Assembly: GCA_036785375.1 (NCBI GenBank)
Contig: JAWMAR010000007.1
Coordinates: 11,098,001-11,162,000 of the forward strand
Reading direction: 5' to 3'
From: Leucoraja ocellata
Taxonomy: Eukaryota
Length of the DNA stretch: 64,000 nt
A program made the position numbers and the translations under genes. Shown here piece by piece: positions 1 through 64,000 of the stretch (position 1 is its first letter; each line of letters begins with the position of its first letter). The notes under the pieces are model-generated. The model was not told the origin of the DNA, did not search any database, and saw nothing but the letters and a program-made list of their open reading frames with translations.

Positions 1-3000
1 GGAACAGCCGGGGTTACCGGCTGCGGAGCTGCCGCGAAGGACCAGGCCCGTGAACACCGGGGTTTGGTCCGAGCGGCTCCAACCCGCAACGGAGGGAACG
101 ACGGTCACCAGCGGGAGAAGGAAAGTCGGGAACAGCAGGTAAGAGACCCTGCGTTTCCTTCAACTTACCTTCTAGGTGCAGACATGGACCGGGTCCATGT
201 AAGCTGCAGAAGGCCGGCGGGAGAACCGCGGAGGAGCGGCAGCAGCAGCAGTAGCAGCAGCGGCAGTCGGCGGCAGTCGGCAGCAGCAGCAGCAGCAGCA
301 GCAGCGGCAGCAGTGGCAGCCGGCAGCTGCAGGAGCACGGGCAGCTGCAGGAGTTACGGGCAGCTGCAGGAGTACGGGCAGCAGCAGTGACACTGACAGC
401 TGCAGGAGCGCAGGTTGCGGCAGGAGCTGGCAACGGCAGGAGCTGTAACGGCAGGAGCTGGCAACGGCAGGAGCAGCATGGGCACATCGATTCCCGGAGG
501 AGGAAAACACCTGTGCCCAACTTCGCTCCAGCACGGTGAGAAAATTCATTTTCAGCAGCAAAGGACTTGGCAGTTGACTGGCTGCAATCTACTATTAGGG
601 ACCAGTATGTGAGTGACCAGGTGTAGTATCTGTTCTTATCAGTTTAATATCTGATACGTCCCTTATCTAGGGACCATATATTAAATAAAATCTATAATAG
701 CTGTTATCATCAGTTTTAATGTCTTATATGTTCCTTAGCTAAGGACCATATAAGTAGGAGTGCCCAGAATTGAGGGCATTAGAGTGGGGTTGACCGGCTG
801 CAACGACCGCAAGGGACCAGTACCGTCAGTACGGGGGTGGGTCCCACGGGTCTAAGATAAAGGAGCAGCCAGGAGCGCTGAGAGCGTTGGAGCCGGGTTA
901 AAGGAATAGATGGAATCAGCTGTGCCAGTTATCCTCCACACCGGCCATATCCACTCCACGGAAGGAAGGACAAGCTGGAGAAGGAGGACCGTGGAACAGG
1001 GGGCAGCCAGCAGCAGCCAGCGGCACTTGGATCAACCGTAGTGGGATCAGCGGTGCCCGATGTCGGCCCCGCACCGGCCAGCTCCATGCGGCCGAGCGGT
1101 AGGCTAGACACAAATCAAACAAGGTAGTGGACTGAGAAGGGTCCGACTTTGCATAAAACCGCCGGCAACCAGCGCCCGAGAGGGCTGGAGCGGGAAGAAG
1201 CGGTGTATGGAGCCTTGCTCCAACGTGATAACCCACAGCAGTACCTCTTTGAGGGCTGCACAATGCTTCTACCCCATCAGAGGGGAGCACTGTGGGTCAG
1301 TTCTGGGTTGACTTGCAAGAGGGGTCCGCAGAACAAAAGACAAGTGGGCAGCAGTTAAGCCCCACATGGGTACCCCGTGCGGGACCCCTAGAGATCTCTA
1401 ACTCTATAAAAAAGAGTAGGCAGGACCCTGATGGGCCAGAGCCTGGTAATACAGCATCCCATGATCCTAACACAGCAGGGACTCTGCTGGACATGGTGGC
1501 TGATTACTTTAACCAAGTCAAACATGGGTAGACTTGGATCCAGGATGGCAATAGTATTACTATATGTCTGGCCACAAACGCCAACAGGGAAAAAATTTAC
1601 AGACACTGGCCAGACATCTGCCACCTGGCAACGGTGAGGCATTACGGGTGCCCAGTGTAAACCAATGCATTTGGCAGCATATGGGGACGAACATCAGGAA
1701 CCAGGACCTCAAGATCCAGAGAACCTTAAAGGGATTGACGGAAGGCATCATAGAATACACTCGCACCCTGGACTAAATGTAGGTAACCAAAGACCATCTA
1801 GACGCACTAGCTCTGTTTAGTAATATGCAATATGATCTGAACTACACATGGAAGGCTGCCATTCAGCCAGCACTGGGACCCCAAAAAATGCTACCATTTG
1901 CAAACAAAGAACCGTGAGTGGACAAAGCCAAGACACTGGGGCTCATCAAGGCCAGCGCAAGGGCCTATTTTGGAGCATGATACCGGCCACAGGCAACGCC
2001 ATAAATAATGTGGCTCATACCAGTGGCAGTGCTAGAAATCAATAACCCGCAGGATCCTTTTTTAGGGTATGGCCAGGGCGGCCACCCTGGAAGATGCGGG
2101 AACCTCAACCTCCCACACAACCCCGAACAAGAGATATCAAACCAGAACCTCCTTTGTCAAATAAACCAAGGAAATAACACAACCACCGGTAACCATGGAG
2201 GTAGGTGGGTGGGGTTTTCTTCTGTTCAAAATAGGGACCTATGATGGTAGGGGAGGTTACAACACTACAGTTATGTATGGTATATAATCACTACAGATTC
2301 ATATAATCTCAGCAGTATTCAGGGTTATCTGATAAGATTTACTCATTCCAATAACCACAGTACAACATACACCAGAAGGGCATTTTGTCCTTACATAAAC
2401 CAAACAATCTAAAACCCACATGGTCTACAACAAATTGTACACAAAAGATGTGATTGAGCATACTTTTCATGGAACATTAGAATTGTATCAAACATATTTA
2501 TTAAAAATAAATAGAGTAGGGTTGCAGGATTATCATTGATTTAACCCTAAACGCATTTGTTCTAGATATTCATTTTAAGATGGATACTCTTTTTTCTTGA
2601 TAAGACTTGGTGTCAGCTGCGGGTTTTCTATATTGCAGGCATTGACTCAAAAGAGGAACTTTGGGAATAGAGCTTACAATAGGGGCAATCATTAGCTCCA
2701 ATATTATTTACTAAAATTCTAAAACCAGCTTGGCATTGTTATGTAACAAAGCCATAGGGTGATGTTTTTCCCCCGTTCGGCCCCATCAATGGGGTACTAG
2801 GGATAATTCAACTACACTCGGCATCTGGAATTCTCAGAGTTCCGACTGACCTTCTAAATCATGGTATTCGGTCATACAGGGGATGGTTTAGAACCATGTT
2901 CCCTATTGAACATAGCCAAAAAATTATTAATTTTCCAGTGACTGGAGGCTGTCATCCATGCCATAAGACTATGGATTATGGATTTGTAGAGGCTAAAGAC

Positions 3001-4440
3001 CCACTGCACGGCATTGGGCTGTCAGACAGGACGATGAATCTCATCTCATCTGCACTAAGACTGTCAACATGGAAGCAGTACCTTTGGACATCAAGAAATG
3101 GGGCATATACTGCTTGGACAACAACCTCGACCAAAAGGCCAAGAACATTCTGGCCGTATCGAAATTTTTACAAGCCTCCATTATGATAATCGATGGAGCT
3201 ACAGTGCCATCAATAGTGCCACAAGTGCACTCTCCAATTACCTATCACAAGGAACGGAGCGGCACGCGGTGGGAACGCACCCCTGGTAAGAAAACCAGGT
3301 ACTCCAAAATCTGGGACGTGGGTGTCGTTTCTCAACATGCTGAGGAGCTTGTAGCTCATAACAGCGTTGTCACTTCAGTAACAGACCAGGAAGATGGTTA
3401 TGCTCATGGTGTTATTTACCGCACAACAAGTCCAGCCATTAAGCAAACTGAGCCTGGACTCCCTGATCATCTCACCGAGAAACTGGTGTTGTCATACAGG
3501 ATTTAATAAAAGAAAACAGATCGGGTTTCCTCAGGTCAAGTGTTTGAATTTATGGTACACCCATATGGCAAACGACGGTGTATAGCAAGCCACATCTAAC
3601 AATATATGGAATATACTAAGATCATTCGAGGTCAGAAAATGGAGTTGTTTATCTCTTAAAAGAAACCGCATGAAAGGGTCACGACTCAAACTATATTAGG
3701 TGGCTCAAATAGGTCCTAAAAATGACACTAATGTTTTAACTCTCATTCCACCAGGGCTGCAGCAACATCCGCAGCAAAAATTTGTACAGGTACCCACAGA
3801 CCAAATCCTCAGAATGGCAGGATGGTCATTCAAAAAGGGTTTTTCCACAGGTTTTTATAATAAACCAGTTACATTTTGGAGCCATCATTTGTATTAAGAA
3901 GACATTTTATGTCCAACAAAATAATTGCCCGAAAGGTTACAGGGCTATGATTCTCAAATTTTAAAAAATGTTATATAATTTTTTCATTATACCACACAAC
4001 TCTTTGTATAATTGTGTTTTAAAATTACTAATGATGCTCTCTCCCAATACCCAAGGCAGTTGTGAAGCATGGACTCGTTCCACGGCATGAGGTCACAGAG
4101 CTTTGAAATCTTCACGAAGTCACTCACGTGACTCCGAAGTAAAATAGTAAGATTAAACGAGAACTTACCAGTTTGAAGTTTGATCTGTATTTTATGAGGA
4201 GTTACGATGAGGGATTTCGTGCCCTCCGCTCCCACCCTCTTATGATCATATCAAAAACTGGTATCTCTTTGATAATCTTACTATGTTAGATCATTATAGG
4301 TTCCTGTGACCTCACACTGCTGCTTTGAAGAATGACACGCATGCGTGGAAGCGGGGTTCTTCACGAAATCCCTCATCGTAACTCCTCATAAAATACAGAT
4401 CAAACTTCAAACTGGTAAGTTCTCGTTTAATCTTACTATT
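1..4440 (+). mobile_element. DIRS1-type tyrosine-recombinase retrotransposon, degenerate; left end lies outside the window
   Basis: The gag-like region starts ATG GAC CGG GTC (MDRV) at 184 and contains LARHLPPGN...VPSVNQCIW, shared with the 48009 ORF. Decayed RT follows at ~2250-2800 and YR-like fragments (RYSKIWDV, QILRMAGWS) at ~3000-3900. The 3' end has an ICR (~4109-4220) complementary to the terminal ~4362-4440, closely matching 49290-49701. Confidence 0.85.
615..686 (+). pseudogene. U2 snRNA fragment (branch-point recognition region and stems IIa/IIb), with a degenerate second copy at ~697-755
   Basis: GTGTAGTATCTGTTCTTATCAGTTTAATATCTGATACGTCC...ATATATTAAAT matches the recalled vertebrate U2 sequence. 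The 5' stem I and the Sm site are absent. Confidence 0.9.
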
Positions 4441-4474
4441 AAAAGATACTAAAAAAACAAAAGAAGTTGAAGGA

Positions 4475-4945
4475 GGTTGCAGAGAATCGTCCGATCAGTT
4501 AAGAAGGTTATTGGCTGCAACCTTCCCTCCAATGTCAAACTGTACACTGCAGAGGCTAAGAAGCGAGCGGATAAGATCATCTCTGACCCCTCTCACCCTG
4601 GACACAAACTCTTTGAATCATGTCCCTCTGGAAGGCGACTCCGGACTGACAAAGCTGCCACAGCCAGACATAAAAACAGCTTTTTTCCATGACTATTAGC
4701 TCTACTCAACAGCCAACAATCTGTAGCCTCCTTCTGCTATGGTATTTTATTAAATTCACATGTTTGATCAATGTGTTTTATTATTAATGTTTAGTGTTTT
4801 ATGTATCATTCGTAACTGTCACTGTATGTCATGTTGTCACATGTGGGCGGATCACAAATTCCTTGTTTGTGAATACTTAGCCAATAAACGTATTCATGCA
4901 TGCATCCATGCATTCAATCATACATTCATTCATTCATCCATTCGT
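4475..4945 (+). mobile_element. Rex1/Babar-type non-LTR retrotransposon, 3' fragment
   Basis: ORF LQRIVRS...IISDPSHPGHKLFESCPSGRRLR...KNSFFP, then AATAAA and an (ATTC)n tail. Confidence 0.8.
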
Positions 4946-5320
4946 TAAGAATTATGCATGGTATCACATATCAAATATTTGGTGATGCATTGAGGGATGA
5001 TGCAGGGTCTTGACCTGAAACGTCAACCATTACTCTGCCTCCACAGATGCAACCTAATGCATTGAGGACCTCCTGCAATTTGTTTTTCTGCATGTCAAAT
5101 ATTTGGTTAAATGAGGTACAACTGTAATTAACAAGAACCTGATTAATATCAGGTATGGTTTCTTACATTTGTGACAAATTTATCCATGGCATAATCAAAG
5201 CTATAAAATTATTTAAAAAACTTGATAACATATAATTTCATCATCACCCAAGTCAAATGCATTTTGCAATCCTTTTCATATTTTGCTTCAGGTTATAAAC
5301 AAGGAACAATCTCGCTTCTT

Positions 5321-5381
5321 ACTTCCTGGTCAACTTTCTGAGAATTCTGCAAGCTCTTTCTAATCAAGATAAAAGTGTGGT
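5321..5381 (+). promoter_or_regulatory. Candidate haematopoietic motif cluster (ETS, STAT/GAS, GATA, RUNX)
   Basis: ACTTCCT 5321, TTCTGAGAA 5336, AGATAA 5367 and TGTGGT 5376 lie within 60 bp of apparently non-repeat sequence. Confidence 0.3.
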
Positions 5382-5676
5382 GTGGACTTGAAATATTGCT
5401 GGCGTACCACCGACAGCAGCCAGAAGGTGAAGCCCTTGTTGCTGCTGTCAGTTCCACTCAAATTCTGCTGGACAAGGGCTGGTTGATTGAAATGCAAAGT
5501 GTCAAAATTGACTTCTCCATTTGAAGCTGTATGACAATTCTTGGAAAGTCTCTTAAGCCCTTTTACACTCTATGTTAAATGTAAAATTCAGAAAACTACA
5601 GAAAACTGCTGGAGTCTCGGTTCTACTCGTCCAGTGGATAGACTTACGACATTTGAAACCTCAATGAGAGAAGAGA

Positions 5677-5719
5677 ATGCTGTTCATTTTGCTTTGTGCC
5701 TTTGCACTGCCTGTCACCG
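5677..5719 (+). CDS. Candidate signal-peptide exon MLFILLCAFALPVT, without a canonical phase-1 donor
   Basis: Hydrophobic leader-like ORF upstream of the V exons. The expected donor position reads G|ctaat rather than G|gt. Confidence 0.3.
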
Positions 5720-6478
5720 CTAATCATAAGTATCCTTTAATAAGGAGCAGAAGTTGCTTTTCTGGCTGTTTCACTGTGAATGAAATGATTAACTATATGA
5801 GATAGACATGTGTGTCCGTGGAAACAGAGCAGGATCAGTCTTTTGATGCTGTACTTAAGGTGACAGGCAGTCTTCCAGAAAGGGAATATGTATGTGTGTG
5901 AAGACCTTTAATACAAACATTTTACAATACAGTAAATGATCGGTTTGAGATTATAAGGCTGGAGTCTGAGCAGCAGGGGAGATTGTGTTTAGTTGTCGAC
6001 CCCAGACTTCTGGATGAAGATATTAGCCCTTGAGAGGGGGTGAAGGGCGTTGTGTCCTTGGCATAGTTTAAAAGTGAAGATGATGAGAAATATCTTCACT
6101 GAGAGTAATGCACCTATAGAATTATCGAATTGAAAGTAGTTCAAGCCAAGCCACCTCTTGTCTTCAGCAAGGAGCTGAATATATTCCCAGGCTAAAGACA
6201 TAAAGGGGAATGGGGACAAAGTTCAATTCTGTATTGATTAGCAATTAAGAGCCATAATCATATTGACTGTTGACCAGGCTTGAACAGCCGAATGGCTTCC
6301 TGTGTTGCTCTGAATGTCTTTGCGCTCATTGTTGATTCTGATCCTAATCAAATTGGTTTTGGTTTATTATTGTCACACGTACTGAGGTACAATGAACACC
6401 TGCACCTGGGATAATACCTTTCTCAAAATAACATCTCATATGCGAAGAATGAATCCCCAATCTTCCAATATACCTTGT

Positions 6479-7006
6479 GTTTAAGAGGGAACTGCAGATG
6501 CTGGAGAATCGAAGGTTACACAAAAAAGCTGGAGAAACTCAGCGGGTGCAGCAGCATCTATGGAGCGAAGTAAATAGGCAACGTTTCGGGCCGAAACCCT
6601 TCTTCAGACTGATCGGGGGCGGGGGTGGGCGGGGACAAGAAAAGGAAAAGGAGGAGGAGCCCGAAGGCTGGGGGATGGGAGGAGGGGGGCTGAGGAAGGG
6701 GAGGAGACAGCAAGGACTAACAAAATTGGGAGAATTCGATGTTCATGCCCCCGGGATGCAGACTCCCCAAACGGAATATGAGGTGCTGTTCCTCCAATTT
6801 CCGATGTTGCTCGCTGTGGCCATGGAGGAGACCCAGGACAGAGAGGTCGGTGACGGAGTGGGAGGGGGAGTTGAAGTGCTGAGCCACCGGGAGGTCAGCT
6901 TGGTTATTGCGGACCGAGCGGAGGTGTTCGGCGAAACGATCGCCCAACCTCCGCTTGGTCTCACCGATATAGATCTGCTGACATCTAGAGCAGCGGACGC
7001 AATAGA
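6479..7006 (-). mobile_element. Penelope-like element 3' fragment (GIY-YIG endonuclease end and pLTR)
   Basis: IYCVRCSRCQQIYIGETKRRLGDRFAEH. Flanked by the 16-bp direct repeat TTCCAATATACCTTGT (6463-6478 and 7007-7022). Confidence 0.9.
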
Positions 7007-7824
7007 TTCCAATATACCTTGTTGTGGCCACAAACATTTTTATTAAACGACACTTCTTCTGTAGGTGCAATGCTATATTCTTTACTCTATTTGTTTTCTC
7101 TAATGCACTACGTGATGTAATCATGAATGGTACGATTTAGCCGGATAACACACAAAATAATTTTTCGCCTATCTCAATATACATGAAAATAATAAACCAA
7201 TACTAATTTTCCTAAATCAGTATTACCGGCCCATCTAAAATGTCCCTTCCCTCTCCATTATCAACACCTTGTAGCCAGAACCATTAAATGTCTGGTCCTG
7301 CCCCAACTCTGCATAATTTTTCCATATAGATATTTCTACCTATCAATAACCAGGCTCACTCACATATTTACTATTTTCGTACTATCTGCCACTCCCAATC
7401 TTGGTGCACCTTATTTCTCTTTTCTCTTGCCACACACTAGTAATAGATACTGATCTATTATTTTGCCTGTTCTTCTCCGTGCACCAATAAATCTCCCTAC
7501 TACGACACTGTCCCAGTGTGGCTGATGTGCAAACCATTGATCTTGGAGTGGTCTTTCCTGCTGCAGAACTGGTCCAATGCCCCTAGAATTTAGAGCAGAA
7601 ACGAGAAAGTCACGAAAATTAGTGCAGTAATTAAAATGTCCTGAGCATTGGAGCAGTAACCAGAATTCTCGTGGATTAGCACAGCAACTAGAATATCACA
7701 AGAATTGAGCAGTAATTCAGCTCAAAAATCAATCCATGGCTCCCCAGCCCCAGTTTCTACCACTGACCGAAAAACACTGAGGGCAACTTAAAGTAGTCTG
7801 TTAATTAACGATGCGCATCAATTT

Positions 7825-10055
7825 TTGAAGGAGAAGGTTAAAGTGTCAGTGATGCAGTTGAACAAAGGGGACTATGAAGGCATGAGAGAGGAGCAGGCCA
7901 AGGTAGACTGGAAAGGGATCCTAGCAGAAATGACGATGGAACAGGAATGGCAGAAATTTCTGGGCATAATCCGGAAGATGCAGGATCATTTCATTCCAAA
8001 AAGGAAGAAAGATTCTAAGTAGGAGGCAACCGTGGGTAACAAGAGAAGTTAGGGATAGAATAAAACTAAACAAAAAGATGTATAACACAGCAAAGCGTAG
8101 TCGGAAGCCAGAGGATTGGGAAACTTTCATAGGACAACAGATGGAAACAAAACGGGCAATACGGGCTGAAAAGATGAAGTATGAGGGGCAGCTGGCCAGG
8201 AATATAAGGAAGGACAGTAAAAGCTTCTTTAGATATGTTATGGGAAAAAGAGTAGCAAAGTCAAATGTGGGTCCCTTGAATGCTACACGGGTGAAATTAT
8301 AATGGGGACAAGGAAATGGCAGCAAAGTTGGTACTTCGGATCTGTCTTCACTAAGGAAGACACAAACAATCTCCCAGATGTACTGGAGGACAGAGGATCT
8401 AAGGGGGTAAAGGAACTGAAAGAACATTTTATTAGGTTAGAAATAGTTGGGTAGGCTAATGGGACTGAAGGATGATAAATCCCCTGGGCCTGATGGTCTG
8501 CATCCCAGGGTCCTCAGGGAGGTGGCTCTAAAAATAGTGGACGCATTGGTGATCATTTTCCAATGTTCATTAGATTCAGGATCAGTTCCTGTGGATTGGA
8601 GGATTGCTAATGTTATCCCATTTTTCAAGAAAGGAGCGAGAGAGAGAAAATGGGGAATTGCAGACCAGTTAGCCTGACTTCGGTGGTGAGAAAGATGCTG
8701 GAGTCAATTATTAAAGAGGTAATAATGGGGCATTTGCACAGAAGTAAAAGGATTAGTCCAAGTCAACATGGATTTATGAAAGGGGAATCATGCTTGACTA
8801 ATCTTCTGGAATTTTTTGAGGATGTGACAAGTAAAATGGATGAAGGGGAGCCAGTGGATGCAGTGTGTCTAGACTTTTAGATAGCCTTTGATAAGGTCCC
8901 GCATGGGAGACTGGTGACTAAAATTAGAGCACATGGTATTGGGGGTAGGGTGTTGACATGAATAGACAATTGATTGGCAAACAGGAAGCAAAGAGTAGGA
9001 GTGAACAGGTCCTTTTCAGAATGGCAGGCAGTGGCGAGTGGAGTGCCGCAAGGCTTGGTGTTGGGGCCGCAACTATTTACCATATGTATTAATGATTTGG
9101 AAGAGGGAATTAGGAGCTACACTAGCAAGTTTGCGGATGTCACAAAGCTGGGGGGCAGTGTGAACTGTGAAGAGGATGTTAGGAGGTTGCAAGGTGACCT
9201 GGACAGGTTGAGTAAGTGGGCAGATGAGTGGCAGATGCAGTGTAATATAGATAAATGTGAGGTTATCCACTTTGGCGGCAAAAACAAGGGGGCAGATTAT
9301 TATCTCAATTGGGTTAGGTTATGTAAGGGGGAGGTGCAGCAAGACCTGGGTGGCTTTGTACACCAGTCACTGAAAGTTGGCTTACAGGTACAGCAGGCAG
9401 TGAAGAAAGCTAATGGAATGTTAGGCTTCATAACAAGAGGATTTCAGTATCGGAGTAAAGATGTTCTTCTGCAGTTATCTAGGGCCCTGGTAAGACCACA
9501 TCTGCAGTATTGTGTACAGTTTTGGTCTCCTAATTTGAGGAAGGACGTTCTTGTGATTGAGGCAGTGCAGCATAGGTTCACGAGATTGATCCCTGGGATG
9601 GTGGGACTGTCATATGAGGATAGATTGAAAAGACTAGGCTGGAGTTTAGAAGGATGAGGGGGATCTTATAGAAACATATAAAATTATAAAAGGACTGAAC
9701 AAGCTAGATGCAGGAAAATTGTTCCCAATGTTGGGCGAGCAGAACCAGGGTCCACAGTCTTAGAATAAAGGGGAGGCCATTTAAGGTCTGAGGTGAGAAA
9801 AAATCTTTTCACCCAAAGAGTTGTGAATTTGTGGAATTCCCTGCCACAAAGGGCAGTGGAGGCCAAATTACTGGATGGATTTAAGAGAGAGTTAGATAGA
9901 GCTCCAGGGGCTAGTGGAGTCAAGGGATATGGGGAGAAGGCTGGCATGGGTTATTGATTGGGGACGATTAGCCATGATCACAATGAATGGCGGTGCTGGC
10001 TCGAAGGGCCAAATGGCCTCCTCCTGCACCTATTATCTATGTCTCTATGTTCCTA
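7825..10055 (+). mobile_element. CR1 LINE, 5'-truncated and degenerate
   Basis: KSPGPDGLHPRVL, PSQHGF, SGVPQG, KFADVTKLGG; (CTATGT)-type tail at ~10037-10055. Confidence 0.92.
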
Positions 10056-10229
10056 TCTTTGAGATGTGGGAAACAAACTAAGAAAGAGAAACCCCTGCAG
10101 TTATAGATGGAAAGTGCAAACTGTACACAGCATCTGAGGTCAGGATTAAACTCTGAGTCCCTAGAGTTGTGAGTTAGCAGCTCCACTAGCTGCTCCACTG
10201 TGCCAGCTGTGTACATCCTCGATTAGTGG

Positions 10230-10456
10230 TCAGGTACTTCCTTGGTGGGATCTTGCTGTGCCAACACTTCAAACCTGTGAAGCTCTGTGGACCACCCCCT
10301 GTCTGTGAGGGAAGTGATGTAAATGCAAGGTTTCTCCCGGACAGCAGCTTATAGCTGTGAGAGATGTGGTTCCCGTGAAGAGCCGACACAGCCCGGAGGA
10401 GGGGAACCACTGTTAGTGTCACAGTCCCACCTCCCCATTTCTTATAGCTCACCACA
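10230..10456 (+). promoter_or_regulatory. Candidate myeloid promoter/enhancer upstream of exon V1
   Basis: ETS/PU.1-like ACTTCC 10236 and GGAAGTG 10310 overlapping a C/EBP-like TGATGTAAAT; RUNX-like TGTGGT 10365 and AACCAC 10405. Confidence 0.3.
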
Positions 10457-10595
10457 TAGTGACGGTTACAAACAGCACAGCAGCATCACAGTTCAACTGT
10501 CTTCCACAAGGGCAGGGACCCAGGGTGGGCGCAGCCTCCTACAGTGACTGTGGCCCTCAGCTCAGTCTTAACGTTACATCTCTGTGTCTTCACAG

Positions 10596-10976
10596 GCTGC
10601 AGTATCAGTGGTTGGACCATGGAGACACCGGACGAGGTGATGGGAAGGAAGGGGAAGCTCGTGGTCCTGTACTGCAAGTTCGCTCACCCTCACCATGAAT
10701 ACAAAGGCAACATCAACATCATCTGGAGAGAGGAGAAGACCCAGATTACCTTTTTCAAATACACAAATTATCCATCAAGCGGCACGTATAAAAATGATAT
10801 TGTGTATAATGTAGGAGCTCGCTACAGACCAATGGGGGACCCTCGGAAGAACGATGCTTCCATAATCATTAATCAGCTGGGAACGACTGATACAAACAAG
10901 ATCCACCACTGTCGTGTTGAGCTCACGGGAAAAGCAGGAAAGTTTGGAAGGTCACATGGGCCTATCACAATATCAG
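10596..10976 (+). CDS. Siglec-15-like receptor, V-set exon 1 (retains the essential Arg)
   Basis: Acceptor tcttcacag|, donor G|gtgag, phase 1-1, 381 nt. WTM..P.EV, LYCKFAHPH.EY.G, IWR, G.PRKND, CRVE and HG correspond to the recalled Siglec-15 motifs WSMQVP, LPCTFTHPH, GNPRRND and CRVE. Confidence 0.85.
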
Positions 10977-11429
10977 GTGAGGAATGATTGTGCTGCAAAC
11001 AAACAATTTGTCTTCCTTCCTGCTTCCTGTGATTCCAATGTTACTGGCATGGCTGGCAATTGTTCAAGCTGCTGACTTGTTGGCTACATCACTGGGAGAT
11101 CATGCCCTGGTTTGACTGTCTAAAATACATCACGTTGCACTAAACTGAATTTAAATCTATTAACCAACCCTCAACCCACTTGCCCCGCTGATCACGATCC
11201 TGCTGTAGTTTTGATAACCATCTTCACTCATAATCCTAATTTCTGCCTTGACCATGATGTCCCGTCACTGTGGAATGGGGTGATGTCATTGCCACATCTG
11301 GCCTGCTGTTATAGTCACATATTATATCTCCTCCAGTTAAGTTTCAGATATTGGTATTGGTTTATTATTGTCTATTGCACTGAGATACAGTGATATTTTT
11401 CCGAGTGCCATCCAGACAAATCATCCCAT

Positions 11430-12160
11430 TGAGGCACTAGAAACTGCAGATGCTGGAACCATGAGCAAAACACAAAGTGCTGAAGACACAGTGGGTCAAG
11501 CAGCATTGGTGGAGGAAATGGACAGGCAATTATCCGGGTCGGTTCCCTTCAAACTGATGGAGTAGTAGGGAGAAAGATGGGAACGGGGCAAAGCTTGCCC
11601 AATGAAAGGTGGATGGAGGTGGGGGGGGGGGGGCACGGGGGAGATGCTTATCAGATGGGTGGAGACAGTGATAATGGCGAGTGGTGAAAAGTGGTAAAAG
11701 GTGTCAGACAAGGAAACAAAATGTAAAGGCGGAGGCAAATGGATGGAATGGGCCAGGGGAGATGGGCAGGTGAAAGACGTGATAGAAGGAACTATGGGAT
11801 TCGAGGATGGGAGATGAATACGGGAGATGAAAGGAGCAGTGTGACAAGGATAATGGGAGCAATGTGTGCACAGTGGGCTGGTGGAGGGGGCGGGGAGGGA
11901 GGTATTACTTGAACTTTGAGAGTTCAGTGTTCATACGGTTGGGTTATAAGTTACACAAGCTGACAGGTGCTGTTCTTCCTGTTTGAGTGTGTTCTCACAC
12001 TGATAATACACAAGGCCAGTGACAGTCAGGTCAGTGTGGGAACAGAAAGAGGAGTTAAAATGCGTCGGAACCAGGAGCTCCAGCAGGCCTTGGCAGACTG
12101 AGCACAAGTATTCATCATATTGGGGACACAGAATGCAATAGATGAGGTTAGAAGAATCAT
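11430..12160 (-). mobile_element. Old Penelope-like remnant (pLTR and GIY-YIG end)
   Basis: GAAACTGCAGATGCTGG pLTR motif and decayed similarity to the 6479-7006 element. Confidence 0.6.
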
Positions 12161-15090
12161 ACCTTAGATGTGTGCATCAGGCACTGTAAAAGATAAAATA
12201 AGCAAAGTGAAGAATGTAGTATGACAGCTACAGTGAAAGTGCTACTAAAGAGTAGTGCAAGCGTTTAACGTGGTAGATTGGAAGATCGCGTAATTCAACC
12301 CTAGCATTTGTGAGGTCCATTCAAGACTCTAACAATAGGTAAGAAGTTGTTCTTCCATCTGGTGGTACCTACTTTCAAGTTTTTGTATCTTCTGGGTGTG
12401 AGAATGTCAGGGTATTAGTTGTCCTTGATAATGTGGTTGCTTTTTCGAGGCAGCATTAAGTGTAGAATGGTGAAACAGAGAATCAAAATTGACCCTGGCA
12501 GATTGGAGAGACAGCATTTGTTCAGGCAGTGTTAGTGAACAGGAAGGGGTAGTCCCTGGTTTTTAAAACAATGCTAAGACTATTACGTGAAATGGGAGAA
12601 GGAGTCAGAACACAGATGCTCGAACCAACTCTCATCCATAAAATCTTGGCTAATTCTGGACCTTGTTCATTCGCTGAGAGATCCCCCAGACAGTGATCTC
12701 CATGAGACCCAGATAAACTGTGGACCTTTGGTTTGAATTTACTCAACTACGTTTTACCCACAGCTTCTGCATAATGTGGATTGTTGATTGTAATCATGTA
12801 TAGTCTTTTCGTTGACTGGTTAGCATGCAATAAAAGCTTTTCACTGTAACTTGGTGCAGGTGACAATAAACTAAACTCTGGGATGGAAAATTCAGTAGGT
12901 TCACAAACATTATTGCAGGGAATTTCTTGACCTCAGTCCTGAATGTCTGACTTCTTTTTCCTTGACATGTGGTTTTTGAATCATAAGCAGGAGGAAATAA
13001 ACTTTCCACAAGTATTTGTGAAATCCATCTATTTCCCAGAGCACTCTGTCCATTGACATCCATCAGTCCCAGTCCCCCTATTCTTTCCACACAATCCCCC
13101 AAATTATTCCAATCAGGTGTGTTTAATAGTCATATGCACTGGGATTAGAACAACACCATTTTTCATTGCTGCAACTTTGCAGGCACATTGATGCAACATA
13201 ATAATACATTTACAACAAACAATAATACAATATCAGTTATACATGGTAATAGCATTTGATTAACATTTGAAGTACTTAGTGCAACCTTATACAAAGTGCA
13301 TAATAGTTTGGTGCAAGAGCCTGATGATGCCACAATGAACCTAAACACAACCAAACTTCAGCACTGATCTGTTATGGACAAATAACGGGATTGCTGAATC
13401 ACAGTTCGGGAGGGAGATCTTTAGTGAAATCAAAACAATCTGTTAAATGGCAAGATTGTCTTCTTGAACCTGGAGGTAAAGGTTCACATTTCCTGAACTT
13501 TCTACCTGGCAGTAGCAACAAGAGGAGATCAAGCCATGTGATACTGTTATATTGGCTGCCCTCTATATTTACTCTCATTCACTTACCAATCAAGTGACCA
13601 CAACAGCCAATCACAGGGCAATCCTGTCCCCAACCGATCATAGATTCCTCCACATTCCCACTTCTCTGCAACATAAAAGACATTTGTTTTATTGTAACTT
13701 TTCCCAGTTCTGATCATCAACCTGACAATCATTTGTTTCTCTCCTGATTTTTTCTATGTCAATGTAGCTATCGTAATCTTGTACTTCATACTTTCATCAT
13801 TGAGCCCAGCGTCTCGCACTTCACTAACCATTGCCTCAATGTGTCACATTTGTTTTAGTTAACTGTGTCTGAGAAGGAGTTTTCCACATGTTCCTTGGCA
13901 TCCTGGAGCATTATTCTAACTATCTTATCTCTCATTTCTGTGTAGGTATTATCACTCGGTGCGTGTCTCTGTTAATTTTTATCTCACACACCTTCTCCAC
14001 CTCTTCATATTCCATCTGCAATCTTCTTATAATTCGATGGAAAATGACCATGTAGTAGAATGCAGTAGAAAATGTAGTAGAGGTATACTACATCGACTGG
14101 ATCCTTCCTTATCAATTCTGTTAGATATATTGTCCACCCTAACCCTAAACTCCACTTAAATTGTCAACAGAACTTCCCCTTCATCAAGAATTAAAACATA
14201 AATTGCTGTAAAATTAATCAGGTCTGAATGCAAGTCAACTGGAGGGGCGATAATATCCATGTAGGACGTTGTGTTGCTGCTACTCAGGAGGGTTTAATCT
14301 AGTTTGTCAGAAGGTTGGGAACTGGAGCAGGTGGAGGAATTGAATGGGATGTAGACATCAGCTTAAGACTGATCAGAAGGGCTGGCGGGGCCGGGTTAAT
14401 GAACGCAGTGGAACTGATGGGCTGAAGTGTGTTTATTTCAATGCTATGTATATTATGTGTAAGGCAGATGAATGTAGAGTTTGCATTAATGCATGGAACT
14501 ATGATGTTGTGGCCATTAGAGTTTTGGTTGAGCGAGGGGGCGAGACTGACACCACAATGTTCCAGGGTTTTAGACATGATTTAGCAGCATTGTAGGTTAT
14601 ATAAAAATGCAACCAGGCCACCTGCAATTACTCTATTCAATTTGATTTGAGAATTCTGCATATTATTTATAAAGAAGATGAAGTTACATTTACAGTTACA
14701 TTTCACCGCTCTAGAGCAGCGCAGGAGGGTCAGGGACAGATGGGTCAGAGTGGGAGTGGGATGGAGAAACATGGTCACAGATGTGTAGGAAGGTGCTGCA
14801 GATGCTGATTTATACCGAAGATAGACACAAAATGCTGGAGTAACACAACGTGCCAGGCAGCATCTATGGAGAAATGGAATAGATTCTACTTCAGGTCTGA
14901 AGAAGGCTTCCATTCACAAACATTACCTACTACTTTTCTCCAGAGATGCCGCATGATCTGCTGAGTTACTCCAGCATTTTGTGTCTATCAACATGGTCAC
15001 AGACACAGGTGAAGTATTGATAAAAATAAATGTGGGTAATGCATCCGACCAATGAATAATGTCCATATTTTAAATCTTTCTCTATCTGAG

Positions 15091-15459
15091 GTGAGGTCAG
15101 CGCATCTATGGTGATCGGGAAGAGAGGAGGTGGTGCCACACTGAACTGCAACTTCAAACACTCGAGTGCAAATAGCAGGGTGATCACTATCCTCTGGATG
15201 AAGGGGACTCCATGGGAAGAGTCCGTTGTCTTTAATCATACCCGCTCCTACGCCACAAGCGGTCCCGGCACTGACAATGTAAATACAGGAGGTCGATATG
15301 AGCTGGTGGGAAACGTAGACAATGGAGACGCCTCCATCAGAGTGAGGGGACTCACATTGAATGACACCAACATCTATTTCTGTCATGTTTGGATCTTTGA
15401 ATCCTCTAAGAAGAAAAATATTCAATTGACTCAGGATGAAACGGGACTACAGGTTTTGG
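15091..15459 (+). CDS. Siglec-15-like receptor, V-set exon 2
   Basis: ATLNCNF, ILWMKG, GRYELVG, GDASIRV, DTNIYFC; donor G|gtaagg; 369 nt. The acceptor at the aligned position is a weak ctgag|. Confidence 0.82.
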
Positions 15460-16211
15460 GTAAGGAAACAGTCAGTGTTGAGAAGTAAATGATAAAATCA
15501 CATTGAACAACTGTGAGAAGAATGAGCTTCGTTCTGTTTCCTCTCTGAATATTTCACTCCATTCTCCCGCTGGGTCTCTTTCAAATCTTCACCCCTTCCT
15601 GGTTCTCCCCCTGCACCAATGAATAACAGTGACTTTTATCCCTCTCTAGGCTACAGCCACCATCTTGGAGCGATGGTGATAATGTATCTGGAGATACGTG
15701 TGTGTGCGGGATGGAATGGACAGGTTGATCATTTCAGCTGCCATTTGTTGAGTCTACTTTCTTGTGATTGGCTTCACTTTCTAGTGGTTAAACATAGATA
15801 AACATCATGTCTAATCTCCATTGTTGGTGTTGATGGGAGAATCATGGGACCTCCAGTGACATTGTTGTCAGCCTCTGGTTCCGGTAATGGGGGAGGGGAG
15901 AAGAGAGAGTAACTCGGGTGTGAGTGATCCTTCATTATGTTGGCTGCTTTCCCAAGGAATAAATGCAGTTGATGGGCGCGGGAACGAGGGAAAACCTTTT
16001 ATTCATTCTACATGGTTAATCCTGAGCTTTCTGGTGCTTGTAATCTTAATCATCCATGCAATTCCCCCTCTGACTATTTTTTGTGACCTCCTTATAACCC
16101 GTCTAATGCAATTTGAAGAACAGGGCTCTCTGCATCATTGCAGACTCAATTGAATTCAAGAATTTTGGATGATACTTTTTCTCTCTTTTATCAGAACTAA
16201 ACAGTTGTACT

Positions 16212-16661
16212 TGTGAGATTCAAAAATCACAAATGCTCTTGAGACAAATTCAGACAAAGAAGTGTTTTTATTAATTTCATATTCTGCAGAATAGGTGTCT
16301 CTCCTCTGATGTCCACTGGAGGCACAAAGAAAATGGAGATGCTTTCTATCTTTATACCCTTCTTCACTATGGCCACTAACTCATGCCTCCCCATCGAGTT
16401 TCGTCCAATCATAACATAAAGCCCACATTCCCACGAGAAAGTCCAGGAATGTCTCCGACCATCTCCTGACGTCAAGACTCCCAAGGCCTTCTGCTGAAGT
16501 TGTTATCTGTTTGCTACTTTTTATCTAGAATTTCTCTCTGTTCTGTATATTGTTACTTTATTCTACCAGCAGTCTGGCTTCTGCGGATAAGCTCATTTCT
16601 TTCTAAGTTATATTTTTCAGAGTTCTAGTATAATTCAACCTCTATTAACCCTTCTCTCACA
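16212..16661 (-). repeat. 3' LTR
   Basis: Direct repeat of 21988-22437; preceded on the minus strand by the purine tract AAAAAGAAAAATGGTGGAT. Confidence 0.95.
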
Positions 16662-17119
16662 ATCCACCATTTTTCTTTTTGCTACGCATCTTTTGAATTA
16701 TACTATATCTTCCTTTTCTAGTGCTAGCAGCAGATTCTTCGCCTCCCTATCCTCCTCTCGCTAGTCATACTGTGTTCTGAAGGCCAGCGCAGGGAATAAT
16801 ACAACATCCGAATAGGCACAAAGTCAATGGTTCCTTCCCTTCAAGCACAGTCTAGGGCTGATATTGTCCGGTGGGGCCTCCACAGGACCCTTAAATCGGT
16901 TAGTCCACCTTTGTTGCAGCTTTTCTTCCTTCCATGATTTTACAAGATCCCAGTTCTCTGCTTTCACAGAATGGATTGGCAAGTCGAGATGGGGACTCTG
17001 TGCCAGCAGCCCCTTGGTTTTTAATTCTGTAATAGAGTGAGATACTGCCAGTAAACAGTTCCTTAAGAAAACATCATTACCATGGTGGGTATTCCTTCTA
17101 TCTTTCCCAAATAATAAAA

Positions 17120-18045
17120 ACCTAACTTGTTCAACCTTTCTCTGTATCTTAGTTGCTGAAACCCAGTCAACATTCTAATTGATCTCCTCTGTACTCTCTA
17201 TTTTAACCTTTTTCCTATAATTATGCCTACCAAAATTATGCACCATACTCCACAATTGACCTCACCAATACCTTGTACAATTTAACATTACAACCCAACT
17301 TCTATACACAATGCTCTGATTTATAAAGGCCAACACACCAAAATCTTTCTTTACCATCCTTTCTACACGAGATTCCACCTTCAGGGAATTGTACACAGTT
17401 GTTCCTAGATCCCTCTGTTCAACTTCATTCCTCAATTCACAATCATTTACCATGTAAGTCTAATTTGAATTTGTCCTGCCAAGTTGTATCACCTCACACT
17501 TATCAACATTAAATCCATCTGTCATGTTTCAACCCAGTCTTCCAAATGACTTAAATCTCTCTGTACATTTTTTAAATCTACTTAATTATTCACAACACCA
17601 CGTATCTTAGTATCATCTACATACTTCTTAATCTATCTTACCACACCAACATCCATATTATTGATTCACATGACAAACAACAGTGGTCCCAACACACATC
17701 CCTGAGGTACCCCTCTAGTCATTGACCTCCAACCTGATAAACATCCATCCACCATTACTCTCTGACATTTCCCAACAGTCACTTTTAATCCATCTTGCTA
17801 TTCCTTACTAACCGCTTCTTAACCAACCTTATAGTATAATTATTGAACTTTGTCAAAGGCCTTACTGAAGTTCACCACTTTAACCTCATCAATTTTCCTA
17901 ATAGCCTCTTTTAAGAAAAATCAAGATTAGTCAAATGTCACAATCACAAATCCATGCTAATTCTTCCTAATCCTATCCCATTTATCCAAATTCCTATAAT
18001 ATTGTCTTTAGTATCCTTTCCATTATTTCCCACCACTGATGTCAA
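17120..18045 (-). mobile_element. Heavily diverged CR1 RT fragment inside the ERV
   Basis: EQRDLG...SLKVES.V...VKK.FG.LAFI on the minus strand. Confidence 0.75.
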
Positions 18046-19789
18046 ACAAGTTCTTGTTAAAACTCTACTCTTCTTTGTCCTCCTGTTCAATTACCTCAGG
18101 GCTATTGTCTATTCGTACCTGTGGGCCAGCCCTCATGTAATTATTGAGATCGTACTAGGTATCTCAACCTTCTAAACGAACATCCGTCGGTGATTTAGAA
18201 AACTCATACATACACCTTGTCTTCAGGTTTAAAGGGTCCTTCTTCCTGGTCCATCTCCGACAGCTTTTACTTTACCTGTTCATAAATAGACTTGTATATC
18301 ATTATTAACGGTTTCATATACTTTTTAAATTCTAATCGGTAACTGTTCCAAACTCGGTCCCTTGCAGGAACTTCCCCATTGTGTCACCTGCTGGTTAGTT
18401 TGCATGCAACATTTCTTCAGTGCCAATGGCAGAGCATTACACAAATCTTATTTATTTTAACCTTCAATGTTCCATTTATTCTTTTCATCAAATGAAAACA
18501 ATCCGTTGTCAAAGCTGATTTTTGTAGGTTTACCAAACCTCTTAATTACCTTATTCAACATAAACGACACTACAGTGCTCATACCTAAATCGATTCAGAC
18601 TTACCCTGGACATCTCTTCCAGATGCTGTTTCAGCTGCTTTGTCTGCATTTTAATTTAACTTCTTTGACATGTACTTTTTCCATTTCACCATACAATTTC
18701 AAAATTCCCAATCTAGTCTGAACTATATCCTACCTTTCCCAAGGTCATCATCTGCTGTCTTATATTCTGAAGTATTTCTCTCTCTTCACTTGTGGAACAA
18801 ACCAACAAATTGTCCACATCAACAAATACTTTCTAAGGGTATACCATATAACCATATATCGAACCTGCCACCACCACCTTCACTGGAAGCTCATTCCACA
18901 CAGCTACCACTCTCTGAGTAAAGAAGTTCCCCCTCAACTCTCAACTCTGCCTTTCCCATCTAATTAAAAAAACCTACCTCATCCTAGCCTTTCTTGACAT
19001 CCTTCCTTAAATCCCTTTCTCTCTCTTGGGGACCCCAGTCCTGTTAGGGCTTATAATCTCCAGATTAATTTCACTCCTGATAGGACTTTGAGGAAAAGTT
19101 CCCCAAGACATGTATTATTGGCATGTAATTCTCTGGCCCCGCTTGGTTCCCTCATAGGACTCACTTGTGTCAGTTCATCACTTATTTCAGTCTTTTCAAC
19201 CAGGGGCCTTGTTCATTGACATTGACCGCAGAAACCAACTGTTTGCTGAATCTGGGGGTTGGAAATAAATGACAATCCCACCACCTCCTTCAATTCTGCT
19301 TGACTTTAAGAAGAATGACTTCCACCACAATAGTTCATAATATAATGTCCACATGCCTTCTTTTTCTTGTTCATTTTCAACTCTCCACCTTTTCATTCCC
19401 CTTTGTTCCTTGGGGTTCACCTTAAGTGGGTAACATTTGCTGAGGGGCCTGCATACCCTCGGTCATGACGGCATCCAACCAGAAGATGGTGCTGTAGCCG
19501 GTAAGTTTGTGAGCGGCGGCCATGTTTGTAGTCTTTTGTCGGCCCGGTTGTAACAATTTACATCATCTTTATCTGACACTTAGTGGTTCCCACTACTTTT
19601 ACCAATGGTGCCTTCAAATCTTTCATGGCCAATAATCGTCCCACGTTCTCCTCCTCCAAAGCCCTAATCCATTTCCTTCTCCATCAGGGATAGAGGGTGA
19701 GGCATTTTTATTTATTATTTATTTTAATTTTTTTATTTTAATTTTTTTAGCCCTCTCAGTTTATGGGTGCCCCAAGGGATAATCTGTCA

Positions 19790-19957
19790 NNNNNNNNNNN
19801 NNNNNNNNNNNNNNNNNNNNNNNNNNNNNNNNNNNNNNNNNNNNNNNNNNNNNNNNNNNNNNNNNNNNNNNNNNNNNNNNNNNNNNNNNNNNNNNNNNNN
19901 NNNNNNNNNNNNNNNNNNNNNNNNNNNNNNNNNNNNNNNNNNNNNNNNNNNNNNNNN
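19790..19957. other. Assembly gap (N run)
   Basis: Run of n. Confidence 1.
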
Positions 19958-20055
19958 CTCTCTCTTTCCTCTCTCTTTCCTCTCTCTTTCCTCTCTCTCT
20001 CTTTCCTCGCTCTTTCCTCTCTCTTTCCTCGCTCTTTCCTCTCTCTGTCTGACTC

Positions 20056-20560
20056 ATAGAAACATAGAAACATAGAAATTAGGTGCAGGAGTAGGCCATT
20101 CGGCCCTTCGAGCCTGCACCGCCATTCAATATGATCATGGCTGATCATCCAACAGTATCCTGTACCTGCCTTCTCTCCATACCCTCTGATCCCCTCAGCC
20201 ACAAGGGCCACATCTAACTCCCTCTTAAATATAGCCAATGAACTGGCCTCAACTACCCTCTGTGGCAGAGAGTTCCAGTCTCTGTGTGAAAAAAACACTC
20301 TCTGTGTGAAAAAAAAGTTCTTCTCATCTCGGTTTTAAAGGATTTCCCCCTTATCCTTAAGCTGTGACCCCTTGTCCTGGACTTCCCTAACATCGGGAAC
20401 AATCTTCCTGCATCTAGCCTGTCCAACCCCTTAAGAATTTTGTAAGTTTCTACAAGTTCCCCTCTCAATCTCCTAAATTCTAGAGAGTATAAACCAAGTC
20501 TATCCAGTCTTTCTTCATAAGACAGTCCTGACATCCCAGGAATCAGTCTGGTGAACCGTC
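20056..20560 (-). mobile_element. Young CR1 3' fragment between CT-rich microsatellites
   Basis: RRFTRLIPGMSGLSYEERLDRLGLYSLE, near-identical to 40815-41305; (CATAGAAA)n tail on the + strand. Confidence 0.92.
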
Positions 20561-21987
20561 TGTATCTCTGTGCCTGGCTCTCTCTCTCTCTCTCTGTCTG
20601 TATCTCTGTGTCTCGGTGTCTGTATCTCTCTCTCTCTCTGTTTCTCAACTTGAATGTCTACCATAAAACAACAAACCATAAAAGCTGGTCATGTTTCATC
20701 AATTAACTTATTTCCAATTATTTCAATCCATATTCACCATTATTTTAAATGTCCAATTCCTAACACTAGATACAATTTTCCAAATTAACGTTACTGACAA
20801 GAAATCTAAAAGAACATCAAGAAACGATTAAAAGAAAATCAAAAGCTGATTTTTACAACTTCCCTTTTTCAGGTTACGAGGATACAAAGGGTTAATTTTA
20901 CAGCTTGTTCGCAATCCAATTTGAACTACAGTGGAAATGCTCGCCCCCGCCACTGTGTTCAATTTTACAACTTGCTCATTCTAACCTTTCATCTTACAAC
21001 CATTCGTTCCAAACCGGTTTTTACATACAAATCACATTCGTTCCGTTCTTACTTCAAATAGATTATTCATTTTATATTTTCTCCCTGTCCTGCACTCTTG
21101 TCCCTGGCCTTTGCCGTCTTCTTATCTGCTAATTTCGGGAGTAACTCCCTCATCATCCTGTCTCTCTCTGTTCCTTATTTGCTGTTTTTCTACTGCCTGC
21201 AACATAATCTTTACTACTTGTTTTTCACTTCTGTGAAAAGGAATTGATCTAACTGTTCTTGTCAGACCTAAAGAATCTTCAAGGAGGCTATTTAACAAAC
21301 CCCCTTCCCCCTCAGGGTCCTCTCCTAGGTACCTCCCTCGGGGGTCTAATTTCAACCGAACTTATCTTCCCCTTCTGCCCTTTGACTCCCCGTCCTATTG
21401 GCCGGGTGATCTTCGTCCACCCCGGCCCCTGTCTCTCTGTTCCTTTGGGTATTTTGGCCCCCTCCGGCTCTGCATTTGTCCCAACGGACTATACCTTATC
21501 ATGTTGGCTTCTCCAACCCCTGGGTATTTCCTGCCCTCCAGGGTCCAGCATTTGCCCCAACGGACTATTGGGCAGAATGCGGGGATTTGGCCCACAGCCT
21601 TTTCCCCTCCCTTTTTCTAAACACCGTGTTTAATTACCTTATTTATCATCATCATATTCTTAATACCATGTTCATCATATTCTCAATACAGTGTTCATCA
21701 TACCTGCCTTGCCCGTACAAGGTCTTTCCACAATCGCCCAGGAAGTACTTTATTAGTCATTGTTCCTACCTGGGTTCTGTGCACAGAAATTGCTCGATTG
21801 ATTTTTCACGATGTCCAACTACTCCCACTTCTTTGCCGAGTCTCTGTGTGGTCCGGATACTACTGCTTAAACAGCTGATGGCAAGCAAGGAGTCTGAGAC
21901 TGCTGAACTCAGCAGGGTGCACCTTCCCTTTGTCCGTCTACTCCCGTCAGCTGTCTAGAGTATTGGATCCCGGACGAGCCCCCAAGT

Positions 21988-22437
21988 TGTGAGATTCAAA
22001 AATCACAAATGCTCTTGAGACAAATTCAGACAAAGAAGTGTTTTTATTAATTTCATATTCTGCAGAATAGGTGTCTCTCCTCTGATGTCCACTGGAGGCA
22101 CAAAGAAAATGGAGATGCTTTCTATCTTTATACCCTTCTTCACTATGGCCACTAACTCATGCCTCCCCATCGAGTTTCGTCCAATCATAACATAAAGCCC
22201 ACATTCCCACGAGAAAGTCCAGGAATGTCTCCGACCATCTCCTGACGTCAAGACTCCCAAGGCCTTCTGCTGAAGTTGTTATCTGTTTGCTACTTTTTAT
22301 CTAGAATTTCTCTCTGTTCTGTATATTGTTACTTTATTCTACCAGCAGTCTGGCTTCTGCGGATAAGCTCATTTCTTTCTAAGTTATATTTTTCAGAGTT
22401 CTAGTATAATTCAACCTCTATTAACCCTTCTCTCACA
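21988..22437 (-). repeat. 5' LTR
   Basis: Followed on the minus strand by the tRNA-Pro PBS. Confidence 0.95.
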
Positions 22438-23404
22438 TACTGAAGATAAGCAAAATGGAATATTAATCAGTTATTCTCTGAACAATTATTGTAACTTAAA
22501 ATAAGTTAGCTGAAGTTGCAGAGGTTGTATAGAGGGGTGGATTAGAAATAGGAAATATCTCTGAAAGGGTGAGTCTACGTTTGCTGTTGATGAAATTATC
22601 TGGTTGATAAATTAAGGAAGGAAATTGGAGACCGAGAACACAAACAAAGATAGAAACAGAGCTGCAAAACGTACGTCAGCTGCAAGAAACACGCTGCAGA
22701 TCAGGCAGCGTCAGTGGAGAGAGGAGAACTGAGTCAGTATTGCAGATGGATAACCTGCTGCAGAACTTCTGATACAAACAGCGAGAAAGTTACCAGAAAT
22801 TGTTGTATTCAATGTTGACTCAATGGTTCAATGGGTCAACCGTGAATAGAACAATTTCTGGTGACTTGCTCGCTGTTTGTGTCAGAACTGGCGAGTTCTA
22901 CAGCATCTGCGACACTGACTCAGTTCTCCTGAAAAAGAATCACGACCCGAAACGTCACCGATTCATTCTATCCAGAGATGCTGCCTGCCTGCTGAATTAC
23001 TCCAGCATTTTGTGTCTATTTTCGGTTCAATGGTTTCTTTATTATCACATGTAGCAAGTACAGTGAAATACTATTTTGCATACAGATCAGTAAGAATATC
23101 ACCGTACATAAATAAGTACAATCCCCCCGGTTAGTACATCATGTACAGAAGAACCCACTGAGTCTGGGCAACAGTTGCCATTTTGCACCATTTTACAGTC
23201 CTCGATGCAGTTGCCACAGAGGCCCCATTGCAGCCGCCGCCTCCATTCCAGTTGTCCTGGAATGTTGACCCTCACCCTGGACAGTCCTATTCAGCCCTTC
23301 TTCCCCAGGGGTGGTGTGCGGTGGGGGGGGCTCCTCCTGCAGAGGAGATTAGGGAACGGAAGTTAAAAACTCCTCCACCCCGCCTGATTCCGTTAACCAG
23401 GCAT

Positions 23405-24330
23405 TTTCAGGTTGGCTGCCAGTTACTAGCAGAGTTCCGCAGGGCTCGGTGCTGGGGCTGCTGCTCTTCACGTTGTATATTAATGATTTGAATGAGGGGA
23501 TTGACGGCTTTGTGGCCAAGTTTGCGGATTATACGAAAATAGGTGGATGGGCAGGTAGTGCAGAGAAAGCAGGGTCTCTGCAGAAGAACTTGGATAGGTT
23601 GGGAGAGTGGGCAGAGAAGTGGCAGATGGAAAGGTGTGGAAAAGTGTGGAGTCATGTATTTTGGTAATAGGATTAAAGGCGTTGGTTACTTTTTAAATGG
23701 GGAGAGAATCCAGAAATCGGAGGTGCAAGGTGACTTGAGAATGCTGGTGCAGGATTCACAAAAAGTTAATCTGCAAGTCAAATCAGTTATAAAGAAAGCA
23801 AACGCAATGCTAGCATTTATTTCGAGAGGGTTTATATGCAAAAGTAGGGATGTAATGCTGAGAATCTTTCAGGCGCTGGTCAGGCCACATTTGGAATATT
23901 GTGAGCAATTTTAGGCACCATATCTGAGGAAGGATGTGCTGGCTCTGGAGAGGGTCCAGAGGAGGTTCACAAGAATGATCCTAGGAATGAGTAGGATAAC
24001 ATCAGATGAATATTTGACGGCACTGGGCCTATGTTTGCTGCAGTTTAGAAGAATGAGGGAGGGCGACATTGAAACAGACAGAATAGTGAAAGGCTTGGAT
24101 GTGGAGAGGATGCTTCCACTAGTGGGAGAGTTGAAGACGAGAGGTTTTAGCCTCAGAATTAAAGGACGTTCTTTTAGGAAGGAGATGAGGATGAATTTCT
24201 TTGGTATGAGGGTGGTGAATCTATGGAATTCATTGCCACAGATGGCTGTGGAGGCAAAGTCAGTGGATATATTTAAGGCAGAGATAAGTAGATTCCTGAT
24301 TAGTGCAGATGTCAGAGGTAATGAGAAGTG
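23405..24330 (+). mobile_element. CR1 RT fragment
   Basis: LFTLYINDL...KFADYTKIGG; LVRPHLEYC. Confidence 0.88.
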
Positions 24331-24675
24331 CTTCGGGTGCAGAACCTAAGACACCCCCCCCCCCCCCCCGCCCCCCCCCCCCCCCCCCCCCACCCCACCT
24401 AATTCAGTTAACCGCGCCTTTAGTCATCCTCCATCCTCCTCTCCGGTTCCTGGTCTTCAAGGTCAAGGCTCCATCCTGGCCAGACAGAAACTGAGATGTC
24501 ATTACTTGAGATTGGCCCTTATTAGCATAGTGCAGGTCAGGAACAGGTGGATCAGAGTAGGAATGGGATGGAGAATCCAAGTCACAAGTATGGATGAACT
24601 ATTGATAAAGACTGTGTGGTTATTGTATTCAATTACTAAATCATATTCACACTTTAAAACTCTTCTCTCTGCAAG

Positions 24676-25037
24676 TTGATAATGACAGAGCATCCATGGT
24701 GATTGGGAGGAAGGGTGCGACTGCCACATTGCCCTGCTCCTTCAGTCCCTCGAACAAGAATCCCAGCTCCATCACCATCAAGTGGATGAAGAGGAATCCA
24801 CCAAAATGGTCTGTTGTCTTTCGTGACACTTCTCCCCCCCAGCAGCAAATCACATTCCTGAAAATGTAAATAAAGGAAATCGATATGAGCTGGTGGGAAA
24901 TCTTACGCAGGGAGATGCATCCATCAGAGTGAAGGGACTCAAACTGAATGACGCCAGTGATTACTCCTGTCACGTTTATGTCAGGAATTCAACATTGACG
25001 ACTGTAACTCAGGATGAGTTGAAACTGCAGGTTGTGG
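24676..25037 (+). CDS. Siglec-15-like receptor, V-set exon 3 (1-nt frameshift in the C run at 24834-24840); absent from the ORF track
   Basis: Acceptor ctctgcaag|, donor G|gtaagg. MVIGRKGATATLPCSF...IKWMK, then after the shift NRYELVGNLTQGDASIRV...DASDYSCHVY...LKLQVV. 362 nt against 363 nt for V4. Confidence 0.85.
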
Positions 25038-25104
25038 GTAAGGAAACGTGTGTTATGCTGTAAACGATAATATCATATTGAACAACCTTAGGAGGAATGA
25101 GCTC

Positions 25105-26130
25105 CCACTGACAGTGTAGACCAGCACAGGAACAGGCCCTTTGGCCCGCAATGTCTGTACCGAACATGATGCTACGTTAATCTTGTCTACCTGCAGGTGA
25201 TACATTTCTTCCATTACCTGCATTTCAAAAAGTCTCTAAAACTCCACTATCGTAGCTGCCTCCACCACCCCTAACAGTATTTTCCTGGCACCCACCACCT
25301 TCTGTGTAAACAATAACTTTCCCCACATATCTCCTTTCATCTTATCACATCTGTCCTTGTCACAATACCGTCTATTCGTTGACATTTCCGCCGTAGGCAA
25401 AAGGTTCTCTCTCTCCTATCCATGTCTTTCATATTTTTATAAACTTTCAACAGTCGAGAGAAACAGTTCAAGTATGTCCGACCTTTTCTTCTAACTAATA
25501 CCCTCTAATCCAGGCAGCAATCTGCTAAACCTCTTCTGAACCCTTTCCAAAGTCTCCTCATCCTTCCTGTAATGGGTAAAAACTGCACATAAAACTGAAT
25601 GCAATAATCCCAGTAACTAAAGTTGTATAGAGCTACAACATGACTTCCTGACTCTTGTATTCAGTAAATAGACACTAAAAGCTGGAGTAACTCACCGGGA
25701 CAGGTAGCATCTCTGGAGAGAAGGAATGGATGATGTTTCGGGTCAAGTATCTTCTTCTTGACCTGAAACGTGACACATCCTTTCTCTCCAGAGATGCTGC
25801 CTGTCCCGCTGAGTTACTCCAGCTTTTTGTGTCCATCTTCGGTTTTAACCAGCATCTGCAGTTCCTTCCTACACATCTTGTATTCAGTACCTTGGCCAAT
25901 GAAAGCAAGAATACTGTACACGTTTTTAACGTGTTGCCATTTTCAAGCAGTTATGGAATTGGATCCCAATATTTTTCTGTACATCAGTGGTATTAAGGGA
26001 CTTGCCCTTGTATATTTTCCACTTGCATTCAACCTCCCAAAGACAACACTTCACATATGTTCGGATCAAACTCCATCTGCCATTTCTCTGCCTATATCTG
26101 TATTAGATCAACATTTGTAGTATCTTTCGA
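25105..26130 (-). mobile_element. Old CR1 3' fragment with a nested Penelope-derived short element (~25665-25875)
   Basis: GGAACAGGCCCTTTGGCCC CR1-type tail; inverted CTGGAGTAACTCA / TGAGTTACTCCAG pLTR-like motifs. Confidence 0.6.
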
Positions 26131-26430
26131 CAGTTCTACGTTCATCTGTCTTCCTCATGATACTCTTGCATTGTCAATAAGCAACACTACAGCCCATGTG
26201 TGGGTTTGATATTTGAGCTGCCACTTATGTGGACTGCACTCTTACGATTGGCTTCACTTTCTCATGTTTGAACAGAGGTGAACGCCACTGTCTCATCTCC
26301 AATGTTAGTGTTGACGGGGAGACTTGTGGCATCTCCAGTGATATTGTCATCAGCCTCTAGCTATGGTGGTTTGGGTCAGGTAATATTGACTTTTGAGGCA
26401 GTTCTGGCCAGTTCTTATACTTAACAGTAA

Positions 26431-27090
26431 AGGGCTTGTCCCACTTAGGTGATTTTTTAGGCGACTGCCGGTGACTGTCATGGTCGTAGCAGGTTGCCGA
26501 AAAACGGGTGACTGGACCCCCCCCTACGACAATGTCTACAACAACATACAACCTAGTCGACGTTAAGCCATGACAACCGGCGACTCAATCGTCACGACTT
26601 AGGACGTCCACCTACGACCACACCTAGACAACCCTACGACCACACAGGTGACAACCTACGAGTCAAACGACCTCCCACCCGCGACAAGCTACGACAAGCT
26701 ACCACCCTGTCGGTGACAATTGAAGACTTCTCTTGACGCCGGTAGTTGTCGCCGGTTGACGCAGGTTGACGTAGGTAGTCCCCAAATGAATTCATCGAAG
26801 TCAGCACCAGCGACAACATACATCATCCTGGCAACAACCTATGTTATCCTGGCGACAACTTACGACAGCACCTACGTCAGGAGAAGACAAGCTACGACAA
26901 GCCCAAGATCGCTGAGTGTCGCCAAAAAGATTTGAACATTACAAAATCCTGCGGCGACCAGAAAAACGCTACGGATCTTTGGGCGACTTGAGGAGACGAC
27001 TCACGACCCTACATGTGACACCCGGCAACCGTGTGGTGACCGCCTAGTTACCTGTTGTCGCCTAATAATCGCGTAAGTTGGACAGGCCCT
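26431..27090. mobile_element. PIF/Harbinger-type MITE
   Basis: Imperfect TIRs AGGGCTTGTCCCACTTA / TAAGTTGGACAGGCCCT with a TAA duplication on both sides; non-coding CGAC-rich interior. Confidence 0.85.
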
Positions 27091-27323
27091 TAAGCAAGTT
27101 ATTGAAATTGTTGTATTAAATGTTAACACAAAAGCTTCATGCTGCCCAGACAGAAGATGAGGTGCTGTTGCTTGAGATTGGGCCTCGTTAGAACAATGCA
27201 GGAGGTCTGAGACAGACAGATCAGAGCGGGAGTGGGATGGGGAATCAATGTCACAGGCATGGATGATGTATTTTTATAAACCATGTGGAATAGATTGTTA
27301 AATACAACTTTTCTCTATACAAG

Positions 27324-27686
27324 ATGGAAAGAAGAACACATCGATGGTGATTGGGAACAGAAGAGATTCAGCCACACTGCCCTGCTCCTTCAGCCCCTTG
27401 AACAAGAATCCCAGCCCCATCACTGTCCGCTGGATGAAGGGGAATCCACGGGAAGAGTCCACAGTCTTTAATCACACCCACCCCCAATCTGTGAACCCTC
27501 CCTCCACTGTCACTGTAAAGGGAGGAGGTCGATATAAGCTGGTGGGAAAACTAGACCAGGGAGACGCCTCTATCAGCGTGAAGGAGCTCAGACTGGACGA
27601 CAGCAGTGACTATTTCTGTTACGTTTGGGTCAGGAATTCCACACAGGAGACGGTGACTCAGGATGAGACTAAACTGGAGGTTGTGG
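27324..27686 (+). CDS. Siglec-15-like receptor, V-set exon 4
   Basis: Acceptor ctctatacaag|, donor G|gtaagg. ATLPCSF, VRWMKG, GRYKLVG, GDASISV, DSSDYFC, TKLEVV; 363 nt. Confidence 0.88.
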
Positions 27687-28336
27687 GTAAGGAAATATCT
27701 ATCTGTGTTGTCCTTGTGAACGATAAAATCACATTAACAACTGTAAGAGGACATGAGATCCACTGACAGCTGGAGCCGAGATCAGCCCAATCCATTGTAG
27801 GTTCCATTCCTTGCCCTGGGCTTCCCTTGCTCAGCACTGCCCCTAGTGGTTGGAAAACAGTGCTGATTCCAGCCAGGATGCATGGAGCTCCCTGTAGCAG
27901 GATCAGAGATTCAGAACCATATTCACCAGCTGAACCTCCAGTCCCTGTGTCTGTGACATGGTCTGTGTTACAAAGATCCACAGACAGCCCTGGGGTATCA
28001 TCCATCTCTTTCATTCACATTGACTCCGGGATCCTGTATGTTCTCTCACTGAATATTACATAGAACAGTACAGCACAGGACCAGGCCCTTTGGCCCGCAA
28101 TATCTGTGCAGAATATAATGGTTCTGTAAGTTAAACTAATATCATCTGCCGATACATGATCCATATCCCTCCATTCCCTGTAGATCCATGTGCTTCTCAA
28201 AGACACTGTCATATCTGCAAATATTTCACTGCAGTCTCCTAGATGTGTCCTTCCAATCCCCATTCAGATGGAGTTTATCTGCACACACCAACAGTGATTA
28301 ATTCAATGAATTTAATACATTTCTTCCTTCTCCAAG

Positions 28337-28708
28337 TCCCAGCCACCATCCTGGAGCTGTTCGTTGTGAGCGACAATGTAACTGGAGAAGCCACCCTTGT
28401 GTGCAGGGCTGAAGGGAAGCCCCCTGCAAACATCGTGTGGATCAGCCCAGGGAACGGCTCCATGCCCGTGAACATTAGTGAGATGATAGTCACACATGAT
28501 CCAGAGAAACTACTGACTGTGGGAGAGCTGCTTCACCTCAGGCTGCCAGGGAAATACACGTGTGTGGCTGAGAATGAACACCAGATAGACACGCGTGAGA
28601 TCCGCCTTTTCGAGGATGGACGAAGTGATGAAGTGTTGGCCATTCGGGCTGCCATTTATGCCGTCTATTTTGTTATAATTGGCCTCACATTCTGCTGGTT
28701 GAAGAGAG
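28337..28708 (+). CDS. Siglec-15-like receptor, C2-set domain plus transmembrane exon
   Basis: Acceptor ttctccaag|, donor G|gtgaac. LVCRAEGKPPANIVW...GKYTCVAEN...IRLF resembles the recalled Siglec-15 CTAEGEPPPALAW...GRYTCTAAN...VYLF. TM reads VLAIRAAIYAVYFVIIGLTFCWL, followed by KR. Confidence 0.88.
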
Positions 28709-29701
28709 GTGAACGTCTCCATCTCAGCTCCATTGCCGGTGTCAACAGGAGGGATGCTGCACCTCCAGTGACAGTGTCAGGTTCTTTTGTTGTGGATCAG
28801 GCTGTGTAACTTCGGAGATAAACAATGCTCCATTCCCGCAGCTATGACCGTGTGTCTGTGGGGTACATGCAGCTGTCCTCACGTCAGTCCGACTCAGCGG
28901 CCCCTCCCTCAGTAGTGTATCCGATACTTTTGCTACTGCATTGCTGCTGATTCCGGCATCCACATAGAACTCAAATTTCACATGGCTCTTAGCTGTCTCC
29001 CTTCATCCTAAACTATGGCTTAATCTCTACATTAGCTGACCGTGGCCTTGGCAGCTTTGAATAGCTTTTCCCTGATCCTCATTTCCCACCACTAGTCTCT
29101 GCATTCAGTGGATCAACCTTTATAGCTTCTGTTACCATCGGTGCTGGCACACCAACAGACACATCTTCCACCTGCCTACACTTTCGGCATCCGGAAGGGT
29201 CCTTTCCCTTTGCGACTCCATCATCTGCTCTTCCATTCCATTCAACCATTTACTCGGAACAGTGCATGGTGTAGCTTTCCAGGCTAGACTGTGCAATCAA
29301 CAATATTGGTGAGCTCACTTTCTCTGTCTGTGTCAAAGCTGGTCAGATGTGTTGTAGATAATCCATCTGCATTATGAACTTGTTTTCCTCTCTCTACGGG
29401 CACGGCCTGATCTGTGGCCATCTCCTGTAGCTCTGGCTTGCTTTTGCAGTTTCTACATGCTCTCTTTCTAACTGCCCAGATAGCTTTGTCAATCATTTAT
29501 TACTATGGAAACCAGGCCTTTCCCTATATGTCATTCCTTTTCGCTCTCTCTATGTCACTCTTTCTGCGCCAACAATCTTTTTTATTGTCTCAGCTATTCA
29601 ATCAGAAGCATGAACTCTTTCTCTCTGCACAGATGCCGCCCTGACCTGTTGAGTATCCTCTGCACTCTGGAGAAACATTCCCTTTTCCTTGCGGATCACA
29701 G

Positions 29702-29928
29702 GTGGCCCCTGCATTATGGAGCGTTGCCTGTCAGCTGAAACAACATCATATTTTTTGGCACTAATTCCAAGAGTGAATATTTTATTCTGCATCTCATATT
29801 TTTCACTGGTGATTTGTGAATTCTGCAAGGGAGAATTTCCATTACCGGAACAGCCGGAATATGGGCTATACCCAAATTGGACTGGTGGTTGGGTTCAAGA
29901 ATTGGGCACGTCTTGTAACATGAGATGA
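29702..29928 (+). CDS. Candidate cytoplasmic/terminal exon of the receptor
   Basis: Pyrimidine tract and cacag| acceptor in the correct phase, reading GGPCIMERCLSAETTSY...; no homology support. Confidence 0.2.
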
Positions 29929-30849
29929 GATCTCCTGGTAAAGTGTAATGACTACATTGAAGAATCTGGAACCCAGTTCACTTGTGTCTGAAGCCGATGT
30001 GCTAAGCTTTAATTAAGGCATTTACAATGGTGTGTTGCAGTTGGTTAAAGTAGTTTCAAAATGATAGAAAATGCCTACAGTAATGTTGTGAAGTTTATTT
30101 AAAAGAGGATTGGGAGATTGTAAGACTGAAGTAAACATCTTAAAAAATTATGAGGACAGGGTTGATGGAGAAAATTGGTAAATATAAAACAGATGAAAGG
30201 AGCTTCTGCAAGTATATAAAAGGAACAGTCTCCAAAGCAAACAATGGATGAAAGCACCAAAAATACTGCAGAGACGCTGTCTGACGATGCAAAGATAGGT
30301 GGGTTAGCAAGTGATGAAGACACAATAGGCCGGCACAGACATATAGATGGTTAAGGGAGTGGGGGAAAAATCAGCTGAATTAGTATGATGGGGGGAATGT
30401 ACCCCGTAATGTTTCTTGTGCAATAAAAACCGGCATTCCATTTGTCTTTACAACTGCTTAGAATACCTGCACGCAAGTCTCGTGTTTCACGTGTACGTAC
30501 CCAATTTTAGGGGAAAATGAAACGACAAGTTATTATTTGATTGGTATGTGACTGCAATCATTTTCTTAACTGTCTTCCACGTATCTTAACACCATCACCC
30601 TCATTCTACGGCCCACTGGTTCCTATTAGATTTCATTCCCCCACTATCAGTGCTATTTTGCATACCTACCTAATTTTTGCAAACCTACCTGTGGTATTTG
30701 ATTAAAGATCTTCTGAACGTGCAGATACACTGCACCCACTCACATTTTCCTACCAATTACATTCTTGGAAAAAAACTCCCAGCGCAGCTGTCAACCATTG
30801 AATAAATAAAAATGCTTGCAGTTCTGATTTCCCCAGTACAGGAAGTGTG

Positions 30850-31302
30850 GGAAAGCTCTTTGGAGAGGGTGCAGAAAAGGTTTACCATGATTAGAAAGTA
30901 TGAGCTATGAGGAGAGGCTGGACATACTTGGATTGTTTTCTCTGGAGAGTCGGAGATTGAGGGAAAATCTGATAGAAGTATAAAAAAACTATGAGGCAGA
31001 GATTAGGTAGACAGTCAAAACCTTTTCCCCAGGTAGAAATTACTAAGGCTAGAGGGTATAGTTTTGATACGAGGGGCAGGTTTTTTTTGACATGGGGTGA
31101 TGGGGCCTGGATTGCCCTGACAGGTTTAGTGGAATCAGATACAATAGGGCATCTAAGAGGCAATTAGATAGATACATGGATATGCAGGGAAGGAGGGATG
31201 TGGATCACATGTAGGCAGAAGAGGTTAGTTAACCAGCCATCAAATTTGGTAGGGACATGATGGGCTGAAGGGCCTGTTCCTGTGCTGTACTGTTCTATGT
31301 TC
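30850..31302 (+). mobile_element. Old CR1 3' fragment
   Basis: GAGAGGGTGCAGAAAAGGTTTACC...GGGCTGAAGGGCCTGTTCCTGTGCTGTACTGTTCTATGTTC. Confidence 0.75.
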
Positions 31303-31524
31303 AGAAAAATACAAATTTGATTTTATCTAATCCTTTGAAACTTTCAAAATGTGCTGTTATCACATGTATAGATTCCAGCAAAATAAATGCTAATTGTGTG
31401 AGCCTAACTGGTGTGTAGTTTGTTTATTTATCTCAAACATCAATTGTTGCATTTGACACTTGCAAACCTTCAGAAAACATTGCAGAGGATGTGAATTTGG
31501 GGCCATTACGTCCAGTGCATTTTG

Positions 31525-31555
<31 letters not shown>

Positions 31556-31709
31556 CTGTACGAATGGAGGAGACACAGGTGAGGGCATCATCCACAACTG
31601 TAGGGTGTGTGGAGTGTGTGGGGGCAACCATGTTTCCTCTAAAAGGAGGACATCCCAGATCTCCTAGAGTGGAAATCACCCATCTTGAAATCATCTCAAG
31701 ATGAGGAGA

Positions 31710-32450
31710 TCACAATCAATCAATCACAATGATACTTTATTAGCCAAGTATGTTTTGCAACATACGAGGATTTTTAATTTGCCAAGTCAGTCATATAAAT
31801 AAAAAGCAACGGAACACACAAAATACATTTTAACATAAACATCCACCACAGTGACTCCTCCACATTCCTCACTGTGATGGAAAGCGAAAAAAATTCCATC
31901 TCTTCCCTTTGTTTTCCCGCGGTCAGGGGCCTCGAGCCCTCCGCTGACGGGATGATCTTGACTCCCGTAGCCGGCGGCATTTGGGCCTCCGCATCATCAG
32001 CTCCTGTGTCGGTGGGGGGTGTCAGATCGGACCCCCGAGTTGGGGCTGGTCGAACCTCTGTGTCTTTGGAGCTCCCAACCCGGCCTCTCTCGAGACTGCG
32101 AGCTCGATGGTAAAGTCCGCAGGCCACGATTGGAATGATCCCAGGCAAGGGATCTGCTTTGATCTTAAGTCCATGCCCCGCAGTGGGGCTCCAAAGTGAG
32201 TTCGAGGAGGCCTCCAGCTCCACTGATGTTAGGCCGCAGAGCGACCAGAGATACGACCCGGAAAACATCGCATCTCCGGCAAGGTAAGAAACTGAAACAA
32301 AAAGTTTCCCCCAACCCCCCTCCCCCCTCCCCCCACATAAAACAAACCGGAGAACATTCATACAATCTTTTAAAACACACAAATATTTTTAAAAGGCCTG
32401 AAAAGCAGACAAGACTGTTGGCGAGGCTGCCAATCGTGCACCGCCCCTGG
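31710..32450 (-). mobile_element. Non-autonomous retroposon with a Rex1-like 3' tail; related copies around 46545-47830 and 49702-49800
   Basis: (GATT)n tail and AATAAA on the minus strand; GC-rich body; CTGTGGTGGATGTTT motif shared with ~47807. Confidence 0.55.
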
Positions 32451-34335
32451 TGGAACAGGCAATATGGGTTTGGGGAGTTGTCAGGTTGGTGGTTTTCATG
32501 GAAAGTGATGGGATGTGTTATGGGATGGGAGACAGAGGTCTGCTGGCTGTTCGTAGCTCACTATACGAGGAGGTGTATAAAGAGCTGTCCTGTGGACACA
32601 CTAAGGGTGTAAGGAAAACATCTATCAGAACGAGGGTGGATCTGATCTACGGTAGTAATGTGTGAACAAGTACTGATGGAACTGTGAACAATTACCCCCA
32701 CGCTGCTCAATAAAACTTTGTACCTTCACCTTTTCCCATTCCCACCCCAGCTTTTGCAGACTTTTACAGGATGATTTTATAGAATACGATTTACCAAGAG
32801 AATCAGATGAAAAGGCAGCCCTTTTGTACCAGGACAGAAAAACAAAATGACTCCTTGACAAATAACAAGAGCAACACAGTAGACTGTAAATCAAATGGCA
32901 GTAAAGTTGAGGACGGGGAGAAGACCAGGGTGGGGACATTAAAAAAGGGAGCACTGTGAGCAGAGGTGCAAGGTTCAGCCACTGATTGATGTTTCGCTCT
33001 AGAAATTCAGGAAAGGGCTTAGACTGGAGTGGAGAAGATTGTACAAATATCAAGCTGCCAATAGAAATTGTTGAATAATTCATAGACATGGATCACACAG
33101 AGCACATGAACAGGCACTCGGCCCATTACGTCCATTCTGACCATCCAATGCCCTCCAGTACTGACCCTACTTACCTGCACTTAGTCCACGAAGATGAAGG
33201 GGAGGCGATGGGTGGATTCACGAAACTTCCATGGATCACACCACATGGTCAGGCCAGCAGGCTATGTTTCCTCCAGATTTCTCCCTATCCCTCTGGATCT
33301 CTCCTTATCTCTCTGCATCTCTCCCTCTCCCTCAGGATCTCTGACTCAAGACCTCTCCATCTTCCTCAGGTTCCGTTTCCTCCATCAGGAGCACTCGTTC
33401 TCCCTCAGGATCTCTCCTCTCCCTCTAGGTCTCCACCAACCACCCACAGCTGCAGCAGCAACCATGGTGCGCTTTCTCTCCATCCCCAGCAACCACCCGC
33501 ACTCCCTTCACAAACCCTCCCCCCCTCTCACAAACTTACCCATCCAGTCTTCTCTATTCACAAACCCTCCCGTCCCCTCCCCTCACAAACATATACCATC
33601 CCCTCCCCTCACAGACACATCCCATCCCCGCCACTCTCCTCACAAACCCTCCCATCTCGTCCCGTCCCCTTATTAAGACACCCATGCTGTCCCATCACAA
33701 ACTCACACATCCCTTCCCAAATCCTTCCTGCCATCGCCTCCCCCCACAACCTTCCTAACTCCTCACAAATCCACTCTGACAGCGTGGAAACAGGCCCTTC
33801 GGCCCAACTTGCCTACACACCTGCCAACATGTCCCAGCTACATTAGTTTCACCTACCTGCGTTTGGACCATATGCCCCCAAACCTATCCTATCCATCTGC
33901 CTGTCTAACTGTTTCTTAAATGTTAGGACAGTCCCTGCCTCAACTACCTCCTCTGGCAGCTCGTGCCAAACTTTGTGTGAAAAAGTTACCCCTCAGATTC
34001 CTATTAAATCTTTTCCCCTTTACCTTAAACCCACGTCCTCTGGTCCTCGATTCCCCTACTCTGGGCAAGAGATTCTGTGTGTCTACCTGATCTATACCTC
34101 TCATGATTGTGTACCCCTCTATAAGATCATCCCTCATCCTCCTGTGCTCCAAGGAATATCATTAACCTCTCCCTATAGCTCACAGGAGCTCTCTTCCCTC
34201 ACAAACCCTCATGTCCCCTCCCCTCACAAACCAAACCCATACCCTCCCATCATGCCACCAATACCATAGTGTCATCATAATACCACCCATCTCCTCCCAT
34301 TATAATACCACTCATCTCCTCTCCATAATCCTCAC

Positions 34336-34640
34336 CCTCTCTGGCGCGGGGAAGGTTCTGGGCGTGAAGACACCGGTGCCATTTTGTACCCGTGACCATT
34401 GGCGATGCGAGGGCGCAGCGGGGAGCGACGGGCCGAGTGGCGGCAGGGAGCGGCCACGCCGGACCGCGGGGAAGCATCGGAGCAGGTGATGGAGACAATT
34501 GGCCTCGGCGGGAAGGAGGGAGGTTTGGAGACGGCCGCCTCTCAGGCCAGGGGACCTCATGGTCGGGGTGCCAGCCTCCTGCGCTGTCGGTGTGGAGCTC
34601 GCAATCTTCTCCTCGCCAATGATCTCCGCTTCCCTCTGAC
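34336..34640 (-). promoter_or_regulatory. CpG-rich island with a candidate first exon on the minus strand
   Basis: CCAAT boxes at 34398, 34498 and 34616; YY1-like GCCATTTTG around 34380; aaaATGG at 34382; donor GG|gtgagg at 34336/34335; G-rich tract downstream on the minus strand. Confidence 0.4.
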
Positions 34641-35544
34641 ACACGCAAGTCAATGGCTCATGGTTATCAATGATCTCCTTGATAATGCCGGGCAGAAACA
34701 GGTCCTTCGGCCCACCGAGTCTGTACTGACCATCGGGAAACCATGTACATTGTGTGTAGAAATTTCACAAACAAGGGAGCTGTCTTGGCCTACCATCAAC
34801 CTCCGTAGAGACTCTCGAACTATATTTAATTGGACATTACTGGAATTTACCTTGCACTAAAGGTTATAGGGGGTTGCACGTAAGGTCATTGGGTCAAAGG
34901 GCGTGACGCACGGAACAGCTCAATCTGTCTGGAGGACATGGCAGCTTCCGGTATACACTGCTAACACATGAAACACGTACTTTCTTACCTGTTAAAAACT
35001 GCCGAAATGGTCAATTTTTGTGCTGCAAATAATTGTGGAGGGTGACTGAGCGCTCTGAACCAAATGCTCCAGTATCTTTGCTCTAAACCCGAGCACCAAG
35101 GTGTAAGCGGCTGAAGGAGCGCATCCCCTCGGGACAGCCCCCACTCTACCCCCGGGGTCAACGTTGTCCGGCCACAGCCACCCTCCACCCACGCTCCACC
35201 TGTGCGGCCGCACTGTCACGTGCTGTGGGTCGGCAGCGCCCACGCAGGGTGCCAGGTGGGGCGGGGCCGCGGATCCCGGCAGCGGACACATGAGGACGCA
35301 AACCCGGCAATGTCCTGGCGCTGCGGCATCCGCCCACTCTCGCCCCTCTCCGCCCCCCCCCCCCCCCCAGACCATACCCCCACCCCCACCCTCCACATCA
35401 CGACCACCCCCCTCACCGACCAACCCCCAACTACGCCCCCCCTGGATCACCCGTCAAACCCCCCCCCCCCCCTCACCGACCTCCTCCCGGGGGTCCGCAA
35501 GCGTGGAACCAGTCAACATGGAGTGAATGAGGGGTGGAGTGAAT

Positions 35545-35945
35545 TAGAAGAATGAGGTGGGACCATCATTGAAACAAACAGAAAATGAAAGGCTTGGACA
35601 GAATGGATGTGGGGAGGATGTTTTCGATAGTGAGAGAATGCAGGACTAGAGATCATAGCCTCAGAACTAAAGGACTTTCCTTTCGGAAGGAGATGAGGCG
35701 GAATTTTTTTAGACAGAGGGTGGTGAATCTGTGGAATTCTTTACCACAGAACGCTGCGGAGCCCGTCAATGGATATTTTTAAGGCCGAGATAGATAGATT
35801 CTTGATTAGTACAGGTGTTGGGAGGTTACGGGGAGAAGGCAGGAGAATGGGATGAGCAGAGAGAGATAGATCAGCCATGATTGAATGGGGGAGTAGACTT
35901 GATGGGCCAAATGGCCTAATTCAGCTCCTTTTCCTTAGGACTTTA
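35545..35945 (+). mobile_element. CR1 3' fragment
   Basis: KGLDRMDVGRMF...RVVNLWNSLP. Confidence 0.8.
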
Positions 35946-35953
35946 TGACCGCA

Positions 35954-36534
35954 CTAGACTAACTGGGACCTGTTCGGTCCCATTCACACACGGGAGGGAG
36001 GGCTGGTCCCCAACGCAATCTTCCACCTCTCCACCAATTCCAATATTCCACCACTCACGCATAGCCCCCAACTGCGCAGGTGTGGCTGACCCCCGCCTCC
36101 CCTCACACCCTCAGCCCCCCACTCCGCCCCTTGCCTTTCACCTCCCCCAAGCACTCACTCCATCCTCCCCTCAGCACCCCCTACCCCATCCACTCTTAGC
36201 GGCTCTATGGCGGCACAGCCATTCCCTCCNNNNNNNNNNNNNNNNNNNNNNNNNNNNNNNNNNNNNNNNNNNNNNNNNNNNNNNNNNNNNNNNNNNNNNN
36301 NNNNNNNNNNNNNNNNNNNNNNNNNNNNNNNNNNNNNNNNNNNNNNNNNNNNNNNNNNNNNNNNNNNNNNNNNNNNNNNNNNNNNNNNNNNNNNNNNNNN
36401 NNNNNNNNNNNNNNNNNNNNNNNNNNNNNCTGAGCAAGGTGGCCAAAAATGACGGCCGTAGGTGGTGGTGTTCTATTGGAAATTGCAGCACAGATGGCCA
36501 AAAGCGGTCAAGAACAGAGATTTAGTAATATAGA
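35954..36534 (-). mobile_element. Non-autonomous Helitron-like element A (spans an N gap)
   Basis: Minus-strand 5' TCTATATTACTAAA at 36534; 3' hairpin GGGACC-GAACA-GGTCCC followed by CTAG|T at 35954. Confidence 0.65.
36230..36429. other. Assembly gap (N run)
   Basis: Run of n. Confidence 1.
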
Positions 36535-37605
36535 CTAGACCAAGTGCAGACCCGTTGGGTCTGTTCCCCCAACACGCGGTTGTGGGGGGAGGGGGGAGGC
36601 GGCACGCAACGTCACACACACTAACTATCCCCCCCCCCCCGCACTCACGCTAATTACCCCCTTGATATTATATTAATATTATTAATTTGCTCCTTTTACC
36701 CATAACCACCCTATCTACTGACGCATAGCCCCCAACTTGCAGTCACATCTAGAGAGGGGGCGGGGGGCGGGGGGGGGGGGGGGGTGTAGGGAGTGAGGGC
36801 AGAGAGAGAAGGGGCAGAGACAGAGAGAGAAACAGAAACACAGAGAGAGGGGCAAGAAGGATAGGGGGGTGGAGAGGAGGATAAGAGGGAGGGTGGGTGA
36901 GGGGGGAAAGGTGGGGGAGGAGGGTAGGAGAGAGGAGGGTGAGAGTGAGGGGGAGAGAGGGATTGCTGAGAGGGGAGTGAGGGAGAGAGGTGGGGAGCAG
37001 GGAGGGGGAGGGAGGGTGGAGGGAAGAGGGTAGGGAGTGTGGAGGGGAGGGGGTTTAGGGGAGGAATGGTGAGGGGAGATGGAGGGGAGGGGGGGAGAAA
37101 AAGAGGGGAGAGAGAGGGGGAGAGGAGGGGGGGAGGAGAGGAGAGGGGGGAGGAGAGGGGGGAGAAGAGGGGGGGAGGAGAGGGGGGAGGAGAGGGGGGG
37201 AGGAGAGGGGGGAGGAGAGGAGAGAGGGGGGGAGAGGGGGGGAGATGGGGAGAGGGGGAGAGGAGAGGGGGATAGAGGAAAGGGGGGGAGAGGAGAGAGG
37301 GGGAGGAGAGGGGGCGGAGAGGAGAGGGGGGAGGATAGGGGGAGAGGAGAGGAGGGGAGAGGGAGAGGGGGAGGAGGAGAGGGGGGAGTAGGAGAGGGAG
37401 GAGAGGAGAAGGGGAGGGGGAACCTAAAAAACTATTTAGAACCAAAAAAAACACATCTGCAAGTGTTTTAGAACCACTAAGGACACTTACATTTGAGTAG
37501 ACATGTGTTCAGTATTCACAGCTCGGAGAAACATGACCCTCTGCCTTCCTCCAGCTTGCAGACACTGATTGAGGCACACCACTTCCTGGTTTTATAGTCC
37601 CTCCC
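36535..37605 (-). mobile_element. Non-autonomous Helitron-like element B with an internal GA-rich low-complexity tract; 5' end not seen
   Basis: Minus-strand 3' hairpin CAGACCC-AAC-GGGTCTG followed by CTAG at 36538-36535; GA tract ~36760-37420. Confidence 0.6.
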
Positions 37606-37899
37606 CATGTCAGCACCCTACCACCAATACCATATGCTTTCATTTTGCCCACTAATCTCCTATGTGGGACATCAAATGCTTTCTGAAAGTCCAGGTACAC
37701 TACATCCACTGGCTCTCCCTGTTTCAGCTCTGCTTCTCCGCATAGCAGCCAATTCCTACTGGATCAGGTCATTCTTGAGTCACTGCCTTGAATTCCCTGG
37801 GCCAGGCTGACATGATGATTGCTGCAATAATATTCAAGACTTTCATGTGTACGGCTCTCCGCGGCCTGAACCAGAATCCGACGTGATTATTTTAAAGAT

Positions 37900-38185
37900 A
37901 TTGCATGGAAACAGACCCTTCGGCTCACCGAGTCCATGCTAACCATCGAACATCGATTCACACAAGTTTTATGTTATCTCGCTTTTACATCCACTCCCCT
38001 ACACACTTGGGGCAATTTACAGAGGACAATTTAACCGACAAGCCCGCATGTCTTTGGGATGTGGGAGGAAATTCACATGGTCATAGGGATTACGTGCAAA
38101 CTCTACACAGACAGAATCCGAATTCAGGATTGAACCAGGTTCTCTTGGGCTGTGAAGCAGTAGCTCCACCAGATGAACCATTGTG
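37900..38185 (-). mobile_element. tRNA-derived V-SINE-like element with a CR1-type tail; relatives at ~10060-10205 and ~51790-52095
   Basis: Minus-strand CTGTCTGTGTAGAGTTTGCACG V-domain-like motif and a B-box-like GGTTCAATCC. Confidence 0.65.
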
Positions 38186-38369
38186 CTGTCTTTCAAGAAG
38201 ATATTTCTCATCCCTTTCCCCTGTTGAGAATAGAAAGAAAGAGAACAGCTCCAGATGTGGATTTGAGAATAGTGCAGGACAATGGAATATCAGCTATGTT
38301 TTCATCAAAGGTGAAGCAGGTTTGAGTTGTCGGGCAAAAATCAAAAAGGGCCACTTTTCAACATAATTG

Positions 38370-41306
38370 TATAAGGGGTAAGAGTGTTGTAAAAACAAGC
38401 CTGAAGGCTTTGTGTCTCAATGCAAGGAGCATTCGTAATAAGGTGGATGAGTTGAATGTGCAGATAGCTATTAATGACTATGATATAGTTGGGATCACGG
38501 AGACATGGCTCCAGGGTGACCAAGGCTGGGAGCTGAACATCCAGGGATATTCAATATTCAGGAGGGATAGACAGAAAGGAAAAGGAGGTGGGGTAGCGTT
38601 ACTGATTAGAGAGGGGATTAATGCAATGGAAAGGAAGGACATTAGTTTGGAGGATGTGGAATCGGTATGGGTAGAGCTGCAAAACACTAAGGGGCAGAAA
38701 ACGCTGGTGGGTGTTGTGTACAGGCCACCTAACAGTAGTAGTGAAGTTGGAGATGGTATCAAACAGGAAATTAGAAATGCGTGCGACAAACGCAAAACGG
38801 TTATAATGGGTGACTTCAATCTACATATAGATTGGGTGAATCAAATTGGCAGGGGTGCTGAGGAAGAGGATTTCTTGGAATGTATACGGGATAGTTATCT
38901 AAATCAACATGTAGAGGAACCAACGAGAGAGCAGGCTATTTTAGACTGGGTATTGAGTAATGAGGAAGGGTTAGTTAGCAATCTTGTTGTGTGTGCCCCC
39001 TTGGGCAAGAGTGACCATAATATGGTTGAGTTCTTCATTAGGATGGAGAGTGACATTGTTAATTCAGAAACAATGGTTCTGAACTTAAAGAAAGGTAACT
39101 TTGAGGGTATGAGACGTGAATTGGCCAAGATTGACTGGCAATTAATTCTAAAAGGGTTGACGGTGGATATGCAATGGAAGACATTTAAAGACTGCATTGA
39201 TGAACTACAAAAATTGTTCATCCCAGTTTGGCAAAAGAATAAATTAGGGAAGGTAGTACATCCATGGATAACAAGGGAAATCAGGGATAGTATCAAAGCG
39301 AAGGATGATGCGAACAAATTAGCCAGAAAAAGCAGCATACCGGAGGACTGGGAGAAATTCAAAGACCAGCAGAGGAGGACAAAGGGCTTAATTAGGAAAG
39401 AAAAAAATGATTATGAAAGCAAACTGGCAGGGAACATAAAAACTGACTGCAAACGTTTTTATAGATATGTGAAAAGAAAGAGATTAGTTAAAACAAATGT
39501 AGGTCCCTTGCAGTCAGAAACAGGTGAGTTGATCATGGGGAACAAGGATATGGCGGACCAATTGAATAACTACTTTGGTTCCGTCTTCACTAAGGAAGAC
39601 ATAAATAATTTGCCGGAAATAGCAGGGGACCGCGGGTCAAAGGAGTTGGAGGAATTGAGTGAAATCCAGGTTAGCCGGGAAGTGGTGTTGGGTAAATTGA
39701 ATGGATTAAAGGCCGATAAATCCCCAGGGCCAGATAGGCTGCATCCCAGAGTACTTAAGGAAGTAGCTCCAGAAATAGTGGATGCATTAGTAATAATCTT
39801 TCAAAACTCTTTAGAATCTGGAGTAGTTCCTGAAGATTGGCGGGTAGCAAACGTAATCCCACTTTTTAAGAAGGGAGGGAGAGAGAAAATGGGGAATTAC
39901 AGACCAGTTAGTCTAACATCGGTAGTGGGGGAAACTGCTAGAGTCAGTTATTAAAGATGGGATAGCAGCACATTTGGAAAGTGGTGAAATCATTGGCCAA
40001 AGTCAGCATGGATTTACGAAAGGTAAATCATGTCTGACGAATCTTATAGAATTTTTCGAGGATGTAACTAGTAGCGTGGATAGGGGAGAACCAGTGGATG
40101 TGGTGTATCTGGACTTCCAGAAGGCTTTCGACAAGGTCCCACATAAGAGATTAGTATACAAACTTAAAGCACAAGGCATTGGGGGTTCAGTATTGATGTG
40201 GATAGAGAACTGGCTGGCAAACAGGAAGCAAAGAGTAGGAGTAAACGGGTCCTTTTCACAATGGCAGGCAGTGACTAGTGGGGTACCCCAAGGCTCAGTA
40301 CTGGGACCCCAGCTATTTACAATATATATTAATGATCTGGATGAGGGAATTGAAGGCAATATCTCCAAGTTTGCGGATGACACTAAGCTGGGGGGCAGTG
40401 TTAGCTGTGAGGAGGATGCTAGGAGACTGCAGGGTGACTTGGATAGGCTGGGTGAGTGGGCAAATGTTTGGCAGATGCAGTATAATGTGGATAAATGTGA
40501 GGTTATCCATTTTGGTGGCAAAAACGGGAAAGCAGACTATTATCTAAATGGTGGCCGATTGGGAAAGGGGGAGATGCAGCGAGACCTGGGTGTCATGGTA
40601 CACCAGTCATTGAAGGTAGGCATGCAGGTGCAGCAGGCAGTAAAGAAAGCGAATGGTATGTTAGCTTTCATTGCAAAAGGATTTGAGTATAGGAGCAGAG
40701 AGGTTCTACTGCAGTTGTACAGGGTCTTGGTGAGACCACACCTGGAGTATTGCGTACAGTTTTGGTCTCCAAATCTGAGGAAGGACATTATTGCCATAGA
40801 GGGAGTGCAGAGAAGGTTCACCAGACTGATTCCTGGGATGTCAGGACTGTCTTATGAAGAAAGACTGGATAGACTTGGTTTATACTCCCTAGAATTTAGG
40901 AGATTGAGAGGGGATCTTATAGAAACTTACAAAATTCTTAAGGGGTTGGACAGGCTAGATGCAGGAAGATTGTTCCCGATGTTGGGGAAGTCCAGGACAA
41001 GGGGTCACAGCTTAAGGATAAAGGGGAAATCCTTTAAAACCGAGATGAGAAGAACTTTTTTCACGCAGAGAGTGGTGAATCTCTGGAACTCTCTGCCACA
41101 GAGGGTAGTTGAGGCCAGTTCATTGGCTATATTTAAGAGGGAGTTAGATGTGGCCCTTGTGGCTAAGGGGATCGGGGGGTATGGAGGGAGGGCAGGTACG
41201 GGATACTGAGTTGGATGATCAGCCATGATCATATTGAATGGCGGTGCAGGCTCGAAGGGCCGAATGGCCTACTCCTGCACCTAATTTCTATGTTTCTATG
41301 TTTCTA
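38370..41306 (+). mobile_element. Young CR1 LINE with near-intact ORF2 (APE plus RT), one frameshift near 39930, no ORF1
   Basis: ORFs 38410-39954 (NARS, GITETW, GDFN, SDH) and 39974-41209 (QHGF, VPQGS, FADD); (TTTCTATG)n tail. Confidence 0.96.
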
Positions 41307-43824
41307 TTAGTTTGACATGACTATTTTCTTATGTTTGTAAAAGGAAAGAAAAATTGGTCTGCAATTTTTAAAACCAGTAACTTGAAGAATTCTTCCATTT
41401 TGAGTAGTGATGGCTGATTGTGGTCCCAGCCTGACCTGAAGTGGACGTTTTTCAACAGAACAGTGAACTACGAGTGACAAATCATGCTGGAACAAAATGC
41501 TACATTCTGGAGATCCTTGTTAATAGACATGGAAACCACTCACTGTTTGATGATTGTTTTTGTTTTATTTTTCTGTATTATGGAGGAATGTTACACCATT
41601 AATTGCATCACAGCTTGGTTTGAATACTGCTCTACCCAAGACTGCAAGACATTCCAGTTGTGAATGTAGCCCAGTCCATCGCACAGACTACCTTCCCCAC
41701 CATCGCTTTCATCTGCACTTCACATTGATTCAGGAAAGCAGTCAATATAATCAAAGTCCAGTTTCACTCTGGTCATTCTCTTCCCTCTTCCATTGGGCAG
41801 GAGATACAAAAGCTTGAAAGCATGTTCTACCAGATTTGAAGAACAGCTTCTCCCTTGCAGTTATCAGATCTAAATGGTCCTCCGATGGGCCACAGTGTAG
41901 TCCCAATGTTCCAAACTAACTCAAATGCAGACCTTGCACTTATTCTCCATAACTGTAACACTAGAATGCCATAATACTATATTCAACACTCTGGCACTTC
42001 TCTTTGCATTACGTGTTACACTTGTGTATCCTGATTGTAATCATATGTGGTATAATTTATCTCTATAGGAGTAGTCTGACTGTTGTTTGTTTGACTTGTG
42101 ACTACTTTGCAGCATGAAGGGGTTTGAATTCCAGGATTTGGTTGATATTTACTGGGGTATGCGTTGGGTAAAAGATTAATCAATACTTGGAGGTGTTATA
42201 ATGCCGGTTGAACGTGAGTGTGAGTGGGATCAGCTCATTCTGACATACCTTGAACAACTTTTCTGGATCATTTCATTTACCTTTTGAAATATTTTTTCAG
42301 AATGTTTGCCCTTTTCTCACTGTTCACAAGGAGGTGATGGTGAGAACCTTCTTCAACCACTGGGAAGGGAGTTGCAGGATACAGACTCAGTGAAGATGAA
42401 AGAAGGCATAATAAATCCACTCAGAATCCCTTTCACTTTGTTCATAATCTTTCATAGATTTATCAATCTTCTCATTAAATATCTCATATGATCCAATCTC
42501 CGCAATAGAGGATTTCAGAGACCTGAAGACATTTCCAGATCAGGGTAGTGTGCGAATGGTAAAATCTGCTGGTGATGTTACCATGCACCTGCTGCACTTG
42601 TCCTTCATGGTTGAGGTGAGGGGCAGAAATCCCGGGGGGGGGGGGGGGGGGAAGGGAGGCAGGGGGTACACGTCCCCTCCCCCCCCCTGTTTTGAGAGGT
42701 GGGGTACGATCCCCCCCATTTTTTGTAATCTGGATTTTAAAGCCCGGTGAAATCTCTGCTTTCCGTGAGAGTGGGGGTGGGACTGCTGATCGAGGGCACC
42801 GATTGGATGAGAGGGACGTCGGTCAGCAAGCAATGGTGGCGGGACATGATGATTCAGCGCGATCATTGGAGGAGGGAGGTGTCAGTCAGATGTGGAAGTG
42901 AGGGGGGGGGGGTGGTAGTGGGACAAAAGATAGAACGCGGCGATTGGAGGAAGGAGACGTGCCAAAACACTCTCAGCAGCCCTGGACGGATCGATCCTGG
43001 CTCTTCGGCGCTGTCCCGAGTGCCCCCCCCCCCCCACGCCCGAGGTTGGCCAGAGATGTCAGGAGTCAGACAGGAGCGGTGTCCCTAGGCCTACAGAAGC
43101 AGCGCTAAACCCAGCTCAAAGCCTATCCCGCCGGGTTAACCTACGGACCTGCCTGAGATATGGCCCATGTGTACAGCCAGCGCGGAGAAGCAGCGCTGGT
43201 GTCCCGTCAGTCCAGGCAGGGCTGGCAGAGTTGAGGTGTCTTTAGTGCTGGATTGAGCCTCCGAAGCCTTGCATGTGTGTATGAGTGTGCTCATGGGCAT
43301 GCGGCCGCCAAGAAATGCTGTCCCCCAGTCCCCTCCATATTTTGATAGAGATTTCCGTGCCTGGTGGAGGTCACGGATTTTGATGGAGCAGGTTGCATGA
43401 GTAACTGCACTATACTTTGGAGATCGGTACACACTGCAGCCAAGGCCCAACACTGGAGGAAATGGGTATTATTGTAGACTGGTTGGCTGTTGAGGTCCCA
43501 ATCAAAGCAGCTGCTTTCTACTTCTTAATGTTGAGTTGTTGAACGTTGTTCTCATCGAAGTAAATGAAAGTTCTTCATCACACTCCTGGCTTGTGCTGTG
43601 TAGATGACGAGTGGCGGCAGGAGCCAAATTGCCTCAGACTGACTTGCTCTAATAGGTGCAGTATTTGCATGGCACTCATGACTGCTCTGTGCAGGCCTGG
43701 GCTGCATTATTTGCTGGGGAGGTGCACAATGTGAAATCAATTATCATTTCCATTTTGTGACCTGATGATGGAAAGAGGATTATTTATAAAGCAACTTAAA
43801 GTGATTGAGCCGAAGATATGGCAA

Positions 43825-46540
43825 TACCTCAAGAATCACCACACCCTGGTTGGACATGAAAAGGAGAGTCCTCTGCAATATGTAATCCTTTGCGTGGTAT
43901 TTCCACTCCATTAATATGAAACACCATGACGATTATTCCGACATTCCCACATTCCATGAACTCCAGGCACACACAGCCACACCGCTGTCCCCTTCTCTCA
44001 CAAAAGTACATATAAACGTGCTTCTTGGGATGCATTTAATCAAAATTTCACATTGCGAAAAGGTGATTTAGGCCCCATACGAACCGGCAGTGTTTTTCCT
44101 GCCGATAGTTGTTTAAAACGCTATCACCTTTGCTCTAATGCAAAGGTTCAAGCTAGGTAGCTGGTAATGCTGCTACTAATTTCCCATTACGCTTGCCACT
44201 TGTCGAATGGTTGGTCGATTGTTAACCATTAATTTGTTACAGGTTTGTGCCACTTCTGCTGACTTTTCTTTAGGCAACGTTATAGACACATGGACTGAGT
44301 TAATTGTGAATACCAGATAGTCCATAGTTGTGGATGGTGTAAACGTAGATTTATCTGGATGTATGACAAAGCCTAAGGTTAAATAGTTTTTAGTAGCTAA
44401 TGCTGCTGAATTAGCTAATTCCATGGTTTTGTCTATTATTAAAATATCATCGAGATATGCCATGACAATATGTTTCCTTAATAGTGTCAGGGCTGGTTTT
44501 AATATCTTGGTAAACAGTTTTGGCCCATGTTAGCACATTAGTCAATAATTTGTACTGCCATAGTTACCCCATCCAGGTAAATGTTTAGGTATCTACGATG
44601 ATCTTTATGAATGGGTACTGAATAGTATGCATCTTTTAAGTCGATGCCTGCCATAAAGCATCGGTAGGAAATCCATTGTTTGGCAGTTACAAATGTTTTC
44701 CATTAAAGTGTGTATACCTGACGAAAATATTCAATGTGGTTAAGTCAATGATGATGCGACATTCACCATCTTTTTTTTAATGGTTTTAGTAAATTTAATA
44801 CGAATTCCAAAGGTTCATGTTTAGATTTCTCTATGATCCCTTTGTTTGTAACTTCTCCAGTTCAGCTTGTCCCTCATGTTTTCTTTTTGGTGAGAGGGTA
44901 AAACCCCTTTGGGGTGCATGCTGAACTGGTAGCAAGTTTTCTTGAATGAATTCAATTTTTATCCTTGAATACTTTTTGGTATATAACTACCAAGTGTGAT
45001 AGTTCTTCATGCTTCCAAAACCAGGTGTAGTTTCCCCCCCTGTTTGCACAATCCCCTCTCCTTTTATGTGACGGTAGGAACCAGACCCACCTACCTCCAC
45101 TGTTGTTTGGTGGTGTGTTCATTTCTTCGGTTTCTTGTTCCTTGTCTGTCGGGGTGTTGCTGTTGGGGGGTGGCGCATTTTCCATGTGGCCCGCTCTGGG
45201 CCCTGTCCCGAAAGACTTCCGGGGATGGTATGCGGGCCCCGAGCTTTCACCAGTATCATGAAGTAGACGCCTACTGGTGGATGCGTAGAGCTACTGCCAT
45301 CTGGGTTTGCGTGGTTTGCTCGTTCCAGGTCCTGCCCTCATGAGGGCAAATGCCTTGGAATCTTCGTCCAGATTTTAGACTTGATTTGGTAATTCTTTGC
45401 CAAATAGCAGGATCTATGGTTCTGAGACCGGCGTTCTACACAGTCCTGCGAATTTTTGAGGTTGAGGGCAGGTCTATGACCTCCTTCCGGAGGTTGTTAA
45501 TCACATACTGTGTTGCACAGTAGAGCCAGGGTGTTTTGGCATGTCAACCCTGTCCATGGAATGAGCATATGAAGTGATAGCCGACGTCAGAGGTATCAAC
45601 ATTTTTTGCAATTTAAGTTTTTGGGTTTTGATACCCTGCTCAATGTACCCCTAGTAACGGCAGGCACATTGAGCAAATGCAATTTTGGGGAGGCGTAATA
45701 AGGTCCAACTTATTGACTAGCTGTCTTGGAGAGGTTTAAAGGACAGGTAGTACGCTGGCCGCCAGTTTAGGCTGTAACGGCCGTCTCGCTCGTGGTGTTG
45801 CCACGTAGCGGTTCACCACACCCAGCAGCTCTTCCTGGTCCTGTACCTCAAGCATACTCCCGGTTTCTTCATCCAATGACTCCTGTTCTTGACCAGCCCA
45901 GTCCTGGTCGTCAACACTCCCCTCTGTTGAGGGAGATGCGATGGCCACTGCTGTTAGTGCAGTGGAGCGGGAGTGTTTGTGCTCCCTTGGCAAGCTTGCC
46001 CCATCTCCCGGAGCAAGTTTTGCTGGAGCGTTCGCTCTATGAGCCTTTCCATAAGGCTTGAAACGGTCACCTTTAGCCGCCCTCGGGCGGTTAGTCTACC
46101 GTGCCGGGCTCGTCTGAGTGAACCGGCCGGCTCGACTTGCGTTGTGCCTTTCATCCAGCCCGCTGCGGTTGTTTGAGCTATGCTAGCGGCGCTGGGCTCG
46201 GCTCGGAATGCTGTCGGTGACTGTGGATCGCAGCGTTGTGCGTTCCAGGTGCCGCCAGTCGCCCCCCACCGCTGGAACCCTCCTGGTCCATTGCAGTCCG
46301 ACGGGAACGATCTTCCTTGGTGTTTACCCTGTTCATATTCCTATTTAAAAATAAAACAGAACAAGGTTTCCAAAACACCATGTCCACAGAGTAAGTTTGC
46401 GTACCTGAAGGTCCGTTTTCAAATTGTTGTGAGAGAGCTCGTACTCCCGTCCATCGCTGTGCACTGCGTGAGACGCTATGTCGCGCATGCGTGCTGGACG
46501 GGGTCTTCACATAGTCACTCATGTGATTCCGAAGTAAAAT
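43825..46540 (-). mobile_element. DIRS1-type element: left end, gag and RT/RNase H; 3'-truncated and degenerate
   Basis: Minus-strand left terminus TTTTACTTCGGAATCACATGAGTGACT, as at 47831; gag begins MNRV at 46336; RT motif MAYLDDILI...LGFVIHPDKS. Confidence 0.85.
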
Positions 46541-47830
46541 TATTATTATCCTCACTCTTTGTGGTACTTTAATTGTCATGTACCGAGGTACAGTGAAATT
46601 CATTTTTGTATACAGTTCAATACAAGCATCACTATACTTAAGCACTTACGTACATATTAGGTAAGCATCTCAGATACAGCTCTAATGTATAGCAGTAGTA
46701 CATCAATACAGTGTACAGAGTCGCCAGTTTGGCGCCATTTTCAAGTTGTTGTAAGTGCAGGGATCTTGACCTGACCATGACGGTCTGTTGTCCTGTCGGC
46801 GTTGCAGGGTCGGCCTGACGAAGCTTTGCCATGGTGTCTTCCGCTGCTGTTCCACCTCTGCAGGCCGCATCCAGTCCACGTGCTCGGCCTCTTGGAGCAG
46901 TGCCCAGACCAGCCGAGCTCCAGGCAGTTGCAAGGCCTCCAATGGCCCACACCCCCGTCGAGTCCGTGCGCTGCTTCCCACAGCTGGTCTGCTTACCGCC
47001 CCTCCAGGTGGGCTCCCGTGGGTCCTCGATCCAAGGCGGTTGATCCGGGCCTTCCGGGTGGGTCTGCAGGTCCACCGTCAGTTAGGGGCGGTTAGGGGCG
47101 CTGGGAGTCGGCTGCCCTGCCAGCAGCATGTTCGTTATTAAGACATTTTTGTTTTTTTTGGTATGTCTAAGTGTTTGTTTTGTGTGTCTCTCGGTGTGTC
47201 TTGTGTGCGGGGTGGTGGTGGGGGGGGAGAGAGGGAAACTGTTTTTCAGTCACTTCCTCGACGGAGAGCTGGCTTTTCCACGTCGCTTCTCTGCCTCCCC
47301 TCTCACGGCCTGACAGCTTGGATTAGAGCGGCCTTTCCTGGAGTCGTGCCCAAAACCTCAGCAGCGGACGCAACGTGGACTTTTCCATCGTGGAGCAGGG
47401 TGAGCCCTTGCCGATGGTTGACAGAACGGAGTGGTCTGATCGCTGGCCTGGTGACTTTGGCATCGTGGGGGCTGTGGTCTGCGGAGCTTCTAGCCATGGG
47501 CATGGTGTGGACTTACCATCCCGAGTCTGGGATCCTTTACCGGGGAACGCTGGATAAGATCCCCGGCCTGCGGCTTATAACATCGTGAAGCCGTGGTCTC
47601 CGGTGGGAAAGTGGCAGATTCCGGCACTCCATGCTGCGGAGTGTATTTGACCGTCCTGACGTCGGTGTTTTGATCATCCCAACGAGAGGGCCTGTACATC
47701 CGGCCATGCGTAGCGGCGACTGCGGAGGTTTTATGGTCCCGACCACGGATGAACAAAGGCAGGAGGACTGACTGAATTTTGTTGCCTTCCACCACAGTGA
47801 AGAATGCTGTGGTGGATGTTTGTGTTAAAT

Positions 47831-49701
47831 TTTACTTCGGAGTCACGTGAGTGACTACGTGAAGAACCCCGCTTACGACGCATGCGTGTCATATCGCTAC
47901 ACGCATTGCAACGAGTCACACCTGGGGAGGACGTCCCCTTGAACGGGAGAAGAGAAAAAGCCGACGAACGGCAGGTAAGTGACTCTGCATTTCAAACTTT
48001 TGTAGGAAATGGACAGAGTAACTCGGAGAAAGTCTGTGAGGAAGGTGCAGGACGTAAGTCGGGAAGGAGCCGGGGACCTGCAGCAGCAGCCGACGCCACA
48101 GGAGATTCCTATGGAGGAACCAGCTGTGCCCGACTTAAACCCCGCGCCGGCAAAATCTACTTCTCGGCCGGGTGGGAAGGTAAAGCGAAAATTGCATCAC
48201 TATGAAAGTGATGTGGTCATGGAGCAGCCAGGAGCGGCCAGTTTTACGGAGCTGGAAAGCCGGTACGAGTGGCTGGAGGATGATCAGCCGCCAGCGACAG
48301 GTGCCCGTGAGTACCGGGACCGTGAGGAGCGGCATGATTATATCGGGCGGCCGGGAGCGACCAGTGCCCGTAGGCATGGGGACCGGCTGCAGGAGAAACC
48401 GCGTGCGACTAGTGCCCGAGAGCACCAAGGTCGGCAGGAGCGGTCATATAATTTAAAGCACCCGCGATCGACTAGTGCCCGAGAGCATGAAAGTCGGCTG
48501 GAGCGGTTGCTGGAGGAAATTCTCCAGAGTGGCAGGACCCGGGATATGGAGGATAGCCATAGTGGACAAAATATAAGTCCCACAGCAGATTCCCATAAAG
48601 GGCTGCATGAAATATCATACTCCTCTGAAGAGGGTATTGAAGGTCTGACTGGGTCAGAATCTGAGCAGGAGATGGAGCCACCTTCCCCTATTGAAGGGGA
48701 GAAAAACAACCTGCTGGACATGGTGGGCCAGTACTTCCAGCAGGAACAAACTGGGAAGGATCTCGAGGCCAGGATGGTTGCCAGTATTGAATATATGTAC
48801 ACCCATCAACTTCAAGCCAATACGTTTGCTGAAGTGTTGGCAAGGCATTTACCCCCGGGCAATGTGGTGCTCTTAATGTAGCCAGTGTCAACCAGTGCAT
48901 TTGGAGACATGTTGGGCAAGCCATTAGGAGTCAGGATATTAAAATCCAAAATGCCCTGAAAGGTCTCACGGCGGGCATAACAGCCTTGACCCGCACGTTA
49001 GAAAAGGTGGACATGACTAGTGACCACAAGGATGCCTTAGCACTATTCTGCAACGTGCAGTTTGAACTGAATAATATTCGAAAGGGGGCCATTCAGCCAG
49101 CTGTAGATCCTAAGTTCGCTATACTGTGTAAGCAAAGGGCTATAAGACCTCAAACCCTGTTATTTGGGGGAGACCTGTCCAAACAGGTTAAATATTTGGA
49201 TGAGGAGGCCAAGACTTTGGGGATAATTAGAGCATCCAAAGGATATCTGGGGAAAAGATATCAACCTTAGAGTTTTTTTTGAATATCATTAACAATTTCT
49301 CCCAAACTACCAAGGCAGTTGTGAAGCATGGACTCGTTCCACGGCATGAGGTCACAGAGCTTTGAAATCTTCACGTAGTCACTCACGTGACTCCGAAGTA
49401 AAATAGTAAGATTAAACGAGAACTTACCAGTTTGAAGTTTGATCTTTATTTTATGAGGAGGAACGTTGAGGGAATACGTGCCCTCCATTCCCACCCTCGA
49501 ATGGTCATATCTTAAACTGGTATCTCTTTAATAATCTTACTATCTTAGGTCATTATAGTGTATCTGTGACGTCACACCGCTGCTTTGAAGGATGACACGC
49601 ATGCGTCGTAAGCGGGGTTCTTCACGTATTCCCTCAACGTTCCTCCTCATAAAATAAAGATTAAACATCAAACTGGTAAGTTCTCGTTTAATCTTACTAT
49701 T
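47831..49701 (+). mobile_element. Internally deleted, gag-only DIRS1 element with complete ITR/ICR structure
   Basis: The left ITR (~47856-47892) is the inverse of ~49592-49628. The ICR (49368-49480) is complementary to both termini. Gag ORFs at 48009-48881 and 48986-49270. Confidence 0.92.
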
Positions 49702-49845
49702 CTATTGTGCATTGTGTGCTCTTATTTTCAACTGTATCGCTGCTGGCAAATTCATTTCACTGTGCCTTAGTTGGTGCATGTGACGAATAACTTTGACTGA
49801 CTTTAAATTTACCATGTCCACATTATAGAATAAGAAGCATGTTGG

Positions 49846-51340
49846 CAGGGCCGGATTTAGATGAAGAGAGGCCCTAAGCTATTTCACTTGTGCGGCCCCC
49901 CCACCCCTCCCAATCCCCCACCCCCACGACTAGAGGACCATGACTACCCGACAGTGACAGTGTGACACTTTTAGATCCTAATGTATGTTGTCATTAAACA
50001 GTTGGTTTTAAAATACAAGTTGGATTCACCACGGAGCGTGCGATGACTTACCTGGATCGCCGTTTGAAGCTCTGGAGTGTTGGGCCTGCTGCTTCAACAT
50101 CATGGAGCAGTGGTTTGCGGAGCTCCCAGCCTCGGTCCGCGCTGATTTCAACATCCCTTTGCCGAGGGGCGCCAGCATGAATCTCCGCCCAGCTCAGCCA
50201 CGGTCTCCGGTAGGAAGTGGCCGATTCGGAAGTCCAAGCCACTGAGAATGTTCTCCCGTTCCGAGGTCGGATGGTGACCCACAAATTTCATTGCACCAAT
50301 TGATGCATGTGACAATAAGTGTCTCTTGAATTGAATCTTGAATATTAAGAAATATAGAAACTACAAATACACTAAGAGTAACAATGTTTTTTTCTCACCT
50401 TCTTCATAGCAAAATCATCCACAAGTTCACCAAGATCTGTTTGCCTATGTTTGTCACTCTCAATGCACAGAATGCTCATTGCAGCCAACCTCTCTTGATA
50501 CATTGTGGACCTTAATTCATTTTTAATTCTTTTGAGTCTTGAAAAAGACCTCTCTCCCGAGCAGTTGGTGACTATTGAGCTAAGAAACAGCCGCAAGATT
50601 GCTTCCACATTAGGGAAGACCATCTGAATTGTTTCCTTGTATATTATTTGATAAAGGTCTGCATGAGACAGAGAGTGCTCTTCTGTATGCCTATGGCTTT
50701 GTCTGACGTATGAGTGAAAGTGCAAAAGTTCATCAGTAAGTTTCAGGTCAACATCTTCTGGGTATGCTTCCATCAAATGTTCAACACCTTGCTGAATTTC
50801 TTGCTTAGATGTGGTCAGATTAGCAAGAAAGGAAAACTGTTGTGCAACTTCACTGTACACAATATCTCTTCTTTTTAAATTGGTTTCAAGTACATCTCGC
50901 ATAGGGATAAAGGATATTTTCCTAAAGTTATCTCTTGAAGAGAGTTATCTAAACCATCAGAACCAGGTGCACTTCCATCATTTCCTTGCCACTTCCTTAC
51001 TCTTTGTCTCCCTGTGACAGTTCTGGAATTAACATCTTGCAAGGTGGCCTTTGCTTGTTGCTCAAGCTCATCAAAATCTTCTCTAATTTTGCGTACAAAA
51101 TCCTGAACTGTACAAACTTGCACAAGTACTCAATAACTTGTTTGGATTTCTGAATGGCTTTGTTGACCTTGTGGAAATGACTTATCAGACGTGTCCAAAA
51201 ATGCAGCATAAACACAAATTCCAGTTCTTCCATTTTCTGCAAAAGATTGTTAGCTTGAAGCCTGGTATCACCCTTCACATTAACATCGGAGTACAAATGA
51301 TTGAGGGCATCAGTGATAGCGCTGTAACTTTCCAAAATAT
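49846..51340 (-). mobile_element. hAT DNA transposon remnant (C-terminal transposase and one TIR)
   Basis: FPNVEAILRLFLS..VTNCSGERSFSRLKRIKNELRSTM.QERL dimerisation motif; terminal CAGGGCCGGATTTAG at 49846. Confidence 0.85.
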
Positions 51341-54300
51341 GAGAGGTGCAGATAGGGTAGACATTCAGAACCTTTTCCCAGGGTGGAATAATCAAAGACT
51401 ACAGGGCATAGGTTTAAGGTGAAAGGAACAATGTTTAGAGGAGATGTGCGGAGGATGGTGTTGGTTGGAATGTACTGCCAAGGGTAAATAAGGCAAATAT
51501 AACAGTGGCATTTAAGAGGCTTTTAGTTAGGCACGTCAATAGGCACATTGATATGCAGGGAATAGACAGATATGGACCATGTACAGAGAGATGAGATTAG
51601 TCTGAAGTAGGGTCTCGACCCGAAATGTCACCCATTCCTTCACCCCAGAGATGCATCTATGTCTTTCTTCGATTTGAACCTTTCCACACGAGAGGAGATT
51701 AGTTTAGCTTGACATCATGTTTAGCACAGCCTTTTCCTGTGCTGCACTGCTGTATGTACCATATGTAATCACTGGGAAATCTGTAATCAAACAGCACAGA
51801 AACAGGCCCAATGAGCTGTGCTAATTGTCAAATATGAATTTAGACCAATCCTATGTGATTCTTCCCATTGACCTCTATCACCCTGCCCCATAATTCTATC
51901 CTTGACCTACACACCAGGAACAATTTACAGCAGCCAATATACACCCACCAACCCACACACCAATGGGACGTGGGAAGAAATTGGAGCACCAACAGGAAAC
52001 CAACATGGTCACAGGGAAAACGTGCAAACTTCACATTGCCAGCACTGGAGGTTAGAACCGAACCCTGGCAGCAGCTCCATTCCATCATTGTGCCGCCATC
52101 AATCAAAGAGGGAAATCAGGAGAAAATGTTTTCCCCAGAGAGCGGCCAGGATGTGAAACTGGTTCCTAAAGGGAAAACTGAGGGGAACAGCAGAGATGTA
52201 TTCAAGGTAAAATGCTGGTTCAACACACGATGGAGAGGATAAAAATAGTGATCAGTCGTGATCTATAGGGGGAGTGAGGCTGGGCAAAGCGTGGACCCCA
52301 GGACAGACAATCTGGGCCGAATGGCCCATTCTGTGCTGTGCATTCTCAATTTCAAAGCTGGCATATATTTGGTGATGTGGAAAAATTGGAAAATGATAGG
52401 TGATTAATAGACAATAGGTGCAGGAGTAAGCCATTTGGCCCTTCGAGCCAGCACTGCCATTCAATGTGATCATGGCTGATCATCCCCAATCAGTTCCCCA
52501 TTCCTGCCTTCTCCCAATATCCCCTGACTCTGCTATTTTTAAGAGCCCTATCTAGCTCTCTCTTGAAAGCATCCAGAGAACCTGCCTCCACCGCACTCAG
52601 AAGCAGAGAATTCCATAGACACACCACTATCTGTGAGAAAAAGCATTTCCTCATCTCTGTTCTAAATGACTTACCCCTTATTCTTAAACTGTGGACCTGG
52701 TTCTGGACTCCCCCAACATCGGGAACATGTTTTCTGCCTCTAGCTTGTCCAAACCCTTAACAATCATATATGTTTCAATGAGATACCCTCTCATCCTTCT
52801 AAACTCCAGAGTGTACAAACCCAGCTGCACCATTCTCTCAGCATATGACAGTCCCGCCATCCCGGGAATACACCTTGTAAACCTACGCTGCACTCCCTCT
52901 ATAGCAAGAATGTCCTTCCTCAAATTATGGGACCAAAACTGCAAACAATACTCCAGGTGTGGTCTCACTAGGGCTCTGTCCAACTGCAAAAGGACCTCTT
53001 TGTTCTTATATTCGATTCCTCTTGATATAAAGGCCAACATGCCATTCGCTTTCTTCACTGCCTGCTGTACCTGCATGCTTACTTTCATAGACTGATGTAC
53101 AAGGACCCCCCAATTCTGTTGTACTTCCTCTTTTCCCAACTTGACATCATTTAGATAGTAATCTGCCTTCTTGTTTTTGCCACCAAAGTGGATAACCTCG
53201 TTTTACTCAGCGGTAAAATTTATTATTTTTTAGTGGACACAAAATTAATTCCATACACGATTAATCCTAAATATCATAATAGTATTATTTCTGATCACTC
53301 CCCATTGACTTTTACTTTAAAAGTAGAGGGAATGCCAGGTATAAATTTTTTTTGGAGATTTAATACACAAATAGTTAATAACCCACAAGGTTACAAGTAT
53401 TTAAAACAACAAATTAAATTTTTTTTGGAGACAAACAAGACACCGGGTATTTCACCATCTTTATTATGGGAAACTTTTAAGGCATTTATCCGTGGAGTTA
53501 TAATCTCATATCAAAGTTTCCAAAATAAAAGGAATACGATAGAACAATGGACGTTAGAAAAAGAAATTAAACTATTAGAATTAGATAACGCAGAAGACCC
53601 AACTATAGATAAACATAATAAGATCACATTATTGAAATTTAAACTTAATCGAATATTATCGGCAAGAGTAATAAGATTATTTCAGATTACAAAACAGGCA
53701 CAGTTTGAATTTGGCGATAAACCACATAAACCTCTGGCGTGACAATTGAAGAAACAAGAAAAGGAAAAGACTATTACTAAAATCAAATCAGAGAATGGGG
53801 AACTATTAACGTTACCCAAGGATATTAATAAAAGGTTTGCCCAATTTTTTCAAAACTTATATACATCTAAAACTAAAATAGAAGAAAATAAAATTATAGA
53901 TTTTTTAGATAATTGTAATCTGCCAAAATTGGATATCTTAGAACAAGAGGAATTAGGAGCTCAGATCACGTGAAGAAATAAGTGAACCAATAAAATAACT
54001 GAAAAATAGGAAAATGCCAGGACCAGATGGTTTTAATAATGAATTTTATAAAGGTTTTCAGGAGTTAATGGTCCCACGGTTACTTAAATTGTATACGTAT
54101 GTTTTTACCGAAAATAAATTACCAGAAACACTAGCAGAATCTACAATTACGCTAATACCTAAAAAAGATAAAGATTTAGAAGCGCCGGGCTCATATAGAG
54201 CCATATCACTCCTAAATACAGATCAGAAAATTTTAGCAAAGACTTTAGCAAGAAGATTGAGTAAATATATTAATACATTGATAAATCCAGACCAAACGGG

Positions 54301-54504
54301 GTTTATACCTAAAAGACAATCATCTAACAATCTGAGACGCCTTTTTAATATAATGTATTCATACAAAACGGAAAAGGAAGATTTATCAGTTATATCTTTG
54401 GATGCAGAGAAAGCATTTGATCAGGTAGAATGGCAGTATTTATACAAAGTACTCCAAAAATTTAATATGGGAGACAATTTTATTAGATGGGAAAAATTAC
54501 TATA

Positions 54505-55880
54505 TTTGATTTGATTTGATTTGATTCAACTTTATTGTCATTGCACACATACGAGTACAGGTACGACAAAATGCAGTTTAGCATCTGGTCAGAGTGCAAG
54601 ATAGTAGAAATAAAAATACTGGTTAAACAATATGTGCAATGTGGATGAATTAAACTGGTACATAGGCAAATAAATGTATACAGATGGGAGAGTATAAATG
54701 ATAGTTAGCGTCGGGACTGTGAGTTCAGCAGTGTAATGGTGTTATTGAAAAAACTGTTCCTCAGCCTGCTTGTGCAAGACCTGAGGCCCCTGTACTGCCT
54801 CCCTGATGGGAGGAGGGCAAATAGTCCATGGTTAGGGTGAGAGGGGTCCTTGATGATTTTCCCGGCCCGTCTCAGACACCGTTTGCGGTGGAGGGCATCC
54901 ATGGCAGGGAGCGGGGCACCGATGATGTGCTGAGCGGTTTTCACCACCCGTTGCAGTGCCTTCCTGTCAGCTGTGGTGCAGCTGCTGTACATACCGTGAA
55001 GCAGATGGACAGGATGCTTTCGATGGTACAGCGGTAGAGGTTGGACAGGATCTGGGGGGACAGGTGAACTTTCTTAAGCCTCCTCAGAAACTAGAGGCGC
55101 TGCTGCGCCTTTTTGATCAGTTTGGTGGTATTGAGGGACCAGGACAGATCCTCTGAGATATGTACCCCGAGGAATTTGTAGTAGGAGACGCGCTCCACCT
55201 CCGTCCCGTTTATGTGGATGGGGGTATGTCTGCCACCTCTGGTCTTCCTGAAGTCAACGATGATTTCCTTCATCTTCTTTGAGTTGAGGACGAGGTTATT
55301 ATTGGTACACCAGGCTGCCAGGTTCTGGACCTCCTCCCTATAGGCTGATTCGTTATTGTCCCTGATCAGACCTACCACCGTGGTATCATCGGCAAATTTT
55401 ATGATGGCATTGGAGCCATACATAGGGATGCAGTCATGGGTGAAGAGGGAGTAGAGGAGAGGGCTGAGCACACAGCCCTGTGGCACGCCGGTGTTCAGTG
55501 TCAGAGTGGAGGAGGTGAGGTTGTTGATCCTAACAGACTGGGGTCTGTTGGTGAGGAAATCCAGTGTCCAATTGCAGAGGGAGGTGGTGAGTTTGGTGAT
55601 CAAGCTGGCGGGGATGACAGTATTAAATGCGGAGCTGAAGTCGATGAACAACAACCTGATGTAGGAGTTGTTATTGCCCAAGTGGGTCAGGGCAGAGTGT
55701 AGGGCCGCAGATATGGCGTCCTCTGTAGACCTGTTGGGCCGGTAGGCAAACTGATGGGGGTCCAGTGTGGGAGGGAGGCTGGCTTTGAGGTGAGCCAAGA
55801 TCAGTCGCTCAAAGCACTTCGCGATGAGGGGGGTGAGTGCCACTGGGCGGAAGCCATTGAGACTCCCTGAAGCTGACTGT
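54505..55880 (-). mobile_element. Rex1/Babar element nested in the L1
   Basis: [44 protein letters not shown]; (TCAAA)n tail. Confidence 0.9.
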
Positions 55881-56763
55881 TTGGAATATGATAAACCAAT
55901 GGCAAGAATATTAACTAATAATATGTTATCTCCAAAATTTCAATTATCGAGGGGCAATAGGCTGTGTTTTATCACCCCTGCTATTTGCCCTTATGATAGA
56001 GCCGCTTGCTGAAACGATACGAAGGCATCCAAATAATCAAGGATATAATACTAAGGACTCTAGTAATAAAATGTCACTATATGCAGATGATATACTTTTA
56101 TATATTACAAATTCACAAACGAGTATCCCAAATTTATTAAATTTAATAGAGGAATTTGGCTCTTTTTCTGGTTATAGCATAAACTGGAATAAAAGTGAAA
56201 TTATGACACTAAAACCCCAGAAAGCGAATAACCTATTAAAATTTCCATTTAAAATTGCAACGGAAAAATTTAAGTATTTGGGTATTCAAGTTACTAGAAG
56301 ATATAAATCATTATTTAATGCTAATTTTATACCATTATTAAATAAATTGAATGCTCTGATTAAATTTTGGAGAACGCTCCCACTATCATTAATTGGCAGA
56401 ATAAATATTATAAAAATGATAATTTTACCAAACATAATATATTTATTCCAATCTATACCAATATATATACCAAAACATTTTTTTTAAAAAAATTAGACTC
56501 GAATATTACCAACTTTATTTGGGATTATAAAGCACACAGAATTAAAAGAAACCACTTGTGCAAACCCAAAGAGGTAGGGGGACTTGCACTGCCTTATTTT
56601 TTATATTATTATTGGGCAGTGCATATTAAGAATATAATTTACTGGTTGGATAGTTCTGCTCAACAGTTGGAATGGAGGAGAATGGAGAAAGAGGATTGGG
56701 CTCCTTACGATTTAGGAGCGATCCTCTTCTCCCCAATAAAACTGAACAATATATTATATATTG

Positions 56764-56972
56764 ACGACAGATGGCACAATGGGCTAAGTGTTCGGCTGGC
56801 AACCGGAAGGTAGCCGGTTCGAATCCCGCTTGGAGTGCATACTGTCGTTGTGTCCTTGGGGCAAGACACTTCACCCACCTTTGCCTGTGTGTAATGTAAT
56901 GTAATTATGTGAAGCACTTTGGGTCAATGCAAGTTGACTGAAAATGTGCTATATAAATAAGATATATATTTA
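56764..56972 (+). mobile_element. tRNA-derived CORE-like SINE nested in the L1
   Basis: A box TGGCACAATGGG, B box GGTTCGAATCC, CORE-like TGTGTCCTTGGGGCAAGACACTT and an L2-type tail GTGCTATATAAATAA. Confidence 0.75.
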
Positions 56973-59900
56973 TATAAGAAGAATCCAATTATACATAATA
57001 TAATACGAATCTGGAAACAAATAAAATTAACTTTAAAATTAAGAAACTTATCAGTGCTAACACCAATAGTGAATAACCCAGTATTTAAACCATCTGGTAT
57101 GGATATAACATATAGACAATGGGAAAGAGTGGGAATTAAAAAGGTAGGTGACTTGTATGAAATGGAAAATTTATTATCATTTCAACATCTAAAATCAAAA
57201 TTTTAATTGAATAACAACCAATATTTTAAATATTTACAGGTATGTGATTTTATGAAGAAATATATACCAAGATTTCAAAGTATAATTTTAGATCCACTGG
57301 AAGAAGCAATGAATATCAAGGTGGTCACAAAAATTAATATCATATCTATATAACAGTATTTTAAACAGAGAATGACCATCAACAGAGGCAATTAGAGAAG
57401 ACTGGGAAAAATAATTAATTACAAAAATCTCAAAAGAAACATGGGAAAAGTATTTGATATATATACATAAATGTTTGATTAACGCTAGACAAAGTTTAAT
57501 TCTATTTATAATATTACATAGATTATATTATTCAAAAACTAGGTTGAATAAATTATATCCAAATATCTCTCCCATCTGTGATAAATGTCTTTCTCAAAAT
57601 GCCAATATCACACACTCATTTGTTTCTTGTACAAAACTTCATAAATTTTGGTGTGATATATTTGATATATTCACAAAGCTATTTAAGATAAAAATGGAAC
57701 CGAATACTGAAATGATTATATTTGGAGTAAGGGGAGACGGGAATAAATTAAATAAACCCCAAAACTCATTCTTTAATTATGGGTTAATAATAGCAAAAAA
57801 ACATACTTAAATTTTGGAAAAATGTTAATACACCAACAGTTAAAATGTGGATCAGTAATATGTTGGACACAGCATATTTGGAAGAAATGAGACTCTTCCT
57901 AATAGACAAACAAGACCAATTCTTAATGAGTTGGTCTCCATTTATTGATTTCTTGGAGTCATGTGGTGCAACAGTATCGTAAAAAATAAAAGTTTCAGGT
58001 ATGGGTGAAAGACGACCTAGAATATAAAAAATCATCTCCTTGTGGCGATTGGATAAACTCCCTCCTGCTTTCCTCCCTCACCTATTTCTTTTCTTCACTA
58101 TTTCCTTTTTCTGCTTCTTACTCACGCACACCAGCCTATCCTTCACTCTTTACTACCTCTTTTTATTTTTCTCTTCTTACTTTTCTCTTTAAAGAAAAAA
58201 AAAGGAAGTTGTACAGAGAATGTAATATGTTAACATAATTTAGGGAACCTGTAAAAAGGCACCACTGTATTGTACTTACTACTAATAAATTAAAAAAAAA
58301 AAAAAAAAAAGTAGATAACCTCACATTTATCCACATTAAACTTCATCTGCCATGCATCTGCCCACTGCCACAACCTGTCCAAGTCACCCTGCATTCTCAT
58401 GGCATCCTCCTCACAGTTCACACTGCCACTCAGCTTTGTGCCATCTGCAAATTTGCTAATGTTACTTTGAATCCCTTCATCCAAATCATTGATGTATATT
58501 GTAAATAGATGCAGTCCCAGTACCGAGCCCTGCGGTACCCCACTAGTCACTGCCTGCCATTCTGAAAGTGACCCGTTAATCCCTACTCTTTGTTTCCTGT
58601 CTGCCAACTACTTCTCTACCCCCTATACCATGTGCCCTAATTTTGCCACTAATCTCCTATGTGGGACCTCATCAAATGCTTTCTGAAAGTCCAGGCAATT
58701 AAGGAAATCAATAGATATTGAATTAATGCAGGAACATGATGCAGGGAAGGGATCATTATTACATTGAATAGTTCAGCAGCCACAAGAGGCTGAATGGCCT
58801 ACTCATCCTAATTAAGACCTATCTTTCTTTTATCATCCCAGACATCCATGACAAGCTGGAATGACTGATGAGAAAATTTACAAGGCTATTGCCAGGACTC
58901 GAGGGCCTGAGCTATAGGGAGAAGTTGGGCTGCATAGGACTTTATTCCTTGGAGTACAGGAGGATGAGGGGGAGGGGGGGGGGGAGGGGGGGTCTTTTGG
59001 AGGTGTATAAGATTGCGATGGAATAAACAGGTAAATGCACAGAGTCTTTTATCCTGTAGGAGTATAGGAGAATCATGAACCAGGATAAATTTGACTTTGA
59101 CTTTTGACTTTGGCTTTGGGAATATTTTTAGGGTGAGAGGAGAAAGATTTAATGGGAATCTGAGGGACAACATTTCACACAGAGGGTGGTAGGTATATGG
59201 ACCAAGCTGCCTGGGGTAGTGATTAATACAGGAACGATCACAACTTTTAAAGGGCATTTGACAGGTACAAGGATGGGGAAAGTTGAGAGTGACATGGGCT
59301 AAATGCAGGCAGATGGGACTAGCATCAATGGGGCATGTAGTTGGACTCAAGAGCCTGTTTCCGTGCTGTATGAACCAATGTTGTTGCCAGGATCAGTAGA
59401 AAGACTGAATAGAGGTAAAAAGCCTGTAAAAAGAACGACTAATTGAAGTACTGTCACTCTGAGCCAGCAGTTATTTCACATCCCTATTTTCCCTTGAATT
59501 GAGTGGCTTGCTGAAGTATTTTCCCAAGTACAGATAGGAGTCACACTTCCTTTCACAATTCCTCCAAACTACACCCCACCCAGACCTGCTGAGTTCCTGC
59601 AACAGATTATTTGGTGTTCTGCAATCCACCCTTGCAGTGGGCCTTAACAGACGGAAGAACAGCTGATTTCCTTCCCCAAAACGCAAACGTGTGCAATCTC
59701 ACGATAATATGATAGTTTCATGTTCTGAAGATGAGCAGGGGAAAGGTTTCCCCAAATACCCGCGCTCCAACATTCACTTTTCAATTATCCATTCATTACT
59801 ATGTTTCAGAAGACTTTTGCTGAGCTTTGACTCCCTGTCTTACGATAGTGACTGCACTTCAGAAGTAGCTCGCTGGCAATTAATTGATCTGGTTCGTCCT

Positions 59901-60080
59901 GGCACTGTAACAGATGATTTTTTGCCGAGGAACTCAAATGCACAGAATCCTCCGAAGTGTCACAGACGTCCTACAGTGGGGCACCCCCAGTCCCGGGTCT
60001 CAAGCGTTCCAATTTAACTCATGATCTGTACTTCAACGTTATCCGAAAATATCAGGGAGGTTTGTCATGAGCAGGAGGTT

Positions 60081-60142
60081 TTATTCTCCACATGCATCCT
60101 TGGCCTGTTCTTTTGTATATACAACCGTTGCATAAATGCAGC
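60081..60142 (-). CDS. Candidate terminal coding exon with an ITIM-like motif, xCIYATVVYTKEQAKDACGE*
   Basis: Acceptor ttgtttatcttccag|; phase-1 reading ends at TAA; lies in apparently non-repeat sequence. Confidence 0.45.
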
Positions 60143-61540
60143 CTGGAAGATAAACAATTCAATTTTTATGATTTTATGCTGTCATTGTAAGATTCTTCTA
60201 TCTTGATTCAAACCATTGAGAACCATAGTTATACAACACGAAAACAGGCCCTTCGGCCCAACTTTCCAATGCCGACCAAGATGCCCCATATACTCTAATC
60301 CCACATGCTTGTGTTTGGCCTATATCCCTCTTAACCTTTCCAAACCATGCATCTATCTTTTAAATGTTGTCAGAGTATTTGCCTCAACTACCTCCTCTGG
60401 CAGCTCGTTCCATATACCATCACCCTCTGTGTGAAAAATGTGCCTATCAGGTTCCTATTATATCTTTCCCGTCGCATCTTAAACTCATCCTCTCGCATTT
60501 GATTGCCCTACTCTTGGAATAGATAGGTATGCAAACAACCAATCCATTCCCCTCGTGAGAGGAAAACTTCTAATCTCTCAAACTCAGAGCCTATCCAGAA
60601 CTGGAACCCTCTCTGCAAATTCAGTCAGCCGTCCACCCCAGATCCAACATCCCCTCTCCATTATCGTCTGATGGCCACTGTCCCCAGTCTTTCACTCAAC
60701 TGCTGGTTAGACAGGTTAGATAAACTGATGATATGGTCATCCTGGTTGATTTGGGCTCCTTGTATTCTGGTCCTTCTTCAATTGTGCCTGGCTTTCCCTG
60801 GACCTGCCCTCTCAATATTAGAAAATTGCTTGAATTCAACCCAGTTTGAGCAAGGCCAGGCCCTCTCACCCATCAGAGAACCGGCTTGTCAGAGACTCTC
60901 TCCTCTATATTGCGGGTACTCTTAGTCTTCTCATTGCCAGAGGGAATTTGCCCCATTTCGAAGCTCTTTGCTCCCACACTGACCCCTTCCCCCCATCATT
61001 CATCCAACCCCCTGAGACCAGGATCATCAGCTGTTTATAGAGTCAGAGTCATACAGTATGGAAACAGGCCCTTCGGCCCAACTTACCCATGCCTTCCAAG
61101 ATGCCCATCTACACTAACCCCACTTGCCCACATTTGGCCCATATGTCTCTAAACCTTTCCTTTCCATGTACCTGACCAAATGTCTTTGAAATGTTGTCAT
61201 AGTACGTTCCTCAACTACCCTCCTCTGGTAGCTCTGATCACCACCCTCAGTGTGAAAATGTTGCCCTTCTTTTTCCTATTATATCTTTTAGCTCTCACGT
61301 TAAACCCAAGTCACCTGGTTCTTGAGTTAAACCCATGTCCTCTGGTTGACAGCCAACTACACAGAGCCAAGCTACTGTCTGAGGAATCTTGTCCACAGAA
61401 TGTAAGGAATAGGGAGGGAAGTTGGCCATTCAGCCATTCCACATGATTTATGATGGACATTGAAGCATTAGTCAAGCAAAAGGGGCATATGTCAGATATA
61501 GGTAGCTGGGAATCAAGCAAACCTCTCAAGTATAAATGGT

Positions 61541-62942
61541 ACACAAAAAAGCTGGAGAAACTCAGCAGGTGCAGCAGCATCTATGGAGCGAAGGAAATAG
61601 GCAACGTTTCGGGCCGAAACCCTTCTTCAGACTGATCGGGGGTGGGGGTGGGCGGGGACAAGAAAGGAAAAAGGTGGAGGAGCCCGAAGGCTGGGGGATG
61701 GGAGGAGACAGCAGGGGGACTGAGGAAGGGGAGGAGACAGTAAGGACTAACAAAATTGGGAGAATTCGATGTTCATGCCCCCAGGATGCAGACTCCCCAA
61801 ACGGAATATGAGGTGCTGTTCCTCCAATTTCCGGACTGGACTACACTTCTTCCCACCCTGCTTCCTGTAAGGACTCCATCCCCTACTCCCAATTCCTCCG
61901 TCTACGCCGCATCTGCTCCACGGATGAGGCATTCCACACCAGGACATCTGAAATGTCCTCATTATTCAGGGAACGGGGGTTCCCCTCCTCCACCATAAAA
62001 ATGAGGCTCGCACCAGGGTCTCTTCCATACCCCGCAACACTGCTCTCTCTCCCCATCCCCCCACTCGCAACAAGGGCCGAGTCCCCCTAGTCCTCACCTT
62101 TCACCCCACCAGCCGTCACATACAAAAAGTAATCCTCCGTCAGTTTCGCCACCTCCAACGTGACCCCACCACTCGCCACATCTTCCCATCTCCCCCCATA
62201 TCTGCCTTCCGCAAAGACCGCTCCCTCCATAACTCCCTTGTCAATTCTTCCCTTCCCTCTCGTACCACCCCCTCCCCGGGCACTTTTCCTTGCAACCGCA
62301 AGAGATGCAACACTTGCCCCTTTACCTCCCCCCTCGACTCCGTTCAAGGACCCAAGCAATCGTTCCAGGTGTGACAGAGGTTTACCTGCATCTCTTCCAA
62401 CCTCATCTATTGCGTCCGCTGCTCTAGATGTCAGCAGATCTTTATCAGTGAGACCAAGCGGAGGTTGGGCGATCATTTCGCCGAACACCTCCGCTCGGTC
62501 CGCAATAACCAAGCTGACCTCCCGGTGGCTCAGCACTTCAACTCCCCCTCCAACTCCGTTTCCGACCTCTCTGTCCTGGGTCTCCTCCATGGCCACAGCG
62601 AGCAGCACCGGAAATTGGAGGAACAGCACCTCATATTCCGTTTGGGGAGTCTGCATCCTGGGGGCATGAACAGCGAATTCTCCCAATTTTGTTAGTCCTT
62701 ACTGTCTCCTCCCCTTCCTCAGTCCCCCTGCTGTCTCCTCCCAACCCCCAGCCTTCGGGCTCCTCCTCCTTTTTCCTTTCTTGTCCCCGCCCACCCCCCG
62801 CCCCCGATCAGTCTGAAGAAGGGTTTCGGCCCGAAATGTTGCCTATTTCCTTCGCTCCATAGATGCTGCTGCACCCGCTGAGTTTCTCCAGCTTTTTTGT
62901 GTAACCTTCGATTCTCCAGCATCTGCAGATCGTTCTTAAACA
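61541..62942 (+). mobile_element. Penelope-like element with an inverted partial pLTR (61541-61835 on the opposite strand)
   Basis: GIY-YIG end AEHLRSVRNNQADLPVAQHFN...MNSEFSQFC; flanking repeat CAAGTATAAA(T/G)GGT at 61527 and 62943. Confidence 0.9.
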
Positions 62943-63495
62943 CAAGTATAAAGGGTGTAGGCTTACAATTTAGAGCTAAATAAAGAGGACAAAAAGAGGA
63001 CATGAGATAGCTATGGCAGATAAGATAACGGAGAACTCAGAGAAATTCTCGAAGTATATTAAGAGCAAAAGGCTAAATAAAGAGAATAGGATCAACATGG
63101 TCATCCATGGGAGATGGGCGAGGTTTTAAATTAACATTTCTCATCTGTATTTATCGTGGAGAAGGTCATGGAAGTTAAGGAATTACGAGTATTGAATTGC
63201 AATACATTGGAACATATCTACATTACAAAAGAGGTGCTGACAGTCTTAAGTCATATTTGGGTAAATAGATGTCCGAGGCCTGATGAGATGTATCCTAGGA
63301 TATTACGGGAAGCTAGGGAAGAAATTTCAAGTGCTCTGGCAGAGGCATTTGCATCATCTTTAACATAAGTGTGGTACTGGAAGATTGGAGGGTGGTAAAT
63401 GTTGTGCCCCTATTTAAGAAGGGCTGCAAGTACAAGACAGGGAACTACAGACCAGTGAGCCTGTAGTGGTGAGAGAATTACTGGAGGGGATTTTG
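62943..63495 (+). mobile_element. Old CR1 fragment hosting the Penelope insertion (continues from ~61445)
   Basis: PRPDEMYPRILREAREEI; GGGAACTACAGACCAGTGAGCCT. Confidence 0.75.
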
Positions 63496-64000
63496 ATGTT
63501 AATTCTGGTCAAATTGGAGATGCCAGGACACTAAAATTGTGTAAAGGCTTCGGGTCTGCTAGGCCATTTGGTCAATTTAAATGTGCCTTCTGCAGAAATG
63601 GGACAAGCTGCAGAATGATGTCAGCTTGTCTGGAGCCTAGATACGAGTTGTAGGAAAAGAATGGGACTTCTGCGGATTCTTACAATTAGGTGTAAATTGC
63701 ATGAAACGGATTGGGTGAATGCAAACCAGACATATACATTGTTAATATTGTTCCAAAGCTTTACTTTGCTAGATGTTGATTGGATTAAGTGTTGAGCCTT
63801 GTCTAGGTTTCTTGAATAACAAGGCACATGTTGCTATGTTTGCTTCCTTCCAGAAGCTCTGTTTGAATACAATGTATTAGTTACTGTATTATTGGGTTAG
63901 GGAAATGTCTATCATGTACTGTGTTAATCGATATCTGTTATTGGACTGTAAAGAGTCCACCCCCATATGATTCGGCCCCTCAAGGTTCGGGCACCTATAA

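What the first reader, a model, noticed from the sequence alone, without database searches (positions are those of the whole stretch)
10596..28708. Siglec-15-like receptor with an atypical V-V-V-V-C2-TM architecture
Seen: five phase-1/phase-1 Ig exons that join in frame (once one base is restored in V3), ending in a single C2+TM exon. Established: Siglec-15 has one V-set and one C2-set domain, and Siglecs generally carry a single N-terminal V-set domain. V1 and the C2 exon match recalled Siglec-15 motifs and lack the CD33-type extra cysteines. Inference: this is a cartilaginous-fish Siglec-15-derived receptor that lengthened by adding V domains rather than C2 domains, possibly an undescribed family. 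The symmetric exons would also allow modular or alternative splicing.
Basis: partly seen in the sequence, partly recalled or inferred. Interest (0 to 1): 0.85.

Follow-up and report, generated by a model that had tools for sequence, protein, structure and literature searches.

The report
Skate Siglec-15-like receptor, four V domains
This is a skate or ray gene related to the sialic-acid receptor Siglec-15 that carries four V-type immunoglobulin domains instead of one, a layout also seen in unnamed gene models of other cartilaginous fishes but in none of the papers I could search.

Summary
Five phase-1 Ig exons lie where stated: V1 10596-10976, V2 15091-15459, V3 24676-25037 (one base short), V4 27324-27686 and C2+TM from 28337. 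I also found a leader exon at 5677.

The assembly gap lies in the V2-V3 intron, inside an insertion bounded by two identical repeats, so no reading frame crosses it.

V1 is Siglec-15-like: human Siglec-15 is by far its best solved match, and the sialic-acid Arg is kept. V2-V4 are three copies of a second V type (V') that sits between V1 and C2 in Siglec-15-like gene models of sharks, rays and a chimaera.

NCBI models from two other skates chain V1-V2-V3-V4-C2: Amblyraja LOC116971578 and Leucoraja LOC129695366. Decayed C2/TM remnants after V2 and V3 show the locus grew by duplicating [V'+C2TM] units.

The TM carries an Arg and the tail is short. This copy therefore looks like the activating partner of an ITIM-bearing four-V relative.

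Caveats:
- No RNA was found for this gene itself.
- The leader's expected donor reads AT.
- V3 is frameshifted here, although contigs of three other runs carry the missing C.

Verdict: real, a new variant of a known kind, present in databases but not found in print.

The parts
5677..5729 (+). Leader (signal peptide) exon, starting at ATG 5677. Its 3' end is uncertain: the donor expected from the Amblyraja models, after 5725, reads AT. A GT at 5730 gives phase 2 and pairs in frame with a second AG at 10601-10602.
   Evidence: tblastn of P0006, P0171 and P0175. The 16-aa leader is 94% identical to the Amblyraja models. Sequence read. There is no second copy in the window.
10596..10976 (+). V1 exon: a Siglec-15-type V-set domain with Trp, both framework Cys and the strand-F Arg.
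15091..15459 (+). V2 exon: a V'-type V-set domain with an open frame and His after the strand-F Cys.
15650..15870 (+). Decayed remnant of a C2+TM exon behind V2. Most of the C2 part is deleted and there are several stops.
16212..22437 (-). Insertion in the V2-V3 intron, bounded by two identical 450-nt TG...CA repeats with a 4-base target duplication. It contains the assembly gap 19790-19957 and is not part of the gene product.
24676..25037 (+). V3 exon: V'-type, 362 nt. The frame is broken in a run of seven C at about 24833-24839. Contigs of three other runs carry one more C.
26187..26382 (+). Decayed remnant of the TM/tail part of a C2+TM exon behind V3.
27324..27686 (+). V4 exon: V'-type with an open frame and Tyr after the strand-F Cys.
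28337..28809 (+). Last exon: C2-type Ig domain, a TM helix with an Arg about 5 residues in, and a short tail without a Tyr motif, up to the stop at 28807-28809. A possible donor lies at 28708/28709.

Best explanation
The stretch 5677-28809 (+ strand) is one transcription unit of a chondrichthyan Siglec-15-like receptor family. Its exon order is leader, V1, V2, V3, V4, then one exon encoding C2 + TM + short tail.

V1 is the Siglec-15-type domain that keeps the sialic-acid Arg and would sit at the tip. V2-V4 are three Arg-less, N-glycosylated copies of the family's second V type (V'). They most likely act as a stalk that lifts V1 from the membrane, the role C2 domains play in other Siglecs (inferred).

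The three V' exons arose by tandem duplication of a [V' + C2TM] unit in the skate lineage. The two upstream C2TM copies then decayed, which left their V' exons in phase inside the gene.

The Arg in the TM helix and the short tail without a tyrosine motif suggest signalling through an ITAM adaptor (inferred). This would make the gene the activating partner of an ITIM-bearing four-V relative such as Leucoraja LOC129695366.

Whether this particular copy is still functional in this genome is open.
For: - Exon anatomy and phases and Pfam domains.
- There is a single leader in the window and there are no further V exons.
- V1's best solved match is human Siglec-15, with Cys-Arg aligned to C142-R143 (passages of PMC10264397).
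- In a 57-row domain tree, V1 falls in a 15-row clade of first domains (support 99/94). V2, V3 and V4 each pair with domains 2, 3 and 4 of Amblyraja P0005 (100/100, 100/100, 100/97), so the triplication predates the split of the two skates.
- Gene models chain the same exons: P0005 V1-V2-V3-V4-C2, P0170 V1-V2-V3-V4-C2-TM-ITIM, P0171 leader-V1-V2-V3(part), P0174 V1-V2-V3(part), P0172 V3-V4-C2-TM, P0173 V2(part)-V4-C2-ArgTM-tail.
- The odd C-terminus of P0005 aligns weakly to the window's Arg-TM region.
- C2TM remnants with stops lie right behind V2 and V3, while V2 keeps its frame and V3 keeps it but for the one missing base; both keep both splice sites.
- The window's ectodomain exons are 86% (V1), 90% (V2), 83-94% (V3), 97% (V4) and 89% (C2) identical to ITIM-bearing P0170. 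The TM/tail is 86% identical to the Arg-TM models of Rhinoraja.
- A spliced contig of run X20 joins 27323-27686 directly to 28339-28618.
Against: - No RNA of this gene itself was found. No listed run is on record as RNA. The one spliced contig stops matching at 28618, exactly where ITIM-type P0170 departs from the window, so it probably comes from the inhibitory relative. X20 has no cover on V3 or on the TM part.
- None of the 5 Arg-TM models (P0001, P0002, P0003, P0173, P0180), nor P0008, the same TM type with Trp in place of the Arg, contains V1 or a signal peptide.
- V3 is frameshifted in the window, and the leader's expected donor is AT.
- dN/dS among V2, V3 and V4 is high (0.53-0.96). A simulation shows that 13-20% of neutral copies would keep an open frame at 0.15-0.2 substitutions per site, so constraint on V2 and V3 is not proven.
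- Gene models are predictions whose RNA support I could not see.
Confidence: 0.65

Rival explanations
1. The architecture is as described, but this copy is a young pseudogene, or a null allele, of the activating partner. It would be disabled by the leader-donor change (GT to AT) and by the one-base loss in V3.
For: There are two independent possible lesions. No protein that the window itself encodes appeared among the 27 hits to P0005, which would fit annotation as a pseudogene. The Amblyraja counterpart P0005 ends in a degenerate, truncated TM-like stretch, and P0171 leaves V3 right after the same '...VVFRDT'. From recall only: activating members of paired Siglec pairs are often lost.
Against: V1, V2, V4 and the C2TM exon are all open, with intact splice sites. 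The V3 break is in a homopolymer, a classic assembly-error site. All 3 DNA-type runs that cover it show the extra C: X1 413 of 413 depth, X2 249 of 320, X8 16.8 of 16.8. A GT four bases downstream of the lost donor pairs in frame with a second AG in V1. A skipped V3 would also stay in frame.
Confidence: 0.3
2. V2 and V3 are relics of dead tandem gene copies that the spliceosome skips. The product would be the family's standard V1-V'-C2-TM, built from V1, V4 and the last exon.
For: Decayed C2TM remnants sit next to V2 and V3. V3 is frameshifted here. dN/dS is near 1 for V2 against V4. X20 holds V4-C2 but nothing on V3. P0173 joins a V2-type exon directly to a V4-type exon, and most chondrichthyan models have a single V'.
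Against: V2 and V3 keep consensus AG/GT sites and phase 1. Each has a one-to-one counterpart in Amblyraja and Leucoraja models at 83-94% identity, and those models include them.
Confidence: 0.15
3. There are two genes. The first would be a leader-V1(-V2-V3) unit, perhaps secreted. The second would be a V4-C2-TM gene whose own leader was missed.
For: All Arg-TM models start inside a V' exon. P0171 and P0174 end within V3.
Against: There is no second leader in the window. The Arg-TM models lack any signal peptide, so they are truncated rather than complete. P0005 and P0170 run from V1 through to C2. All exons share one strand and phase 1.
Confidence: 0.08
4. The exon chain is an assembly artefact: two unlinked contigs were joined at the gap.
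For: A gap lies between V2 and V3, and identical 451-nt repeats lie on both sides of it.
Against: The repeats are the two ends of one insertion with matching 4-base target copies, so the flanks belong together. Similarity between the two sides does not extend beyond the 451 nt, so they are not overlapping haplotigs. Independent assemblies of two other skates give the same exon order.
Confidence: 0.03

Closest known systems
Siglec-15 of bony vertebrates (human, PDB 7zoz)
   Same: V1 is its closest solved relative (E 1.1e-14). Trp, the B- and F-strand Cys and the sialic-acid Arg are aligned. The V' profile and the V4 model also rank it first, by small margins. Both are type I receptors with a basic residue in the TM and a short tail.
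   Different: Human Siglec-15 has one V and one C2; this gene has four V and one C2. The TM residue is Arg near the outer end, not the mid-helix Lys. V1 lacks the second disulfide C95-C104. The C2 exon is only weakly similar (E 0.0019).
Leucoraja erinacea LOC129695366 isoform X3 (P0170) and Amblyraja radiata LOC116971578 (P0005), both 'uncharacterized' NCBI models
   Same: They share the V1-V2-V3-V4-C2 order. Identity to P0170 is 86% (V1), 90% (V2), 83-94% (V3), 97% (V4) and 89% (C2). Identity to P0005 is 74% (V1), 88% (V2), 92% (V3) and 92% (V4). V2, V3 and V4 each pair with the matching P0005 domain in the tree.
   Different: P0170 continues from C2 into a separate uncharged TM and an ITIM-like tail. 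The window fuses C2 to an Arg-TM and a short tail. P0005 ends in a degenerate TM-like stretch. V3 is intact in both models.
[quoted passage not shown]
   Same: They show the family ground plan of leader-V1-V'-C2. The window's V4 and C2 are 74% and 73% identical to those of P0177.
   Different: They have a single V'. The TM is a separate exon with Lys, and no such exon is in the window. V1 is only 53% identical. In 9 of 11 such models the Arg is replaced by Leu.
Paired activating/inhibitory Siglecs of primates (Siglec-5/14, Siglec-11/16; recalled, not tested)
   Same: Both show near-identical ectodomains on an ITIM-bearing form and on a form with a charged TM and short tail. The activating partner is prone to loss.
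   Different: The primate pairs belong to a different Siglec subfamily, have one V followed by C2 domains, and lie in a different lineage. Adjacency of the partner in this genome rests on an unchecked note (s1-884800).

Membership tests
Siglec-15 (as defined in bony vertebrates) | The N-terminal V-set domain is closest to the Siglec-15 V domain. | tested here: met
   7zoz_A scores E 1.1e-14 and the next best hit (myelin P0) 3e-4, among 18 sequences at E <= 1.
Siglec-15 (as defined in bony vertebrates) | A strand-F Arg (R143) directly after the framework Cys (C142). | tested here: met
   V1 Cys-Arg aligns to chain positions 123-124 of 7zoz. C64-C142 and R143 come from passages of PMC10264397. 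V2, V3 and V4 have His, His and Tyr there.
Siglec-15 (as defined in bony vertebrates) | An ectodomain of one V-set and one C2-set domain. | tested here: not met
   There are four V exons and one C2 exon.
Siglec-15 (as defined in bony vertebrates) | A Lys inside the TM helix for DAP12/DAP10 (PMC7226832, passages). | tested here: not met
   The TM has one Arg about 5 residues from its outer end and no Lys inside. The Lys-TM exon of relatives has no match in the window.
Siglec-15 (as defined in bony vertebrates) | A second disulfide (C95-C104) in the C'-C'' region. | tested here: not met
   V1 has Cys only at its first residue and in strands B and F.
Siglec-15 (as defined in bony vertebrates) | A C2 domain closest to Siglec-15 domain 2. 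| tested here: inconclusive
   7zoz aligns at 166-235 but only at E 0.0019, below many I-set proteins.
Siglec-15 (as defined in bony vertebrates) | Sialic-acid-dependent binding. | not testable with these tools
   This needs a recombinant V1-Fc and its Arg mutant.
Siglec-15 (as defined in bony vertebrates) | Conserved gene neighbourhood. | not tested
   The rest of the window holds mainly retrotransposon ORFs. No neighbour genes were identified.
Chondrichthyan Siglec-15-like V1-V'-C2 family (operational, from public gene models) | A first domain within the V1 clade. | tested here: met
   a 15-row clade with support 99/94.
Chondrichthyan Siglec-15-like V1-V'-C2 family (operational, from public gene models) | A V'-type domain (conserved GDAS...Y.C.V...QD..L.V pattern) between V1 and C2. 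| tested here: met
   One search shows 24 invariant columns over 9 sequences from 7 species plus the window. Searches agree.
Paired activating/inhibitory immune receptors | An ectodomain nearly identical to an ITIM-bearing partner encoded nearby. | tested here: inconclusive
   Identity to ITIM-type P0170 is 83-97%. Whether P0170's gene is in this genome and adjacent was not testable; only note s1-884800 suggests it.
Paired activating/inhibitory immune receptors | A charged TM residue and a short tail without a tyrosine motif. | tested here: met
Paired activating/inhibitory immune receptors | Physical association with an ITAM adaptor. | not testable with these tools
   This needs co-expression and pull-down.

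The most novel reading that the evidence does not exclude
Cartilaginous fishes, and at least one lungfish, hold an undescribed branch of the Siglec family. In it the Siglec-15 ectodomain grows by amplifying V-set exons rather than C2 exons. The same V1-V'(n)-C2 module is plugged onto three signalling ends: Lys-TM, Arg-TM and ITIM tail.

In elasmobranchs the Lys-TM 'true' Siglec-15 has mostly lost the sialic-acid Arg. The expanded Arg-TM/ITIM paired receptors keep it, so sialic-acid sensing would have moved to the new multi-V paired family, of which this locus is the activating four-V member.
Probability: 0.35. Interest if true: 0.7.

Novelty: new variant of a known kind. Interest (0 to 1): 0.55.

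Why it matters
Textbook Siglecs have one V-set domain followed by C2 domains, and Siglec-15 is regarded as a conserved two-domain receptor. Here a Siglec-15 relative is built from one lectin-type V and three further V domains. The locus still shows how it got there: unit duplication followed by death of the spare C2TM exons.

Together with the related models, this points to a paired activating/inhibitory family in the oldest jawed vertebrates. The finding gives a concrete set of constructs (V1 alone, V1-V4, the Arg mutants) to test when sialic-acid-based self-recognition and paired signalling arose.

Tried and rejected
- Reaching Siglec-15 of bony vertebrates with the V1 part of P0010: only 4 batoid proteins were found among 22 candidates. 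The link to Siglec-15 therefore rests on the solved-structure searches.
- A U12-type intron for the leader: the GT at 5730 is followed by letters that fit the recalled U12 donor motif. The only branch-site-like motif before V1 lies about 24 and 31 bases from the two AGs, too far by what I recall. Not adopted.
- Identical 451-nt repeats as a haplotig or assembly duplicate: rejected. Similarity ends abruptly, and the copies have TG...CA ends and a shared 4-base target copy. None of the 6 internal ORFs tested matched a Pfam family, so the element looks non-autonomous.
- Further V exons or a second leader in the window: none found.
- Constraint from paralogue dN/dS and from a neutral simulation: weak.
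- RNA runs: none on record; only a guessed RNA run, kept as contigs.
- Papers: searches returned 3, 15, 6, 5 and 3 papers. None, by listing, concerns Siglec-15 domain architecture in cartilaginous fish. I read passages only of PMC7226832, PMC10264397 and PMC8455134. Supplementary file 9 of PMC8455134, which lists Siglec gene families, was not seen and might catalogue these genes. Angata 2007 and a 2018 review of Siglec evolution are recalled, not seen.
Full report
**What is there.** Translation of the stated places shows five Ig-type exons on the + strand. Their borders are AG and GT, and every exon starts two bases before a codon and ends one base into a codon (phase 1 on both sides). The exons are V1 10596-10976, V2 15091-15459, V3 24676-25037, V4 27324-27686 and C2+TM 28337-28708. 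Lengths are 381, 369, 362, 363 and 372 nt, so only V3 is out of register, by one base. Its frame changes within a run of seven C at about 24833-24839. Pfam finds V-set in V2 (E 1.5e-15), V4 (3e-14), the two V3 halves (5.8e-05 and 2.3e-06) and V1 (2.3e-05; 25 bits against a 26-bit cut-off). It finds Ig_3, I-set and C2-set_2 in the last exon. A profile made from the four V exons, run over all 1269 open stretches of the window, hits only these exons.

**The gap, tested first.** N runs lie at 19790-19957 and 36230-36429. The first is in the 9.2-kb intron between V2 and V3, between AT-rich and CT-rich simple repeats. A self-comparison showed two 100% identical 451-nt copies at 16211-16661 and 21987-22437, with no similarity beyond them. 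They begin TG and end CA, and the four bases outside them are the same (TACT). They are therefore the two ends of one young insertion that contains the gap. On the minus strand, next to 21987, lies a stretch that I recall as a tRNA-Pro primer-binding site (recalled, not tested). None of the 6 internal ORFs tested matched a Pfam family. The two sides of the gap thus belong to one element, the join is supported, and no frame crosses it. The same exon order in two other skates' assemblies agrees (see below). I did not fill or look up the N stretch.

**What the domains are.**
- V1's best solved relative is human Siglec-15 (7zoz_A, E 1.1e-14; next is myelin P0 at 3e-4). The Trp, the strand-B Cys and the strand-F Cys-Arg are aligned. 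Passages of PMC10264397 name C64-C142 and R143 on strand F as the sialic-acid salt bridge, and a second disulfide C95-C104. V1 lacks that second pair.
- V4 alone also ranks Siglec-15 first (5.7e-07; TIM-3 follows at 1.8e-05).
- V2 ranks it third (4.7e-07, after a triple-VH chain and JAML).
- A profile of nine V' domains ranks it first (1.3e-14), with JAML close behind (4.2e-13).
- An AlphaFold model of V4 (mean pLDDT 78.6) has 7zoz_A as its best Foldseek match (E 4.4e-09, TM 0.80), again by a narrow margin.
- The C2 exon matches Siglec-15 domain 2 only weakly (E 0.0019), below many I-set proteins.
- After the strand-F Cys, V2, V3 and V4 have His, His and Tyr. V2-V4 carry 2, 2 and 3 N-glycan sequons and V1 none.

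**Relatives.**
- The last exon finds batoid proteins that NCBI names Siglec-15.
- V4, run against 1.84 billion representatives, gives 227 hits at E <= 0.001. The best ones have several matched stretches.
- Their names and sequences show a family whose ground plan is leader-V1-V'-C2-TM. It occurs in rays, sharks and a chimaera: Mobula, Hypanus, Pristis, Leucoraja, Rhinoraja, Heptranchias, Heterodontus, Cetorhinus, Chiloscyllium, Rhincodon, Mustelus and Callorhinchus (heuristic table).
- Models with three or more V domains:
  - Amblyraja P0005: V1-V2-V3-V4-C2
  - Leucoraja P0170: V1-V2-V3-V4-C2-TM-ITIM
  - Amblyraja P0171 and Rhinoraja P0174: V1-V2-V3(part)
  - Heptranchias P0178: V1-V'-V'-C2-TM-ITIM
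  - Callorhinchus P0164 and P0165: three or two V1, then V'
  - Lungfish P0009: seven V1-type domains, each with Cys-Arg, then C2 and TM
- Three signalling ends occur: a separate Lys-TM exon, an Arg-TM fused to C2, and uncharged TMs with ITIM-like tails.
- No Lys-TM exon is in the window.

**Tree.** I built a tree of 57 V domains. It held the 4 window exons plus 53 slices from 24 proteins. Left out were slices covering fewer than 85 of 119 profile positions, the third and later domains of P0009 and P0011, and all other stored proteins. The tree puts V1 with the Amblyraja V1s (100/99) inside a 15-row clade of first domains (99/94). It pairs V2, V3 and V4 with domains 2, 3 and 4 of P0005 (100/100, 100/100, 100/97), all within a batoid V' group (91/81). 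The V' triplication therefore predates the split of these skates.

**Identities**.
- To P0170: V1 86%, V2 90%, V3 94% and 83% (its two halves), V4 97%, C2 89%.
- TM/tail: 86% to the Rhinoraja Arg-TM models.
- To the Lys-TM Siglec-15 of Leucoraja (P0177): V1 53%, V4 74%, C2 73%.

**How the locus was built.** Right behind V2 (15650-15870) and behind V3 (26187-26382) lie remnants of the C2+TM exon. The first keeps the acceptor and the opening codons, has lost most of C2 and carries stops. The second keeps only the TM/tail part. The locus thus grew by duplicating a [V' + C2TM] unit twice. The upstream C2TM copies died, while their V' exons kept both splice sites. V2 also kept an open frame, and V3 did so but for the one base it lacks here.

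One leader exon (ATG at 5677) was found with the Amblyraja models, and no second one.

Constraint is not proven. dN/dS is 0.96 for V2 against V4, 0.67 for V2 against V3, and 0.53 for V3 against V4. In a stop-only simulation, 982 and 639 of 5000 neutral copies stayed open at 0.15 and 0.2 substitutions per site.

**Reads.** None of the 22 runs listed is on record as RNA, and the best run holds 0.51 of the sampled words. I laid four runs (all Logan contigs) on 24400-29300.
- An extra C behind 24833 is seen in X1 (413 of 413 depth), X2 (249 of 320) and X8 (16.8 of 16.8). X20 has no cover there. In those samples V3 is therefore in frame. They differ from the window by about 1-3% (up to about 6% in the first half of C2), so they may be another population, another species or a close paralogue.
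- X20, guessed to be RNA, holds a 2306-nt contig lying on 27323-27686 and then directly on 28339-28618. This is V4 spliced to C2 at the predicted borders.
- That contig then runs on unlike the window, at the point where ITIM-type P0170 also leaves the window (28620). It probably comes from the inhibitory relative. It shows that the junction is used, not that this gene is expressed.

**State of this copy.** The donor expected from the Amblyraja models, after 5725, reads AT. A GT four bases on gives phase 2 and pairs in frame with a second AG at 10601-10602; that splice would drop the first Cys of V1. Together with the V3 break, this makes a young pseudogene or null allele a serious rival (0.3). 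Against it, the other exons are intact and the V3 break is in a homopolymer.

**Mechanism.**
- Shown: a type I receptor with a Siglec-15-type V1 bearing the Arg, three Arg-less glycosylated V', one C2, a TM with one Arg near its outer end, and a short tail without a tyrosine motif.
- Inferred: V1 binds sialic acids. V2-V4 act as a stalk. The TM Arg recruits an ITAM adaptor. The gene is the activating partner of an ITIM-bearing four-V relative.
- All exons are symmetric, so exon skipping stays in frame. Isoforms that differ by one V exon are modelled in Heptranchias and Callorhinchus.

**Novelty.** Five literature searches gave no paper on this architecture. PMC7226832 treats fish Siglec15 as a Lys-TM receptor with the conserved Arg and does not mention cartilaginous fish. 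The sequences are public as predicted models, mostly 'uncharacterized'. I rate the finding a new variant of a known kind.

**Limits.** The RNA support of the gene models could not be seen.

Noticed in passing
window 16212-22437 (minus strand): A young insertion with two 100% identical 450-nt TG...CA terminal repeats and a TACT target duplication. A stretch beside 21987 is, from recall, a tRNA-Pro primer site. None of the 6 internal ORFs tested matched a Pfam family, so the element is probably non-autonomous. It holds the assembly gap and a LINE fragment (20046-20561, 93% identical to 40811-41317).
   Followed up: partly
window 5725-5740 and 10560-10603: The leader donor expected from the Amblyraja models reads AT instead of GT. 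The next GT (5730) is followed by letters that match the recalled U12-type donor motif, and it pairs in frame with a second AG in V1. The branch-site-like motif before V1 is too far away for a U12 intron by what I recall.
   Followed up: partly
stored proteins, V1 strand F: In 9 of 11 Lys-TM 'Siglec-15' models of cartilaginous fishes, Leu stands at the sialic-acid Arg position (Arg is kept in Callorhinchus P0021 and Mustelus P0183). In contrast, 12 of 16 models without a Lys-TM, and the window, keep Arg.
   Followed up: partly
P0009 (Protopterus annectens LOC122808572, 1128 aa): A lungfish model with seven tandem Siglec-15-type V domains, each with Cys-Arg and the extra Cys pair, followed by one C2 and a TM. 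Multi-V Siglec-15 relatives are therefore not confined to cartilaginous fish.
   Followed up: partly
window 10598-10600: V1 starts with an extra Cys just before the conserved Trp. It is shared with one Amblyraja model (P0006) but absent in the shark, ray and chimaera models seen. It is unpaired within the domain, and it would be dropped if the alternative acceptor at 10603 is used.
   Followed up: no
P0171 (Amblyraja LOC116971577), residues about 340-386: This model leaves V3 right after '...VVFRDT', within two codons of the window's C-run frameshift, and continues with sequence that has no match in the window.
   Followed up: partly
window 28309-28688: Contigs of other runs differ from the window more in the first half of the C2 exon (13 of 212 letters in X1; 15 plus 8 gap letters of about 350 in X8) than in the TM/tail part (2 of 204 in X1).
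   Followed up: no
window 8974-9654, 23449-24349, 38410-41209, 52684-56813: The introns and the downstream half of the window are full of LINE-type reverse-transcriptase and endonuclease ORFs (RVT_1, E 2.1e-10, for 8974-9654). A second assembly gap lies at 36230-36429, in a proline-rich, low-complexity stretch.
   Followed up: partly
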